DNA of 64,000 nt from Candidatus Cloacimonadales bacterium (GCA_963662275.1 OY759316.1:384001-448000); one strand, 5' to 3'. Positions 1 through 64,000 are shown, counted from the first letter of the stretch. The notes: generated by a model not told the origin, from the letters alone. Numbers and translations: made by a program.

Positions 1-2241
1 TTGAGATATGCTATTATTTGGCAGACTGCTTCGAGAAACAGTCATACACCGAATTTAGTCTCAAACGGTTTGAAAAAGCAAGTGGTTGACATCGAAGGCA
101 CGAATTCAGCTCGTATCAACTTTCCTCATGCAGCAAGTACAGTAAATGATCGTAGTGCAGGCTGGGCAGATTATTCTGCTGGACTTGAACCCACATCAAT
201 TACTTGGGCTGGACCTGAGCGTGGTGTATATTATAGTCTGAATGATTGGGGTCTTTTCTCCAATGGTGTGACTTTAACACAACTGCGTCATACTTTCTAT
301 GAGGATTCAGATCATCTTTGGGGAGCAGATTCAACCTTTACTTTCAAAATTTACGATGCTGCAGGTACAACGGTATTATTTACTTCACCTTCACTATCGG
401 CATTGAAATATCCCCTTGTCACAACTTATACACTTCCAACACCGATGACGTTTACTTCTGATTTCATCGTTGTTGTTCGACCGATAGGCGCTACTACAGC
501 CGGATATCCGCTTTCAGTATTTTCAGATAATTCATCAGGATATTCGTATGTCAATTCTGGTGTATATCCTGCAACAAGCTGGGGAGCATTGGATGGTGAA
601 TTCCTTCAAGGTGCTTACATTGCTGGAGATGAATGGGGAAGCTTATCCTCCTATTCAGGCGTTGTTGCACCGGGCGGATCAAAAAGTATAACAGTTCATT
701 TTGATTCTGCGAACTTGAATGGAGTTACAAAAACTGCGAATGCAGTATTTGTGAATAATTCCAATTACATCAAACCTCGTGGTGATGATTTCCTCGTACC
801 ATTGACTCTAAATGTGAATTCGGTTGTTCTACATTATGGTACATATAAAGGAAATGTGCTGAAATCAGGAACGACAACTCCAATCCCAAATGCCACTGTT
901 ACAATCTGGGGTTTATCCGATGTAACAGATGTAAACGGATATTTTGAAATTCCCAATATTCTTGTAGGTACTTATAGTGCCACATGTACAGCACCCACTG
1001 ATAGTTATTACTACGATGAGACAGTTACCGGGGTTGTTATCAATGCAGAAGCATCAACCACCCAGAATATTTATCTGACTAAAGCTGAACTGATTGTTAG
1101 TCCATCATCGTTCTCTGTATCCGTAGCGGGTGGTGCTTTAACTGACCGTACATTAACAATCAGCAATACCAATGGTACGCATAACCTTCTATATGCGATC
1201 GACTTATGGGATACTTCAGCACGCTCGGAATCTCCTACGCTAAAAACGAAGGCTCCCGTAGTTGATATGAGTCATTCTGAGTTGTTACCGGCAGATGTGC
1301 AAGTTCACAATACACATGGACGTTCTTATGGCTGGTATGGATATACCAATACTGATGATTCCGACATTTATACATGGTCAGGTACAGAACGTGCCACCAA
1401 GTTTGTGTTACATGATCTTGGATTGCTGAAACCTGTTAAACTTCAAGTACTATCCTCATTCTTCTATAATCCGAGTGCAACACCATGGACAGATGCAACT
1501 TTCCATTTCGTGGTTTATGCTGCGGATGGTACGACTGTTCTATATACATCTCCTGCCATTGAAGCTACCAGCCTATCTGAGGTTCAAGATTCTCTTGCAA
1601 CTCCTCTCGAGATTAATGGAGACTTCTATCTTGCTGTCGTACCATCTGGTACGAGCGATAGTTCCCCATTCAACTTGGGAACAGATCTTTACTCCGGGAA
1701 TTCTTACTATAAGTCTTCCGGCGTTTGGACTCTTTCAACATCAGAATATCTGAACTTTGTCAAAGCGGAAGGTGCAGGTTGGTTATCAGTATCAAACAGC
1801 AACGGTACGGTTCTCCCGAATGGTACCACTGATTTAAGCCTGTACTTTGATGCCACAGGCTTGGAGAATACTAGTCGAACCTGTACTATTAAGATTTACA
1901 ACAACGCAGAAGATGTTCGTGATGTACCCGTTACATTTACAATAACCGGTGGTGAAATCAGTGGACCAACCGGTCTTACCGTTTCCACGATAAATAATCA
2001 TCCTGTGATTTCATGGGATACACTCAGCGGTGCTACCTCATATAATGTTTACGGTTCAGATGATCCGTATTCAACTGATTGGGGTACTCCTCTCGTTTCA
2101 CATACAACTTCCAGAAGCTATGTAGATACATCTGGGGCACTGTACCATTTCTACAAAGTTACGGCAATAGTTGGAGCAAAAAGTAATGTCGAAACGAATA
2201 TCGGTACAACAGCGAGTAAGCCGGTAAAAGTCAAAAAATAA
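1..2241 (+). CDS. Large secreted/surface multidomain protein, 5'-truncated: two repeated beta-sandwich modules, a carboxypeptidase-regulatory-like domain and an Fn3-like C-terminal domain
   Basis: ORF is open from the window edge. Internal repeat WAGPERG..FKIYDAAGTTVLFTSP vs WSGTERA..FVVYAADGTTVLYTSP; GTYKGNV..PIPNATVTI..TDVNGYF..GTYSAT motif; C-terminal ISW..SYNVY..DDPY..FYKVTA. Confidence 0.7.
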   Translation: MRYAIIWQTASRNSHTPNLVSNGLKKQVVDIEGTNSARINFPHAASTVNDRSAGWADYSAGLEPTSITWAGPERGVYYSLNDWGLFSNGVTLTQLRHTFYEDSDHLWGADSTFTFKIYDAAGTTVLFTSPSLSALKYPLVTTYTLPTPMTFTSDFIVVVRPIGATTAGYPLSVFSDNSSGYSYVNSGVYPATSWGALDGEFLQGAYIAGDEWGSLSSYSGVVAPGGSKSITVHFDSANLNGVTKTANAVFVNNSNYIKPRGDDFLVPLTLNVNSVVLHYGTYKGNVLKSGTTTPIPNATVTIWGLSDVTDVNGYFEIPNILVGTYSATCTAPTDSYYYDETVTGVVINAEASTTQNIYLTKAELIVSPSSFSVSVAGGALTDRTLTISNTNGTHNLLYAIDLWDTSARSESPTLKTKAPVVDMSHSELLPADVQVHNTHGRSYGWYGYTNTDDSDIYTWSGTERATKFVLHDLGLLKPVKLQVLSSFFYNPSATPWTDATFHFVVYAADGTTVLYTSPAIEATSLSEVQDSLATPLEINGDFYLAVVPSGTSDSSPFNLGTDLYSGNSYYKSSGVWTLSTSEYLNFVKAEGAGWLSVSNSNGTVLPNGTTDLSLYFDATGLENTSRTCTIKIYNNAEDVRDVPVTFTITGGEISGPTGLTVSTINNHPVISWDTLSGATSYNVYGSDDPYSTDWGTPLVSHTTSRSYVDTSGALYHFYKVTAIVGAKSNVETNIGTTASKPVKVKK

Positions 2242-2283
2242 CTGAATTAACCGGATTAATTCTGGTACAAGTATAACAATAAT

Positions 2284-2313
2284 GGCGTCCTGGAAACAGG
2301 ACGCCTATTTTAT
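2284..2313 (+). terminator. Rho-independent terminator
   Basis: GGCGTCCTG-GAAA-CAGGACGCC hairpin followed by TATTTTAT, about 40 bp after the stop of the upstream gene. Confidence 0.8.
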
Positions 2314-2348
2314 TGTAGAGAATAACGCCGATCATGCTAAATCCTAAT

Positions 2349-2647
2349 GCAGGGATAGACCCATGTGTCTATCCTTCAGTACTCATCCATTATTTGGATA
2401 GACACATGGGTCTATCCCTACGAGTCAGTTGTACTACATACTTCAGGATGTATAATCCTTTAGGATTTTAGCAAGAACAGTGTCTTGCTTAGCAACATTG
2501 ATTTAATGAATTCGAAAAGAAAGCAACTTTAAGCTTTACAAAATATCTTTCTTTGGAGATAGTCGAGACAGTAGGGATAGACCTGTGTGTCTATCCTATG
2601 ATATGAGATAGTTGCCTACCTGGATAGACACATGGATCTATCCCCAC
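2349..2647. repeat. Two inverted pairs of REP-like palindromes (family A, GTAGGGATAGACCCATGTGTCTATCC)
   Basis: Copies at 2349-2374, 2396-2421 (inverted), 2571-2596 and 2622-2647 (inverted). Each pair is followed by an AGCAAGAA..GTCTTGCT hairpin (2470-2490, 2686-2706). Confidence 0.85.
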
Positions 2648-2746
2648 ATATTTAGAACACGAATGGTGTATGGGTCAATACTATAAGCAAGAATAGCGTC
2701 TTGCTTTACAATGATTATTTAAGAATGATAAAGGATAAATGTACGC

Positions 2747-4465
2747 ATGGAGAAGAAATGGATTGTAGAAGATTCGCAGTCTGTGAATCATACAGAATTC
2801 AAGCAAGAAATTATTCAGCATTTTAAATGCCCTGATCTGATTGCAGATTTATTAATCAGAAAGAACTTACAATCTATTGAGGAAATTGAATTATTCTTTC
2901 ATCCACAGATTGAACAAATGCACGATCCCTTCCTTTTCCACGATATGGATAAGGCAATTGACCGTATTCTCAAAGCAATAGAGCAACAGGAAAAGATTAC
3001 GATTTATGGCGATTATGATGTTGATGGAACAACTGCGACATCTCTGTTATATTTAGGTTTAAAGAGGCTTCATGCTATCATTGATTATTATATTCCGCAT
3101 AGGATGATCGATGGATATGGTATTTCCCTGAATGGTATGAATCAGCTTTGGGAAGAGAAAACAACTCTTGTGATCAGTGTAGATTGCGGTATTAATGCCT
3201 TGGAAGAAATTGATGCCATGAACAGGATGGGTATGGATATCATTATCACGGATCATCATAATCCCAAGGAAATCCTGCCTAACGCATACGCCATCATCAA
3301 TCCGAAGGTTAAAGATTGTGGTTATCCATTTCCACATCTTGCAGGTGTTGGTGTTGCCTATAAATTATTAATGGCTTTGTATCAGCGATTGGGGATTGAT
3401 TTTGTGGAAAACATACATAAATATCTTGATCTTGTCGCTCTTGGGACTATTGCTGATATCGTTCCACTGGTAGGGGAAAACCGTGTCTTTGCCAGTATTG
3501 GCTTACAGCACCTGATCCATAAGAAGAACTTAGGGTTGAACGCTCTAGTCAATATCTCAAACCTGAATCAGAAAGAGTTGGATGCGACAGATATAGTTTT
3601 TGGTCTTGCTCCCCGTATCAATGCTGCTGGACGCATGGAAAGCGCTGCACTTGCAGTTGAACTGATGATCTCTGTGGATGAAAACAGGAGTGCGGAGCTT
3701 GCCGAAGGTATCGAGCGTCAAAATTCTCTTCGTCAGCAGGAAGATCAGAAAACCTTCTTTCAAGCTTGTGAAATCATCGATAAAAAGTATAAAAATTTGA
3801 ATGAAGCTTTCTGTATGATCGTTTCTTCAGATGGGTGGCATCCCGGTGTTATTGGCATTGTTGCTTCCAAATTAGTCGAGAAGTATTACCGACCTGTGAT
3901 CATGATCTCTTTCAAAGATGGCATTGGTAGTGGCTCTGGGAGAAGTATTGCTGACTTTGATCTTTTCGGGGCTCTGACATTTGTGGAGCATAATCTTCAT
4001 AGTTTTGGCGGACACAAATATGCTGTGGGTCTTACAATTTATGAAGAATACCTGGATAAGTTCGAAAATGAACTGAATCGCTATGTGAAACAACATCTCA
4101 GTTTAATTCAAATGCTTCCACCTATGAAGATCGATAAGGAAATTGAAATATATGATATTAATGAAGATCTGATCTCATGGATCACCAAATTTGCTCCCTT
4201 TGGTCCAGAAAACGCAAGACCGATATTGGTAACTAACCAAGTTGTTATCTCGAATTATCCTTATAATGTCGGGAGAAATCATCTCAAATTAAAGGTTATG
4301 AAGGACGGTGTAAGCTTGGATATGATCGGTTACAATTTGGGTGACTTCCTTCCTTTATTGCGGAAGAATGCTGTCATTGATATTGCCTATACTCTCGAAA
4401 TGAATACGTTCCAAAATAAAAGAACGATCCAGGGTAAGTTGCGTGACATACATCTTCGCAAGTAA
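2747..4465 (+). CDS. recJ: Single-stranded-DNA-specific exonuclease RecJ
   Basis: YGDYDVDG, VDCG, TDHH, GTIADIVPL, PRINAAGR, GSGRS, GGH motifs. Confidence 0.97.
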   Translation: MEKKWIVEDSQSVNHTEFKQEIIQHFKCPDLIADLLIRKNLQSIEEIELFFHPQIEQMHDPFLFHDMDKAIDRILKAIEQQEKITIYGDYDVDGTTATSLLYLGLKRLHAIIDYYIPHRMIDGYGISLNGMNQLWEEKTTLVISVDCGINALEEIDAMNRMGMDIIITDHHNPKEILPNAYAIINPKVKDCGYPFPHLAGVGVAYKLLMALYQRLGIDFVENIHKYLDLVALGTIADIVPLVGENRVFASIGLQHLIHKKNLGLNALVNISNLNQKELDATDIVFGLAPRINAAGRMESAALAVELMISVDENRSAELAEGIERQNSLRQQEDQKTFFQACEIIDKKYKNLNEAFCMIVSSDGWHPGVIGIVASKLVEKYYRPVIMISFKDGIGSGSGRSIADFDLFGALTFVEHNLHSFGGHKYAVGLTIYEEYLDKFENELNRYVKQHLSLIQMLPPMKIDKEIEIYDINEDLISWITKFAPFGPENARPILVTNQVVISNYPYNVGRNHLKLKVMKDGVSLDMIGYNLGDFLPLLRKNAVIDIAYTLEMNTFQNKRTIQGKLRDIHLRK

Positions 4466-4498
4466 ATGCTCTATATCTATAAACAAGGGAGTACAAGT

Positions 4499-5320
4499 AT
4501 GTTGAAGATATTTATCTTCTTATCAGCAACACTTTTGTTACTTGGCTGTGCCATGAATATACAAACTGTCAGTCCTTCAGCAACCGGTTTGAAAAGGGTT
4601 GATGTTGTTGAGACACCTTTTGAAATAGCCAAAGTCCAGTATAATGCCAATCGCAATACATATTATATTTGGGAAAAGAACTCCCCGAACATCCATATTT
4701 TCAGTAACGGAAGTGAAATCAATCTTGTAGGGGGACTTGGTTTTGCAAAAGAGAATTTTCAAAGATTATCTGATATCGGAATCGGAGTGGATGGTTCCTT
4801 GTATGCTTTAGATCAGCTTTTACGTAAACTGAAGAAGTTCGATCCAGTTGGTAAATGGCTTCTCGATTATGATGTCTCTTGGACACAAGAGCCGACTAAA
4901 TTTGCACTCGACCAATCAAACCAGATAATTCTATTCGATGATATTCAAAAAGAATTCATTTTTTCATCTGATTTAAGACCTGAAGATACCTTTACTTTCG
5001 GGAAATTCCAAGTGACGGATGTGAAGCAGATCACAATCGAAAACAATGGTATCGTTGTTTTTGAACCCGGTTCCGAACAAACTTCTTTCTTCTCAGTGCT
5101 TGGAGAGTACAAGGTAAGCCGGCAAGGGCAGATAATCTCTGATACTAGAGGAAATTTGTATAGATTGGATGCAAATTTTATTACAATCATCCCTTCTAAC
5201 CAGACTGCTGCAGCTTCTGTTCAACCCTATGTTTCTATCTATATTGCTGACCCCTATATACTGACAACAACAGAACATCAAGTACAGAGATGGTTAATAA
5301 ACTATGCCACAAAACCGTAG
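4499..5320 (+). CDS. Putative lipoprotein with NHL/beta-propeller-like repeats
   Basis: Lipobox LLLGC after ATG 4499 (GGAG upstream); GGLG..F..LSDIGIGVDGSLYALD NHL-like repeat. Confidence 0.6.
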   Translation: MLKIFIFLSATLLLLGCAMNIQTVSPSATGLKRVDVVETPFEIAKVQYNANRNTYYIWEKNSPNIHIFSNGSEINLVGGLGFAKENFQRLSDIGIGVDGSLYALDQLLRKLKKFDPVGKWLLDYDVSWTQEPTKFALDQSNQIILFDDIQKEFIFSSDLRPEDTFTFGKFQVTDVKQITIENNGIVVFEPGSEQTSFFSVLGEYKVSRQGQIISDTRGNLYRLDANFITIIPSNQTAAASVQPYVSIYIADPYILTTTEHQVQRWLINYATKP

Positions 5321-6836
5321 ATTATCGATGTATTTTCCTGTTTTTCTAAGTGCTTTATTATTGGGATTAAGCAGATTATTCCCTTCAACTTCCTTTTTTG
5401 CGATTCTAGCTTTCGTTCCGCTTTTTCGCTTCTTTGATAAACAATCCTATTCCTGGAAACAACTGCTGAATGCCAGTGCTATCTTTTCTATCACATATAC
5501 CGCTGTAGCTCTGCATTGGATAGCTCTTGTTACTGGACCAGGTGTTCTGGGTATGATGCTGCTTTTCACATTATATTTTTTCATTTTATTCTGGGTCATT
5601 CATTTCATTTGGAACCGATTATTATTCTTCAGGCTCTATGGTTTTCTTTTTGCCTGGCTTAGCTTTGAATTCATTTCAACCATGGGGGAACTTCGATTTC
5701 CCTGGTTCAATGTCGGGTATGCGTTTTCTGATTTCCTTTTACAAATTCAAGTTGCAGACATTGGTGGTATATATCTGATTTCTCTTATCGTCATTCTGAT
5801 CAATATATGCCTGTATCAACTTTCTTTAAAGAAATGGAAATACACATATGTATTAATTGCCGTTCTTGTGATTTGGATTGGTTATGGAATATACCGTGTC
5901 ACGACAATTCGTTTGCAAAAACAGCCCGATCGCATTGTTCTCATGCAGCCAAGTATTCCCCAAACCGAAAAATGGGAACCGCAACTACTGATCAATATCA
6001 TCAAATCTTATGAATCATTGACTATTCAAGCTGGTAAGAATGGAGTAAAACTTGTCATTTGGCCTGAAGCAGCAGTGCCTGATTACCTCTTGCATTCACC
6101 CGTGCTCTTGGATATCATCAAACAACTTTCAGGAAAACTGAACCTGGAAATTTTTACAGGTTTTCCTGATGCTTTAATTGCCCCAGAGAATTATCCTTCG
6201 AATTATTTGTATTACAATTCAGCAACGATGATTCATCCTGATGGAAGAATTGATGAACCTTACAGAAAGAACATTCTTGTCCCTGTTGGGGAAAGAATGC
6301 CTTTACTAAACATCTTTCCTATCCTTTGGAAAGTTCAATTTGGTCAGGCAAACTGGGAGTATGGGTCATCTTATACGTATTTTTCTTCACAAGGTCACAC
6401 TTTTTCACCGATGATCTGTTTTGAAATTGCCTTCCCGGAATTCATATCTCACATGGCAGATCATCCGGTTGACTACATTGTGAACATCACAAACGACGCT
6501 TGGTTCTATCATTCCAGGGGTACGTACCAACATGCTGCGATGGGAAAAATCAGGGCTGTGGAAATTAGAAAACAAATATACCGATGTGCCAATACAGGTA
6601 TTTCAATGGCTATCGATCCGCTTGGAAGGACACTGGAACAAACCCAACTATTTGCAATTGAGAATCTTGAAATTCCTCTTTTTATTACAAAATGTTCATC
6701 TGCGTATGTAAAATGGGGTTGGAAAACACCGTATATTTATTTAATACTTACTTTATTCCTATTTTTACTTGCCAGATTCAAACGTTCCTGCAAGGTATGT
6801 CAATTAATAGAAAAACGCTTGCAGCAAAAAGGGTAA
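5304..6836 (+). CDS. lnt: Apolipoprotein N-acyltransferase
   Basis: Multiple TM helices; FPW, WPEAA, K..LVPVGE, ICFE, NITNDAWF, RAVE, RCANTGIS. Confidence 0.95.
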   Translation: MPQNRRLSMYFPVFLSALLLGLSRLFPSTSFFAILAFVPLFRFFDKQSYSWKQLLNASAIFSITYTAVALHWIALVTGPGVLGMMLLFTLYFFILFWVIHFIWNRLLFFRLYGFLFAWLSFEFISTMGELRFPWFNVGYAFSDFLLQIQVADIGGIYLISLIVILINICLYQLSLKKWKYTYVLIAVLVIWIGYGIYRVTTIRLQKQPDRIVLMQPSIPQTEKWEPQLLINIIKSYESLTIQAGKNGVKLVIWPEAAVPDYLLHSPVLLDIIKQLSGKLNLEIFTGFPDALIAPENYPSNYLYYNSATMIHPDGRIDEPYRKNILVPVGERMPLLNIFPILWKVQFGQANWEYGSSYTYFSSQGHTFSPMICFEIAFPEFISHMADHPVDYIVNITNDAWFYHSRGTYQHAAMGKIRAVEIRKQIYRCANTGISMAIDPLGRTLEQTQLFAIENLEIPLFITKCSSAYVKWGWKTPYIYLILTLFLFLLARFKRSCKVCQLIEKRLQQKG

Positions 6837-6842
6837 AGCGGA

Positions 6843-7295
6843 ATGAATGAAGTAACAAAAAAATATTATTACACTATTGGTGAAGTCAGTCGGATATTGG
6901 ATCTGAAACAATATGTAATCCGGTATTGGGAGACTGAATTTACACAACTGCACCCCAAAAAAGATCATGGCAGGAATAGAAAATATTCTGAAGAGAATAT
7001 TGATCTCTTAAGAACGATCAAAGATATGCTGTATAATCAGAAATATACGATTGATGGTGCGAGGCAGAAATTGAGCAGGCAAAACAAAACTAAAAAATTT
7101 GAACAACTTGAATTTGAATTCCAACGTGATGAAACACCTATGTTGGAAGAAATTGCTGAACCTGCTAATGTAGATACAATATTGATTACATTTCGCCAGA
7201 GACTCCATGAGTTTTCGAAGGAAATTCAGAATTTTAAGGAAAGATGGAACGTAAAGCAGGACTCCGTTCCTGCTAAATCTAAAAAAGTGGAGTAG
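6843..7295 (+). CDS. MerR-family transcriptional regulator
   Basis: YTIGEVS..L..YVIRYWETEF..L.P.K..GRNRKY..YTIDGA. Confidence 0.9.
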   Translation: MNEVTKKYYYTIGEVSRILDLKQYVIRYWETEFTQLHPKKDHGRNRKYSEENIDLLRTIKDMLYNQKYTIDGARQKLSRQNKTKKFEQLEFEFQRDETPMLEEIAEPANVDTILITFRQRLHEFSKEIQNFKERWNVKQDSVPAKSKKVE

Positions 7296-7380
7296 GATTC
7301 CGATCCTACTAAATGCGAGGCTAAAATGACCTTGTTATTTTCGATACTCATTCTTCAGTAGGATCGGAATCCTACTCAAC
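7287..7380. repeat. Inverted pair of REP-like palindromes (family C, GTGGAGTAGGATTCCGATCCTACT)
   Basis: 7287-7310 and inverted 7357-7380; the first copy supplies the merR stop codon. Related pair at 33841-33969. Confidence 0.8.
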
Positions 7381-7388
7381 GAAATAAA

Positions 7389-8504
7389 ATGAAAAAAATC
7401 AAACTTATCTACTGGCAGGCACTTGCAGTATTAATTGCATTCACATGCTTTTCACTGACTTGTCAGGCACAAGGAAAGAAAATGGTAGAACCAGCAAAAA
7501 CTCAAAACACTTCCCTCGTTTATTTTACTAAGGAAATTACTGCAAAAGGGCTGCTGAAAGTTGCTGAACCAATGGATTCATTGATTCATGGTAAAGTAGC
7601 TATGAAAGTTCATTTCGGTGAAGAAGGTAACAAAAATTACATACCTGCTGATTCTTTGAAGCTTCTTGCCCAAAAACACAAAGTTACTTTCGTTGAAACT
7701 AATGTCCTTTATGGCGGGAAACGGGGACATACTGAGTCCCATATCCAGCTTGCCAAAGATCATGGCTTTTCCTATGCACCGATTGATATCCTGGACTCTG
7801 AAGGAGAACTGGAAATACCTTTTGATGGAAAACACTACAAAGCTGTTTATACCGGTTCTCACATCAATAATTATGACACATTCATCGTTGTTTCTCATTT
7901 CAAAGGACATATGGCTTCCGGTTTTGGGGGAGCTATCAAGAACATCTCCATGGGAATGGCAAGTTATCGTGGAAAGTTAGCTCTTCATGCCAATACTCAA
8001 CCTAAATATGATCCTGCCAAATGTACTAAATGCGGAACATGCGTTAAGACTTGTCCGAAAAAAGCCATTACCATCAATCCTCTTCACGTGGATAAGAAGT
8101 TGTGTATTGCCTGTGGTAAATGCATCCAGGTATGTCCGGCTCATGCATTCAGGATTCCCTGGGAAGATGTTCCTGCTCCGGTATTCCTGGAAAGATTAGT
8201 TGAATACGCAAAAGCAATTACTGAAGGTAGAAATATAGTCTATATTAATGTACTCGCTTCGATTTCACCGGATTGCGATTGTTTTGGAAAAGCTCGTCCA
8301 CCATTTATGCATGATATCGGTATTTTAGCTTCCACTGATATAGTAGCCCTGGAACAGGCAAGTCTTGATATGGTTAATGAACACTATGGCAGTAAAGATG
8401 CTTTTCTCAAGGAAGCTGGTAATTCTGGTGACCACCAGGTGGAATATGCGGAACAGCTTGGTATGGGAACAACAAAATATAAAATCGTGGATTTAGATAA
8501 ATAA
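7389..8504 (+). CDS. DUF362-domain protein with a 2x[4Fe-4S] ferredoxin insert and an N-terminal signal-like segment
   Basis: KVHFGEEGN, ETNVLY, SHFKGH..GFGGAIKN..MG, two CxxCxxCxxxCP motifs, PDCDC, DIGILASTD. Confidence 0.9.
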   Translation: MKKIKLIYWQALAVLIAFTCFSLTCQAQGKKMVEPAKTQNTSLVYFTKEITAKGLLKVAEPMDSLIHGKVAMKVHFGEEGNKNYIPADSLKLLAQKHKVTFVETNVLYGGKRGHTESHIQLAKDHGFSYAPIDILDSEGELEIPFDGKHYKAVYTGSHINNYDTFIVVSHFKGHMASGFGGAIKNISMGMASYRGKLALHANTQPKYDPAKCTKCGTCVKTCPKKAITINPLHVDKKLCIACGKCIQVCPAHAFRIPWEDVPAPVFLERLVEYAKAITEGRNIVYINVLASISPDCDCFGKARPPFMHDIGILASTDIVALEQASLDMVNEHYGSKDAFLKEAGNSGDHQVEYAEQLGMGTTKYKIVDLDK

Positions 8505-8510
8505 AGTTAT

Positions 8511-8618
8511 GTAGGGGTCCGCGTCAGCAGACCCGCTCCGTTGTATTTGTTCTGGAATTAAGTATCAATTAAATAAAAGTGGTGATGAAAGAACGGGTCT
8601 GCTGCTGCAAACCCCTAC
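8511..8618. repeat. Inverted pair of REP-like palindromes (family B, GTAGGGGTCCGCGTCAGCAGACCC)
   Basis: 8511-8534 and inverted, degenerate 8595-8618; same family at 58828-58906 and 60354-60377. Confidence 0.85.
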
Positions 8619-8623
8619 AATAT

Positions 8624-8655
8624 AAAAAAGGGTTCGGCAGATGAATACCGAACCC
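8624..8655 (-). terminator. Rho-independent terminator of the DUF2089-DUF4097 operon
   Basis: GGGTTCGG (8630-8637) / CCGAACCC (8648-8655) stem; the A6 run at 8624-8629 is the U-tract on the minus strand. Confidence 0.75.
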
Positions 8656-8687
8656 GGAGGATTCCGAAGCGATCTTTTTCTATCTAT

Positions 8688-9977
8688 CTATTTGGATTGC
8701 ATGGCTTTCAGAAGGATAGCAGCTTCATCAGCGGTAATCTTTCCATTTTCCAGCAATTCAAGGATTTTTAGTTTGCTTTTGTTTTCTTCATTTTCCAGTG
8801 GTTCAGGTGGTTCAGGGGGTTCGAAATCAGGATTAACAGCTCTTTGGATCTTATCTCCCATACGCTGAATTTTATCGGTCACTCTTTCTATATCCAGTTT
8901 TCTTTCAATATCAGGAACATTGATTTTCTTTACCACTTTCCCCAAAGCCACAGAAACTGACTGCGAAATCTGATTTGCCAGGTTAGTAGCAAAAGTAGTG
9001 ATGTGTGTAATGCTTTCATCGAAGTCATTAGGAACACCGCTAAACTCAACCCGAAATTCCTTTTCTCCGGTATTTTCTTCCTTGATCTTGATCATACCGG
9101 TTTCCGATCTCACATTTAAGGTGATACCACCCTCTCCTTCCTTCATGTGAACACGCTTACAACAATCTTCCTGCTCATTTTCCAGTACTTGACATGTCTC
9201 TGATAATTGAAGCACGATCGCTCCTACTTCATTTTCTGCGGTGATATCATAATCACTTCCCGAGGCTAGCGATACCCGAATCGCTCCGTGTTCTGTTTCA
9301 ACATTGTATGTACCTGAGATTTCCTTCTGGATATCAATCTTCACAGGACCGTTTTCACCCCTGATCGACACTTCATTGAAAACGTTTTCCCTTGTTGTAA
9401 CAGGACCATTTTCGATTTCGATTTCCATCGTTGCACCAGTCGAACCAGATACTTTAACAGGTCCATTTTCCATGTGTATTGTGATATTTCCTGAATAATC
9501 AGCTATATCAATCGGTCCGTTTTCTGCTTCTGCATCTAATGTGCCCTGACAGTTTTTTACTCGTATAGGTCCATTCTCTGTCCGGAGTGTTATGATTTGA
9601 GTCAAATCCTCAGCACTTAAAGAACCGTTCTCACTTTCTGCAACAAGTGGGCAGTTTTTCGGTATTTCGATGATGAAGTGAAAATTCCTGTTCCAACCTC
9701 TTTCCATATAGGGTTCCAATTCTTCTTCATCAATTTCAATTGTGACGTTAGCTGTCTTTTGCCCTGAGACATCGAAAATATCTTTTAGTAATTCTTGTTT
9801 GTCTGCAATGTTCTTGATTTTTTCTATTTGATCCTGATTGGTCAAACTGATTTCGACACTCATCATGATCTCATTTGTCTCACTGGGGCGAATTGTTAAG
9901 GGTGAATTTTCAATCTGAATTGTGATCGTGGCTCCTTCCTGGATATCTATACCACGGGTTAGTTTCGTGTTTTCCAT
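8688..9977 (-). CDS. DUF4097 (beta-solenoid, putative adhesin) protein with C-terminal SHOCT-like motif
   Basis: Repeated xENGP[I/V] units; C-terminal KILELLENGKITADEAAILL; ATG 9977 preceded by AAGGAG. Confidence 0.85.
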   Translation of the reverse strand: MENTKLTRGIDIQEGATITIQIENSPLTIRPSETNEIMMSVEISLTNQDQIEKIKNIADKQELLKDIFDVSGQKTANVTIEIDEEELEPYMERGWNRNFHFIIEIPKNCPLVAESENGSLSAEDLTQIITLRTENGPIRVKNCQGTLDAEAENGPIDIADYSGNITIHMENGPVKVSGSTGATMEIEIENGPVTTRENVFNEVSIRGENGPVKIDIQKEISGTYNVETEHGAIRVSLASGSDYDITAENEVGAIVLQLSETCQVLENEQEDCCKRVHMKEGEGGITLNVRSETGMIKIKEENTGEKEFRVEFSGVPNDFDESITHITTFATNLANQISQSVSVALGKVVKKINVPDIERKLDIERVTDKIQRMGDKIQRAVNPDFEPPEPPEPLENEENKSKLKILELLENGKITADEAAILLKAMQSK

Positions 9978-9987
9978 GGTCTCTCCT

Positions 9988-10170
9988 TTAATACCATTTT
10001 GTTGTTTTGATTGATACGTCTGGTTTGGGTTTGATTTCTTTCTGAACATCCTGTTGCTGTTTAGGTTCATCCTTTGTGGCCGGCAGAGGATGTGGCTGTT
10101 CAGTATTTGCTTTATAGTTGATCTGGTTTGTTTGTTTATTATATATTTCTGCTCTTATGACTGGGTTCAT
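9988..10170 (-). CDS. Small hypothetical protein (60 aa) in the DUF2089-DUF4097 operon
   Basis: ATGA overlap with the upstream stop, AAGGA upstream; its stop abuts the RBS of the next gene. Confidence 0.6.
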   Translation of the reverse strand: MNPVIRAEIYNKQTNQINYKANTEQPHPLPATKDEPKQQQDVQKEIKPKPDVSIKTTKWY

Positions 10171-10541
10171 TCCTTATTCCTCCTGCTTTGCATTTCTTTG
10201 ATGACTTCTTCCACAGAAAGATTACCCCGATCAATTTCTTCCAACAAATCGAGATATTTATAGTTCTGTTTTTCCTGGGGAGCGATGATTTCAATGATGT
10301 CAGCCAAACGACTCTTCACAGTCGGATAAGAAATATTAAGACGTTTTTCCATTTCTTTAATATTTCCTTGACTAATTAAGAAGGTTTTGATAAATTCTAA
10401 TTGAATGTCACTCAAGCCGGCAAAAATATCAATGGCAAAGCGTCCGCGAATAGTTGTATGGCATTGAGTGCAAAGATACTCACGAATTTCGAGGTTTTGT
10501 GAACAGACGGGGCAGGAAATTAAGCTTGCTTTCTTCTTCAT
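10167..10541 (-). CDS. DUF2089 family protein (zinc ribbon + HTH)
   Basis: CPVC..C..C.T.I.G.F; GNIKEMEK.LNISYPTVKSRL; AGGAGG 8 nt upstream of ATG 10541. Confidence 0.9.
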   Translation of the reverse strand: MKKKASLISCPVCSQNLEIREYLCTQCHTTIRGRFAIDIFAGLSDIQLEFIKTFLISQGNIKEMEKRLNISYPTVKSRLADIIEIIAPQEKQNYKYLDLLEEIDRGNLSVEEVIKEMQSRRNKE

Positions 10542-10562
10542 TTTCAATTCCTCCTAGTGGGA

Positions 10563-10640
10563 CTTAACATAATCAAGGTTCACATTAATAATGTTAATGT
10601 GAATGTCAAGATAATTAATAAGATTATTGAATATGTTAAG
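10563..10640. promoter_or_regulatory. Nested inverted repeats (putative operator) at the promoter of the DUF2089 operon
   Basis: TTCACATTAA-N5-TTAATGTGAA (10579-10603), outer CTTAACATAATCAA / TTGAATATGTTAAG (10563-10576 / 10627-10640), minus-strand TTGACA at 10604-10609. Confidence 0.6.
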
Positions 10641-11025
10641 ATAAGTGCTGATAAAATCTGACAAAAAAGACCCTGGTGTTACCTCTGAACATCTTGAAAT
10701 ACAATTGAAGTGCTGACTATCATTTTTCTACCCATGCTCTATCCATACGCTACCAGTTGGACGAAAGTGAGATTTACATGAAAATTGAATTTGATTTGAG
10801 AGGAATAGGGATTTCTGTTTCCGGGTGAAACATATATCTCAGTATTCTTCTGAGTTGAATTGTTCCTGCATTCTTTGATGACCTAACTGAAAAAATGTCT
10901 CTAGCTACTGACAATGAAAATATCGATTTTGAAGTCCAAATTTCCATTTATCTGGGTATTTATATAAGATGCGAAGGAAATTAGAACTCCAAACTCTTGG
11001 CTTTCATATAAAACCCATTTGACAA

Positions 11026-11054
11026 GTAGAGACGCGCAATTTGCACGTCTCTAC
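11026..11054. repeat. GTAG-type REP-like palindrome, possibly also a terminator
   Basis: GTAGAGACGCGCAATTTGCACGTCTCTAC, 10 bp beyond the acyl-CoA dehydrogenase stop. Confidence 0.7.
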
Positions 11055-11064
11055 ATCTATTAAA

Positions 11065-12210
11065 TTAGAATTCCTTCAAAAGGTTTGCAGCTACAATACT
11101 ACGTTGAATCTGGTTGGTTCCTTCATAGATTTGCAGTATCTTGGCATCACGCATCATCTTCTCGACAGGATATTCCTTCATATAGCCATAACCACCGAGT
11201 ATTTGCACAGCATCAGTTGTGACACGCATGGCAACATCAGAAGCGAAATACTTACACATCGCAGATTCCTTGGAGTAGTTCTTTGCTCCTCCATCAATCA
11301 TACGGGCAGTTTGCATTACTAAGGCACGTGCAGCTTCTATATCTGTCGCCATATCTGCTAACATGAATTGCACTGCCTGGAAGGAGGAAATTGGTTTGCC
11401 GAACTGCTGACGTTCCTTGGAATATTTGGCAGCACATTCAAATGCACCACGTGCTACTCCAACTGCCTGTGCTCCTACCATAGGACGTGATTTATCGAAT
11501 ACTTTCATGGCAAGGATGAAGCCCATACCTTCTTTCATGAGGATATTTTCTGCAGGAATGCGACAATTGTCGAAAATCAATTCACGTGTTGCATTGGCGC
11601 GAATTCCCATTTTGTTTTCTTTTTTTCCAAAAGAGAAACCGGGAGTCCCTTTTTCCACGATGAAACAGGAAGCGCCACGGGCACCACGAGTCTTATCTGT
11701 CATAGCAAAGATTGTATATATTTCAGCTTCTCCACCGTTGGATATCCACTGCTTTGTTCCATTCAACACATAAAAATCACCGTCACGGGTTGCAGTTGTT
11801 TCAATAGCCCCGGCATCTGAACCGGCATTGGCTTCAGTTAGACCGAAGGCAGCCAACTTTGAACCGGAAGCAATTTGAGGTAAATACTTCTGTTTCTGTT
11901 CTTCAGTTCCACCCAATATAATAGGATACATACCCAGACCGGTTACACCAAAGGCAAGTGAAATACCCATATCAACACGGCATAATTCTTCTGTGACAAT
12001 TGCCAGATCCATCACTTTACCACTGATTCCGCCGTATTCTTCAGGTACAAGCACAGCAAACAGATCGGATTGAGCCATGATTTTGACAATATCCCAAGGG
12101 AAAATGGCTTCTTCATCATATTTTTCGGTAAGTGGTCTGATCTTTTCTTCTGCTATACGTCGGGCAATTTCTTTCATCTCTAATTGGTCTTCGGTTAAAA
12201 AATACTCCAT
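11065..12210 (-). CDS. Acyl-CoA dehydrogenase (butyryl-CoA dehydrogenase-like)
   Basis: FGLTEANAGSD, LNGTKQWISNG, KMGIRA, RQQFGKPI, GGYGY, RDAKILQIYEGTNQIQR; GGAGG before ATG 12210. Confidence 0.95.
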   Translation of the reverse strand: MEYFLTEDQLEMKEIARRIAEEKIRPLTEKYDEEAIFPWDIVKIMAQSDLFAVLVPEEYGGISGKVMDLAIVTEELCRVDMGISLAFGVTGLGMYPIILGGTEEQKQKYLPQIASGSKLAAFGLTEANAGSDAGAIETTATRDGDFYVLNGTKQWISNGGEAEIYTIFAMTDKTRGARGASCFIVEKGTPGFSFGKKENKMGIRANATRELIFDNCRIPAENILMKEGMGFILAMKVFDKSRPMVGAQAVGVARGAFECAAKYSKERQQFGKPISSFQAVQFMLADMATDIEAARALVMQTARMIDGGAKNYSKESAMCKYFASDVAMRVTTDAVQILGGYGYMKEYPVEKMMRDAKILQIYEGTNQIQRSIVAANLLKEF

Positions 12211-12503
12211 ATTATCCTCCAAACTGAATTTGCTTCACAATCCAGTGTACATCAGTATTAAGCAATGATGGTTTACATTTTGGATAAAGGAGGGAATGTC
12301 AAGGGGATTCTATTCCCAGGGGATCCTTCAATTATAATGTTTGAGGTTTTCTTATCTTCATATCTTTGATCCAAAAGCTTTAACTGTTAGGGAAAAAAGA
12401 GATAAAAATAAGATGAAAGCGATTTTTACTTCATGTTTCCCCTTCTCCCCTTCCGTCCTTTTGCCTCACTGGCACCTGACACCTGAGACCTGTAACCTTC
12501 TAC

Positions 12504-13721
12504 TTAATCATTATACAAAGCTGAGATTCTTTGAATTCTATCGATATTATCGGTAAAGATTTCGATTAATTCCGGGTCAAAAGCAGAACCGGAACATCTT
12601 TCCAATTCATCCATCACCTGTGCCTGATCCCAAGCTTCCTTATAAACGCGGGGACGGGAAAGTGCATCATAAACATCTGCAATTTTGACTATGCGTCCCC
12701 ATATGGAAATCTCTTCACCTTTGAGTCCAGTACCCATTTTGTGGTTTGTATGTGAATCAAGGTCTTTCTCTAAACTGTAATGTCCCGGGTAACCGGTTCC
12801 ATCCCAGCTTTCGTGGTGTCTTAACGCTATTTCAGCCGCCATGATTTCCAATTCGGAGGAGCTTTCCTTAAATAACTGAAATCCCAGGAGAGCATGCTGC
12901 TTGATGATATCGTATTCTTCAGGAGTCAATTTCCCCGGTTTTTTAAGAATATGATCCGGAACTGCAACTTTTCCAACATCATGCAGCATAGATGCAACAC
13001 GTAACATATCTTTCCGGATATCGATTTCAGATTCCGGGATTTTATTTTTACGTGCCCATACTTCATATAATTCAGCAGAATAAGCGCCAACTCTATTCAC
13101 GTGAGGACCGGTTTCCAGCGGGTCACGTAATTCAGCCATACTAATCATTCTCAATATAATTGTTCGAGTTAGTTCTGCTTTTTCTAGAGCAACTGCAGCG
13201 TTGTTTGCTAAATGTTCAAAGAAGGGTATCTCTTTATTTTTAAAAGGAACGACATTACCATCCTTGTCCTTGGCATTGATTAGTTGCAGGACACCAACAA
13301 TACGACTCGTTCCTGTTTTCAAAGGGATACTCAACATGGATTTCGTTTTATAACCAGCCATTACATCCACAATTTTACCAAATTGATATGAGGATTTTGG
13401 TGATATTTTATAAACATCAGGAATATTGAGGATTTCACCTGTTTCTGCAACGTAACCGGAGATTTTTAAGCGATCTATAGGAAATGACATTGTTGAGTAG
13501 ATGAGCTTTTGTCCATCGGGTAACTTACTTTGTTTAGTATCATTCTGTGAATATCGGAGATGAAGCATACCTTTCTGGCATTTATAGATTGTACCTGCGT
13601 CAGCAGATGCAAAACGTCTCGCTTCTGTTAATATCCTTTCAAGTAGGAAGTCTTCGTCGGTTACTTCTGTCATTAATTTACCTAAGCGAATGATTTCTTC
13701 TAACTTATCTCTCGTGTTCAT
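12504..13721 (-). CDS. GAF + HD-GYP cyclic-dinucleotide phosphodiesterase
   Basis: GAF motifs (ISGYVAETGEILNIPDVY..D..GYKTKSML..GVLQLIN); HDVGK, HHESWDGTGYP, DVYDAL..R.YK. Confidence 0.92.
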   Translation of the reverse strand: MNTRDKLEEIIRLGKLMTEVTDEDFLLERILTEARRFASADAGTIYKCQKGMLHLRYSQNDTKQSKLPDGQKLIYSTMSFPIDRLKISGYVAETGEILNIPDVYKISPKSSYQFGKIVDVMAGYKTKSMLSIPLKTGTSRIVGVLQLINAKDKDGNVVPFKNKEIPFFEHLANNAAVALEKAELTRTIILRMISMAELRDPLETGPHVNRVGAYSAELYEVWARKNKIPESEIDIRKDMLRVASMLHDVGKVAVPDHILKKPGKLTPEEYDIIKQHALLGFQLFKESSSELEIMAAEIALRHHESWDGTGYPGHYSLEKDLDSHTNHKMGTGLKGEEISIWGRIVKIADVYDALSRPRVYKEAWDQAQVMDELERCSGSAFDPELIEIFTDNIDRIQRISALYND

Positions 13722-13733
13722 ATACTGCACCAC

Positions 13734-14864
13734 CTATTTAGTATTCATTGTAGGAATAGCGAAATTTTCATTTTTCTTATGTGTATTTTTCCAAATATCT
13801 ACTTTTTGTTTTTGTTCAGTGATTTGTTCTGGTGTTAGAGTTTTTTCCAAATCGTCTGCCATTGGAACGTATTGCTTCATGTCTTCGAAGGAACTATAAT
13901 TTGCTGCTAATGTCATCCAGTAATAGGCATCAGGAATACTTTTTACCAAGCCATTACCCTGGGAAGCTAGAACTGCCAGGCTATAGAAAGCACGAACATT
14001 ATTTTGTTCAGATGCTTTCTTTAACCATGTCACTGCTTCAGTGAAGTTCTGTTCCACTCCTGAACCTTGTCCATAAAGAATACCCAAGGCACTTTCACTA
14101 TCAGCATTTCCCTGCTCTGCTGACTTGCGATACCATAGGGCTGCCTCCGCATAATCAACATCGACCCCGGCACCTTGCGCATAGTAATTACCGACGATTG
14201 ATTGCGCTATCGCACTACCTTTATCGGCTGCTATTTTAAATTGGTTTAAAGCTAATGAATAATCTTGTTTGACTCCCCTGCCTTCCTGGTAAAGAACACC
14301 GAGTTGTATGATCGCTTCTATTTGTCCTTGCTCAGCAGCTTTACTGTACCAGGTGACAGCTATGGCTTCGTCTTTTTCTACTCCCTGCCCTTTTTCATAA
14401 CAGTAACCCAAGTTATATTTTGCTAAGGAATTTTCCATATTTGCACTTTTACGAAAGAGTTTTACGGCTTTTTCAGGATCCTTTGTTACACCTAGACCAT
14501 TCAAATAACAAACTCCCAGCAATCCAGATGCTTCAGGTATATTATTATCAGATGATTTTGTCAGCCATTCTGTTGCCGTTGTGTAATCCTGTGCAATACC
14601 TTCGCCAACGTAATACATGTAACCCAAATTATATTGGGCAGAAGGATGGTTCTTCTTTGCAGCTTCTATAAACCAGTAATATGCTTCCTTCATATTTTTA
14701 ATTGCTCCAAGTGATCCTTCAGCATATCGGGTTCCTAAAACATATGCTGCTTCAGCAGAACCGTTTTCAGCAGAATTCCGAAGATCATCAATACTGTCTA
14801 TTGCAGATATTTGAGTGATAAAGCTGATAATAACAATATAAAATATGATGGCAATGAGTTTCAT
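13734..14864 (-). CDS. Secreted SEL1-like repeat protein
   Basis: Signal peptide followed by about 8 AQYNLG.MY..G.G..QD...A..W..KAA.QG repeats. Confidence 0.92.
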   Translation of the reverse strand: MKLIAIIFYIVIISFITQISAIDSIDDLRNSAENGSAEAAYVLGTRYAEGSLGAIKNMKEAYYWFIEAAKKNHPSAQYNLGYMYYVGEGIAQDYTTATEWLTKSSDNNIPEASGLLGVCYLNGLGVTKDPEKAVKLFRKSANMENSLAKYNLGYCYEKGQGVEKDEAIAVTWYSKAAEQGQIEAIIQLGVLYQEGRGVKQDYSLALNQFKIAADKGSAIAQSIVGNYYAQGAGVDVDYAEAALWYRKSAEQGNADSESALGILYGQGSGVEQNFTEAVTWLKKASEQNNVRAFYSLAVLASQGNGLVKSIPDAYYWMTLAANYSSFEDMKQYVPMADDLEKTLTPEQITEQKQKVDIWKNTHKKNENFAIPTMNTK

Positions 14865-14887
14865 TAATACTCCTTATAATGACGTTA

Positions 14888-14916
14888 ATAATAGGAATGG
14901 GTAATCTTAATGTCAA
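14888..14916 (-). promoter_or_regulatory. Sigma70-type promoter of the SEL1/HD-GYP pair
   Basis: Minus strand TTGACA-N17-TATTAT. Confidence 0.7.
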
Positions 14917-15225
14917 ATGTTTTTATAATATAGCCTGAAATAGTCCAGTTTTAAAAGAAGTGATTGTATCATGTTATATCTTGAAGAATGTTACTTTAGG
15001 AATTCTCTTCCAGAGGTATTGGGTTCCAAACCCAACAAAAAAAATTGAGAATTACAAAATAATCGGTTTTTGTGGGAAACGTCCGGATAGTATATGCAGA
15101 AGGGAACAGCGTATAGCGTACAGCGAACAGGGCGGAAAGGGAGCGGAAGGAAAATTCGGAGAGGAAGAGGAAGGAATTCACAGAAAATAGCGTGAGAAAT
15201 CTCTTAGGATGTGGGGGATTTGTGA

Positions 15226-15310
15226 GCGGATCCTGAGGGAATCCTGAGGGAGTCCTGAGAGAAGTGCGAAGTTCGAACTTCGAAGTGCGAAGTACAGAGA
15301 AGAGAAGGGG
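15226..15310 (+). repeat. 3x 11-mer tandem repeat followed by 5x GAAGTNC heptamer and a purine tract
   Basis: GCGGATCCTGA GGGAATCCTGA GGGAGTCCTGA (15226-15258); GAAGTGC GAAGTTC GAACTTC GAAGTGC GAAGTAC (15261-15295). Confidence 0.8.
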
Positions 15311-15523
15311 GAATTTAAGATTAATCTCTTTTCACTTTCGATTAGACTATAAAAAAGCCATTTGAAAAGAGATAGCTGTTTGAAAACAGCGTTCCATGAT
15401 TTTATAAAAACTCTTGACATAATAATGATTCAATTTCAACATTTAATAAAATAATAATAAATATCCATATTCAGAATCTTCCTTTTCTAGTATTAAAAAA
15501 TTCATAGTTAGAGAGTAGGCAAA

Positions 15524-17320
15524 ATGAATAATGAAATAACTCAGAATCAATTAAGCAGCGAAGAAATTCGAAATTCCCTGGAAAATATGGAGATCGAAAA
15601 AGCAAAGCTCGAATCAGCGTTGGTACCATTGTTAATCATGCTAACGGACTTGAAGAATTCCACAGTGTATTTTGATCGATTAGGAGATATTGCAGCAAAA
15701 TCTGTTATTTTTGCGCATAACCAGTTACTATTTCCTATTATTGAACAACATCACGGCATTATCGTAAAGACTACCGGAGATGGTATATTAGCATCCTTCG
15801 AAAGTGCTGCAGACGGTGTTGCTGCAAGTATTCAAATGCAGAAAGCTCTCAAAGAATTCAACAAGAGAAGAGAACCGGAATCAATCATGGAAATCAGGAT
15901 AGGTTTACATTATGGTAGGACTTTGGTTTTTGAGAAGGATGTTTTTGGAGATTCCATTAATACTGCTGCCCGTATTGAAGCCTTGGCAGACAGTGGACAG
16001 ATATTTCTTTCTAAAGCAGTTGTGGATGCAGCGCAATTAACTGAAGAATCGCTTTGTTTCATTGGGCATGTCTTACTGAAAGGCAAGCTTGTACCTGTGA
16101 GGATCTACGGATTAGTATGGGAAACAATGAATCCTGACCTTCTTTCAAGCTATGAAGAAAAGAAACGTACATTTGAGAAATTAAAATATGATAAGAACCA
16201 GCCTCAGATTAAAATAGAAGGTAATATTGCTTTGAAGGAAGATGAAACAGTACACATAGAATCTAAAAATAACCCATTCCTATATCGTTCTGCAATAACA
16301 CAACCTGCCTATTTCTATGGTAGGGATACTTTAATTCATAAAATATTCTCACGCCTGACCGCTCAACGTCCACAGTCGATATCGCTATACGGTGAAAGAA
16401 GAATTGGCAAATCCTCGCTTCTCTGGCAGATACAAAGCTTGAAATTACGTAAGCAATTTGTCCCTGACATTGAGAAGTATATCTTCATCTACATGGACAT
16501 CCAGTCCATGCGTTCAGCGACTATTGAGCACTTTATAGAGCATTTATTTAATGCAGTAAAAGACTCTTTCAGGGGTCAAATTCAATTTGAATTGCCCTGT
16601 GATTATCATGGTTTTACCTCTTTAGTAAGCGAATTGACAAAGGCAGATATCAAGATTATCGTTTTGTTTGATGAGTTCGACCTGATTACCCTCAATCATA
16701 ACTTCACAGAAGAATTCTATTCCTGGCTGCGTTCGATTGCCAGTCAATATCCGGTCGCATTCGTCACATCATCCTTTTCTCAATTACAGAATTTATGCGC
16801 TACCAAGAAAATATCAGATTCCCCTTTCTTCAATATCTTTACAGCTTTCCAAGTGAGTCCATTTACCCGGTTGGAAGCGGAAACTATGATCAAAGGCTTG
16901 CTGGAAATATCTCAAAGCGGTTATGATTTTTCTTCCTGGTATGATGAAATATGCAGACAGGCAGGATTACTGCCGTTCTTTATCCAGATATACTGTGCTA
17001 ATTTGTACGATTTATTTCCATCAAATCCAACTCTATCCGATGTAGCAGAAGCCTATTTTGAAGAAGCCAGGGAACACTTTGATCATATTATCCGTAATCT
17101 GACGAAAGAAGAAGCACAATGCATTGATTGCTTAATTTCAGGTAAGAAAATCGGGAAGAACCTGGTTCCTTCCTATCAGAATCTGTTGCGTAAGGGCTAT
17201 CTAATCGAAACTGAAGGTAAAGTAACCTCTTTTTCGAATCGGTTTGCCACCTATTTCACACAGCAAGCCACGAAGAATTCGAACCAGTCCATTTGGAGAC
17301 GTTTATGGAACAAATCCTGA
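15524..17320 (+). CDS. Class III adenylate cyclase fused to a STAND-like P-loop ATPase and winged helix
   Basis: Cyclase motifs LTDLKNST, KTTGDG, RIGLHYG, DVFGDSINTAARIE, LKGK. ATPase motifs NPF..FYGR, GERRIGKSS, VLFDEFD, AGLLPFFIQ, LLRKGYL. Confidence 0.9.
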   Translation: MNNEITQNQLSSEEIRNSLENMEIEKAKLESALVPLLIMLTDLKNSTVYFDRLGDIAAKSVIFAHNQLLFPIIEQHHGIIVKTTGDGILASFESAADGVAASIQMQKALKEFNKRREPESIMEIRIGLHYGRTLVFEKDVFGDSINTAARIEALADSGQIFLSKAVVDAAQLTEESLCFIGHVLLKGKLVPVRIYGLVWETMNPDLLSSYEEKKRTFEKLKYDKNQPQIKIEGNIALKEDETVHIESKNNPFLYRSAITQPAYFYGRDTLIHKIFSRLTAQRPQSISLYGERRIGKSSLLWQIQSLKLRKQFVPDIEKYIFIYMDIQSMRSATIEHFIEHLFNAVKDSFRGQIQFELPCDYHGFTSLVSELTKADIKIIVLFDEFDLITLNHNFTEEFYSWLRSIASQYPVAFVTSSFSQLQNLCATKKISDSPFFNIFTAFQVSPFTRLEAETMIKGLLEISQSGYDFSSWYDEICRQAGLLPFFIQIYCANLYDLFPSNPTLSDVAEAYFEEAREHFDHIIRNLTKEEAQCIDCLISGKKIGKNLVPSYQNLLRKGYLIETEGKVTSFSNRFATYFTQQATKNSNQSIWRRLWNKS

Positions 17321-18279
17321 TTGATCGCCCACAATACACATCGCGCATATATTCACGGTTATTTGCTTCACGCCCCCAATCCATATCGATTATTGGTGAT
17401 TGGCAATTGGGTAAGTCATCTATATTGCAGCTTTTATCTGATGAAAGCTCATGCAATCAATACCAGTTTAATCATATGAATCCCATCTTTATCCTCTTTG
17501 ATTTAAAAGAATCAAAAGCAGATTGGCAGACATTCCTTTCATCCATATATGCCAAGTTAGCTCAATATTCAAATACGAAGCAGGATGTTACTCAAGTAGA
17601 TTCAGATATCTACCAGGCTTTACAAAAATTAGTGGTAGAATTACAGGAAAAGTATGCAATCTGCCTGTTGATCGATAATTTTGAATTACTGACCCAGAAT
17701 CCTGAAACACCCTTAGAATTCTTTTCCTATCTGCGATCCCTGGCAAATACCTACCGGCTTGCCTACATTACAACATCCAGAGCCTCACTGCAATCGCTAT
17801 GCGTAAGTTCAGATATCTGTGAATCGCCATTTTTTAACATCTTCACAAATCTGGAATTAAAGAATTTATCGGTGGACGAAGGAAAAACACTGTTAAATGC
17901 ATACAATATTACGGATAAAACGGAACTTGCCTTTGAAATAACCGGTGGGCATACTGGTCTATTCATGAAATGGATATTGTGGTTTGTTCATAACCAGGAT
18001 GTAGGGCATGATCAAATACAATCACAATTCTTTGACTCGGTTGAGTGGTATTGCCAGGAATGGTTTGCTCAATTCAGTCCTGATTACCAGGAAGTATTAA
18101 CGAAACTCGCCAAGCAGGAGAAAATCCCCTCTGATAAGCAGTATCTGATGGAATCACTGAAACGTAAAGGCTATCTTACTATTGCGAATACTATTTCTGC
18201 AAGGGCATTTTATAATTATCTGTTGCAGCAGGAATCAAAGCCTAAAGCTGGATTGTTCGCCAGGCTGTTTAAAAAGTAG
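17305..18279 (+). CDS. Stand-alone STAND-like ATPase, paralogous to the ATPase of the upstream gene, with degenerate motifs
   Basis: SRPQSISIIGDWQLGKSS, LLIDNFE, SPFFNIFT shared with the upstream gene, LKRKGYL; ATG 17305 after GGAG, overlapping the upstream stop. Confidence 0.85.
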   Translation: MEQILIDRPQYTSRIYSRLFASRPQSISIIGDWQLGKSSILQLLSDESSCNQYQFNHMNPIFILFDLKESKADWQTFLSSIYAKLAQYSNTKQDVTQVDSDIYQALQKLVVELQEKYAICLLIDNFELLTQNPETPLEFFSYLRSLANTYRLAYITTSRASLQSLCVSSDICESPFFNIFTNLELKNLSVDEGKTLLNAYNITDKTELAFEITGGHTGLFMKWILWFVHNQDVGHDQIQSQFFDSVEWYCQEWFAQFSPDYQEVLTKLAKQEKIPSDKQYLMESLKRKGYLTIANTISARAFYNYLLQQESKPKAGLFARLFKK

Positions 18280-18318
18280 GTATAAGAATTTAAGATTTAA
18301 GATGTAAGATTGGCAGAG

Positions 18319-18541
18319 CAGTCCGGTACGGACGATAGATAATAACGCTCGGATTTCAATCCGGCGAGAGATGACTCAAAGTGACAACCAGTCCGGTACG
18401 GACGATAGATAATAACGCTCGGATTTCAATCCGGCGAGAGATGACACGGAGATCATCTGTCGTCCCGATGGGACTTAGACCTTCTTCTTATATCCTGCAC
18501 CGGATTGAAATCCGGTGTTAATATGTTTCTTCCCTACGGGA
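18319..18541. repeat. Composite REP-like element: two 57-bp direct repeats plus degenerate inverted copies
   Basis: Identical CAGTCCGGTACGGACG...GGATTTCAATCCGGCGAGAGATGAC at 18319-18375 and 18389-18445; inverted copies at about 18455-18475 and 18497-18541. Confidence 0.85.
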
Positions 18542-18571
18542 ATACGAAACTACGAAATCTCAGGAGAGTGT

Positions 18572-21500
18572 ATGAGTTATAACCAGATACCCCAGAATCC
18601 TTATATCGTTGGAAATCCCATCCAATCGAGCAGTATGTTTTATGGACGGAATGAAGACTTCCTCTATATCAAGGATAAGCTTCAAAAAGAAGCACGGGGT
18701 CTGATTATTACACTCGCTGGGGAAAGACGAAGCGGGAAGACATCCATCCTGTTCCAAATCCTGAATGGCAGGCTGGGTGAAGGGTATCTTCCCTTCTTTG
18801 TCGATATGCAGGCAATGGCTGCAGTGGAATCAGATGCCCAATTTCTCAGTCGTTTGGATAACGTAATACGAACTCAATTAACTATCCAGGTTTCCGAGCA
18901 GGATTATCAAGGCAATAAATGGTCAGCTTTCGAAAATTTCCTCCATTCAATTAAAGAAGCATATACAGAGAAGAAAATCATATTCCTCCTGGATGAGTAT
19001 GAAATCATCGAAAACAAAATTGATAAACAAATGATTACAACAGAAATGATCACTTTCTTTGCCAATCTGATGGAAAATCATAACATCTTTTTCCTGTTTA
19101 CCGGTTCTAACAAATTGGAAGACCGCAATGCCACATATTGGAAAACACTCTTCAGTAAATCACAATATCGAAAGATCACTTTCCTTCAAAAAAAGGACTG
19201 TCTTGATTTAATAACAAAGCCTGTTGAAAACTATGTGATCTATACTCCTGATCAATTGGATAATATCTGGCGTCTCACAGCAGGACAGCCATTCTATACT
19301 CAGATCTTCTGCCAGAATATGGTGGATAGGCTGCAATTGGAACAGCATAATGAAGTGCTGGACAATGACATCGATGCTGTCATTAAAGATATTGTAGATA
19401 ATCCCATGCCCCAGATGATCTATTTCTGGCAGGAATTGGATGCTAAACATAAACTGACATTATCCATTTTAGCAGAAGTAATCAATACTAAAGATGACTG
19501 GGTAGACTGTGATGATCTAATGAAATGCCTGAAAAACCAAAAGATCGATATCAATATCCATGCTTCAGATTTTCATACTGCCATGGAAGAACTCTATCAT
19601 AATGATATCTTAACCAAGAAAGGCAAACAATACCAATTCCGTGTCGATATCTTTCGCTTCTGGATCAAGCAGGAACAGAATGTCTGGAAACTGCTGAGTG
19701 AGATAAAAATTGATAAAGAAAAGAGACCAGTACATCGTTTAACTCTTTCTATTGGTTTTGTTCTTATGGTACTTTTGATTATAGGTGGTTTATTCAGAAT
19801 TTATATAGTACTGAAACCTACATCTGAATTTGGTATGAGCAAAAATCGTGAAGCAATAAATTTGTATAAGCAAGCGCAGGATAGATTTGCAGAAAACGAC
19901 ACAAGCTTTGCTCTTCAAAACGTAAATCGTGCATTGGCAGCAGATTCCTCTTTTTTCATGGCAAAAATACTCAAAGCAGATATTCTGAAAGCACAGAATA
20001 ATCTTCCAGAAGCTCTTAAAGTATATCAGAATGCAGAAAACCAATATTATTATAGTACCGATGTCGGGGAAAAAATCAGTTCTATTCCAATTTCTTTCAA
20101 AACTGATGATAAGCTAGCTCAATGGAGAACGACAGATACAGAGGATTATTTTATCTATGATATGCTTTATATTTCTCATGTACTTTCAAATGACATGATT
20201 AAAGCAAATAAAAATCATAATCTTTATATTTATAGCTTAAGAAAGAATAAGTGGTTTTCTTTTCAGAATTCTGTATGTTTAATGACTGATAAGAAGGCTA
20301 TTTTCTTTTATAATATCCAAAATCAAGCTCTTTGTAAATTCGATGTTAACCGAGGGAAAACAATATGGAAAACGAAATTAACAGGTTTATTACAGAACTC
20401 ACTTATACCTGATATATCTGAAACAAAACATTGTAAGTATTTGATACTAAGAGAAAGGAAGCAGCTTTTTCTTTTTAATCAGGATACGGGAAAACTTGTC
20501 ATTCGTAAAGTCTATCCAAATAATATACAGAACGTCTTTTTCCTATCCAAGGATAACCGACTTTGGGTTGTCTTTGACCAAATGCATCAAATCCTCAGCT
20601 TACCAGACTTGTCTTTTATCACCCAAAAGACTATTCCAAATATGGATGTTTCTTTTGAGAAGGTCAATAATACAATCATTAGCTCTAATGATTCCAACAA
20701 TCACAGAACAGAGCTATTAGAGTATAAAGAACAGAATGGAAAGTTAAATCGAATTACAAATATCTTTGCATTCAACAATGAAAGTGGAAATGGAACTATG
20801 TTAAGTAAAAAGCTGCTCTATGTTTTAAATAATAATAAACCGCAGGTTTTTAATTTACAAACCAAACAGCTATATTCAATGTCCAATTTGAGCCGTTATC
20901 AAATTCTAAGCATGTATTCTAATCAGTATGAGATTGGAAATTATGACGACAGAATATTTTTCTTTACAGAAAAAGACTTATTGATCTATAATTTAAAAAG
21001 TCATAAAGTGCAAGAAGTTATTGCTCTTAATAAACTGACAGATTCTACCACTTCTTCCATTCCTACAGACATAGAATTTGATAAATATCGAAAACGTATT
21101 ATTTGTCTCTATTCGGATAAAACAGAATCAAATAATGTACAAAGCCAAGTAATATCCATTGTGGACATAAAGAAGAAGAGTATCATATACAGTAATCGTT
21201 TGGACATTAATACCCCAATATCATTCATTCAAAAAAATATGTACTCTTTTATACAATATGACGTTCTTGCTTACGCGAATCTCATTTGGAATGAAATTAA
21301 CTTCGTTTTAATGAATCCTGATAATTATCAAGTATCTTTTGTTGCGAAACTTGATATGATGCTGATATATAAAAATAAACTATTTATCATGAAAAACAGA
21401 GATGTGCTCTGTCTCAATACATTCCCTCGCCAAGATAATAAATACCTTCAAAAAATACAGGAAAATATCATTCTGTTGAGTTTCCAATTAAAACAGCCAA

Positions 21501-22990
21501 AAAACGTAATTGAAAGCTTTGATAAATTGATCAAATATGCTAAAACAGTCAACGATGTGAATGTCCTAAGGACTATAATTAATACTGTTCAAATATTCAA
21601 ACCTGAGATGCTAGGATATTATGTAACAAAATGTGTAAATCTTTCAAACGACCTTAACTCTCTTAAACCAGATATTAATTATTCAATGCAGCTAATTCCT
21701 TCAGCACGATTTAAGGATAAATTACTACCACATAATAGCTATGATGAACTGGAAAAATTGAATGATGAATTGGTTGCTCGAGTAGATGAAAATTCTGTTT
21801 TTAGAATAAATAATAACCAACCAGATCTTCTATATCAGGAAACAAATACTAACAACATCTACGTTGCGAGTGGAATATCATCGTATATTCAGAATACGGA
21901 ACCACCTAAATTGAACATAGTGGACAGGCAAAATCATGTTTTTACACATAATTTACCCTTTCCAAAGCAGATGAGAGCTGCAATCAACTGGTATGATGAA
22001 AACAATATAGTATATATAACCCAGGAACAATTTGGAGACGGCTTTAATTATGAAATGAGGCCAATGGATATCTATACAGGTAATAAATCTATCATTTGGC
22101 AGAAATGGAGTAGCAGTCTTCATCTAATAGGCATGATTCAAAGAGAGAATAAAGTTGGTCTCATGTACTCTGATAGTCTTGCTAAAGTCTATTATGTCAA
22201 AACACCTCAAAGCAAATTAATCATTCCCGATTTTTCCCAAATTCTGTCTGTTAATAGTAAAGACATTGAAAATTCAGATCAGATAATGATGAATGAATTT
22301 CCTAAATCAGTAATCACATATATCTCAAGTGGTAAAAATACTTCTGTGACACTCAGTAAGGATGAACTGTCTTCTGCGCAATTCATGAATTTGACAAAAC
22401 AATATATCCAATGGTTTGATGTGAGAAATTCAGTTTTTGAACCTATCATTGAACTCGATAAACCATGTAGTATTAGTCATAATGAAATTGAGATTTATGA
22501 TTCAATGATAGACGATAAATATATTATTCAAAGGGGAAAAGATGTAGAAAATAACGCTTTCTTTAATATAGCTTTCAATTGTTTAACAGGAGCTGTTTCA
22601 GATTACCAAGTCCTACCTGCATCAAATGATCGTAGCTCAATTACATATAAAAATTACTCGTTAATGGAAAGCAGTCTCAATATAGGGATGGTAAATATTA
22701 AACTATATAAACAAACTGCGAATGGTAAATTAGCGCTACTTTGGGAAAAACAGATACCGTATGACTTTGGATATCTTTATAATATTCAATCTGGTATTTG
22801 TACTTTAATATGTAATCTTTCTACTAATAATATATCGAACCGCCATCTTGTTTATCTCTCTGAAACAGACGGTCATATCATCAAATCATTCCCTATTTTG
22901 AATGATATGCAGTATTTTTCATTCACAAACCAACCTCCTATCCTCTTTCATAAGAAACTTGGGTTTTATGAATTACCAGCAGTCAAGTGA
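18572..22990 (+). CDS. STAND-like ATPase - TM helix - TPR - putative beta-propeller receptor-like protein
   Basis: NPYIVGNP..FYGR, GERRSGKTS, FLLDEYE, TAGQPFYTQ; TM LSIGFVLMVLLIIGGLF; TPR-like ALQNVNRALAADSSF..; PQQ-like FDVNRGKTIWK, FNQDTGK, LSETDGHII. ATG 18572 after AGGAG. Confidence 0.8.
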   Translation: MSYNQIPQNPYIVGNPIQSSSMFYGRNEDFLYIKDKLQKEARGLIITLAGERRSGKTSILFQILNGRLGEGYLPFFVDMQAMAAVESDAQFLSRLDNVIRTQLTIQVSEQDYQGNKWSAFENFLHSIKEAYTEKKIIFLLDEYEIIENKIDKQMITTEMITFFANLMENHNIFFLFTGSNKLEDRNATYWKTLFSKSQYRKITFLQKKDCLDLITKPVENYVIYTPDQLDNIWRLTAGQPFYTQIFCQNMVDRLQLEQHNEVLDNDIDAVIKDIVDNPMPQMIYFWQELDAKHKLTLSILAEVINTKDDWVDCDDLMKCLKNQKIDINIHASDFHTAMEELYHNDILTKKGKQYQFRVDIFRFWIKQEQNVWKLLSEIKIDKEKRPVHRLTLSIGFVLMVLLIIGGLFRIYIVLKPTSEFGMSKNREAINLYKQAQDRFAENDTSFALQNVNRALAADSSFFMAKILKADILKAQNNLPEALKVYQNAENQYYYSTDVGEKISSIPISFKTDDKLAQWRTTDTEDYFIYDMLYISHVLSNDMIKANKNHNLYIYSLRKNKWFSFQNSVCLMTDKKAIFFYNIQNQALCKFDVNRGKTIWKTKLTGLLQNSLIPDISETKHCKYLILRERKQLFLFNQDTGKLVIRKVYPNNIQNVFFLSKDNRLWVVFDQMHQILSLPDLSFITQKTIPNMDVSFEKVNNTIISSNDSNNHRTELLEYKEQNGKLNRITNIFAFNNESGNGTMLSKKLLYVLNNNKPQVFNLQTKQLYSMSNLSRYQILSMYSNQYEIGNYDDRIFFFTEKDLLIYNLKSHKVQEVIALNKLTDSTTSSIPTDIEFDKYRKRIICLYSDKTESNNVQSQVISIVDIKKKSIIYSNRLDINTPISFIQKNMYSFIQYDVLAYANLIWNEINFVLMNPDNYQVSFVAKLDMMLIYKNKLFIMKNRDVLCLNTFPRQDNKYLQKIQENIILLSFQLKQPKNVIESFDKLIKYAKTVNDVNVLRTIINTVQIFKPEMLGYYVTKCVNLSNDLNSLKPDINYSMQLIPSARFKDKLLPHNSYDELEKLNDELVARVDENSVFRINNNQPDLLYQETNTNNIYVASGISSYIQNTEPPKLNIVDRQNHVFTHNLPFPKQMRAAINWYDENNIVYITQEQFGDGFNYEMRPMDIYTGNKSIIWQKWSSSLHLIGMIQRENKVGLMYSDSLAKVYYVKTPQSKLIIPDFSQILSVNSKDIENSDQIMMNEFPKSVITYISSGKNTSVTLSKDELSSAQFMNLTKQYIQWFDVRNSVFEPIIELDKPCSISHNEIEIYDSMIDDKYIIQRGKDVENNAFFNIAFNCLTGAVSDYQVLPASNDRSSITYKNYSLMESSLNIGMVNIKLYKQTANGKLALLWEKQIPYDFGYLYNIQSGICTLICNLSTNNISNRHLVYLSETDGHIIKSFPILNDMQYFSFTNQPPILFHKKLGFYELPAVK

Positions 22991-23044
22991 AGTACGAAGT
23001 TCGAAGTGCGAAGTACGAAGTTGCAGAACAAGAAGAAGGGAAGA
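22989..23044 (+). repeat. GAAGTNC heptamer tandem repeat plus purine tract
   Basis: GAAGTAC GAAGTTC GAAGTGC GAAGTAC GAAGTTG, overlapping the stop codon. Confidence 0.8.
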
Positions 23045-23115
23045 TTGATTGAATAGAGCACGTAGTGTGAAAGATAATAGCCTAGCGTAAGCTATGGGTA
23101 ATCATAGGAGAATGT

Positions 23116-25119
23116 ATGAGTTATAATCAGATACCTCAGAATCCTTATATCGTGGGAAATCCCATCCAATCGAGTTCAATGTTTTATGGTCGGAATGAAG
23201 ACTTCCTCTATATCAAGGATAAGCTTCAAAAAGAAGCACGGGGACTGATTATTACACTTGCAGGAGAAAGACGAAGCGGGAAGACATCCATCCTCTTCCA
23301 AATCCTGAACGGCAGGCTGGGTGAAGAGTATCTTCCATTCTTTGTGGACATGCAGGCAATGGCAGCAGTGGAATCGGATGCCCAGTTTCTCAGCCGTTTG
23401 GATAATGTGATCAGAACTCAGTTGACAATCCCTGTTGCAGAACAGGATTACCAAGGTAATAAATGGTCTGCATTCGAAAACTTCCTCAATTCTGTGAAAG
23501 AAGCATATCCGGGGAAGAAAATCATATTCCTCTTAGATGAGTATGAAATCATTGAAAATAAAATAGATAAACAAATGATTACGGCAGAAATGATCACTTT
23601 CTTCGCTAATCTCATGGAAAATCATAACATCTTTTTTCTTTTCACTGGTTCGACAAAGCTTGAAGATCGCAATGCATCTTATTGGAAAACACTCTTCAGT
23701 AAATCACAATATCGAAAGATCACTTTTCTCAAGAAACAGGATTGTATCGATTTGATCACTAAGCCTGTTGAGAATTTCGTTATCTATACTCCTGATCAAT
23801 TGGAGAATATCTGGCGTCTGACTGCCGGTCAGCCATTCTACACACAGATATTCTGTCAGAATATGGTGGATAGACTGCAATTGGAACAGCGTAATGAAGT
23901 ACTTGAAGAAGATATTGATGCTGTCATTACCGATATTGTTGACAATCCTATGCCCCAGATGATCTATTTCTGGCAGGAACTGGATGCCAAACATAAACTT
24001 ACACTTTCCCTCCTGGCAGAAATCAATACGACGAAAGATAAATGGGCTGATTGTGATGATTTATTAAAATGTCTGAAAAACCAGAAGATAGATATCAACA
24101 TTCACGCATCGGATTTCCATACTGCTTTTGAAGAGCTTTATCATAATGACATTCTATCAAAAAAAGGCAAACAGTACCAATTCCGTGTCGATATCTTCCG
24201 CTTCTGGATCAAACAGGAACAGAATGTCTGGAAACTACTCAAGGAAGTGAATCTTGATAAAGAAGCCAAACCTACACGGAATAACATCCTGGCAGTGAGT
24301 ATTGTTGGGCTCTTGGTAGTGATTTGTGCTGGTGTGCTTTTTTATGCGTTGAAGCCAAAACCAGCAACAATCCAGAGTTCCAAACCCACACAAAATACTA
24401 AAATCGAGGAAATATATGTGGATGGAGGTACGTTCACTATGGGTGACACAGCAGGTGGTGGAATTGAGGATGAAAAACCTACGCATCAAGTGAAGCTATC
24501 CTCTTTTTATATAGGGAAATACGAAGTTACCCAGGAGCAGTGGCAGGATGTCATGAACTATAATCCTTCCGTTTTCAGAGGTGAAAGCCTTCCGGTTGAG
24601 GCGATAAGCTGGTACGACTGCATTGAATTCTGCAACAAACTAAGCCTGCAGAAAAGATTAATGCCTTGTTATAGCGGAGATCGAAACAATATAACGTGCA
24701 ATTGGACTGCCAATGGTTACAGGCTTCTCACGGAAGCAGAATGGGAATATGCTGCCAAAGGTGGTAAAAAGAGCAAGGGTTACAAATATTCAGGCGATAA
24801 CGAACCGCAAAGTGTGGCTTGGTACGCTGCAAATTCCAGCAGCAGGACACACCAGGTTGGTCAAAAACGAGCAAACGAACTGGGATTATCTGATATGAGC
24901 GGTAATGTCTGGGAATGGTGCTGGGATAGGTTTAAAGCAGATTATTATAGCCTGAGTCCTATATCAAATCCGAGGGGACCAGAAGAAAAATCGTACCGGC
25001 TGCTGCGCGGTGGCTCCTGGTTCTTCAATGAATACGGTTGTCGTGTTTCTACCCGTAATTATCTTAACGAAGGAGACAGGCGAGATAACATCGGATTTCG
25101 ATTATGCAGAAGGAAATGA
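23116..25119 (+). CDS. STAND-like ATPase - TM helix - FGE-sulfatase (SUMF1/C-lectin fold) protein
   Basis: N-terminal ~375 aa near-identical to the preceding gene; TM ILAVSIVGLLVVICAGVLFYAL; GGTFTMG, EKPTHQV, YEVTQ, PVEAISW, RLLTEAEWEYAA, DMSGNVWEWC, RGGSW, GFRL. Confidence 0.92.
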   Translation: MSYNQIPQNPYIVGNPIQSSSMFYGRNEDFLYIKDKLQKEARGLIITLAGERRSGKTSILFQILNGRLGEEYLPFFVDMQAMAAVESDAQFLSRLDNVIRTQLTIPVAEQDYQGNKWSAFENFLNSVKEAYPGKKIIFLLDEYEIIENKIDKQMITAEMITFFANLMENHNIFFLFTGSTKLEDRNASYWKTLFSKSQYRKITFLKKQDCIDLITKPVENFVIYTPDQLENIWRLTAGQPFYTQIFCQNMVDRLQLEQRNEVLEEDIDAVITDIVDNPMPQMIYFWQELDAKHKLTLSLLAEINTTKDKWADCDDLLKCLKNQKIDINIHASDFHTAFEELYHNDILSKKGKQYQFRVDIFRFWIKQEQNVWKLLKEVNLDKEAKPTRNNILAVSIVGLLVVICAGVLFYALKPKPATIQSSKPTQNTKIEEIYVDGGTFTMGDTAGGGIEDEKPTHQVKLSSFYIGKYEVTQEQWQDVMNYNPSVFRGESLPVEAISWYDCIEFCNKLSLQKRLMPCYSGDRNNITCNWTANGYRLLTEAEWEYAAKGGKKSKGYKYSGDNEPQSVAWYAANSSSRTHQVGQKRANELGLSDMSGNVWEWCWDRFKADYYSLSPISNPRGPEEKSYRLLRGGSWFFNEYGCRVSTRNYLNEGDRRDNIGFRLCRRK

Positions 25120-25222
25120 AGAGCAGAAATTACGAATTACGAATTATGAATTGAAGAGTATAGGGGCAATACAAATTACAGAGAAAATACACACATATAG
25201 AACATACGGCTCTTAATTGATT

Positions 25223-25277
25223 ACCGAGGGACGACCAAGGGATGACCGAGAGATGACCGAGACTAAACCGAGACTGC
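25223..25277 (+). repeat. 5x degenerate 11-mer tandem repeat
   Basis: ACCGAGGGACG ACCAAGGGATG ACCGAGAGATG ACCGAGACTAA ACCGAGACTGC. Confidence 0.75.
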
Positions 25278-25386
25278 TCTCGGTAATGGCAGGCTGATGG
25301 TTGGTTTAGGTTTCAATTATAATTGGCTATTCATTTAGGTAGAACAATAGAATTAAGAATTGCGGATAGGCTTGCTGATGCTTGAA

Positions 25387-25657
25387 ACGGAACGCCTCAC
25401 CCCGTGAGGTGGCAAAAGGCACCCCGTGCGTTTTCTACTTTTTGCAGAGAACATGGGAGAGAAGGGAAGAAGGACTTGCAGAATGGAAGATGGAAGATTG
25501 TGCAGAGAAGAGCAGAGAATTTATTTCCGTAAATCCATACGAAGAATCTAACTATCCGCTTAGACTTTGCTTAGGGCAAGCCAATACCACTCGTTAATTG
25601 ACGGGGGTTAAAACGCACGGGGTGCGTTTTGCCACCTCACGGGGTGAGGCGTTCCGT
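25387..25657. mobile_element. MITE/REPIN-like element with 48-bp terminal inverted repeats
   Basis: 25387-25434 vs 25610-25657 match at 47/48; each arm holds two hairpins with CCC loops; lies between convergent genes. Confidence 0.65.
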
Positions 25658-25689
25658 CTGCAACTTTTAACTTTTAATTTTTAATTCTC

Positions 25690-28600
25690 CTAAGGCAGAT
25701 CCCTTTCCGCAGTGATTTTATAGAAATGTATGGGTCTGAGTCTTTCTTCTACGTAAGTAGGTGTTTCCGTGGTCATGACTAAATTGGGGAAAGTGCCATT
25801 CGGGTCTGTATCTACATAAATACGGAAACGTGAAACGGGCAGAGGATATGTCCAATTCAATTCAACTTTTTGCGTTTCGGTGTTGAAGCTGACGGTTGGG
25901 GTTGGTACGGGTGGCAGGGCATTCCAAATGACCTGTGATGGTCCGAAGGCATTATTCGTTTCAATTGCTTCCGCAACGCTTGCATTTTCATCGACAAAGG
26001 CATAGGAAGTCCAGGTTCCAGCCACATCAGAGCTGACCAGGACGAAAGTGACGGTTGCACTAGCCCAGGCATCGAGGGAGTTGATAGTCATATATTGATT
26101 TCCCACAGTTCCTGTGGTAGGGGCGGATGCCCTTGTATAATACAAATCCACACGTATAGGTGTGCCGACTCCCACAGCGCTATTGTTCATGATAGTCACA
26201 TCCACAGTATTCGCATCACAGACATAGAGATTATTGCTGTTATAGAACATACTCACGATCTTCAAATCAGGAAGCGGTCCATTCCAATTGATCAGGTTAT
26301 TGGGATCGCTCTCATAAGAAGCACCAGAGAAAGCTCCTGAAGCGCCGCTCATATTGATCAGTCCCTGGTTTGCTGCTTTGGTGACATTCTTGGCATTGCT
26401 GCCTGCATTGGTGGGGAATGAGGCATAAGGAATGGTGATCGTTGCATTGTTTTCTATTTTCAGCAAAGTACCGCCTGCTACACCATTTTGGAATGTACAA
26501 TAAGAGAAAGGATGAAGAGGATCCAGTATCGAACCGTTCATCAGGTAAACACCATTGGCAGTCATGTATTCAAAAGTGGCATATTCAGCACTTAAAGTGG
26601 CACCGCTTGCCAAGTAGAATAAGTAATTCCCTGTGGATTGATGCGTTATTTTTGCCAAATGCCCGGATGCTCCGATCACTTCCAGGTAACCACCTGTATT
26701 GACTGTCAGTGTCTTCGTATTTGCCACCTCAAGCCAGGCATCGGAATCAAGGCTTATTTTACCTGTGCTGTTAATGGTCACGTTGCCGGTTGTGCGGAAG
26801 TATTTATGATTCATAAGGAGTGTTCCTGAATTGATGGTCATGGTTCCGGTCATCGCTACGACCATAGGATATTGCATCAGCACAGTTGTCGCAGCGGTCT
26901 TTTCTATTGTGAGATTATAAATATAACTGGTACGGCAATCATAGAAAAAGTTCTGGCTGTTCCCGCCCTTGAGTTTGATCGTATTTAGCCTGCTGCCATT
27001 CCAAATGCCATTGACGCTCAAGTATACATCCCCTGAGAATTCATGAATATATCCTGTGGTTGAATCATACCATTCACCACGTGTAAGGGTCAGGTTACCT
27101 AATACTTTACAGAATTTGGTTGGGATGAATCTCCCTGCAGTTTTATTGACGATCAGGTTATAAGCATTTATCACTGATGCTGAGTTGGTGATAGTCTGAT
27201 CTGCTGCACCGTTGAAGGTCAAGGTGGAGGTTCCGGGATTGAATCCCTGGGTTTCATTATAAACTCCGTTTGAATCAGTCCAGTTACCTCCGACAGAGAT
27301 ATTCAAGCCCATATCGGTATTGGCATTCAAGCCTGCACCTGAGGATATGACCAAATTGCCTGTCACAGCAAGTGTGGAGTTGTCATTCATCTCGAATGTG
27401 CCATCTGTAATCGTAAGGTTACCACCAACAGTACAGGTCTGTCCTGCAGCTAGTTCAAAGGCATCTGTACTGGCGTTTGTATTATTCAGCACGAGATTAT
27501 TGAAGGTTTCAGAGGTCAGCAATCCAGTATCCACTGAATTGCCAGCAAAGGTAACGGTGTTACTAATTTCGAAGAAGCCACTCGTACCAACCGTATTCGT
27601 CCAATTGCCATAAACCGTAATCGCATAGCTGGATTGCAGGATACCGCTATAGATCTGCATATCTCCCCGAATTGTAATCGCTGATGTCTGAAGCGCAGTG
27701 TAGCCACGGGTCGAAGTTCGAAGTGCGAAGTCCGAAGTTCGAAGTGAAGAAGGAAGAGAAGAATCAGAGGAATTGCGAAGTTCGAAGTCCGAAGTTCGAA
27801 GTGAAGAAGGAAGAGAAGAATCATAGGAAGTTCGAAGTTCGAAGTTCGAAGTTCGAAGTGAAGAAGGAAGAGAAGAATCATAGGAATTGCGAAGTTCGAA
27901 GTCCGAAGTGCGAAGTGAAGAAGGAAGGTTTACCCCCCTGCCCCCCTCATCAAGGGGGGGTATTGGGTCAGCAGACCCATCCCCGGAACGGGCACCTTTG
28001 TTTATGCGGAGGGTGTAGAATGAACTGCCGGCTGCCATATCAAGTACACCGTCTGTAGTACCGGTCATTTCGATTGTACCACCGGCAGGAACGAAATTGG
28101 TTCTGTAGCAGTAAATATCTCCCACAACACTGATCACACCCCCGGAGATATCCGAATTGAAAGTATAGCTATTAAGAGGCAGTTTGATACCCCAGGATTT
28201 AAAATTGAGTTGTCCGCTGTCCATCAGGATGGAAGCATTTGCCAAATAGGCAAATTCATAGGCTTTGCTGCCTCCATAGATGTTGATGATACCGTTTTGA
28301 GTGATATACAGATTACCGTTGAGATCACACCAACTGCCTGTATCCTGGTGCAGTTCGATGGTTCCATTTGTTGCATAGTATTTTCCATAAATTCCAGCAT
28401 CCACCAGGTCATTCACGATAATTATACCTAATCCTGTTGCTCTCAATGTTCCGCCTCCATCGTAGGAAGCAATTGTGGAAGTAAGTCCGTAATGCTGTTC
28501 TACAGTGGCTGTGGAGCTATTGTTATTTAGCAAATTGATAGTCATGTTATCCTGGAAATAGACGATATTGGAAACAAAGAGTGTATTCCCAACTGTGCAG

Positions 28601-31600
28601 GTATGCATGAACTGCAATTCATTGCCTGTATGGCTATCCGTGACATTATAGAAAGTCGTGGCACCCGAGATCGTCTGTACACCGCCAGCCTGGTTGAATA
28701 TCACGGTTCCTGTACCGGGTATGAAGCGATTCTCGGAATTCGGATTATACCAATTCCCGCCTAAACTGATGGTATTGCTGTTGGAAGCCAGTTTCCCGGA
28801 ATTGATGTAAAGCTGTCCTTTCACAGTAATCGGGCTTAACAAGTTAAGAGCTACTAGTCGATATTTATTGATTTGCAGATTGAAAATATAGTTACCGTTG
28901 TTGCAGGTCAGGGAATTCTCTGTTCTGCCTATCATTTGCAGTTCCCCTGAAGTCATTTGAAAGGCATTGAGTGCCGTAGCTGTGAAATTTCCACCTACTT
29001 TTAGAAAACCGTCTCCATAAGAACGGGTTTCATGGGCATCCATGATCACATTGCGATATGTGATCTGCAAGATACCCGCTGACATCTGGATTCCTCCATT
29101 GAGCACTGTGTCAGAGCCTTCCAGATAAGCAGGGGCATCCTGGATGAAGGAACCGCCATCGATTTGCAGTAGGGAAGAGCTGGAAGGATAGAAACTGCCA
29201 AGCACGGTACAAGTGCCCGTTCCCACGCTGAGTGTTCCATCTAATGTCAGGTCGGATGTGAGATACAGGTAACCGCCGGTTCCAAGGGTGAGATTTGCTG
29301 TTGCAGGAACGGTCAGAGCATTGATAACACGGGCAGGCTTTCCTGCCAGATCGAGCGTATTATTCGGGTCAATGGTCAAAGAACCCAACACTAAAAGAGA
29401 ATCGGTACTGGCAGGAAGTACATGGAAATAGGGAGTTTCCTGCGTACCTTTGATTGCCAGGTTGCCGAAATGAGCATATAAACTGGAATTTAGAATGGTA
29501 CCACCATAATCAGCCCTCAGGTTCACTTGTGTATTCTCCAGTTGTACGATACAACCGGTTTGAAATTCCCAATTGCCGTAACAATTGATCGTTCCGTTTG
29601 CTCCAGCCATACCTGAAGTAGATGTCCAGATAAAGTCATTGTATGTTGTGAGAGTCCCATGATATTGCATATTCAGTTGACCGGCTATTTGAATACTGTT
29701 CAAAACAGTAACTGTGAAAGTATAAGGCTCAAATTTGCCTGCAGTTAGATGGAAATAGCCATGTATATTCACATCCGAAGCAGCTTGCACTACATATAGA
29801 GATCTTTGGTTTGGAAGCGTGGTGTTCTGACCTTCAGCACGACTGGCAGATTTTGCAATGACAAGATTGTTCAGATAACTCCCTGGAACAATGGAAAGCT
29901 CTGCTTGTTGAGATCCGATCATCTCGATGATTCCGCCTGTAGGCTGGAAATCAGCACGATTACATACGAATTTACCTGCAGTTAGGATCATTCCACCTGT
30001 GATATTAGCCGTAAATAAGTGAGTGTTCGTAATAACAATACCTTTATCCACGAACTCAAAGAGACCGTTGCTCATTGTTAAAGATGCATTGTCATCCTGT
30101 GCCCAATTGCTGTCCGAGTTACCGCCATGCACCATAAACGAACCGTTATCAATCGTGATATTCGCATTCATGGCAATTTGAGCAGCACCGTCCTGGGTAT
30201 AATTGATTACCCCATTTGTCATATAAATGGTTCCAAAGATGCCATTATCGACCAGGTCATGGACGATGAAAGTTCCGCCATAAACACGATATTCGCCCGA
30301 CATCCAGTCATAATAATTACAGGATGTAGTCGTATTGACAGGAAATTGCAGATAGCCACCGCTTTTGTTTAAAATGATCTTGTTGAAGGTTTCACCAAAG
30401 ACAGCCTGGAGCTTTGATCCTGTGAATTCTACAACTCCGTTGCCTTCGCTATAACCACTGGTGCCTATGTTGTTATACCAGTTTCCTTCAATTTTCATAG
30501 GATAACCGTAAGCTACCACAACTCCAGCAGTGATAGTAAAATTTCCTTTGACCCAGAGAGGTCTTCTCAAATTCACAAGGGCGCTGCTCACACTTTTCAG
30601 AATCGTTAGGTCATTAAAATAGCTTGCAGTATCATATTCATAAATATCAGTCGTCGTACTGCCCTCAATATTAACCACGCCATTAGAGAAGTAACAATGT
30701 CCACCTTCCAGATTTATGTAACCGCCACGAAAATGGATGGTACCATAATACAGATAATTAAATGTACTCCCGGCAGTGTTGGAGAAAAGACCGATAATAT
30801 AGAGTTCATTCGTAGAGGATGCGCTGAAATTAACGGCAGCAGGAGCGGTTTTATTGATCTTCAGGTTTCCAAGAGTCTGTCCGGAATTGACGTTTATGGA
30901 TGAATCTAAGGTACCGTTGAATTCCAGGGTGGAATTGGTTAGATTCACAGCGCTTCCGCGATTGAATGTCAAATCTCCCTGGATGTTTATCTTGGAACCC
31001 GTTGTAATGGTCGGCGTGGTTGCATAACTGTAAAAAGTAACGTCACCGTTCACATTCATTACACTGGCTGCATTCGTCAGATTCAGTTCTCCGGCAGTCG
31101 TAAAGTCATTGAGTACATTCAAAGTACCGGCATAGATAGATATCTTTGCACCGACAAAAACATGAAGATCCAAGCAGGAAATGGTTGATGTAATGGCGGG
31201 ATAGTTGCTTAGTCCACCTGGTATTTCCACAACATCTGAAGCTGTTGGTATACCATTCTTCCAATTTAAAGAAACGTTCCAGGAAATACCGTTACTACCT
31301 GTCCAAATCTTGGGCAAGGTACCACCATACTGGAAGGAGATATCATCTCCCGCTGTTCCGATATTGGAAATTTGCAGACCTCCGTCCACCATGCCTTCAG
31401 ATAGGAAACCATACGGGAAGGTGTTTGAATTGATCCCGGTCCTGCCTTCCTGTAAACAATAGTTAGCACTGTTGATGATGCCATCCACGGTTGGATAACC
31501 CTGGGGACGATACACATAGATCTCGTCTTCACCATCTGCATTCCCGTCATGATTGGTATTCACGCGATAGACGATGAGTCCTGTGCCCGGGACGTTGATG

Positions 31601-32841
31601 TCAAACCTACCGGTTTTCTTACGATATTCCAAAACATAGAATTCATCTGGATTATTGGACATCACACGATAGGCAGCCGATCTTGAAGTTGTTCTCGGTA
31701 CTAGGGAATAGGTACCTGGAGAAAATAACAATTCAGGCATAGCTGTCCAATGTCCGTACTTATAATCTAAATATTCCAAATGATACTGGGGTGTACTTAA
31801 ATCATTACACATCAGATCCCAGTATCCCACTGAATTGATCCCAGTGCTCTCATAATGATACAGATCCGGATAGCTGAAAGTATGACTCATTTCATGGCAA
31901 AGAACACCCAGGTGCAGCCCATCTTCAAGAACCAGGTTGAAATCATTGATTCCCTTGCCGTTGATACTTGCATTAGCCATTGATAACGTCCAGCGGTGAG
32001 GCCAGAGGATATTACCCCAGGGATCAGCACCACCTTTGATGATAAAGGTAACATTATCCACATTTCCGTCATTATCATTATCGAGGTTCAATCCGGCAGG
32101 TACCTGGTGCTGCTGATCCAGCCAGTTCATGCAGTCGGCAACCAGATGATGCTCTCTCCATGTCCTGGTGAGGTCATTGCTGTACCCGATGGGATTAGTC
32201 ACTTCATTATAGGGAGAGTAGTATGCCCTGGAATTTTCTGAAAGATAGGAAACAACATAGACGCCTGATGGGTTGGGAAATAAAGTTGTATTAACCTGTG
32301 CCTGGTAATTTGATATTTCCTGGAAGTAAGTTTTCAAAGATTTGGATGTATCGGCGGTAGCATCATCAAATAAATCATGATACCAAGAATAGGTTCTGCT
32401 GTGGGAAAACTCTGACTGGTCACTGAAGCGGATGAAGACCACAAGATTATTCAGATAACCGATGTTATTGACTCTTTGACCGCCTTCCACCAATTTCTTG
32501 CGAAACTCTTTAGAAACTGCTGTCGCCTTTTCAGTGTTGGGATAGAGATTTGGTGTTAAGCTTTTTGTAAGAGGATTATCCCTTCCAACGATGTAGGATG
32601 TTGGCGCAAGGTTTTTCCCTCTTTGTTCAGCATATACGTAATAGCCCGTTGTGGGATTCTGAACGATAGTGTAATTATCTTTATCGAAGACACGACGGCT
32701 GAATTCATCACCAGTAATATGGCATTGAATCTTTGAGCCGTCAGGCTGGGTAATCTCAGTTGGAACATCTTTTAAGTATGCGCCGAAGCAAAATGAAAAT
32801 ACAGACAGCAAGGCTGCAATAATGCTCAATTTAGTTTTCAT
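25690..32841 (-). CDS. Secreted M6 (immune inhibitor A-like) metalloprotease with a long repetitive beta-rich region, CARDB-like domain and Fn3-like C-terminal domain (2383 aa)
   Basis: Signal peptide; QPDG..GDEF propeptide; VVFIRFSD, DNDNDGNVD, LWPHRW, CHEMSHTFSYPDLY, WDLM; PDL..V.I.NN..A.VDE...V.E..ETNN (CARDB-like). Confidence 0.88.
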   Translation of the reverse strand: MKTKLSIIAALLSVFSFCFGAYLKDVPTEITQPDGSKIQCHITGDEFSRRVFDKDNYTIVQNPTTGYYVYAEQRGKNLAPTSYIVGRDNPLTKSLTPNLYPNTEKATAVSKEFRKKLVEGGQRVNNIGYLNNLVVFIRFSDQSEFSHSRTYSWYHDLFDDATADTSKSLKTYFQEISNYQAQVNTTLFPNPSGVYVVSYLSENSRAYYSPYNEVTNPIGYSNDLTRTWREHHLVADCMNWLDQQHQVPAGLNLDNDNDGNVDNVTFIIKGGADPWGNILWPHRWTLSMANASINGKGINDFNLVLEDGLHLGVLCHEMSHTFSYPDLYHYESTGINSVGYWDLMCNDLSTPQYHLEYLDYKYGHWTAMPELLFSPGTYSLVPRTTSRSAAYRVMSNNPDEFYVLEYRKKTGRFDINVPGTGLIVYRVNTNHDGNADGEDEIYVYRPQGYPTVDGIINSANYCLQEGRTGINSNTFPYGFLSEGMVDGGLQISNIGTAGDDISFQYGGTLPKIWTGSNGISWNVSLNWKNGIPTASDVVEIPGGLSNYPAITSTISCLDLHVFVGAKISIYAGTLNVLNDFTTAGELNLTNAASVMNVNGDVTFYSYATTPTITTGSKINIQGDLTFNRGSAVNLTNSTLEFNGTLDSSINVNSGQTLGNLKINKTAPAAVNFSASSTNELYIIGLFSNTAGSTFNYLYYGTIHFRGGYINLEGGHCYFSNGVVNIEGSTTTDIYEYDTASYFNDLTILKSVSSALVNLRRPLWVKGNFTITAGVVVAYGYPMKIEGNWYNNIGTSGYSEGNGVVEFTGSKLQAVFGETFNKIILNKSGGYLQFPVNTTTSCNYYDWMSGEYRVYGGTFIVHDLVDNGIFGTIYMTNGVINYTQDGAAQIAMNANITIDNGSFMVHGGNSDSNWAQDDNASLTMSNGLFEFVDKGIVITNTHLFTANITGGMILTAGKFVCNRADFQPTGGIIEMIGSQQAELSIVPGSYLNNLVIAKSASRAEGQNTTLPNQRSLYVVQAASDVNIHGYFHLTAGKFEPYTFTVTVLNSIQIAGQLNMQYHGTLTTYNDFIWTSTSGMAGANGTINCYGNWEFQTGCIVQLENTQVNLRADYGGTILNSSLYAHFGNLAIKGTQETPYFHVLPASTDSLLVLGSLTIDPNNTLDLAGKPARVINALTVPATANLTLGTGGYLYLTSDLTLDGTLSVGTGTCTVLGSFYPSSSSLLQIDGGSFIQDAPAYLEGSDTVLNGGIQMSAGILQITYRNVIMDAHETRSYGDGFLKVGGNFTATALNAFQMTSGELQMIGRTENSLTCNNGNYIFNLQINKYRLVALNLLSPITVKGQLYINSGKLASNSNTISLGGNWYNPNSENRFIPGTGTVIFNQAGGVQTISGATTFYNVTDSHTGNELQFMHTCTVGNTLFVSNIVYFQDNMTINLLNNNSSTATVEQHYGLTSTIASYDGGGTLRATGLGIIIVNDLVDAGIYGKYYATNGTIELHQDTGSWCDLNGNLYITQNGIINIYGGSKAYEFAYLANASILMDSGQLNFKSWGIKLPLNSYTFNSDISGGVISVVGDIYCYRTNFVPAGGTIEMTGTTDGVLDMAAGSSFYTLRINKGARSGDGSADPIPPLDEGGRGVNLPSSLRTSDFELRNSYDSSLPSSLRTSNFELRTSYDSSLPSSLRTSDFELRNSSDSSLPSSLRTSDFALRTSTRGYTALQTSAITIRGDMQIYSGILQSSYAITVYGNWTNTVGTSGFFEISNTVTFAGNSVDTGLLTSETFNNLVLNNTNASTDAFELAAGQTCTVGGNLTITDGTFEMNDNSTLAVTGNLVISSGAGLNANTDMGLNISVGGNWTDSNGVYNETQGFNPGTSTLTFNGAADQTITNSASVINAYNLIVNKTAGRFIPTKFCKVLGNLTLTRGEWYDSTTGYIHEFSGDVYLSVNGIWNGSRLNTIKLKGGNSQNFFYDCRTSYIYNLTIEKTAATTVLMQYPMVVAMTGTMTINSGTLLMNHKYFRTTGNVTINSTGKISLDSDAWLEVANTKTLTVNTGGYLEVIGASGHLAKITHQSTGNYLFYLASGATLSAEYATFEYMTANGVYLMNGSILDPLHPFSYCTFQNGVAGGTLLKIENNATITIPYASFPTNAGSNAKNVTKAANQGLINMSGASGAFSGASYESDPNNLINWNGPLPDLKIVSMFYNSNNLYVCDANTVDVTIMNNSAVGVGTPIRVDLYYTRASAPTTGTVGNQYMTINSLDAWASATVTFVLVSSDVAGTWTSYAFVDENASVAEAIETNNAFGPSQVIWNALPPVPTPTVSFNTETQKVELNWTYPLPVSRFRIYVDTDPNGTFPNLVMTTETPTYVEERLRPIHFYKITAERDLP
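27713..27927 (-). repeat. Intragenic 57-bp tandem repeat (about 3.8 units) encoding SSLPSSLRTS[D/N]FELR[N/T]S[Y/S]D
   Basis: Units start at 27713, 27770, 27827 and 27884 on the + strand; each is GAAGTNC heptamers plus GAAGAAGGAAGAGAAGAATCA. Confidence 0.95.
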
Positions 32842-33116
32842 ATCATCCTCTTTTATAGACTATCCTAACAGCAATACATGGAGGGATATTATGCAAATGA
32901 GTATTATTGCCATTATGAAATATTAATATAATGATATTAGTGCAGTTGTCAACAAAAAAGAAGCTAGCAGCCTTTAATAAATGAATATGGTTCATTTGTG
33001 GTTCTGATTCAATACCTGACGTTTACACGTTAGCTATGAAATGACACATCTACGATGTTGCAGACCCTTCCGCCAATTTTTAATCTTTAATTTTTAATTT
33101 TTAATTCCTCAAGTTA

Positions 33117-33821
33117 CTACTTGAGGAGTATGCTCCATATGATTGCCCAACAAAAGCTGGAGAGGGTACCTACCAGGTAATAATTACTGAAATTGGATTC
33201 CCTGGAGACTTCAGGATAACGGATAATGGATTTCGCAGCAAACAGATAGCCGATGATCTCAAACCTATTGATCAGGACTGCAACCATAATCAGGATACGT
33301 TCCATAATTCCAATAAAAACGCTGGCATATGTATAATCTTTGCTTTCGGGTTCCTGGCTTGAGGGTACAACAGAGGATATGACTTGCTGGGTAAAATAAT
33401 TCCCGCCAAAGAGATTTACAATGACCAGCGAAAGCCAGCGGAAGGATAAAATCTTACCAAATCCGTCCCATACAATAGTATGCATGTAGGTAACATCTTC
33501 CGATAGCCAGGTTACTACTAAAAGAATGAATAAGATATGCAGAGCTTGATCTGTGAGAAATAGCAACCAGTTTAATGTTTTAAATTTAGCAGTAAGAATA
33601 GCCTTCCAATAGTCAAGCGCGATATGCGATAAAACCAGGAATAAAACGCCTATTACTAAGCTCCAACTCAAGAGATCTATACAGACGATGAATGACAAAA
33701 ATCCGTAGATACTAACATGAAGAAGCAGGTTTTTTAATTCGTTCTTACCCTTGACCATTTCATCTGATTGCAGAACGAAATCCGCCAGGAATAGCGCAAA
33801 CAGTAATCGCCACAGGATCAT
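33117..33821 (-). CDS. DUF3307 family membrane protein
   Basis: LADFVLQ..MV..K, LLLH, SHIALD, FLTDQALH, IGIMERIL, AAKSIIR, YYLVGTLSS; GGGAGG before ATG 33821. Confidence 0.88.
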   Translation of the reverse strand: MILWRLLFALFLADFVLQSDEMVKGKNELKNLLLHVSIYGFLSFIVCIDLLSWSLVIGVLFLVLSHIALDYWKAILTAKFKTLNWLLFLTDQALHILFILLVVTWLSEDVTYMHTIVWDGFGKILSFRWLSLVIVNLFGGNYFTQQVISSVVPSSQEPESKDYTYASVFIGIMERILIMVAVLINRFEIIGYLFAAKSIIRYPEVSRESNFSNYYLVGTLSSFCWAIIWSILLK

Positions 33822-33840
33822 GAATCCCTCCCAATTTGAT

Positions 33841-33969
33841 GTGGAGTAAGATTCCAATCTTACTGAACATCCGACTTTTATTTATTTTGTATCTTTTTAT
33901 TAATTCCATTATTGTTAGATCGATGTCTTGGAACACAACAATGACAGTAAGATCGGAATCTTACTCCAC
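33841..33969. repeat. Inverted pair of REP-like palindromes (family C variant)
   Basis: GTGGAGTAAGATTCCAATCTTACT (33841-33864) and AGTAAGATCGGAATCTTACTCCAC (33946-33969). Confidence 0.8.
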
Positions 33970-33991
33970 AACAATGGCTGCATCAAACAAT

Positions 33992-34095
33992 TCAACATCT
34001 GGAGGTTGCCAAGAGTATTGTCAACATTCAGATGTTGACGATAACAATGTCAACATTTACATGTTGACAAGTCAACATTCAACTCCTGAGGTTGA
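33992..34095. repeat. Four TCAAC-N7/8-GTTG palindromes with exact 29-bp period
   Basis: TCAAC starts at 33992, 34021, 34050 and 34079. Confidence 0.85.
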
Positions 34096-34740
34096 ATTGA
34101 TGAGTAAGCTTACTAAAAAATTCAAACTCTGCTCAAACTCTGCCCAATTAGCGATGCCTAATAATCTACCTACATTCTGATAGGTAGTTTTTAGCAATTG
34201 AGCAGTTTCTCTAAATGTCTTCCCCTCCAACTGGAGAAGTATAAATTCCCTTTGACGAAGAGTCCAGTTATTCTCAATCGCATCCATAAGTATAAGTATA
34301 TTTTCCAGATAGTCATTCAGCGTTTCATCTTCAGTCGTGATATTCGTAAGTCTTGTCTTTTCGCTTTTCCCTGAAATTGCATTCAATGCCTGTCTTGATC
34401 GATAGTACGCAGAACCATCTGATTCATAACTGGAATTTCCAACTACACTTTTCTCACCAATGCCGATACCACAACGGAAGCGTGGCATGGGTTTCATATC
34501 GAGGAGAGAAGTTTGTAAACGGAAAAAAAGGAGAAATTTATAGGCTAGGGAAGGCTCTTCAAGGCTGAACTGGAATTCATCTCCAGCCGTAACACGAAAG
34601 GACAGGACTTCAGCCTGGGCTTCGGAAAATTGTTTACAGGTTAGATCAAAGAATTTACGAATACACTCCTGTAAAAGGGATCTATCCTTCGCTTCATAAA
34701 AGCGGGAACCTATAATATCGCAGGTTAGAACGACTATCAT
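34072..34740 (-). CDS. SatD family protein (cyclase/palm-like domain + C-terminal HTH)
   Basis: VLTCDIIGSR, TAGDEFQ, RCGIGIG, DGSAYYRSR, WT.RQRE..G.T.RETAQLL..TYQNV; paired with DUF3307. Confidence 0.88.
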   Translation of the reverse strand: MIVVLTCDIIGSRFYEAKDRSLLQECIRKFFDLTCKQFSEAQAEVLSFRVTAGDEFQFSLEEPSLAYKFLLFFRLQTSLLDMKPMPRFRCGIGIGEKSVVGNSSYESDGSAYYRSRQALNAISGKSEKTRLTNITTEDETLNDYLENILILMDAIENNWTLRQREFILLQLEGKTFRETAQLLKTTYQNVGRLLGIANWAEFEQSLNFLVSLLINSTSGVEC

Positions 34741-34852
34741 CACTACTCTCCGTTAAATTCTATAAAAAAGTAATTACGAAATGAATAAATCATGTCAAAT
34801 TTTTTCTGTTATTATTCGCATCTCTTTAATCTTAATCTGTTTTTCTATCGCT

Positions 34853-34945
34853 TCACGATATGATTGAGCACATGCTTTTCTTATCTGTTAGCGTATCTGC
34901 TTTCTTTTTCAGTAATTTTGTGAGTACTTCCAGGGTGCTTTCCAT
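34853..34945 (-). CDS. Possible 30-aa small protein (MESTLEVLTKLLKKKADTLTDKKSMCSIIS)
   Basis: Strong RBS AAGGAGGT just upstream of ATG 34945; not in the ORF track (below its apparent size limit). Confidence 0.35.
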   Translation of the reverse strand: MESTLEVLTKLLKKKADTLTDKKSMCSIIS

Positions 34946-35314
34946 GTTTGACCTCCTTATATTCGTATGAAAGATAATATACATTGTAAAATCCAATTCT
35001 GAAGATTTAATGGAGAATTATTCATAATTTATATTTTTATGCCATGTCGGGGTTTTGCCTTCCAGTTTTCATCTAGACTCATTCCATGAATGCAGGGAAT
35101 ATAGATTGACAGTAATTATATGGAAAATATTCTGCAATTAAGTTTGATTTGATTTCAGCAAAGAATTGTATAGACGACAGTAAAAGAATATTCTGCGTTT
35201 AAATCCTGCTCCGATTTGTCTTTTTAGATTGGAAAGCAAGGACTTGGTATCGATACAAACATAGGGTACCAACGATAATGAAACAAACAAGTATTCCTTC
35301 AGCAAGAGGCTAGT

Positions 35315-38300
35315 ATGAATATCTTTAGTAAGGAAGCTTCAGTTCCAAAGCCAAAGTTCAAGTTATCCATTAGAACATTTTTAATCCTTGTGATATCAGT
35401 GATGGTATCAGCACCTGTGCTTATTTCTACATATTTTTCTTTCAGATATGGTGCTAAGTCGACAAAAATCTTAATAATGAATTCCATAGATGTACTCAAT
35501 TCAAACATCCAGGAAGAAATCAGCGATTTTTTTGAGATTCCTGACGAAATAAACAACATGAATCAGAATCTCATACTTGGACATCTTCTTGATGAAAAGA
35601 ATCAATCAGAACTGATGACGTATTTTCACGAACAAATCAAAACACATAATAAAGTAAGCAGCATCACTTTTGCTAACAAAGCTGGTGGAATCGCCAATGC
35701 CGGCATAGATCATGCAAGTAAGCAATACTATGTAATCTATACGGAAAAATTTGAGCGTGGTGTGTTCAATAAATATGCGTTAGATAGTAATGGTAAAATG
35801 ACAGAATTAATCACCCAACTACCCGATTTTGATGCTCGCATCCGTCCATGGTATAAGAATGCCCTAAATCATACAGGGATTGTTTGGAGTGATCCTTACC
35901 TCATGGCAACCGGAAACAATTTGGGTATCAACGCAAGTATGGCAATTAGAGATCATGATAATCAACTGTTGGGTGTTGTATGTGTTGATCTGTTTTTATC
36001 AGATCTCAGCAAGTTTTTAGCACGTTTAGATCTCGGCAAAGGCGCTCAGACGTATATCATGGAAAAATCAGGTATGTTAATCGCATCTTCAAATAATGAC
36101 AAATTGTTTAACCTGGACAGTGAAAATCATATCCATAACAGGATTGACGCATTAGTTTCAGAATCAGAAATAATAAGAACCACTTCCACCCAGCTAAAGA
36201 GAAAATATATAGATTTTAGTAACATCAATCATGATACAAACTTTGATATCACAATTGAAGATGAAGCGTACTTAGTTCAAGTGAAACCATTTAGTGTTAT
36301 CACTAATCAACAATGGTTAATCGTGACAGTTGTCCCCAAAATCACTTATATGGCTAAAGTGTATGCCAACAATCAAATTCTCATATTTATCATGATAATT
36401 ATCCTGATAGTCTCAATTCTGTTTTCCTTAAGATTATCGAGGATGGTCTCACAACCGATTCTGAGTTTGGATAAAAAAGTACGTGCGATATCCCAAGGTG
36501 ACTGGTCGTCTGAACCCATACAATCCCGAATCTTGGAGATAGACGATTTAGCTGTTGAAACTTTCAAAATGAAAACAACAATAAAATCAACCATAGAGGC
36601 ATTGAACAACGAAATTTCGGAACGGAAACAAACTGAAACGATATTACAGGATATCATAGATAACAATCCGATGTCCATTCAAATCGTTGATAAAGAAGGC
36701 TATACAATACAGGTAAATGCTGCACATACTCAGCTTTTCGGATTAGTACCTCCCCCTGACTATTGCCTTTTTAATGATATGTTTATTGAACAACAAGATC
36801 AAAAAGGGTTAATGGAGAGAGCAAAAAAAGGTGAGATTATTCACCTTCCCATCATGTATTACAATATACATAATGTAAATCCTGAATACCCGGATAATCC
36901 CATTTGGGTGAAAGCAGTCATTTTCCCCTTGAATGGGAGTGACGGCAATCCGGAACGCTATGTTTTTATGCATGATGATATTACCAAAATCAAACAAGCT
37001 GAACGCTTAATCATTGAGAATGCAGAACGCTATAAGGTGCTGGCTGAACAAAGTCGTACGATTACCTGGGAAGTGAATGCAGAAGGTCTGTTTACTTATG
37101 TCACACCGGTTATTGAGCAAATATTAGGTTATTCCCCTTCGGAAATTGTAAACAAATTTCACTTTTATGATTTTCATCCAGAAGAGGGTCGTGACTTGTT
37201 TCAATCAGCAGCATTTGAGGTTTTTACCCGAAAGGAATCAATTCAAAATCTGTTAAATGCTGCTCTTTCCAAAACTGGTGAACTTGTCTGGTTTCATACT
37301 AACGTAGTTCCGATCATTGGCAAAGATGGAGAACTATTGGGGTTTAAAGGAAGCAATACTGATATCACTGAACGAATACATATGGAGGAAGAAAACATCC
37401 GAATTCAAAACCAATTTAACCAGTCTCATAAGATGGAACTCCTGGGTCAGCTTGCGGGTGGAGTGGCACATGACTTTAACAATCTGCTTACCGTCATTAT
37501 GGGATATAGTGAGGAACTGAGAAGTAATCTTCCTCCACAAAGTCAGAATCAAAAGGAAGCTGCTGAGATATTCAAGGCTGGCTCTAGAGCAAAGGAACTC
37601 ACTCAACAGCTATTATCTTTCAGCCGAAAACAGGTGATACAAGCCAAGGTGCTGGATTTGAATGCTTTAGTTGCTAATCTGCAGAGCATATTTCTGCGCT
37701 TAATTAAAGAGGATATTCAAATCGTAAGTATTCCGTCAAAGGAAAGTGCTCTAGTGAAAGCAGATCACGGACAGATCGAACAAGTTATCACTAACTTAGT
37801 TTTAAACTCCCGTGATGCGATGCCAAATGGAGGAAAAATAACGATAAGTACTGCTGTTATCGATGACATTACAGCAGTCCTTGAAAACTTTGATCAGGTT
37901 AAACCCGGTAAATATGTGCTTCTTTCAGTATCAGATACCGGATATGGAATGTCTCCAAGTGTACAGAGCAAGATTTTTGAACCTTTCTTTACTACAAAGG
38001 ACAAGGGTAATGGACTAGGTTTGGGGCTTTCGACTGTCTATGGAATCGTTCTGCAATCAGAAGGGCATATTTTTGTGGATAGCGAACAGGGAAAAGGAAC
38101 TACTGTGAAGATATTGTTTCCTATCACAAAGGAAACACTTCCATCAGAACAAGACCCATCAAATGGCAGAGACATGTGTGGTAACGGGGAAAATGTTCTC
38201 ATTGTTGAGGATGAGGAATTACTTGCCAATTTTTTCAAGGAAATGGTTAGCAAGCTTGGCTATAATGTGATTGTGGTTAATAGTGGAACAGAGGCGATTA

Positions 38301-38929
38301 GCAAACTGGAAAACGGATTTAAGCCAGATTTAATTATTACAGATGTGATAATGCCGGGTATGAATGGCAAAGAATTGGCTGACAGGATAAGGCAGATTGT
38401 ACCAGATCAGAAAGTATTGTTTATGTCAGGTTTCACAGATAATATCATTGTCCCTTATGGCGTGCTTGACTACGGCATTCCTTTTATCCAAAAACCATTT
38501 TCGGCAAAAGAGATAGCAGGGAAAATGAAAACATTATTATCTCCACCCCCAAAGCAGAATGGGAATAGTTTCCGAGTTCTTATGCTGGATGATGATGAAA
38601 ATATCTTGTTGCTAGCTAAACGGGCATTCATTAAGCGTGGAAATGAATTTATAGGAGTGTGTAATCTGAAAAATGCCATGCTGGAACTGAGTAAAGGTAA
38701 TTTTGATGTACTACTGATTGATATCAACCTGGTAAGTATGACTGGAATGGAAGCCTTACAGAGTATCAGGGATGCTGGTTATCATATGCCTGCTATTGCG
38801 ATTTCAGGGATGCTCAACCTCAGCCTGGTTACGGAAATGCAGGCTCTGGGAGTGGTAAAGACTATGGAAAAGTCTTCCGATATGATCCCTTTGATTTATG
38901 CTGCCGAAGAGGCTATTAAAGGCAGTTAA
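35315..38929 (+). CDS. Hybrid sensor histidine kinase (dCache-HAMP-PAS-PAS-HisKA-HATPase-REC-REC)
   Basis: FDARIRPWY..WSDPY; LAGGVAHDFNNLL; NLVLNSRDAM, DTGYGM, FEPFFTTK, GLGLGLS; two receiver domains (VEDE..TDVIMP; LDDD..IDINL). Confidence 0.93.
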   Translation: MNIFSKEASVPKPKFKLSIRTFLILVISVMVSAPVLISTYFSFRYGAKSTKILIMNSIDVLNSNIQEEISDFFEIPDEINNMNQNLILGHLLDEKNQSELMTYFHEQIKTHNKVSSITFANKAGGIANAGIDHASKQYYVIYTEKFERGVFNKYALDSNGKMTELITQLPDFDARIRPWYKNALNHTGIVWSDPYLMATGNNLGINASMAIRDHDNQLLGVVCVDLFLSDLSKFLARLDLGKGAQTYIMEKSGMLIASSNNDKLFNLDSENHIHNRIDALVSESEIIRTTSTQLKRKYIDFSNINHDTNFDITIEDEAYLVQVKPFSVITNQQWLIVTVVPKITYMAKVYANNQILIFIMIIILIVSILFSLRLSRMVSQPILSLDKKVRAISQGDWSSEPIQSRILEIDDLAVETFKMKTTIKSTIEALNNEISERKQTETILQDIIDNNPMSIQIVDKEGYTIQVNAAHTQLFGLVPPPDYCLFNDMFIEQQDQKGLMERAKKGEIIHLPIMYYNIHNVNPEYPDNPIWVKAVIFPLNGSDGNPERYVFMHDDITKIKQAERLIIENAERYKVLAEQSRTITWEVNAEGLFTYVTPVIEQILGYSPSEIVNKFHFYDFHPEEGRDLFQSAAFEVFTRKESIQNLLNAALSKTGELVWFHTNVVPIIGKDGELLGFKGSNTDITERIHMEEENIRIQNQFNQSHKMELLGQLAGGVAHDFNNLLTVIMGYSEELRSNLPPQSQNQKEAAEIFKAGSRAKELTQQLLSFSRKQVIQAKVLDLNALVANLQSIFLRLIKEDIQIVSIPSKESALVKADHGQIEQVITNLVLNSRDAMPNGGKITISTAVIDDITAVLENFDQVKPGKYVLLSVSDTGYGMSPSVQSKIFEPFFTTKDKGNGLGLGLSTVYGIVLQSEGHIFVDSEQGKGTTVKILFPITKETLPSEQDPSNGRDMCGNGENVLIVEDEELLANFFKEMVSKLGYNVIVVNSGTEAISKLENGFKPDLIITDVIMPGMNGKELADRIRQIVPDQKVLFMSGFTDNIIVPYGVLDYGIPFIQKPFSAKEIAGKMKTLLSPPPKQNGNSFRVLMLDDDENILLLAKRAFIKRGNEFIGVCNLKNAMLELSKGNFDVLLIDINLVSMTGMEALQSIRDAGYHMPAIAISGMLNLSLVTEMQALGVVKTMEKSSDMIPLIYAAEEAIKGS

Positions 38930-39289
38930 ATAGAAATATTTGTTCTTAGTATGCTCCTATTTTAGCATCAGCATTTTTTGATCTTGAATTGGTCATGGCA
39001 CTTTACCTGAGAAACAGTCCTAAACAGAATTAGAAAAGAAAGATATATCTCATTGTTCTTTTAGAAGCGTTTTCATTATAATATCCAAAACTGATGTAGT
39101 GTGAAGTAAAGTTTATTTTTTTGGCTAAGTTTTGGAAGATGGTATCGAAAATTTCTTTGACAATTTAAACGCTATTAAGATAAACAATATCATAGTTAGG
39201 ATTGGGATTTTAAATTATTCTAACTAGTGATTAGTACTGTAACTAATTCTGTCCATATAGTTATTATTTGGAAATATAGGAGATAGGTC

Positions 39290-41305
39290 ATGCTTGAACC
39301 AGTCTATAGCAATGCAATGACGATTAATTTACCTAAAGAACTTCCACCCCGAAAGCCTTTTTTACCAGGTTATCGCAGAGCGCCCAGTCGGGGATTTACT
39401 CTCAATGAAAAAGATACTATTCTTGCTCTTCAAAATGTCTTGCGATATATTCCCACTGAATTTCATCAGGAACTGATTCCTGAATTCCTGGAAGAACTAA
39501 CTACAATGGGTCGCATTTACGCCTATCGATTCCGACCTGAAGGCAGGATTTACGGTAAACCAATTGAAGAATATAATGGCATCACGGCAGCCCGTGCCCT
39601 GCAGGTTAATATCGATAATAATCTAGATTTTGAGATTGCTTTATATCCTTATGAACTTGTTACTTATGGTGAAACGGGACAAGTCTGCCAAAACTGGATT
39701 CAATATCAGCTCATAAAAAAATATCTCGAGGTAATGTCAGAAGACCAGACACTAGTCGTCTCCTCAGGGCATCCTCTAGGTCTGTTTCCTTCCCGTCCCG
39801 AATCTCCCCGCGTCATATCTACGAACGGGTTAATTATTGGGAAATGGGATAATCCGGAAGACTTCAAGCGCCTTACTGCCCTTGGTGTTACAAATTATGG
39901 TCAAATGACTGCCGGCGGTTGGATGTATATCGGTCCACAAGGCATTGTTCACGGTACTTATTTAACTTTACTGAATGCCGGAAGACTTTACCTGGGTATT
40001 CCAGATGATCAGGATTTGGCTGGAAGAACCTTTATATCATCAGGTTTAGGAGGGATGTCAGGTGCTCAGTCCAAAGCGATAGAAATTGCGGGTGGTGTCG
40101 GTGTTATAGCAGAAGTGGATATCAGCCGGATTGAAACCAGGCAGAAACAAGGCTGGGTGAAACTGGTTTCTGATGAAATTCCTCAAATTCTTACCTGGAT
40201 GAATGAGTATGTGCAAAAGCGAGAAGCTGTCTCCATTGCTTATCACGGTAACATTGTTGATTTACTGGAATACATAGATGAATACAATATCCAAGTTGAT
40301 CTTATCTCTGACCAGACATCCTGCCATGTGGTTTATGAAGGCGGGTACATTCCGGTTGGACTGGATTTCGAAGAAGCCCGCAAGATGTTAATTAAAGAAC
40401 CTGTAGCATTCAAATCATTTGTGGATGAATCTCTTCACAGGCAATTCAAAGTACTGAAATCCCTCACAGCACAAGGTGCTCATTTCTGGGATTATGGCAA
40501 CAACTTCCTGGCGTCCGTTTTTGAAGTGGGAATTACAGCCATAGCCAAGAATGGCATGAATACACTGGATGGATTTATTTGGCCTTCCTATGTGGAAGAT
40601 ATCATGGGTCCGATTTGCTTTGACTATGGATATGGACCATTCCGCTGGATTTGCTTAACGGGAAAGATCGAAGATCTTAGGAAAACTGACCAAGCGGCAA
40701 TGGACTGTATCGATCCGAAAAGAAATCCGCAGGATCGGGATAACTATCATTGGATTGCAACCGCAGAAAAAAATCAATTGGTTGTGGGTACAAAAGCTCG
40801 TATATTATATGCAGACGAAGAGGGCAGGATTCGAATTGCCCTCAAATTTAACGAAATGGTACAAAAGGGTGAAATCGGACCCGTTATGCTGGGTCGAGAT
40901 CATCATGATGTATCCGGTACAGATTCACCCTTCAGGGAAACAGCAAACATTCATGACGGAAGCAATCTCACAGCCGATATGGCGGTTCAATGTTTTGCCG
41001 GAAATATTGCCAGGGGCATGACATTAGTTGTCCTATCAAATGGGGGAGGGGTTGGTATCGGTCGGTCATTCAATGGTGGAAATGGTATTGTTTTAGACGG
41101 TTCAGTACGAATAAATGATGTCCTTACCAGTGGTTTATCTTGGGATGTGATGGGTGGAGTGGCTCGACGCAGTTGGGCGCGTAATGAGAATGCCATGAAA
41201 ACTTCAGTCACTTGGAACAGAGATCATAAAAATGGGCAAATTACTATACCTTTCATTGTGAAGGAAGGTTTGTTAGAAGAGATTGTACATCAGTATTTTG
41301 AATGA
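39290..41305 (+). CDS. hutU: Urocanate hydratase (long form)
   Basis: NNLD..IALYPYELVTYG, YGQMTAGGWMYIGPQGIVHGT, GLGGMSGAQ, SDQTSCH, GRDHHDVSGTDSPFRET. Confidence 0.97.
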   Translation: MLEPVYSNAMTINLPKELPPRKPFLPGYRRAPSRGFTLNEKDTILALQNVLRYIPTEFHQELIPEFLEELTTMGRIYAYRFRPEGRIYGKPIEEYNGITAARALQVNIDNNLDFEIALYPYELVTYGETGQVCQNWIQYQLIKKYLEVMSEDQTLVVSSGHPLGLFPSRPESPRVISTNGLIIGKWDNPEDFKRLTALGVTNYGQMTAGGWMYIGPQGIVHGTYLTLLNAGRLYLGIPDDQDLAGRTFISSGLGGMSGAQSKAIEIAGGVGVIAEVDISRIETRQKQGWVKLVSDEIPQILTWMNEYVQKREAVSIAYHGNIVDLLEYIDEYNIQVDLISDQTSCHVVYEGGYIPVGLDFEEARKMLIKEPVAFKSFVDESLHRQFKVLKSLTAQGAHFWDYGNNFLASVFEVGITAIAKNGMNTLDGFIWPSYVEDIMGPICFDYGYGPFRWICLTGKIEDLRKTDQAAMDCIDPKRNPQDRDNYHWIATAEKNQLVVGTKARILYADEEGRIRIALKFNEMVQKGEIGPVMLGRDHHDVSGTDSPFRETANIHDGSNLTADMAVQCFAGNIARGMTLVVLSNGGGVGIGRSFNGGNGIVLDGSVRINDVLTSGLSWDVMGGVARRSWARNENAMKTSVTWNRDHKNGQITIPFIVKEGLLEEIVHQYFE

Positions 41306-41309
41306 TAAT

Positions 41310-41359
41310 GGGATGCCAAATTCCGATTTAGCGAGTGGCAAATCGGAGTTCGCTACCCC
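41310..41359. repeat. Short REP-like inverted pair
   Basis: GGGATGCCAAATTCCGATTTAGC / GGCAAATCGGAGTTCGCTACCCC. Confidence 0.5.
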
Positions 41360-41381
41360 TTTCATTTAATGGGAGAAGCTT

Positions 41382-42749
41382 ATGCAGGAAAACTTGCTTC
41401 AATTTCAAGAAAGAATGCGGCAAGAAGGATTGACCGAAAACGTCATTTGTACTTTTAGTGAGTATTATCGTCTTTTAGCAGCAGGAGCCACAGGAAAACT
41501 CAATTCTGCAGAAATATCTCCCCCTTCGAAGGACAGATTGCAATTCTATAGCAACCTGGAAGCAAGTGATAATGTTTTATTAGATCAGCTTCTTGTTATT
41601 AAACTCAATGGCGGACTGGGAACTAGTATGGGTTTGACGAAAGCAAAATCCCTCTTGCCAGTCAAGGGAGATTTAAACTTCCTGGATATTCTTGCCAGGC
41701 AGACAATTACTTTAGAAAAGAAAACGCATAGACATATACACTTACTCATGATGGATAGTTATAATACACAGGACGATACACTTTTCTATTTAGAGAAATA
41801 TCCGGAGCTTCAGGGTTCGGGATTTCCATTGGATTTCTTACAGAATAAATATCCTCGTATTCGACAATCAGACTTGACGCCTTTAGCTTTGAAAGATGAT
41901 CATCAGAATTGGAATCCTCCTGGTCATGGCGATTTGTTTTCAGTACTATATTCAACAGGATTGTTGGACAGACTGTTAGAAAAAGGAATTCGTTACGCTT
42001 TTATCGCCAATTCTGATAATCTTGGTGCAGTTGTGGATACTAAAATACTCTCCTGGATGGTGAAAACAAATATTCCCTTTATTATGGAAGTCTGTGATCG
42101 GACGGAAATGGACAAAAAAGGCGGACATCTCGCAGAATCAAGTACTGGCAGATTACTGCTTCGAGAGATAGCTCAATGCCCCAAAGAGGAAATGGATGAA
42201 TTCCAAGATATCCAGGTTTATTCGTATTTCAACACGAACAATATTTGGTTGGATTTGGAAGCATTGCGCCATGTTATGCAGGCGACAAACGGTGTTTTAC
42301 TGCTGCCATTGATTATTAACCCCAAAACAGTGGAAGGTGAGAAAGTGATTCAGTTGGAAACTGCTATGGGAGCAGCGATACAGACTTTTGAAGGGTCAAT
42401 GGCATTGGTTGTTCCCCGCACTCGATTTACGCCAGTCAAGAAAACCAATGATCTATTAGCTTTATGGTCTGATGTATATCAATTGAATGAGGAATATCAG
42501 GTTGTCCTTCATCCTTCTTTGACGAAACCACCTTATATTCATTTGGAAGAAATATTCTATGGACATCTTCACCAAATGCAGGAAAGATTTGATTCGAATA
42601 TTCCGTCTCTCCTGGAATGTACGAGCTTGCGTATTCATGGCGATGTGCATTTTGGTAAGAATGTTATTTGCAGAGGTAATGTTGAAATTCATTCTGAACA
42701 CCCTATCCAGTTAAAAGATCAAGTACTGGAAGGAAAAATACATTTTTAA
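41382..42749 (+). CDS. UTP--glucose-1-phosphate uridylyltransferase (UDPGP family, eukaryote-like type)
   Basis: KLNGGLGTSMG..KAKS, WNPPGHGD, NSDNLGA, DKKGGHL, FNTNNIW, QLETAMG, RF.PVK. Confidence 0.95.
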   Translation: MQENLLQFQERMRQEGLTENVICTFSEYYRLLAAGATGKLNSAEISPPSKDRLQFYSNLEASDNVLLDQLLVIKLNGGLGTSMGLTKAKSLLPVKGDLNFLDILARQTITLEKKTHRHIHLLMMDSYNTQDDTLFYLEKYPELQGSGFPLDFLQNKYPRIRQSDLTPLALKDDHQNWNPPGHGDLFSVLYSTGLLDRLLEKGIRYAFIANSDNLGAVVDTKILSWMVKTNIPFIMEVCDRTEMDKKGGHLAESSTGRLLLREIAQCPKEEMDEFQDIQVYSYFNTNNIWLDLEALRHVMQATNGVLLLPLIINPKTVEGEKVIQLETAMGAAIQTFEGSMALVVPRTRFTPVKKTNDLLALWSDVYQLNEEYQVVLHPSLTKPPYIHLEEIFYGHLHQMQERFDSNIPSLLECTSLRIHGDVHFGKNVICRGNVEIHSEHPIQLKDQVLEGKIHF

Positions 42750-42770
42750 TAAAAGAATAAGGAGATAGAA

Positions 42771-43580
42771 ATGTACCCAATTTACATCGTTGATGCATTT
42801 ACAACCAATGCTTTCGGAGGTAACCAAGCAGGAGTTGTTCTTTTGGATAAGCCTGCCAAAGAAGAATGGATGCAGAAAGTAGCATTAGAAATGGGCTTTT
42901 CCGAAACTGCATTTGTCTATCCTGTTATTGCCGGTGAAGTGTTTGGACTTCGGTGGTTTACTCCAAAATTGGAAGTCATGCTTTGCGGTCATGGTACATT
43001 AGCTACGTCCAAGGTTCTTTTTCAGGAAAAGATGATAACAGGTAACAAAATCACTTTTGAAACCATGAGCGGACGATTATTTTCTTCACTTGAAGAAGAT
43101 ATGATAAAACTTGATTTTCCCTCTGAAACCCCCATAGTAGTAGAGAAAACTAATCGGATAACCGATGCTTTTGAATTGGAAGAGGTTCACCAGATTGCAT
43201 ATGCATCCAAAATTGGTATGCTTTTGATTCACCTCCCGAAGGAAAAGACACTAGTTGAATTGACTCCCAATATGAATTTGCTTCGAAAAGTTGAACTTAC
43301 ACATTTGAATGGTGTTATTCTCACTGCCCGTTCCAGGAAGAACTACGATTTTGTATCCAGGTTCTTTTCTCCCTGGGATGGTGTTGATGAAGATCCTGTC
43401 ACAGGTTCAGCCCACACTGTACTCGCCCCTTATTGGGGTAAGATTTTGAAAAAAAAGGAAATGAAAGCACATCAAGCCTCTGAAAGAGGTGGAGATTTGG
43501 TCGTCAGGTTAAAAGATAATAACCGTGTTGAATTACTTGGGTCAGCCGTTATCGTGATGAAAGGTAATTTACTTGTTTGA
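42771..43580 (+). CDS. PhzF family epimerase/isomerase
   Basis: VDAFT..FGGN.AGV, SETAF, RWFTP..EV.LCGHGTLA, EDPVTGSAH. Confidence 0.93.
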   Translation: MYPIYIVDAFTTNAFGGNQAGVVLLDKPAKEEWMQKVALEMGFSETAFVYPVIAGEVFGLRWFTPKLEVMLCGHGTLATSKVLFQEKMITGNKITFETMSGRLFSSLEEDMIKLDFPSETPIVVEKTNRITDAFELEEVHQIAYASKIGMLLIHLPKEKTLVELTPNMNLLRKVELTHLNGVILTARSRKNYDFVSRFFSPWDGVDEDPVTGSAHTVLAPYWGKILKKKEMKAHQASERGGDLVVRLKDNNRVELLGSAVIVMKGNLLV

Positions 43581-43610
43581 TAAAGCCAATCCGACAACAA
43601 AGGAAAAGGC

Positions 43611-44576
43611 ATGATTAGTCGTGTACAAAAGATTAGACTGGGTATTTTTATAGCCATAGGTGCGACGCTAATTCTCGTTTTTGCTGGTGTAGTTGCAGGT
43701 AGTCAATTAATCCAGCACAAAGACATTTATTACGTTACATATACCGATGTTTCGGTAAATGGACTGCAAGAAGGTGGTGCTGTTGGATATCATGGCATTA
43801 AAGTAGGGACTGTAAAATCAATCAAGGTCAATCCCAGGGATGTCTCTAAAATCGTTGTCACTATCAGTATCGAGGCTGGTACTCCCATCAAAAAAGATGT
43901 TGTTGCCACTCTCGTTCCAGTCGGAATAACAGGATTGAAATCTGTAGAACTGAAAGGCGGTTCAAATGAAGCAGGACTCTTGCCCCCGAAATCATTCATT
44001 CCTGCAGGAGTATCCACTTTTGACGATATCACCTTAAAAGCTGTTTCTATTGCTGAGAAGCTTGATTTATTGATTGGAAATTTGACGGTAATGACAGGAA
44101 AGGAAAATCAAGCTGCTTTAAATCATGCGATAGTCAACCTAGATTCGCTGGTCGTAGAAAATCGTTCCACCTTGACTAGTTTATTGATCAATTTGGATAA
44201 AGTCAGTGGAGATGTCGCAAAAATGACCAGTACTGGCTCCTCGAGACTCGATCATATCGCAATGTCCATTGATAGTACAGCTACTAGAATCAATGAATTA
44301 GTCAATTCACCGGCAATTGACAGTTTGATTACCAATATAGCCAAGTTTTCAGGGGGGCTTGCTGAAGCCAATATGAAGCAATTAGTTACAGACTTAAGCT
44401 ATACTTCCAGGCAACTCACCAGTACTCTATATAATGTGGATAAGACATTGTTGCGTGGTAGAGGTGATATCCAAGAGACGCTTGATAATATTCGCGATTT
44501 GACGGAAAGCTTGGCTGAATTTGCCAAGCAGATCAACGAAAATCCATCAATCCTGATACGCGGTCGAAAGAATTAA
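43611..44576 (+). CDS. MCE/MlaD family protein with a long helical C-terminus
   Basis: N-terminal TM; VNGL..G..V.YHGIKVGTV; GITG...VEL.GG; ends NPSILIRG. Confidence 0.9.
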   Translation: MISRVQKIRLGIFIAIGATLILVFAGVVAGSQLIQHKDIYYVTYTDVSVNGLQEGGAVGYHGIKVGTVKSIKVNPRDVSKIVVTISIEAGTPIKKDVVATLVPVGITGLKSVELKGGSNEAGLLPPKSFIPAGVSTFDDITLKAVSIAEKLDLLIGNLTVMTGKENQAALNHAIVNLDSLVVENRSTLTSLLINLDKVSGDVAKMTSTGSSRLDHIAMSIDSTATRINELVNSPAIDSLITNIAKFSGGLAEANMKQLVTDLSYTSRQLTSTLYNVDKTLLRGRGDIQETLDNIRDLTESLAEFAKQINENPSILIRGRKN

Positions 44577-44592
44577 CCCGAGATACAAAGGA

Positions 44593-46770
44593 ATGACCAT
44601 GAAATCAGTCCTTAAATTTTCAGTTTTATTGTTGTTCATGGCTATCATGTCATCATGTGCGATCAACCAACATGTGCCACAGACAAGTTTCTATATTATG
44701 GATTATAATTCTAATACAGAAAAGCCTGAATTAAAACAGTTAACTCCTTATCCCAGTACCCTTCAGATCAATGAAAGTGTAATTCCGCATACCTATAACA
44801 GGAACCAGATAGTCATCAAAAAATCCCTCTATAGAGTTAGTTATCTTCCTACAGATCAATGGGCAGCGAAATTATATGAAACGATTACAAATCTTGTTCA
44901 ACAACGAATTGTCAGCTACAATATATTTGCCCGTGCTGACCAGGATTATTCTGGAGATAGACCGACTTATGAAATGGATATAATTGTTAGAAATATTGAA
45001 CGTTTAGATTATGGCATTCGACTTAAGGCACATCTTGGGATAGATTTCAATTTCAGGGCAGGAGGCAGCCAGGATATTATCTTTTCTCATCATGCAGATC
45101 TTGAACAAGATCTGTGGGATGAGACTCTCGATAGCTATGTGATAGAAATCAATAACATGTTAATGAAAGAAACAGATGTCTTTTCCGGTAAGATTATTTC
45201 TTATTTGAAAACCGGAACTCCTGTAAAAAAAGTAGTAACTTCACAAGGTTTTATGCCTGATTCTTTAAAGACAGCAATATCAGATTCAGTAAAAACTACG
45301 ATACCTGATTCTACGCAGCATGTTCTCACACAGACAGTAGGTGGTACAGAAGGTGAGTTGTATTTACCTGCCCTTACTGATTCTGATACAGAACCCTTAT
45401 ACAATGTATATAAAATGAACGATATTGAAGTTGCTACCGGTATGATGGGACATCCTTTGTCAATTCCCAATGGTAGTTATAGACTCAAATATGGTTCTGA
45501 ACTACAAATGTCAAAAGAAGTCACAATCTATCCTAATACTAGGATGACAGTCATACCTGACTGGGGAGCGCTAATCGTTAATATTATCGATGAAAATCGT
45601 AATCCTGTTAAAATTCGCTATGAAGTTTTTAGCGATAATGAAAACAATGTTGTCAGTTTTGGTAACGATTACAGTCGAATCGCTGAATTAGGTGAAAAAC
45701 CCCTGACTTGGTTGCTGCCTCCAGGACAATATAAGATTACTTTTAATGGGCAATCCTATAATACTTATTCTGATTTCACGACGGTCAATATCGCTCCGAA
45801 TGCTGTCTATCGTTTATCGGTAGTTGTTGATCTGAACATGCACATGGTTGGAGCTGGAGTCATTCGAGCTGAAGATGCGCTAGCTACAGCCAAGGGTCTA
45901 AAATTCAGCAATTCTCTAAATGGAATTATCAATTTGACTTCCAACAACACGACAAATGAAAAGAATCCTTCTCAGAGTATTTCCCTGAGTGGTCAATTCG
46001 ATAATCGGGTTAGTTATGATATATATCCGCATCACTATACCACTAAAAGTTTATATGAACTCGAACTGACAAAACTCACGGGTACTGATTTCAGGGTCAC
46101 AATCGATGAATATTCAATTAGGAACACCTATATTTTGTACTTCATGAAACAAGTGGGATTTTATACTAGATTAGATGCTTCGAGCCATTTTTTTCCTGGT
46201 CATGTCAACTTTGAATCACCTCGAAATACGATCATGATTAATAAAAATGGAGCCGTGATTGATACTCTTTTCAATGTTGATAATGTCCAGGTTTCACCTT
46301 CTTTGCTCCCTTTGAATATGAGAGAAGGAGTTGGTATCAATTATAGGATGTTCCAGAGTCTCGGTGCAAATGTGAGTCTTCGAGGAGGTTTTGGTTGGCA
46401 GCAGGAATATACACAAGATGTGTTTGGTTTTGATGCAACTGTGAATATTCCAAATTCTTCACTTGGTCATGCTGCTGATTTTGATATTTATCATGAACGC
46501 CCCGCCTCTTTCCCAAGTGGTATTGAGACTTCTTTGATTTCAAGTTTTCTCATACGTTTTTTAAATATGGGAATTACTTCAACAGCAGATTTCTTATTTC
46601 CTTTTCAAAAAGGAAAATCTGCAACAATGGATGTTGAAAACGTTTTAACAGTCAGTCTTGTAAGAAATGTCTCCTTGGATATACGACTTGATTTTAGTTA
46701 TGATAAAACAAAACAAAATTATGTGATCCAAGATTACCGAACCTATTTACGTGTCTCCTGGTTCTATTGA
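44593..46770 (+). CDS. Lipoprotein: ABC-transport auxiliary (PqiC-like) domain fused to a probable outer-membrane beta-barrel
   Basis: Lipobox ..IMSSC; Y.RNQIV..Y..DQWA (PqiC-like); C-terminal amphipathic strands ending RTYLRVSWFY. Confidence 0.65.
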   Translation: MTMKSVLKFSVLLLFMAIMSSCAINQHVPQTSFYIMDYNSNTEKPELKQLTPYPSTLQINESVIPHTYNRNQIVIKKSLYRVSYLPTDQWAAKLYETITNLVQQRIVSYNIFARADQDYSGDRPTYEMDIIVRNIERLDYGIRLKAHLGIDFNFRAGGSQDIIFSHHADLEQDLWDETLDSYVIEINNMLMKETDVFSGKIISYLKTGTPVKKVVTSQGFMPDSLKTAISDSVKTTIPDSTQHVLTQTVGGTEGELYLPALTDSDTEPLYNVYKMNDIEVATGMMGHPLSIPNGSYRLKYGSELQMSKEVTIYPNTRMTVIPDWGALIVNIIDENRNPVKIRYEVFSDNENNVVSFGNDYSRIAELGEKPLTWLLPPGQYKITFNGQSYNTYSDFTTVNIAPNAVYRLSVVVDLNMHMVGAGVIRAEDALATAKGLKFSNSLNGIINLTSNNTTNEKNPSQSISLSGQFDNRVSYDIYPHHYTTKSLYELELTKLTGTDFRVTIDEYSIRNTYILYFMKQVGFYTRLDASSHFFPGHVNFESPRNTIMINKNGAVIDTLFNVDNVQVSPSLLPLNMREGVGINYRMFQSLGANVSLRGGFGWQQEYTQDVFGFDATVNIPNSSLGHAADFDIYHERPASFPSGIETSLISSFLIRFLNMGITSTADFLFPFQKGKSATMDVENVLTVSLVRNVSLDIRLDFSYDKTKQNYVIQDYRTYLRVSWFY

Positions 46771-46774
46771 TTTT

Positions 46775-47953
46775 ATGAACAAAAAAGATTCTACTGTACC
46801 CCCAACTCCAAGAGGTACTACTCCAAAATCTGTATCTGATGTACTGCCTACTTCAGGTGGTGTTGCTGATCATATGGAACTCATAGAATCCCGTCTTGTT
46901 TTGCAGGGAGCGTTGGATTTTTACACAACTCCTGCCCTTTGTGAAAAATGGGAACAAATGAAAGATAAAGATAAAATTAAGCAAATCGACCTCCATGAAC
47001 TGGATAATATAGATAGTGCGGGGGTTGCTTTCCTGGATGAGATATTGCTTCAAATGAAATCTTCTCATGCAGAAGTGGAAATTATCGGGATCCCGGATAA
47101 ACTTCAGGAATCATTAAAAATATTCTCTTCCACTGTCTTGGAAAAGGAAGAAGAACTACCCCATGTAGGTATTTTTGAATACCTGGGTGATGAGGCTTAT
47201 CGCTGGCGAGATTACTTTTTTGAACTTGTATTTATCACTTCCGAAATCTTCTATTGGTCTTTAATAGGGTTATTTGATCGCAAAGGGCAAAGAAAAGGTT
47301 CATTTATCCAACAAGCAATTTTCATCGGTATGGATGCGTTTGGTATTGTTGCTCTATTATCTCTCATTATCGGCTTGATCTTATCCCTGCAATCAGCAGC
47401 CCAACTTCGATTATTTGGGGCAAATATTTTTATTGCTGATTTGCTATCCATTTCTTTAGTCAGGGAAATGGGTCCTATGATGACAGCAATTATTCTGGCT
47501 GGTAGAAGTGGTTCTGCGATTGCAGCGGAAATTGCTACGATGCAAGTAACGGAAGAAATTGACGCTTTAAAGATCATGGGATTAAATCCGATACGTTATA
47601 TAGTGGTGCCCAAATTTCACGCTTTTACAGTATGTATGCCCATTTTAGTTACATGCTCCATTTTCATCGGTATGTTTGGGGGTTTTATTGTAGCCGTTAC
47701 ATATTTGGATTTGAATGCTACAACTTTTCTCAATCGAGCTATTGATATTCTTGTCATTAAAGACATTGTAATCAGTCTTTCCAAAAGTACTTTCTTTGCA
47801 TGGTTGATCGTTGTTATTGGCAGTTTTTACGGTTTTAGAGTAAAAGGTGGTGCTGAAGGGGTTGGCAAGGCAACAACTCAGTCAGTAGTTGCCTCCATTT
47901 TTGCGGTGATAGTCTTTGATGCCCTCTTCAGCCTTTTATATTTGGGGGATTAA
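46775..47953 (+). CDS. MlaE-family ABC permease with N-terminal STAS domain
   Basis: IDL.ELDNIDSAGVAFL (STAS); REMGPMMTAIILAGRSGSAIAAEIATM.VTEEIDAL; GGAEGVGKATT. Start codon uncertain. Confidence 0.9.
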   Translation: MNKKDSTVPPTPRGTTPKSVSDVLPTSGGVADHMELIESRLVLQGALDFYTTPALCEKWEQMKDKDKIKQIDLHELDNIDSAGVAFLDEILLQMKSSHAEVEIIGIPDKLQESLKIFSSTVLEKEEELPHVGIFEYLGDEAYRWRDYFFELVFITSEIFYWSLIGLFDRKGQRKGSFIQQAIFIGMDAFGIVALLSLIIGLILSLQSAAQLRLFGANIFIADLLSISLVREMGPMMTAIILAGRSGSAIAAEIATMQVTEEIDALKIMGLNPIRYIVVPKFHAFTVCMPILVTCSIFIGMFGGFIVAVTYLDLNATTFLNRAIDILVIKDIVISLSKSTFFAWLIVVIGSFYGFRVKGGAEGVGKATTQSVVASIFAVIVFDALFSLLYLGD

Positions 47954-47954
47954 A

Positions 47955-48701
47955 TTGCCAAAAATTGAACCTGTTATCAAAGTCAGGAATCTTGTTGCCC
48001 AATATGGTGAAACAACTATCCTGGATGATGTTAGTATTGATATCTATCCGGGGGAAGTTACTGTCATTCTGGGTGGAAGTGGTTGTGGAAAGACAACATT
48101 ATTGAGAAATATCCTTCGTTTACAGGAACCTCATGCAGGGACAGTTGAAATCTTTGGAAAAGATGTAACCAATATGGATGAACAAGAATTTAACCTGATT
48201 CTCAGGAGAATTGGAATGCTGTTTCAGAATGGTGCCTTATTGAATTCCATATCTCTATATGAAAATGTCTCCATTCCCTTAGAATTACATACTACCTTGA
48301 CCCCAGCATTAATGGATAGGATTATTCGGGTAAAAATGCATCTAGTCAATTTGGATAAAGCTTCTCATTTACTGCCTTCAGAATTATCAGGAGGTATGAG
48401 AAAACGTGCTGCATTAGCAAGAGCTTTGGCTCTGGATCCAGAGATTTTGTTCTGTGATGAACCATCCGCAGGATTAGACCCACTAACCAGCGAATCTTTG
48501 GATGAACTTATTCTTAAGTTAAAAAAACAATTAGAAATGACAATCGTCATTGTTACACATGAGCTGGCTTCTATTCATCGTGTTGCTGATCGTATCATCT
48601 TCCTGGATCATGGGAAAATGCTATTTGAAGGTACGTTAGAAGATGGAAAGAAATCAGGGATTCCCGAAATTGAAACTTTTTTTAGAGTTGGAAAGTACTG
48701 A
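47955..48701 (+). CDS. MlaF/Mkl-family ABC ATPase
   Basis: GGSGCGKT, MLFQNGAL, ELSGGMRKR, DEPSAGLDP, VTH; probable TTG start. Confidence 0.93.
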   Translation: MPKIEPVIKVRNLVAQYGETTILDDVSIDIYPGEVTVILGGSGCGKTTLLRNILRLQEPHAGTVEIFGKDVTNMDEQEFNLILRRIGMLFQNGALLNSISLYENVSIPLELHTTLTPALMDRIIRVKMHLVNLDKASHLLPSELSGGMRKRAALARALALDPEILFCDEPSAGLDPLTSESLDELILKLKKQLEMTIVIVTHELASIHRVADRIIFLDHGKMLFEGTLEDGKKSGIPEIETFFRVGKY

Positions 48702-48702
48702 G

Positions 48703-49689
48703 ATGGTATTTCTGAAGCAACCCTATAAACTATTTGTTATTTTGATTCTCTTTTTAATTTCAGTATCATTACTCGGTAAAGATGCGATAAATCATATAAC
48801 TTTCACACCGCAATGGCAACCTCAGGCGCAATTTGCCGGATATTATGTAGCGAAAGACATGGGAATATATCAGAAGTATGGATTAGATGTCGATATTCTT
48901 TCAGGGGGTCCAAATTCTCCCTCCGCAGATATGCTCCAACAAAGAAAAACTGACATTACAACGATGTTCTTATCTTCCGCTATTACTGAAAAGGCTAAAG
49001 GTCTTGATATTGTCAATATTGGTCAAGTCTCTCAAATGTCATCCCTGATCTTCGTTGCTAAAAAATCAAGCGGTATTCGTAAACCGGCAGATATGAACGG
49101 GAAAAAGATTGGGATTTGGTTTTCTGATTTTAAAGAAGTCCCTTTAGCTTTTCTCGACTCATATCATATCAAGGCAACAATCGTACCGATTGCTTCTACG
49201 GTGGACTTGTTCCTTGAAGATGGAATTGATGTTATGGCAGTGGAATGGTATAATGAATACCATCAGATCCTGGATGCTGGTTATAACCCTGATGAACTTG
49301 TGACTTTCTTTTTTAAAGATCATAATCTGAATATTTCTGAAGATGGTATTTATTGTTTGAGATCCACCTATCTACAGAATCCTGACATTTACAAGAAATT
49401 TGTAAAAGCATCAATGGAGGGATGGGAATATGCATTCAAACATCCAGATAGTGCAGTCAATATTGTAATTAAGTATATGAAGGGAAATCATACTCCTGCA
49501 AATAGATCTCATCAAACTTGGATGTTGAACCGAATGCATGATATTATTCAAGTGGGTGGAAAACCAGACTCAGGTTTAAAAGAGACAGATTTTGCCAGAA
49601 CCGGTTATATCTTACTGAAGAATGGCATGATCAAGAATATTCCTGCATATCATAGTTTTGTTGAAGGTTATGCTGATGCTACGAAATGA
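48703..49689 (+). CDS. NMT1/THI5-like periplasmic binding protein
   Basis: Signal peptide; WQPQAQFAGYYVA..G.Y..YGLDV; KFVKASMEGWEYA. Confidence 0.88.
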   Translation: MVFLKQPYKLFVILILFLISVSLLGKDAINHITFTPQWQPQAQFAGYYVAKDMGIYQKYGLDVDILSGGPNSPSADMLQQRKTDITTMFLSSAITEKAKGLDIVNIGQVSQMSSLIFVAKKSSGIRKPADMNGKKIGIWFSDFKEVPLAFLDSYHIKATIVPIASTVDLFLEDGIDVMAVEWYNEYHQILDAGYNPDELVTFFFKDHNLNISEDGIYCLRSTYLQNPDIYKKFVKASMEGWEYAFKHPDSAVNIVIKYMKGNHTPANRSHQTWMLNRMHDIIQVGGKPDSGLKETDFARTGYILLKNGMIKNIPAYHSFVEGYADATK

Positions 49690-51604
49690 AGGATTAGCTT
49701 ATAAAATCAGTCTTTTCGTTCTTATTGGAACGGTTGTTACCTTTATGATTATGATTGGTCTGAATTATTTCCATGCCAAATCCTTACTATTGCGTAATGT
49801 TCTGTCCAATGCTAAAAACATGACTTATTCCAAAATTAATAGTATAGAGACTGTCCTGGTATCGGCGGAAAAAGTACCTTTTAATCTTTCATTGTTACTT
49901 GATTATTCAGAAATATCAGAAGATAAACTGAATGCTTATATGCGACAAATAGTCATGTATAACCCTGAAGTCTATGGCTGTTGTGTTGCTTATGAACCCA
50001 ACATGTTCCCTGGAAAAGAGTTGTATGCTCCCTATTACTATAAAAAGAAAGGTGTTTTAAATTATGTCAATTTTCCCGATATAAATTACGAGTATCAATA
50101 TTGGAATTGGTACCAGATACCTAAAATGCTAAATAAACCAATTTGGTCAGAACCATATTTTGATGAAGGTGGCGGTAATATCGTAATGTCCACGTATTCA
50201 GTTCCATTTTATAATATGCAAAATGGGAAAAAAATCTTTAAGGGAATTGTAACTTGTGACATATCCTTAAGCTGGCTTCAACAAACAATGTCTACACTTT
50301 ATCTTGGAAATGGTGGTTATGCTTTCCTAATTTCCCGACGAGGAACGATCATCACACATCCGGATGTCAATAAGATCATGAATGAAAGTCTATTTTCGAT
50401 GGCAGAGGAAAGAAAAGATAAACAACTTCGTGAAATCGGGAGAAAAATGATTCATGGCGAAACCGGAATGGCACTTTTTGAGAGTAACGTATTAAAAAAT
50501 AAAACCTGGATATTCTATTCGCCATTGCCTTCAAATAAATGGTCGATGGGATTCGTATTACCAGAACGAGTACTTTGGGGAGATTTGGTGAATATGAATC
50601 GGTTCCTGATACTTGCAGGTATAATCGGTATCTTAATCCTGGTTGCATTAATAATTCTGGTTACCAGGAATTTCATCACTCCACTCAATAAGTTAGCAAT
50701 GTCGGTTGATTACATTGCAAAAGGTAATTTTGATACGATACTGCCAATTGTCAAAACGAATGATGAGATTGGGATATTAAGCGAATCTTTCTATCATATG
50801 CAGATTGCTTTAAAATCGTATATTCAAAATCTTATGGATACAACTGCGGCGCGAGAGAAAATTGACAGTGAATTAAAAATAGCACATGATATTCAAATGA
50901 ATATTGTTCCGCGTTCCTTTCCCCCTTTTCCCAATCGAAAGGAATTGGAGATTTATGCCATCCTGGAACCTGCAAGGGCTGTTGGGGGAGATTGGTATGA
51001 CTATTTCTTTACGGATGAAGATCATCTTTGTTTTACGATTGGAGATGTCTCTGGTAAAGGAATTCCGGCAGCTATCTTAATGGCTGTGATTCGAACATAC
51101 TTGAGAGCGAAGGCTACAAGTCTCGTGAATGTGGAAGAAATAATGACTGCGATTAATGTCGAGACATCAATCAACAATGAATATCTGATGTTTGCCACAA
51201 TTTTTATCGGAATAATTAATTTGAAAACGGGTATGCTCTATTTTTGTAATGCCAGCCATAACCCACCTTACATACTTCATGGAGAGGGTGAGATTACAAG
51301 AATCACAGATATGCATGGAGCTGCTGTAGGTATTTTTGAGGACAAAGTTTATACCTCTGATCGCATCCAGCTTAGTTCCGGTGATGCTATTATGCTATAT
51401 ACGGATGGTATTACCGAAGCCATGAATGAAAATGAGGATATGTTTGGTTATAGTAACCTCGAAAAAATACTTAGGCTGTTAGTTATGAATGATGCAAAAA
51501 CAATTGTGGATAATGTACGTGAAGAAGTAAGGAGATTCACCAACCAGGAAGAGCAGGTAGATGATATCACAATTGAAGTGATTCGATACTTGGGTACAGA
51601 GTAA
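49676..51604 (+). CDS. dCache-HAMP-SpoIIE (PP2C/RsbU-like) phosphatase
   Basis: WY..P..WSEPYFD; NDEIG.L; PAR.VGGDWYD, GDVSGKG.PAA, NASHNPP, LYTDGITEA, DDIT. Start approximate. Confidence 0.92.
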   Translation: MLRNEGLAYKISLFVLIGTVVTFMIMIGLNYFHAKSLLLRNVLSNAKNMTYSKINSIETVLVSAEKVPFNLSLLLDYSEISEDKLNAYMRQIVMYNPEVYGCCVAYEPNMFPGKELYAPYYYKKKGVLNYVNFPDINYEYQYWNWYQIPKMLNKPIWSEPYFDEGGGNIVMSTYSVPFYNMQNGKKIFKGIVTCDISLSWLQQTMSTLYLGNGGYAFLISRRGTIITHPDVNKIMNESLFSMAEERKDKQLREIGRKMIHGETGMALFESNVLKNKTWIFYSPLPSNKWSMGFVLPERVLWGDLVNMNRFLILAGIIGILILVALIILVTRNFITPLNKLAMSVDYIAKGNFDTILPIVKTNDEIGILSESFYHMQIALKSYIQNLMDTTAAREKIDSELKIAHDIQMNIVPRSFPPFPNRKELEIYAILEPARAVGGDWYDYFFTDEDHLCFTIGDVSGKGIPAAILMAVIRTYLRAKATSLVNVEEIMTAINVETSINNEYLMFATIFIGIINLKTGMLYFCNASHNPPYILHGEGEITRITDMHGAAVGIFEDKVYTSDRIQLSSGDAIMLYTDGITEAMNENEDMFGYSNLEKILRLLVMNDAKTIVDNVREEVRRFTNQEEQVDDITIEVIRYLGTE

Positions 51605-51609
51605 GAAGA

Positions 51610-52074
51610 TTATTGGATAAAACTAATTTGTCTCCATGCTTCATAAAGGATGATGGAAACACTATTTGCTAAATTGATTGAACGGATGTCACAAGTCATT
51701 GGAATAGTAATATTCCATTCCCGATATTTCTGCAGGATATCTTCTGGAATTCCTCTTGATTCAGGTCCAAACACAAACAGATCCCCTTGTTGATACATTC
51801 TTTCTGTATATAACCGTTTAGTTTTTGTTGTACAAAAATAGATATGATTAGTTGGATACTGTTCGATGAGGGCATCCAGAGAATCATGAAAGTACAACTG
51901 GAGTTTTTCCCAATAATCAAGTCCCGCTCTTTTCAGATGTTTGTCATCCAGAAAAAAACGCATGGGTTTGATGATATGCAACTCTGCACCGGAGCCAACA
52001 CATAACCGTCCAATATTTCCTGTATTGGCAGGTATTTCTGGTTGAAACAGGACAATTCTGAAACTGGTGGACAT
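51610..52074 (-). CDS. trmL: tRNA (cytidine/uridine-2'-O)-methyltransferase TrmL
   Basis: PEIPANTGNIGRLC, KRAGLDYW, FGPESRG, RSINLANSV..YEAWRQ. Confidence 0.95.
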   Translation of the reverse strand: MSTSFRIVLFQPEIPANTGNIGRLCVGSGAELHIIKPMRFFLDDKHLKRAGLDYWEKLQLYFHDSLDALIEQYPTNHIYFCTTKTKRLYTERMYQQGDLFVFGPESRGIPEDILQKYREWNITIPMTCDIRSINLANSVSIILYEAWRQISFIQ

Positions 52075-52129
52075 CAATATTCCTCAATTTATACTATAAT
52101 CATTAACAATGTCTTTAATGGCATACAAC

Positions 52130-53194
52130 TTATTCCATGAAATCAACATATCGAGCCCAGAAATCAAACCATTTCGAAGCACTTGTCCTGATTTGTTCTG
52201 GTGTTAAATTCTGATTCAGCGTGATTACAGACAGCGGGGCAAAGGAGAAGGAAGCGGGTGTCGGAATTGAAGGATCAATGGGATATATCCATTGAGTTTC
52301 CGGTATCATCGATTGAAAGGATTCCGAGATCATGAAATCCAGAAATTTCTTACCCAATTCCGGATGAGGTGCTTTTCTGATTAATCCACCTGCGGGTAAG
52401 TATAGAAACGATCCTTCTTCAGGTATAATACACTTGACTCTGTCAGTATTCATCGTTTCAATATAAAAAGCAGGACTCGTAGATAAACCGATCATCATGA
52501 TACCATCATCTTGGCGAAATAATTGTTTGCAGTTTGTCCATGTTGGTGTGATTTGTGTAATATTCTTACGAATACTATTCCAGAATTGCTCAAAACCATC
52601 ATTACCAAACGCAGCTACAGACCAATATAGACATGCTCTTCCCATGCCTGATTGATAGGCATCAGGAATCAATAATTGATGATAGTACTTTGCATCCTGC
52701 AATTCACCAAACGACTCGGGAGGATCAGTAACAAGATCTGAATCATAAATGATTGCCAAATGTCCATAGGCATATGGTACAAGGTGGAATGATGGATCAA
52801 ATAGATATTCCTTAGGTATCACATGCATGCCCGTAGGATGGTAGGTCTCGAAAAGATTATTCAGGATTACTTCATCTAAATTTGTATTATTTATCCCAAT
52901 CACAACATCTGCTTGAGGAGTGCTCTTTTCCTTTTTTAAACGCTCTATGAGTTGTCCGATATTAGGATTACTTACGACATCCACGGTACACTTATATTTC
53001 TGTTCAAATAAAGGAATTGCTTTTTGACCCAAACCGCTATTCATGAAGTCATCATCACAATAGAGAACCAGGATTTTATTCCTTATGGAGTTTTTATCCT
53101 TTGAATAACTTCCTGTACATGAAACAAGGTATACTGAAAGAACCAGTAATAAAAGAAAGTTCAGCTTCAATTTCAACCTCCGAAAAGAACCCAA
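52130..53194 (-). CDS. Thiamine-type ABC substrate-binding lipoprotein (TbpA/ThiB-like)
   Basis: Lipobox LVSC; RL..EK..PQADVVIGI; TSPAF; FQSMIPETQWIYP. Confidence 0.8.
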   Translation of the reverse strand: MGSFRRLKLKLNFLLLLVLSVYLVSCTGSYSKDKNSIRNKILVLYCDDDFMNSGLGQKAIPLFEQKYKCTVDVVSNPNIGQLIERLKKEKSTPQADVVIGINNTNLDEVILNNLFETYHPTGMHVIPKEYLFDPSFHLVPYAYGHLAIIYDSDLVTDPPESFGELQDAKYYHQLLIPDAYQSGMGRACLYWSVAAFGNDGFEQFWNSIRKNITQITPTWTNCKQLFRQDDGIMMIGLSTSPAFYIETMNTDRVKCIIPEEGSFLYLPAGGLIRKAPHPELGKKFLDFMISESFQSMIPETQWIYPIDPSIPTPASFSFAPLSVITLNQNLTPEQIRTSASKWFDFWARYVDFME

Positions 53195-53922
53195 GCCACG
53201 ACAAAATCCAATATTAGGATCAATATGGAAGAATAGACAACGGTTTCCGTTGTTACTTTTCCAACTCCTTCAGCACCACCTTCTGTTTTACTCCCTTCAA
53301 AACAGGCAATCGAAGTGATCACAAATCCGAAAAACAAAGATTTGACCAATCCGCCCCATAAATCAGATGGTAAGAAGTAATTCTTCATATTTAAGAAAAA
53401 AGTATATTGATTGACTCCATATTTCAGTATTGAGAAATAATAGGCTGAAAAGATACCTACAACATTGGCATAAATCGTGAGAAGGGGAATCATGACACAA
53501 CCAGCTATGATGCGGGGTAAGTAGAGATAATCATAAGGATCGATTGCCATGGTCTCCATGGCTTCCAATTGTTCCGTTACTTTCATGGAACCAATCTCTG
53601 CTGCCAGGGAAGCTCCAACTTTTCCGGCAAGAACAAGTGCGGTTAGAACAGGAGCTAATTCTATCATCGTTGACTTCCCAACCAAGACACCAATGAAGCT
53701 TTTTGGAATAAATCCATGTGTTTGATATGTAGCTTGGAGAGCTGTAACTAATCCTGTAAATGCTGAAGTAACTGAAATCAATAGGAGTGAATCAAATCCG
53801 GTTCGTTTCATTTGCTTCAGCACTTCGTTGTGTCTCTTTCCTAAGTGAGGGAAGTATCTAAAACACTGGAGAATAAAAAGGGTGTATTGCCCTATACGTC
53901 TAAAAATTGCTGTTATCATCGC
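53173..53922 (-). CDS. MlaE-family ABC permease (second copy)
   Basis: ELAPVLTAL.LAGKVGASLAAEIGSMKVTEQ; GGAEGVGKVTT. Start approximate. Confidence 0.9.
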   Translation of the reverse strand, partial: AMITAIFRRIGQYTLFILQCFRYFPHLGKRHNEVLKQMKRTGFDSLLLISVTSAFTGLVTALQATYQTHGFIPKSFIGVLVGKSTMIELAPVLTALVLAGKVGASLAAEIGSMKVTEQLEAMETMAIDPYDYLYLPRIIAGCVMIPLLTIYANVVGIFSAYYFSILKYGVNQYTFFLNMKNYFLPSDLWGGLVKSLFFGFVITSIACFEGSKTEGGAEGVGKVTTETVVYSSILILILDFVVAWVLFGG

Positions 53923-55255
53923 CTGAATACATATCAGTAAAAGTGGTAAACTCACCAATGAATTTCATTTGAATAAAACCTGTAGCGCCATGACGGTTCT
54001 TTCCTATAATAATTTCTGCTAATCCCTTGTTATCTTGTTTATCACGATTGTAATACTCATCACGATAGATAAACATCACAATATCAGCATCCTGCTCGAT
54101 GGCACCCGATTCACGTAGATCGGAAAGCATGGGGCGTTTATCTGTGCGATTTTCCAATCCTCGATTCAACTGTGAAAGAGCGATGATAGGTATTTTTAAT
54201 TCTTTTGCCAATATCTTCAAAGCCCTGGATATTTCAGATATTTCCTGTTGTCTGTTATCTCGATTTCTCTGGGAAGTCATGAGCTGCAAATAATCGATAA
54301 TCACCATATCCAAACCGCCAATCTCTGCTTTCAGTCTCCTGGTTTTAGCGCGAATATCGAGAGCTGAATTCGTACCGGTATCATCGATAAAAAGATGTTT
54401 CCTAGTTAAAGCATCTGCTGCTTGTGTGATTCGCATGACTTTCTCTTCGTTCATTCCATAGCCTTTGAGCATATCATCCATTTTGACCTCAGCAGCAGAA
54501 CTGAGCATCCTCATAAGCAATTCATCGCTAGACATTTCCATGGTGAAGATACCGATTTTCTTATCATGATACATCGCAGCATTAAATGCCATGTTCAAAG
54601 CCAATGAAGATTTACCCATAGCAGGACGGGCTGCAATAACAATGAATTGACCGGGACGAAAACCACCAATATTGGCATCCAAATCTTTGAATCCACTTGA
54701 TATACCTACAGTTGATGATCGGGTTTTCGCAACTTCTTCAATGTTCTTCAACGTCTCAGGAATGATATCACTGATTTTGATAAAAGCCCGAGACCAGGGA
54801 CGTTCAGCTACTTCAAAAATAGCCTGTTCGGCTTCATCTACAATATCGTCAACAGAACCATCCGCATCATAGCAGCGTTCTATAATGGAATTCGCAGCCG
54901 TTATCAATTGTCTCAGCAGTGCCTTTTCTAAAACGATCTTGGCATGATAATCAAGATTTGCTGCACTCATGACAACATCAGATAATTCACTGATATAAAT
55001 AGAACCACCTACTTTTTCCAAAAGATCATTTGTTTCTAATCTATTCATTAGGGTAATTGTATCAATTTCTGTATGATCTTCGAATAGACTTTGCATCATT
55101 CTAAAGATGATCTTATGGGCACTGCGATAAAAATGCTCTTCCTTCAAACCTTCCAACGCTTTTGCAACAGCATAGCTGTCAATTAGCATCGCAGAAAGTA
55201 CTGCCGCTTCTGCATTGATATCATATGGTAGGGAACGTTCCAATTGTTCAGCCAT
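53900..55255 (-). CDS. dnaB: Replicative DNA helicase DnaB
   Basis: AARPAMGKS, IDYLQLM, SQLNR, DLRESGAIEQDAD, KNRHG; no intein. Confidence 0.98.
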   Translation of the reverse strand: MAEQLERSLPYDINAEAAVLSAMLIDSYAVAKALEGLKEEHFYRSAHKIIFRMMQSLFEDHTEIDTITLMNRLETNDLLEKVGGSIYISELSDVVMSAANLDYHAKIVLEKALLRQLITAANSIIERCYDADGSVDDIVDEAEQAIFEVAERPWSRAFIKISDIIPETLKNIEEVAKTRSSTVGISSGFKDLDANIGGFRPGQFIVIAARPAMGKSSLALNMAFNAAMYHDKKIGIFTMEMSSDELLMRMLSSAAEVKMDDMLKGYGMNEEKVMRITQAADALTRKHLFIDDTGTNSALDIRAKTRRLKAEIGGLDMVIIDYLQLMTSQRNRDNRQQEISEISRALKILAKELKIPIIALSQLNRGLENRTDKRPMLSDLRESGAIEQDADIVMFIYRDEYYNRDKQDNKGLAEIIIGKNRHGATGFIQMKFIGEFTTFTDMYSGDDNSNF

Positions 55256-55492
55256 AATGATAACTTCCTTATATTTACTCTTAAATAGATGTATTTGTCA
55301 TTTAATGCTCCACCATTTGTCAAGGCTTGAATTTCAAATTCCATGAAATGTGCAATCTTTTTTCTTTTCAAATTAGAAAGAAATGAAAAAGAGTATCTGT
55401 ATGTGCTTATCTATTAACTTGGATGGTTATTTATATCCATAAAGAAGTTGTAGTAAATGTTATAAATAACATTTCATAATAAAAGGTGTATT

Positions 55493-56362
55493 TTGAAAAA
55501 TAAGTATCTGAAAGGTATGTTATTGATGGTATTCTCTGCCATCCTGTTTTCAGCAATGTCAATCATTGTTAAAAACCTTAGCAGTGTAAATACTTTTTTG
55601 ATCACGTTTATGAGATTCTTTACCGGTCTAGTATTTATTGTGATCTTGTATACTAGTGGTACGATACAGATCAAGCCGAAGAATTTACCATGGTTGGCTG
55701 TTCGCGGGGTCTTTGGGGCGCTTGCTGTGATGCTGTTGTACCTGGGAATTACCCGCATTGGGCTTGGTAAAGGAACTATGTTGAATTATACATATCCTGT
55801 CTTTGCTACAATATTAGCTCCCCTGTTGTTGAAAGAAAAGAATCTGCCTCGAATCTGGCTCATGCAGGGAATTGCATTAATAGGATGTTATTTGTTATTG
55901 AATCCGAAAGGATTCTTTCATTTCGCACTTATCGATCTGCTTGTCCTATTTGGAGGATTGTGCGCTGGAGTAGCTGTCAATTCTATCAAAAAACTGACTT
56001 ATACGAATTCTACCTATACGATATTCCTCAGCTTCTGTGTCTTTAGTTGCCTGATGTATGGATATCCGGCGTTTCATCACTTTCAAGCCTTATCAACTAT
56101 GAATTGGATATTGCTTATTTCCGTTGGGATATTGGGAACTGTAGGACAGCTTTGCATGACTTATGGTTATAAGTTTACACCGGTCAATGAAGGAAGCCTT
56201 ATAGCCTTCCTGGTACCGGCGTTGAATGTGATTATGGGAGTGTTGATGTTTTCCGAGAAAATGACAATCGGAATGTGGATTGGAAGTATCCTGATCATTG
56301 GATGCTGTGTTTATACGACGCTACAGAATCAGATGGATATGAATACAGAAATACCGATTTAA
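55493..56362 (+). CDS. DMT/EamA family transporter
   Basis: About 10 TM helices; RGVFG, P.FAT.LA.LLLKEK, GQL.MT.GY, FSEK. Confidence 0.9.
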   Translation: MKNKYLKGMLLMVFSAILFSAMSIIVKNLSSVNTFLITFMRFFTGLVFIVILYTSGTIQIKPKNLPWLAVRGVFGALAVMLLYLGITRIGLGKGTMLNYTYPVFATILAPLLLKEKNLPRIWLMQGIALIGCYLLLNPKGFFHFALIDLLVLFGGLCAGVAVNSIKKLTYTNSTYTIFLSFCVFSCLMYGYPAFHHFQALSTMNWILLISVGILGTVGQLCMTYGYKFTPVNEGSLIAFLVPALNVIMGVLMFSEKMTIGMWIGSILIIGCCVYTTLQNQMDMNTEIPI

Positions 56363-57007
56363 ACATCGAAGATGTGTCATAACATAGCCTGTAGTGGAAC
56401 GAAGTGGAACTACAGGAGCGTTTTAACGCATACCCAAACCCTTTGTGGGTGACATTATCCTATTCTTCATCTTGTAGTTTGAATCCATGCAATTCTATAA
56501 ATTTCGCATATTCTTCGGCAAAGGTGTGAATTCTATGATGTTCCTTCTGGTTTCGAATGTACTTTTCTACTGAATCCACATTTGATTTACTTACACTATA
56601 TGCTGCATATCCTGTTTGCCAATGAAACTTCGAATGATATTTTTCATTATACCATTTGCTGGAAAATGCTTTTATATTGCGTACAAAATCGGCTATCCCC
56701 ATCTCCTTAGGAAGAAGACATAATACGTGAATATGGTCTTCGTCCCCATTAACCAGGATTGGTATTCCATTGATTTTCTTTATTATACCAGCTATGTAAG
56801 TGTGCATTTCTTGTTGTTTTGTTTCATCGAGACGAAAGAAACGCTCATCAGTTGAAAAAATAATATGGATAGCAATATGACAATATGATTTAGACACAGT
56901 ACCCTCCCTCTTATGCCACCAACAAGGGGTTTATCTTGTTATTATCATTTTTCCTGTAGTTCCACTTCGTTCCACTACAGGCTATGTTATGCTACATCTG
57001 CGATGTT
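56362..57007. mobile_element. IS200/RAYT-like element framed by ~96-bp inverted repeats
   Basis: IR arms 56362-56457 and 56911-57007; perfect 40-bp core CATAACATAGCCTGTAGTGGAACGAAGTGGAACTACAGGA (56378-56417 / 56952-56991). Confidence 0.85.
56460..56897 (-). CDS. tnpA: IS200/IS605-family HUH (Y1) transposase, REP-associated type
   Basis: HIIFST..R, DHIHVL (HUH), WQTGY.AYSVS, YIRNQKEHH; GTG start after GGAGG; no tnpB. Confidence 0.92.
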   Translation of the reverse strand: MSKSYCHIAIHIIFSTDERFFRLDETKQQEMHTYIAGIIKKINGIPILVNGDEDHIHVLCLLPKEMGIADFVRNIKAFSSKWYNEKYHSKFHWQTGYAAYSVSKSNVDSVEKYIRNQKEHHRIHTFAEEYAKFIELHGFKLQDEE

Positions 57008-57066
57008 GCTTGATCCTTCTTCCTTTCACTACAGGTATATTATTATATCTTTACGAGGTTAATATG

Positions 57067-57555
57067 CTATTTCTTCTCTCCCTGAAACTTCTGTCTTAAA
57101 GCTTCCATGACATCGGTCGGTACAAATTCATTCAAATCAGCATTCAGCTTGGCAAGTTGACGAATCATACTGGAGGAAAGATACATATAGCGATAACTGG
57201 GGATCATAAAAACAGTTTCAATTTCCTGGTTCAGTTTTTTATTCATCAGAGCCAATTGCAATTCATATTCAAAATCAGAAACAGCTCGCATCCCTCGAAT
57301 CATAATTGTTGAGTCCATTTGTTTTGCAAAATCAACGACTAGTCCATCGAAAATCATTACTTTCACATTCGGAATATGTTTCGTTGCTTTTACACAGAGA
57401 CTGGTTCTTTCTTCCAAAGTAAAGAGCGATTCCTTACTTGTTTGTTGGGCGACAGCTAAGATAACCTCATCGAACATTTTAGCTGCTTTTTCCAGGATAT
57501 TCAAATGCCCATTTGTAATGGGATCAAATGTACCAGGATATATTGCTCGTTTCAT
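57067..57555 (-). CDS. coaD: Phosphopantetheine adenylyltransferase
   Basis: YPGTFDPITNGH, RGMRAVSDFEYE, LSSS. Confidence 0.97.
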   Translation of the reverse strand: MKRAIYPGTFDPITNGHLNILEKAAKMFDEVILAVAQQTSKESLFTLEERTSLCVKATKHIPNVKVMIFDGLVVDFAKQMDSTIMIRGMRAVSDFEYELQLALMNKKLNQEIETVFMIPSYRYMYLSSSMIRQLAKLNADLNEFVPTDVMEALRQKFQGEKK

Positions 57556-58790
57556 CAGATACCTAATGCGGCAGCGCGAATCTCTTCCAGTTCTTCAATT
57601 TCCTTGGGAATATGCTGTGAAAGAACACAATATCCATCGACTGTCACTAGGACATCATCTTCAATACGAACACCAATATTCTCTTCAGGAATGTATATCC
57701 CCGGTTCGACAGTAATAATATTACCAGCTTCCAATGTTGAATTTCTGAGCCCAAGATCGTGAGTATCCATACCCAAATGATGAGAAATACTATGCATATA
57801 ATAACGGCGATAATCCTTGGGATCTTCGATCAAACCTAATTTGACACATGCTTCACTGATGAGCTTATTCGTTTTTTCATTCAATTCAGGAAGACTGACA
57901 CCAGGTTTGATCATACTGATAATCTCTTTTTCAACGTTCAAGACTTCTTCATAAATGGCACGCTGGCGATCAGTGAACTTTGCTGCTATCGGAAAAGTAC
58001 GGGTAATGTCTGCACTGTAATTATTACACGAAGCTCCCACATCTAACAAAACAAGCTGTTTATCGTCTATGCGTGTATCATTTGCGATATAATGCAGAGT
58101 AGTTGCATTGATTCCGGTCGCCACGATGGGGGTAAATCCCCAGTTACGATAGCCATTAACAAGCATTTTATTATAGATCATAGCTTCCAGTTCATATTCC
58201 ATCATGCCAGCCTGGCTGCTTTCAAAAACAGATGCAAGACCCTTGGCAGTTACGTCTATTGCACGTTGAATCTGCTGAACTTCCCAATCGTCTTTCACAC
58301 TGCGAAGGGGTCTGATCAGTTCTGTGATATCACCGATCTGCATTTGGGGATAATGTTTCACAAGCTTATGAGCATGATGCAGGGGAGTATTTAAAGGTTC
58401 ATGATACTGCGGAGCCTGTAGATTCAGAAAGAATTTCTTTAGCGAAGCACCGACTGAGCTGATATATGATGGAAATTCATCAAGATACATAACATTGCTG
58501 ATCCCGCTGATCTCAGAAGCTGCTTCTTTAGAAAGCTTTTCTCCTTCCCAGACAACACGTTCAGGAATATTCCTTTGTATGAACACCACTTCCTGTTCAA
58601 CACCGGCAAATTTGGTCATTACCAGAATTGCCTGGGGTACTTCTAAACCTGTCAGGTAGAGAAAATTATTGTTTTGAATAAAACGATAGAAACCAGTTGG
58701 CTCCGAATTGGCAAACACCAATATTCCTTGATTATCTTCCAGTTTTTCAGCAAGTTTTAAACGACGTGGAATTACGATCTCTGCATTCAT
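57555..58790 (-). CDS. pepP: Xaa-Pro aminopeptidase (M24B)
   Basis: NFLYLTG, TLHY, LLDVG..YSADITRT, H..SHHLGMDTHD, TVEPGIY, GVRIEDD; ATG 58790 after AAGGAG. Confidence 0.92.
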   Translation of the reverse strand: MNAEIVIPRRLKLAEKLEDNQGILVFANSEPTGFYRFIQNNNFLYLTGLEVPQAILVMTKFAGVEQEVVFIQRNIPERVVWEGEKLSKEAASEISGISNVMYLDEFPSYISSVGASLKKFFLNLQAPQYHEPLNTPLHHAHKLVKHYPQMQIGDITELIRPLRSVKDDWEVQQIQRAIDVTAKGLASVFESSQAGMMEYELEAMIYNKMLVNGYRNWGFTPIVATGINATTLHYIANDTRIDDKQLVLLDVGASCNNYSADITRTFPIAAKFTDRQRAIYEEVLNVEKEIISMIKPGVSLPELNEKTNKLISEACVKLGLIEDPKDYRRYYMHSISHHLGMDTHDLGLRNSTLEAGNIITVEPGIYIPEENIGVRIEDDVLVTVDGYCVLSQHIPKEIEELEEIRAAALGI

Positions 58791-58827
58791 ATCATTTCTC
58801 CTTTTCTGGAAATTTTGTTTTCGTGAA

Positions 58828-58906
58828 GTAGGGGTCCGCGTCAGCAGACCCTTGCCCAAAGATTTATTTTCATTAATTAGAAGGGTCTGCTGACGCTGAC
58901 CCCTAC
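58828..58906. repeat. Inverted pair of REP-like palindromes (family B)
   Basis: 58828-58851 and inverted 58883-58906. Confidence 0.85.
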
Positions 58907-59058
58907 TTTTCTCAATCTTAAATCAGCAAGCTGTCTCCGCTGCATTTCGATACAATATTAAAATCGAATGGATCCCCGCATTCGCAAGGATGACAACTCA
59001 ATAAACCGGTTTTCTCTTCTCTCTTTAATTTTTAATTCTTAATCTTTAATTTTTAATT

Positions 59059-60285
59059 CTATTGAGTTATCACCATCACTCCATACACCCCGTCATATCC
59101 GGCAGGTTTGAAGCTATAATGCTCTTCCTTCACTGCAATAATTGTTTTCAATGTTTCCTGAGTAATTCTTTTGTCAAGATTATCCTCAATAACAATTTGT
59201 TCACTTTTCCATAATGCTATTTCCGATGGAAACCATTTTAATACTTCCATATACTCAATCCAAACTGATTTTGCTGCCACACCTTTCTTCTGTGCTGTTG
59301 CTATGACTTCCAACAAGGGAAGCAGATGCTTGAACTCTCTATGCAAAGGACTGATCCTCTGATCAGATAATTCCATAGACCTTTGTTTCACACCTGGTAA
59401 CATTGATTTTCTGCAGATCGGACAGATCAAGTCCTCGGGTGCATTTTCTTCATAGATTACCGGAACTGTATGACCTTCGCGATTCGTCCGATGACCTGTC
59501 AAAAAATACCGTCCTTCCGCTGGAAAGAACTCTGCAGTCATATTCACCTTATTTTGCCGAAGAGAATTGATGATTCCTTGATAATCGAAAGTATCCGCAT
59601 CAAGGATAGTGAATTCCCTTCCAATTCGATTCAATGCTGCACAATGTGTATCGCTGTTGGAAATCATTGTCAGGCTTTGCAGGTCTGGAATACGGCACAA
59701 CATTTCAGGATCAGCGCTTAAACCGGTTTCAATGACCCTAATCTGCGATGTGAATTGACCATAGAATTCTTGAATACTAGTTAATCTGTTTCTGCTTCCT
59801 AAAATTCCTTCCGGTGTCATGACATGTGCAGGAATGATTTCGATTAGCGGATGCAAATCAGCAATAGCAAAGAGCCTGTCTTCCAACTCCGCCTGATCCC
59901 GATTTGTTATGAAAGGTCTGCCAATCGTATTCTTCTGACTCCATTTTTCCAATAATTTCTGTATCCCGGTAATAGACTTAAAATCAGGGAAGAAGACAAG
60001 ATGATGAGCTAATACACGATTCTTGTAACCGGAAAGAGATACTGTCAGTATAATCTCAGTCTGCAGAAGAAAACGGGCAGGATAGTCTTTATAAGTGAAT
60101 AACCCATTGCTGGTTTCCTTTAAGACTTGTTTCAATTCTTCAGTTCTTAAAGGATAAATGCAATCCCCGCAGCCATACACATCAATACCTTTGAATGCCA
60201 TCGCCTGGGCAACTGCATCCAGGGAAACATCACCCACACCGCCTGCATATCCCGAATGGGAATGAAGATCAACTGTAATCTGCAA
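59059..60285 (-). CDS. Endonuclease Q family (PHP domain) protein
   Basis: DLHSHS.YA, KGI..G.GD..P, PAH..TP, ETGLSAD, SNSDTH, GREF, G.YF..GH, CPIC, GYDGVYG. Confidence 0.85.
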   Translation of the reverse strand: MQITVDLHSHSGYAGGVGDVSLDAVAQAMAFKGIDVYGCGDCIYPLRTEELKQVLKETSNGLFTYKDYPARFLLQTEIILTVSLSGYKNRVLAHHLVFFPDFKSITGIQKLLEKWSQKNTIGRPFITNRDQAELEDRLFAIADLHPLIEIIPAHVMTPEGILGSRNRLTSIQEFYGQFTSQIRVIETGLSADPEMLCRIPDLQSLTMISNSDTHCAALNRIGREFTILDADTFDYQGIINSLRQNKVNMTAEFFPAEGRYFLTGHRTNREGHTVPVIYEENAPEDLICPICRKSMLPGVKQRSMELSDQRISPLHREFKHLLPLLEVIATAQKKGVAAKSVWIEYMEVLKWFPSEIALWKSEQIVIEDNLDKRITQETLKTIIAVKEEHYSFKPAGYDGVYGVMVITQ

Positions 60286-60353
60286 AAGATAACTCCTTCA
60301 AATCTGTAATCGGATGAAAACTCAAACTCATGTCGTATTCTGACAAGTAATTT

Positions 60354-60488
60354 GTAGGGGTCCGCGTCAGTAGACCCATATCCTCTGCTCTACGACTCTA
60401 CAATTTCGCACTTCGCACTTCGAACTTTCTTTTTGAGCTGGGTTTCATCTAGGCTTCATCTAGGCATTATCTAGGGATCATCTAGACT
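60354..60488. repeat. Repeat cluster: family B REP, inverted GAAGTNC heptamers and a 4x 11-mer
   Basis: GTAGGGGTCCGCGTCAGTAGACCC (60354-60377); TTCGCACTTCGCACTTCGAACTT (about 60405-60427); TCATCTAGGCT-like x4 (60445-60488). Confidence 0.8.
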
Positions 60489-60844
60489 TTTTTAGATTTT
60501 GCTAAGTTTTTCTTTAGTTTTGATTTCTTTTCTGATTTTCTCATATTCCGTGAGGAAGGTGAGATAGAAGGAAAGAAGGGCAGAGAAATACAAAGAAGAA
60601 GGATTTATTGCCATGAATCCCTACCTGCGCTTTTCCTATTGAAATGGGTGGTTTTGATAAATCAAATCTGCCAACTGTTTAATTGGTGGGCGCTGTCTTT
60701 AGCTTGCGCTAATTTACAGTAACCTGAAGGATACCACTACCGGCGGTAGCAACTACTTCAGTTGTTGGATAAGCTGCTTTGTAAAATCATTTGACTAATT
60801 TGAATTCAATTCCATAAATGAACAAAAACCATAAGGAGAGTATT

Positions 60845-61168
60845 ATGTTTCCAGGTGGAAAGAATATGAAGGATATGATGAAACAGGCTCAGAAGATGCA
60901 ACAAGATCTTTTAAAGGCACAGGAAGAAGCAGCAAACCAAATTATCGAAGCCACTTCCGGTGGTGGAATCGTGAAAGTGGAAATGAATGGGCGCTATGAA
61001 GTTGTGTCCATCAAGATAGATCCTGAAGTTGTGAATCCTGATGATGTGGAAATGCTGGAAGACTTGATCCTGGCTGCTCTCAAGGAAGCTTTTGAGAAGG
61101 TATCTAAAGTTAGTGAAGAATCAATGTCCAAGATTACCGGAAATATGAAGATACCGGGACTGTTCTAG
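60845..61168 (+). CDS. ybaB: YbaB/EbfC nucleoid-associated protein
   Basis: MMKQAQKMQ, SGGG.VKV.MNG, D.EMLEDLILAA, PGLF; directly upstream of recR. Confidence 0.95.
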   Translation: MFPGGKNMKDMMKQAQKMQQDLLKAQEEAANQIIEATSGGGIVKVEMNGRYEVVSIKIDPEVVNPDDVEMLEDLILAALKEAFEKVSKVSEESMSKITGNMKIPGLF

Positions 61169-61346
61169 GAATTAAGAATTGCAGAGATTTTAGATTTAAG
61201 ATTGAAGAGAAGAGATTTTACTACGAAAAACATGGGAAAAGAGTCAGAAATCAAAATTAATATCGGAGATATAATATCCGATAGCCTGAGGTGTGAACCT
61301 CAGGAAAGTTATACAACCGGCTAAACCCGGAGCCACATGAGGTATC

Positions 61347-61940
61347 ATGTTTAACGGTTTATTGAAAGATTTGTCACAGAATTTGAAGCAATTTCCCGGT
61401 GTCGGTGAAAAAACCGCCCAAAGGCTAGCTATGTTTCTCATTTCTCAAGACAAGGACAAATCCAGGAGATTAGCCCAATCTATATTGGATGCAGTGGAAC
61501 AATACAATCATTGTTCCTTATGCAATATGTTGGCTGAAACAGACCCATGTCCATTTTGTGCTGATCAGGAAAGAGATACAGCCAGAATCTGTGTAGTTGA
61601 GAATACTGCGGATGTATTTTTAATCCAGAATACGCATGAATTCAGGGGAATTTATTTTGTACTCGGACACTTGCTTTCACCTTTGGATGGCATTGGACCT
61701 TCTGAAATCAATTTTTATAAATTAGTTGAGAGAATCAAACAAAACCAGCCTGAAGAAATCATATTGGCATTAAATCCTTCTCCAGAAGGAGAAACAACGA
61801 TCAATTACATCGCTTCGCAACTTCAACCTATGAATATTGCTACAACACGTCTTTCAACAGGTCTCCCTTTTGGCGGTGATATTGAATACACGAGTTCCAT
61901 GACTCTGAGTCATGCATTTAAACGGAGGATGCCAATCTAA
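61347..61940 (+). CDS. recR: Recombination mediator RecR
   Basis: PGVGEKTAQRLA, C4 zinc finger, ICVVE, LSPLDGIGP, EGETT, GLPFGGDIEY. Confidence 0.97.
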   Translation: MFNGLLKDLSQNLKQFPGVGEKTAQRLAMFLISQDKDKSRRLAQSILDAVEQYNHCSLCNMLAETDPCPFCADQERDTARICVVENTADVFLIQNTHEFRGIYFVLGHLLSPLDGIGPSEINFYKLVERIKQNQPEEIILALNPSPEGETTINYIASQLQPMNIATTRLSTGLPFGGDIEYTSSMTLSHAFKRRMPI

Positions 61941-62572
61941 TGTTTACCGGTATTATTGAAGAAATTGGAATGATCAGCCAGGTGCGTGATTGGGTTGGAA
62001 CCAATCAGATTCGTATTGTAAGTTCCCCAATAGCGTCTCATGTAAAATTAGGAGACAGTGTCTCCTGTAACGGAATATGCCTGACAGTAATAGTTATATC
62101 CGGTACAGATTTTGAAGTGGAAATCATGCACGAAACTTTAATCAAAACTACAGCTAAGCAATGGCAAACAGGGCAAAGGCTTAATCTGGAAAGAGCTATG
62201 CAGGCTGATGGACGTTTTGATGGACATATTGTACAAGGGCATGTAGATACTACAGGTCGAATCCTTTCCAGTAAAAAAATTGATCAGACCCTTTATCTTG
62301 AAATCAGTTACTTACCTCAATATGCAGGTTTGCTCATTCCGCAAGGTTCCATCGCTGTGAATGGTGTCAGCTTAACAATTGCAGAGCTGAAAGAAAAATC
62401 TTTTCAAATAGCACTTATTGGTTATACTATAACTAATACGAATATTTCAGAATGCAAAACAGGAGATGACGTCAATCTGGAATTTGATGTCTTGGGAAAA
62501 TATGTGCAAAGGCAATTACAGAAGAAAGATTCAAATATTTCGGAGTCATGGTTACATGAACAAGGTTTCTAA
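61940..62572 (+). CDS. ribE: Riboflavin synthase (alpha chain)
   Basis: MFTGIIEE, GDSVSCNGICLTV, NLERAM, GHIVQGHVD, GSIAVNGVSLT, VNLEFD. Confidence 0.96.
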   Translation: MFTGIIEEIGMISQVRDWVGTNQIRIVSSPIASHVKLGDSVSCNGICLTVIVISGTDFEVEIMHETLIKTTAKQWQTGQRLNLERAMQADGRFDGHIVQGHVDTTGRILSSKKIDQTLYLEISYLPQYAGLLIPQGSIAVNGVSLTIAELKEKSFQIALIGYTITNTNISECKTGDDVNLEFDVLGKYVQRQLQKKDSNISESWLHEQGF

Positions 62573-63848
62573 TTTTATTCTACCAGCCCTTCTGTTTCTA
62601 ATCCTGATCGGTTGTGGTCATAAACAGAATCCGACTGGAGGAAAAGCAGATACTGAAAAGATTAGGATACTCGCTGTAACTCCGGATGAATTCAGCGATT
62701 TGAAAGATAAGCAGATTGATGTTACTTTTTCAAAAGTGGTTGATCGCACAAAGATACCGACCGGAATCTATATATATCCTTCGATTGATAGAAAACGCTT
62801 CAAATACCAAGGTAACAATTTGCAAATGCGCATCCTGCAGCCATTACTGCCAAATACGAATTATTATTTTACTTTTACTCCCCGGATACAAGATGAACGT
62901 GGTAATTCCCTGGAAGAAAATCAGACCCTTGTATATGCAAATGGTATCCTACAAACGAATAGAATTTCGGGGGAATTCAAGCTTGAAGAACCAGAAGATT
63001 CTAAACTACCTGTGAATTTAACATTATTAAATGCTGACACATTGCTTGTTTTTAGTAAAATCATACATGGCACAAACTACGTGCTTGAGAATTTAAATCC
63101 TGAATCCTATATTGTACGTGCTTTCATAGACAAAAATGTCAATGGTAAATATGATTTTGGTATTGATGCTTCTGCTGAAGCGCTAGCCCCAAAGAATCCT
63201 GTTTCGACAGTTAATTTAGATCTTGTTTATTCTGATACAAGTAAAGTTGTTTTAAAATCAGCAAATGTCATTTCCAACAGAGAAATAGATTTCACATTAT
63301 CTGAACCGGCAAGATCGATTGGAGCAGTTCACATCACTGCCAAAGATGGGACTGTGGAATTGCCTGTGGAATTGAAAAGACTGAATGGATCAATGTTGAC
63401 GGTTTTGACTGCAGCCCAGGATACAACGAAGTATAAAATCAGTATCAGTGAACTTTCAGATCGCAAGAGTAATTTAACTTCTGAAAGTCATTTATATTTT
63501 AGTGGATCTCCCCGAGCTGACAAAACAGCTCCAGTCGTCGTTTCTACTTCTCCCAGGAATGGGACATCCATTAATGAATTAGTACCTGAATTGAAGGTTG
63601 TTTTTTCCGAAATAATTCTCATCAATCATATCAAATACGCATTAATTGATACGGAAACAAACCAGGATATTGATGTCAGGATTACTTCGGGAGATGATAA
63701 AACGTATATTTTTAAACCGACAAAGCCACTACTAAATTATCACTCATACAAATTCACGATTAATCATATTACTTCCGATATCAGTAGCAATACTCTTGGG
63801 AAAGATTACGAAATGCTGTTTTTAACTTTAATAAAAAATGAGAAATAA
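62556..63848 (+). CDS. Lipoprotein with Ig-like (Big_5-type) domains
   Basis: Lipobox LIGC then Q.PTGGKAD; DKTAPVVVSTSPRNG; L.PNTNY. Confidence 0.8.
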   Translation: MNKVSNFILPALLFLILIGCGHKQNPTGGKADTEKIRILAVTPDEFSDLKDKQIDVTFSKVVDRTKIPTGIYIYPSIDRKRFKYQGNNLQMRILQPLLPNTNYYFTFTPRIQDERGNSLEENQTLVYANGILQTNRISGEFKLEEPEDSKLPVNLTLLNADTLLVFSKIIHGTNYVLENLNPESYIVRAFIDKNVNGKYDFGIDASAEALAPKNPVSTVNLDLVYSDTSKVVLKSANVISNREIDFTLSEPARSIGAVHITAKDGTVELPVELKRLNGSMLTVLTAAQDTTKYKISISELSDRKSNLTSESHLYFSGSPRADKTAPVVVSTSPRNGTSINELVPELKVVFSEIILINHIKYALIDTETNQDIDVRITSGDDKTYIFKPTKPLLNYHSYKFTINHITSDISSNTLGKDYEMLFLTLIKNEK

Positions 63849-63861
63849 CAGGCTATTTAAG

Positions 63862-64000
63862 ATGAAACCAACGACTTTTCTTTTTGTATTATTAGTTTCG
63901 ATGATCTTCTTTGCAGTTCCGATTATCTTGAATGCAGACTGCGATATGATGGCAATGATTGGAATTCAGAATTCGAACTTGTCAGTTGTTCCTTCCAGTG
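63862..64000 (+). CDS. 3'-truncated ORF with signal peptide (MKPTTFLFVLLVSMIFFAVPIILNADCDMMAMIG...)
   Basis: Open frame to the window end; hydrophobic N-terminus. The CDMMAMIG segment weakly resembles the N-terminal Cys of Ntn-hydrolases. Confidence 0.5.
   Translation, partial: MKPTTFLFVLLVSMIFFAVPIILNADCDMMAMIGIQNSNLSVVPSS

Follow-up and report, generated by a model that had tools for sequence, protein, structure and literature searches.

The window, as the whole stretch of 64,000 nt of Candidatus Cloacimonadales DNA analysed here is called, contains four co-oriented ORFs on the + strand, located where the sequence-only reading had placed them, and each encodes a homologous STAND-type NTPase module. 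The first gene (g1) codes for an effector, the second (g2) for a bare NTPase, and the third and fourth (g3 and g4) for two receptors with a transmembrane (TM) helix. The features of the locus are as follows.

12504..13733, - strand: GAF-HD_5 protein, divergent neighbour in the same variable island (Pfam)
13734..14864, - strand: Sel1-repeat protein, divergent neighbour in the same variable island (Pfam)
15524..17320, + strand: g1, effector (E), predicted class III adenylate cyclase plus nSTAND2 NTPase, 598 aa (ORF, Pfam)
15635..16087, + strand: predicted cyclase catalytic domain of g1, residues 38-188 (Pfam, 4wp3 alignment, invariant catalytic residues)
16256..17317, + strand: NTPase-helical-winged-helix module of g1, residues 245-598 (alignment, E clade in tree, complex model)
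17305..18279, + strand: g2, bare nSTAND2 NTPase (B clade), about 324 aa (Pfam)
18319..18445, no strand: two perfect 57-nt direct repeats with a period of 70 in the g2-g3 spacer (sequence; an Rfam search gave no match)
18572..22990, + strand: g3, receptor (R) 1, ATPase_2-type module, TM helix and large ectodomain, 1472 aa
19757..19813, + strand: g3 TM helix (hydropathy scan)
19814..22987, + strand: g3 ectodomain, N-terminal TPR-like helices, then beta-rich regions (weak TPR_16)
23116..25119, + strand: g4, receptor (R) 2, g3-type cytoplasmic module, TM helix and FGE-sulfatase/TvpA-like ectodomain, 667 aa
23116..24291, + strand: cytoplasmic NTPase-helical-winged-helix module of g4 (AF2, Foldseek)
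24286..24342, + strand: g4 TM helix (hydropathy scan)
24406..25107, + strand: g4 ectodomain, FGE-sulfatase (C-type-lectin-like) fold (Pfam E 3.8e-51)

The start of g2 is likely ATG 17305, with TTG 17293 of the ORF list as the alternative, and the gene overlaps the 3′ end of g1 by 16 nt. The ORF list starts g3 at GTG 18515; ATG 18572 is the likely true start, since the homology between g3 and g4 and an AGGAG box begin there. The two receptors are 87% identical over residues 1-415 (92% over the first 300 nt of DNA) and unrelated past the TM helix. The GAF-HD and Sel1 neighbours are not kept beside the Cloacimonadota orthologues of the system. In the same-genus genome, the GAF-HD protein has no better match than one of 29% identity, and GAF-HD-like ORFs also occur in four distinct spirochaete loci.

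NTPase modules, cyclase and ectodomains

An NTPase-helical-winged-helix module of about 350 aa can be aligned across g1, g2, g3 and g4, in agreement with the earlier claim that the four genes carry one type of P-loop module. In the STAND definition of Leipe et al. 2004, members are P-loop NTPases whose Walker A reads GxxxxGK[ST] and whose Walker B is acidic; an hhGR[ED]xE-type motif lies immediately before Walker A, and a helical domain with a GxP motif precedes a winged helix. Walker A (GERRIGKS in g1, GDWQLGKS in g2, GERRSGKT in g3 and g4) and an acidic Walker B (FDEFD, IDNFE and LDEYE, respectively) are present in all four proteins and kept in the E, B and R clades (169 modules); GERRIGKSS and FDEF[DE] are invariant in the effector clade. 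The upstream motif is FYGRD in g1 and FYGRNED in g3 and g4. Protein g2 has LIDRPQ at this position, FYGR being missing, and a Walker B with DN, not DE. The GxP-type motif reads TAGQPFY in receptor-clade modules and aG.fPff in those of the effector clade. The P-loop motifs, the upstream motif except in g2, and the GxP motif and winged helix place the proteins in the STAND NTPase superfamily.

Pfam attributes g1 (107.1 bits, residues 280-529) and g2 (61.8 bits) to nSTAND2 (PF20702, cut-off 24), and these are the only matches to the family in the whole genome. Proteins g3 and g4 belong to ATPase_2 (PF01637; 44.8 and 48 bits, cut-off 33.2); their attribution to nSTAND2 was rejected, g4 scoring 13 bits, below the cut-off of 24, and g3 being unlisted. 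In the tree, the receptor modules occupy one side of a branch (100*) and the bare modules one side of another (99*), the effectors being the rest; the three module types are separate clades. A conserved arginine (R403 in E) is present in E and B, and the receptor clade is devoid of it. For the g4 module, AF2 predicts NTPase, helical and C-terminal helix/beta-hairpin domains (pLDDT 89.8). Foldseek matched it to ORC/Cdc6, SSO1545, PAB2304, CED-4 and the plant resistosome, with 1w5t (E 9.2e-12), 2fna (E 1.9e-11) and 2qen (TM 0.59/0.64) as the best matches; a search of the PDB found no sequence homologue of the module.

The cyclase domain of g1 scores 47.1 bits against Pfam Guanylate_cyc (cut-off 21.9) over residues 38-188. 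Among solved structures, its closest relative is Ma1120, a cyclase (4wp3, E 8.5e-23); LTD, KTTGDG and DVFGDSINTAAR each line up with the corresponding motif there. Residues D42, K82, D86, D139, N146 and R150 are invariant among 24 homologues; we take them to be the two metal Asp (D42, D86), the substrate Lys and Asp (K82, D139) and the transition-state Asn and Arg (N146, R150). Judging by the Pfam score and the catalytic residues, g1 is a class III nucleotidyl cyclase, apparently intact, as had been read from the sequence. Cyclases of class III are known to be active only in the dimeric state. More than 742 homologues of g1 have cyclase or kinase-cyclase architectures. The genome contains three cNMP_binding ORFs.

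A hydropathy scan located a single hydrophobic helix directly after the module in g3 (P0003, residues 415-433) and in g4 (P0004, residues 391-409), as had been described, and none in g1 or g2. A single TM helix abutting the module is also found in receptors of other phyla. The g3 ectodomain gave a weak Pfam match to TPR_16, a mean AF2 pLDDT of 44.7 and an Atlas lead (PQQ_2/WD40) of only 0.83. Orthologues of g3 with the same ectodomain were found in two Cloacimonadota MAGs (L017, L018), with 23-25% identity in the ectodomain versus 69-70% in the ATPase module. The GC content is about 30% between positions 20001 and 22000, inside the g3 ectodomain region. The best solved relative of the g4 ectodomain is the Treponema denticola variable protein (TvpA; 2y3c, E 5.7e-45), while matches to FGE enzymes are far weaker (E 1e-20 to 1e-12). 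The attribution of g4 to DGR-diversified TvpA-type proteins was rejected: the last ~160 nt of g4 have no match in the genome that would serve as a near-identical template repeat. RVT_1 matches number 18 in total, of which 17 are near-identical multi-copy ORFs.

Pairing of receptor and effector genes in other genomes

An adjacent co-oriented receptor-type gene was found at 68 of 80 loci seeded with the effector; among the 12 misses, eight begin no more than 300 nt from the end of a contig and four lack the partner despite ample flank. The receptor profile yielded a further 45 loci, none overlapping the effector-seeded set. An nSTAND2 partner, whole or cut, is present at 29 of them (21 with a full effector, eight with a bare or cut nSTAND2 or an effector fragment); ten are cut short downstream and six are partnerless despite at least 7 kb of flank. 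The conserved neighbourhood of an effector NTPase and an NTPase-TM-X gene, set beforehand as the refuting test of the sequence-only reading, was thus recovered from both sides, and Pfam and the alignment agree with its view that sensor and effector are separate polypeptides sharing one type of NTPase module. Receptor-plus-effector pairing is kept across many bacterial phyla, though it is not universal. A natural fusion of nSTAND2 and receptor modules (P0125) exists, and some genomes have orphan extra receptors.

The ectodomain differs among receptors, as the X of that neighbourhood implied. In a sample of 53 family members it was assigned to PEGA (16), Reg_prop (13), CarboxypepD_reg (10), Y_Y_Y (6), Peripla_BP_6 (2) and FGE-sulfatase (2); by these assignments, the receptor ectodomains are classical periplasmic sensor folds. 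The outputs of the effector module also swap between kinase, cyclase, kinase plus cyclase, and caspase, and the caspase-bearing relative adjoins a caspase-FGE gene (L098). Outer-membrane-barrel-like genes are intercalated in spirochaete operons (12 loci) and in Calditrichia (seven ORFs, six loci).

Full-length orthologues of g1 were found in 3 of the 151 genomes sampled in the phylum and none in a same-genus genome, and the system sits in a variable genomic hotspot. PADLOC identified no named defence system among the window proteins. At 14 loci in other genomes, 4 of 103 flanking ORFs match any PADLOC model at E<=1e-10, all four being generic helicase, ATPase, cyclase and protease matches; the flanking genes there are not defence genes.

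Predicted complex, proposed mechanism and alternatives

The complex model of g4 residues 1-392 with g1 residues 245-598, a dimer scored by the model's own confidence, gave ipSAE values of 0.68, 0.68 and 0.60 against 0.00 for the best control; 116 of 157 complexes of solved structure attain the ipSAE mark, as do 2 of 215 mismatched pairs. The partner pLDDT does not fall below 83, and agreement between runs extends to at least 81% of contacts. The predicted interface is formed by the family-invariant NPYIVGNP and DNPxPQ on the receptor side and SPFFNIF and LRS on the effector side, and also takes in R52/R53 of the receptor Walker A and E142 of Walker B. Generic AAA+/STAND packing could produce such a score, although the module has no homologue by sequence in the PDB. 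The model supports binding between the g4 and g1 modules, as had been supposed for the ATPase modules.

The locus probably encodes a transmembrane signalling system of the paired-STAND kind, whose output would be cAMP. Proteins g3 and g4 would be alternative receptors, each with an ectodomain outside the cytoplasmic membrane, a TM helix and a cytoplasmic switch module; g1 would be the cytosolic effector, in which a class III adenylate cyclase is joined to a sister switch module, and g2 a third module type bearing no other domain. When the ectodomain binds its ligand, the receptor NTPase module would dock head-to-tail on the g1 module and probably on g2. Assembly may be directional with the receptor as seed, because E and B supply an arginine (R403 in E) that the receptor clade lacks. 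Oligomerisation would bring the cyclase domains together, and the cAMP made would be read by cNMP-binding proteins elsewhere in the genome. We infer the ligand gating, the hetero-oligomers in the cell, the cAMP output and the role of g2.

The same architecture and assembly might instead serve a counter-invader or conflict role, the receptors detecting phage, predator or competitor molecules and cAMP (kinase or caspase in relatives) triggering a protective or suicidal response; we consider this rather unlikely. The patchy occurrence in the phylum, the hotspot, the fast-diverging ectodomain and the caspase relative beside its caspase-FGE gene fit a conflict system as well as signalling. The duplication of the receptor onto a new sensor (g3/g4), the nearness of the g4 ectodomain to the T. 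denticola variable protein, the weak PycC matches of the g1 cyclase and the recurrence of FGE-type (FGS) domains in predicted conflict systems (available text of PMC7159879) also speak for such a role. Nevertheless, PADLOC recovers no system, its few flanking matches are generic, the operon is without a cNMP-activated toxic effector, and a search for a DGR template repeat of g4 found none. Folds that sense nutrients or the envelope (Reg_prop/Y_Y_Y, Peripla_BP_6, PEGA) are common among the ectodomains, and signalling enzymes, namely Ser/Thr kinase and cyclase, dominate the outputs. As between signalling and defence, the evidence leans to signalling.

It is very unlikely that no hetero-oligomer forms, g1 being a self-regulated cyclase, g3 and g4 membrane ATPases with an envelope function, and the clustering a matter of co-regulation or tandem duplication. 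The recent tandem duplication of g3/g4, the receptor and effector genes without a neighbour, and single-polypeptide cyclase-STAND fusions such as ACYC+APATPase+TPR (available supplement of PMC8195603) would be explained, but two anciently diverged clades stay paired across many phyla while their surroundings change, one fusion protein joins both module types, neither g1 nor g2 contains a sensor domain, and the predicted interface lies on clade-specific invariant motifs. Highly improbable, too, is a role of the receptors as anchors or scaffolds that attach to the cell wall or envelope and so merely fix the membrane site of the kinase or cyclase, with the NTPase as an assembly chaperone. The envelope-associated PEGA, termed peptidoglycan-associating in the available text of PMC7159879, and CarboxypepD_reg are among the most frequent ectodomains, and the intercalated barrel-like genes of spirochaetes and Calditrichia point the same way; other ectodomains, however, are ligand-binding (Peripla_BP_6/ANF_receptor, Reg_prop/Y_Y_Y, the TvpA-like lectin fold). 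Since g3 and g4 share one effector and differ in their ectodomains, alternative inputs fit better than a single address.

The paired-STAND signalling reading may extend further. We put forward tentatively, as a possibility, that a ligand-bound receptor NTPase without a trans-acting arginine seeds directional co-assembly of the effector and adaptor NTPases that bear the arginine, in the manner of NAIP/NLRC4, and so switches on kinases, cyclases or caspases, as a general and hitherto undescribed mode of bacterial transmembrane signalling. If this is true, the receptors would be interchangeable and sometimes encoded elsewhere, making up a sensor/helper network of prokaryotes with signals passing across the membrane. 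The receptor-plus-effector pairing looks like an unstudied route for signals across the cell membrane.

Comparison with known systems

A literature search found no published description of this system. Nearest to it comes a soluble two-gene nSTAND2 system, predicted to act against invaders (Kaur, Iyer, Burroughs and Aravind, eLife 2021, PMC8195603). The available text of that paper proposes a toroidal hetero-multimer completed by arginine fingers, in which one subunit has a variable output domain (HEPN or GT4) and an eroded, inactive NTPase. In both cases, two adjacent genes encode STAND-type NTPases with a winged helix, and g1 and g2 belong to the Pfam family of the published system. Unlike there, both clades here, receptor and effector, have intact Walker A and B motifs, and the effector is paired with a transmembrane receptor; the available text of PMC8195603 lists neither TM segments nor ectodomains, kinases or cyclases. 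Membership is ruled out by the intact effector motifs, the cyclase, kinase and caspase outputs and the TM partner. The statement that the operon is not recognised as a named system stands in so far as PADLOC names none, and needs qualifying in view of the two-gene system published in 2021.

The ternary iSTAND systems (Kaur et al., eLife 2020, available text of PMC7159879) likewise combine STAND-related modules with TM segments and envelope-binding domains (PEGA, OmpA, PASTA, Sel1), and membrane-adjacent action has been proposed for them. They are, however, MoxR-vWA systems with an inactive STAND, whereas the NTPase motifs are intact here and Pfam found no MoxR or vWA gene in the operon or the neighbouring genes. 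Actinobacterial ACYC+APATPase+TPR fusions (available supplement of PMC8195603) also join a class III cyclase to a STAND-type NTPase, but there sensor, switch and output form one soluble polypeptide of the AP-ATPase clade, and here they are split. Oligomerisation could control the cyclase both in g1 and in such fusions. Two NCBIfam families were rejected for g1: TIGR04510 (48.3 bits, cut-off 400) and TIGR03903 (17.6 bits, cut-off 705.75).

As in Pycsar, a class III-type cyclase is located in an accessory locus, with weak PycC HMM matches (best E 2.8e-7); unlike in Pycsar, it is fused to an NTPase. The Lys/Asp specificity residues of g1 are presumably the adenylate cyclase pair, which differs from Pycsar. 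The weak PycC matches and the lack of a cNMP-binding effector in or next to the operon rule out membership. The archaeal proteins SSO1545 (2fna) and PAB2304 (2qen) share family PF01637 with g3 and g4. Unlike the receptors, these proteins and ORC/Cdc6 are soluble, with no TM helix, ectodomain or known paired effector, and their sequence identity to the g4 module is 13-16%.

In NLR pairs, a sensor STAND/NOD protein with no output of its own switches on a related NOD protein equipped with one, and in NLR networks one helper can serve several sensors. Such NLRs of animals and plants, among them NAIP/NLRC4 and the sensor and helper NLRs, are treated in the available texts of PMC9975940 and PMC11298796. 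Similarly, g3 and g4 share g1 as sensors share a helper, and some genomes have orphan receptors. In contrast to NLRs, with which there is no sequence-level membership, the NOD clade here is ATPase_2/nSTAND2, the sensors are transmembrane proteins with extracytoplasmic domains, and the output is a second messenger or phosphorylation rather than a pore or caspase platform, L098 excepted. We regard the system, with a function that we infer, as a new, transmembrane form of paired-STAND systems.

The operon and its modules

The region contains four ORFs, all of them co-oriented. A module of about 350 residues, comprising NTPase, helical and winged-helix parts with Walker A and Walker B motifs, forms a common alignment across all four products.

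15524–17320: g1, 598 aa, the cyclase-nSTAND2 effector; Guanylate_cyc at residues 38–188 (Pfam, 47.1 bits) and nSTAND2 at residues 280–529 (Pfam, 107 bits)
Overlapping the end of g1: g2, a bare nSTAND2 module with no other domain (Pfam, 61.8 bits)
From ATG 18572: g3, a receptor; ATPase_2 rather than nSTAND2 (Pfam, 44.8 bits; cut-off 33.2)
Fourth gene: g4, a receptor; ATPase_2 rather than nSTAND2 (Pfam, 48 bits; cut-off 33.2)

The ORFs, the Pfam matches and the joint alignment bear out the sequence-only reading, according to which four co-oriented genes encode homologous P-loop NTPase modules. Class III cyclases need to dimerise, and the motifs of such an enzyme are intact in g1, as had been proposed; apart from the Pfam match, this view draws on the nearest solved protein, cyclase Ma1120 (4wp3, E 8.5e-23), to which the LTD, KTTGDG and DVFGDSINTAAR motifs align. 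An alignment of 24 homologues, drawn from several phyla, shows no variation at D42, K82, D86, D139, N146 or R150, which correspond to the two metal Asp residues, the Lys/Asp pair that specifies adenine, and the Asn/Arg pair.

The true start of g3 was placed at ATG 18572 because near-identity to g4 begins there. The two receptors are 87% identical over residues 1–415 and unrelated beyond; the first 300 nt of their DNA, from 16 nt upstream of the ATG, are 92% identical. A single hydrophobic helix follows directly after the module in both g3 and g4, and none is present in g1 or g2. Since there is no signal peptide and the helix comes after the module, the ATPase is placed in the cytoplasm and the C-terminal part outside, in agreement with the transmembrane helices and probable extracytoplasmic folds assigned earlier to these two proteins. 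Within the 292-nt spacer between g2 and g3, a 57-nt sequence occurs twice as a perfect direct repeat (period 70 nt; 18319–18445), followed by a GC-rich hairpin with a T-rich tail (18497–18518); neither has an Rfam match. An Rfam search of 14500–26000 gave two matches, both outside the operon and both far under the gathering scores, and a promoter and terminator scan yielded nothing reliable over shuffled expectation.

The ectodomain of g4 is an FGE-sulfatase domain (Pfam, E 3.8e-51). Its nearest solved relative is a Treponema denticola variable protein (2y3c, E 5.7e-45), and true formylglycine-generating enzymes match it far worse. The g3/g4 pair is a receptor duplication specific to this lineage, in which the duplicated module is joined to a TvpA-like domain. 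Diversification of g4 by a DGR was considered and rejected, as no template repeat was found. The genome contains 70 FGE-sulfatase matches over dozens of ORFs (for example, at C1:2908000–2917600), including one 3333-aa ORF with many tandem copies; the g4 domain is 58–68% identical to its three best paralogue matches. The same genome has 17 near-identical reverse-transcriptase ORFs of 444–465 aa and one further RVT_1 match, at 18 places in all (C1:724408, 735338 and 754728 among them); the 17 ORFs probably belong to a retroelement present in many copies, for example a group II intron.

The g3 ectodomain comprises about 1050 aa, is encoded in a stretch of about 30% GC and has a weak TPR match; a word-based homologue search with it found no match but itself. 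Its AF2 model, built from three sequences, shows N-terminal helices followed by β-rich stretches, with a mean pLDDT of 44.7, too poor for a fold search. The Atlas match to PQQ_2/WD40, with a score of only 0.83, is a lead and not a result.

Receptor–effector pairing across genomes

More than 742 homologues of g1 were found, with cyclase-nSTAND2 or kinase-cyclase-nSTAND2 architectures. A locus search with g1 alone gave one weak relative, and a profile search was needed; with the effector profile and one genome per species, 424 of 517 pattern matches proved to be relatives, and 80 loci were retained. The co-occurrence expected of a split system is conserved across genomes: in 68 of the 80 loci, the effector gene has a co-oriented neighbour that encodes a g3/g4-like module (phmmer E about 1e-60 to 1e-190). 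Among the 12 loci lacking a receptor, eight have the first gene of the system no more than 300 nt from the contig end; L033, L046, L057 and L090 have ample flank and no receptor gene. The reverse search with the receptor profile gave 226 relatives in 272 stretches, and 29 of its 74 new locus identifiers overlap the first set. A full effector gene is present in 21 of the 45 non-overlapping loci; eight others carry either a bare nSTAND2 or, where the locus ends, a truncated nSTAND2, kinase or cyclase, ten end too near the receptor gene for the partner to be judged, and six lack a partner although their downstream flank extends for 7 kb or more. A search of 1.84 billion cluster representatives with the receptor module gave 3432 matches at E ≤ 1e-30.

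Two MAGs, one with a receptor-only locus (L139) and the other with a locus comprising a receptor and a bare module (L132), also hold a system on another contig (L136/L040 for L139; L124/L044, without a bare module, for L132), which suggests that the components act in trans.

A FastTree phylogeny of 169 modules sets the receptor modules apart by a branch with support 100 and the bare modules by a second branch with support 99; effector modules form the remainder, and g1–g4 each sit with their Cloacimonadota orthologues. The invariant motifs of the three clades are as follows.

Effector clade (E): GERRIGKSS, FDEF[DE], DSPFFNIF, LRS
Bare clade (B): GxxKxGK[ST]S, DDF[HN] (DN in g2), ESPFFNIF, LRS
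Receptor clade (R): NPYIVGNP, GERRSGKTS, DEYE, DNPxPQMIY.W

Unlike E and B, the R clade has no conserved arginine at the LRS position. The gene order of the Cloacimonadota form is E-B-R. Effector modules are joined to a Ser/Thr kinase, a cyclase or both and, in a Bacteroidales MAG (L098), to a caspase. In the first set, the bare module is present in 24 of 34 cyclase-bearing loci and in none of 46 kinase-only loci; it also accompanies the caspase variant. That locus (L098:1120–9892) encodes an nSTAND2-caspase effector, a 381-aa receptor-type module without a transmembrane helix, a bare nSTAND2 and a 763-aa receptor, and has a caspase-FGE-sulfatase gene on the opposite strand. In a KSB1 MAG (L079:11050–12870), a kinase-type system is directly followed by a separate 607-aa cyclase-domain protein.

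The conserved neighbourhood with a variable ectodomain, suggested earlier as a check, was indeed found. Among 53 sampled receptor-family proteins, the non-ATPase parts include PEGA (16), Reg_prop (13), CarboxypepD_reg (10) and Y_Y_Y (6) and, more rarely, Peripla_BP_6, FGE-sulfatase and PD40 (two each) and others. The ectodomain either follows the ATPase-TM unit C-terminally or precedes a TM-ATPase unit, with a signal or TM segment in front of it. An additional match to nSTAND2 is present in three of the 53 proteins; one of the three (P0125) is a fusion of nSTAND2 and the receptor module, a metagenomic gene call that may be a frameshift artefact. Systems of other phyla contain an intercalated secreted protein: outer-membrane-barrel-like ORFs ending in F occur in 12 spirochaete loci and, as seven ORFs, in six Calditrichia loci, and a ThuA-like ORF is intercalated in eight loci. 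These barrel-like and ThuA-like proteins have no match in the genome studied here.

Predicted receptor–effector interface

The model of the g4 cytoplasmic module (mean pLDDT 89.8) comprises NTPase, helical and winged-helix parts. Its best structural match is archaeal ORC/Cdc6 (1w5t, E 9.2e-12); the archaeal ATPase_2 proteins SSO1545 (2fna) and PAB2304 (2qen, TM 0.59/0.64) also match, and CED-4 and plant resistosome chains rank after both groups. A profile of the four modules found no sequence relative in the PDB better than E 0.036.

Hetero-oligomerisation through the ATPase modules had been proposed from the sequence, and modelling of g4 residues 1–392 with g1 residues 245–598, each with its own alignment, predicts that the two modules bind. 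The ipSAE values were 0.68, 0.68 and 0.60, and none of three controls scored above 0.00; partner pLDDT was at least 83 and contact agreement between runs at least 81%. The pass mark was reached by 116 of 157 solved complexes and two of 215 mismatched pairs, counts that apply only roughly here, as custom alignments were used. Confident contacts involve residues 8–16 (NPYIVGNP), 276–281 (DNPMPQ), R52/R53 of Walker A and E142 of Walker B on the receptor side, and residues 269–287, 403–408 (around the LRS arginine) and 433–443 (SPFFNIF) on the effector side. With contacts at NPYIVGNP, DNPMPQ, SPFFNIF and LRS, the predicted interface coincides with the invariant motifs that define the clades. In the predicted complex, the nucleotide site of the receptor faces the conserved arginine of the effector. 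Such an interface would be consistent with a directional, receptor-seeded assembly of the modules.

Neighbourhood, likely role and related systems

The stretch at 12223–33116, 20.9 kb long, lies between genes for acyl-CoA dehydrogenase and DUF3307 and contains GAF-HD and Sel1 genes, the four NTPase genes and an ORF of 2383 aa with CARDB. In a genome of the same genus (G123), only 3.5 kb separates the two flanking genes (93% and 71% identity, respectively), and this interval holds an unrelated ORF of 958 aa; the stretch is a variable hotspot. One of its genes might be related to cyclic nucleotides:

12504–13733, minus strand: GAF + HD_5 (HD-GYP-like) protein, two genes upstream of the cyclase gene and divergent from it

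This protein could be a cyclic-nucleotide-regulated phosphohydrolase. Its best match in G123 is only 29% identical; GAF-HD and Sel1, considered as possible parts of the system, are not conserved beside its Cloacimonadota orthologues, and GAF-HD-like ORFs occur near the system in only four distinct spirochaete loci.

The same molecular mechanism could serve in conflict instead of signalling, and the hotspot would suit such a role, as would the scarcity of full-length g1 orthologues, found in only three of 151 sampled genomes of the phylum and not in G123 (99% complete). The g3 ectodomain, 23–25% identical to its orthologues versus 69–70% for the ATPase module, and the existence of the caspase variant point the same way. 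PADLOC, however, named no system in the window and matched the cyclase only weakly, to PycC models, in keeping with the initial failure to recognise a named system. Among 103 flanking ORFs at 14 loci in other phyla, only four reach E ≤ 1e-10 with a PADLOC model: one UvrD-type helicase, one protease-like ORF, one additional cyclase and one ATPase. The frequent receptor ectodomains are sensor or envelope-binding folds, and the genome has three cNMP_binding ORFs that could act as readers of cAMP. On balance, a conflict role is less likely and a signalling role more likely.

Few routes are known by which bacteria pass signals over the cytoplasmic membrane, namely histidine kinases, chemoreceptors, membrane Ser/Thr kinases, anti-sigma factors and membrane cyclases. 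The system described here is real, conserved and uncharacterised, and the earlier interpretation of split sensor and effector is supported as far as sequence analysis reaches. It combines a membrane-spanning protein without an output of its own and an output enzyme without a sensor, the sole common part being an ATP-driven oligomerisation module. Should the coupling hold, these proteins would form a modular NLR-type relay from receptor to effector, spread over thousands of protein clusters from many mostly uncultivated phyla, and would offer a simple bacterial model, open to testing, of communication between sensor and helper NOD proteins.

Literature searches found no description of a kinase- or cyclase-nSTAND2 paired with a transmembrane receptor, which is no proof of absence; the available text of a 2026 STAND survey preprint (10.64898/2026.01.04.697583) has no passage on cyclase or two-gene forms, and its supplements may list the clade. 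The iSTAND ternary systems of Kaur et al. 2020, as covered in the available part of PMC7159879, also combine TM segments with PEGA, but they are linked to MoxR-vWA. The closest kind in the published text available is a mobile two-gene operon in which both products are STAND NTPases with arginine fingers; a toroidal hetero-multimer was predicted for it, in which one subunit has eroded motifs and bears GT4 or HEPN (Kaur et al. 2021, PMC8195603). Unlike the system of the window, its description, in the part available, includes no TM receptor, kinase or cyclase. The system fits best among such paired-STAND systems, as a transmembrane variant coupled to a kinase or cyclase.
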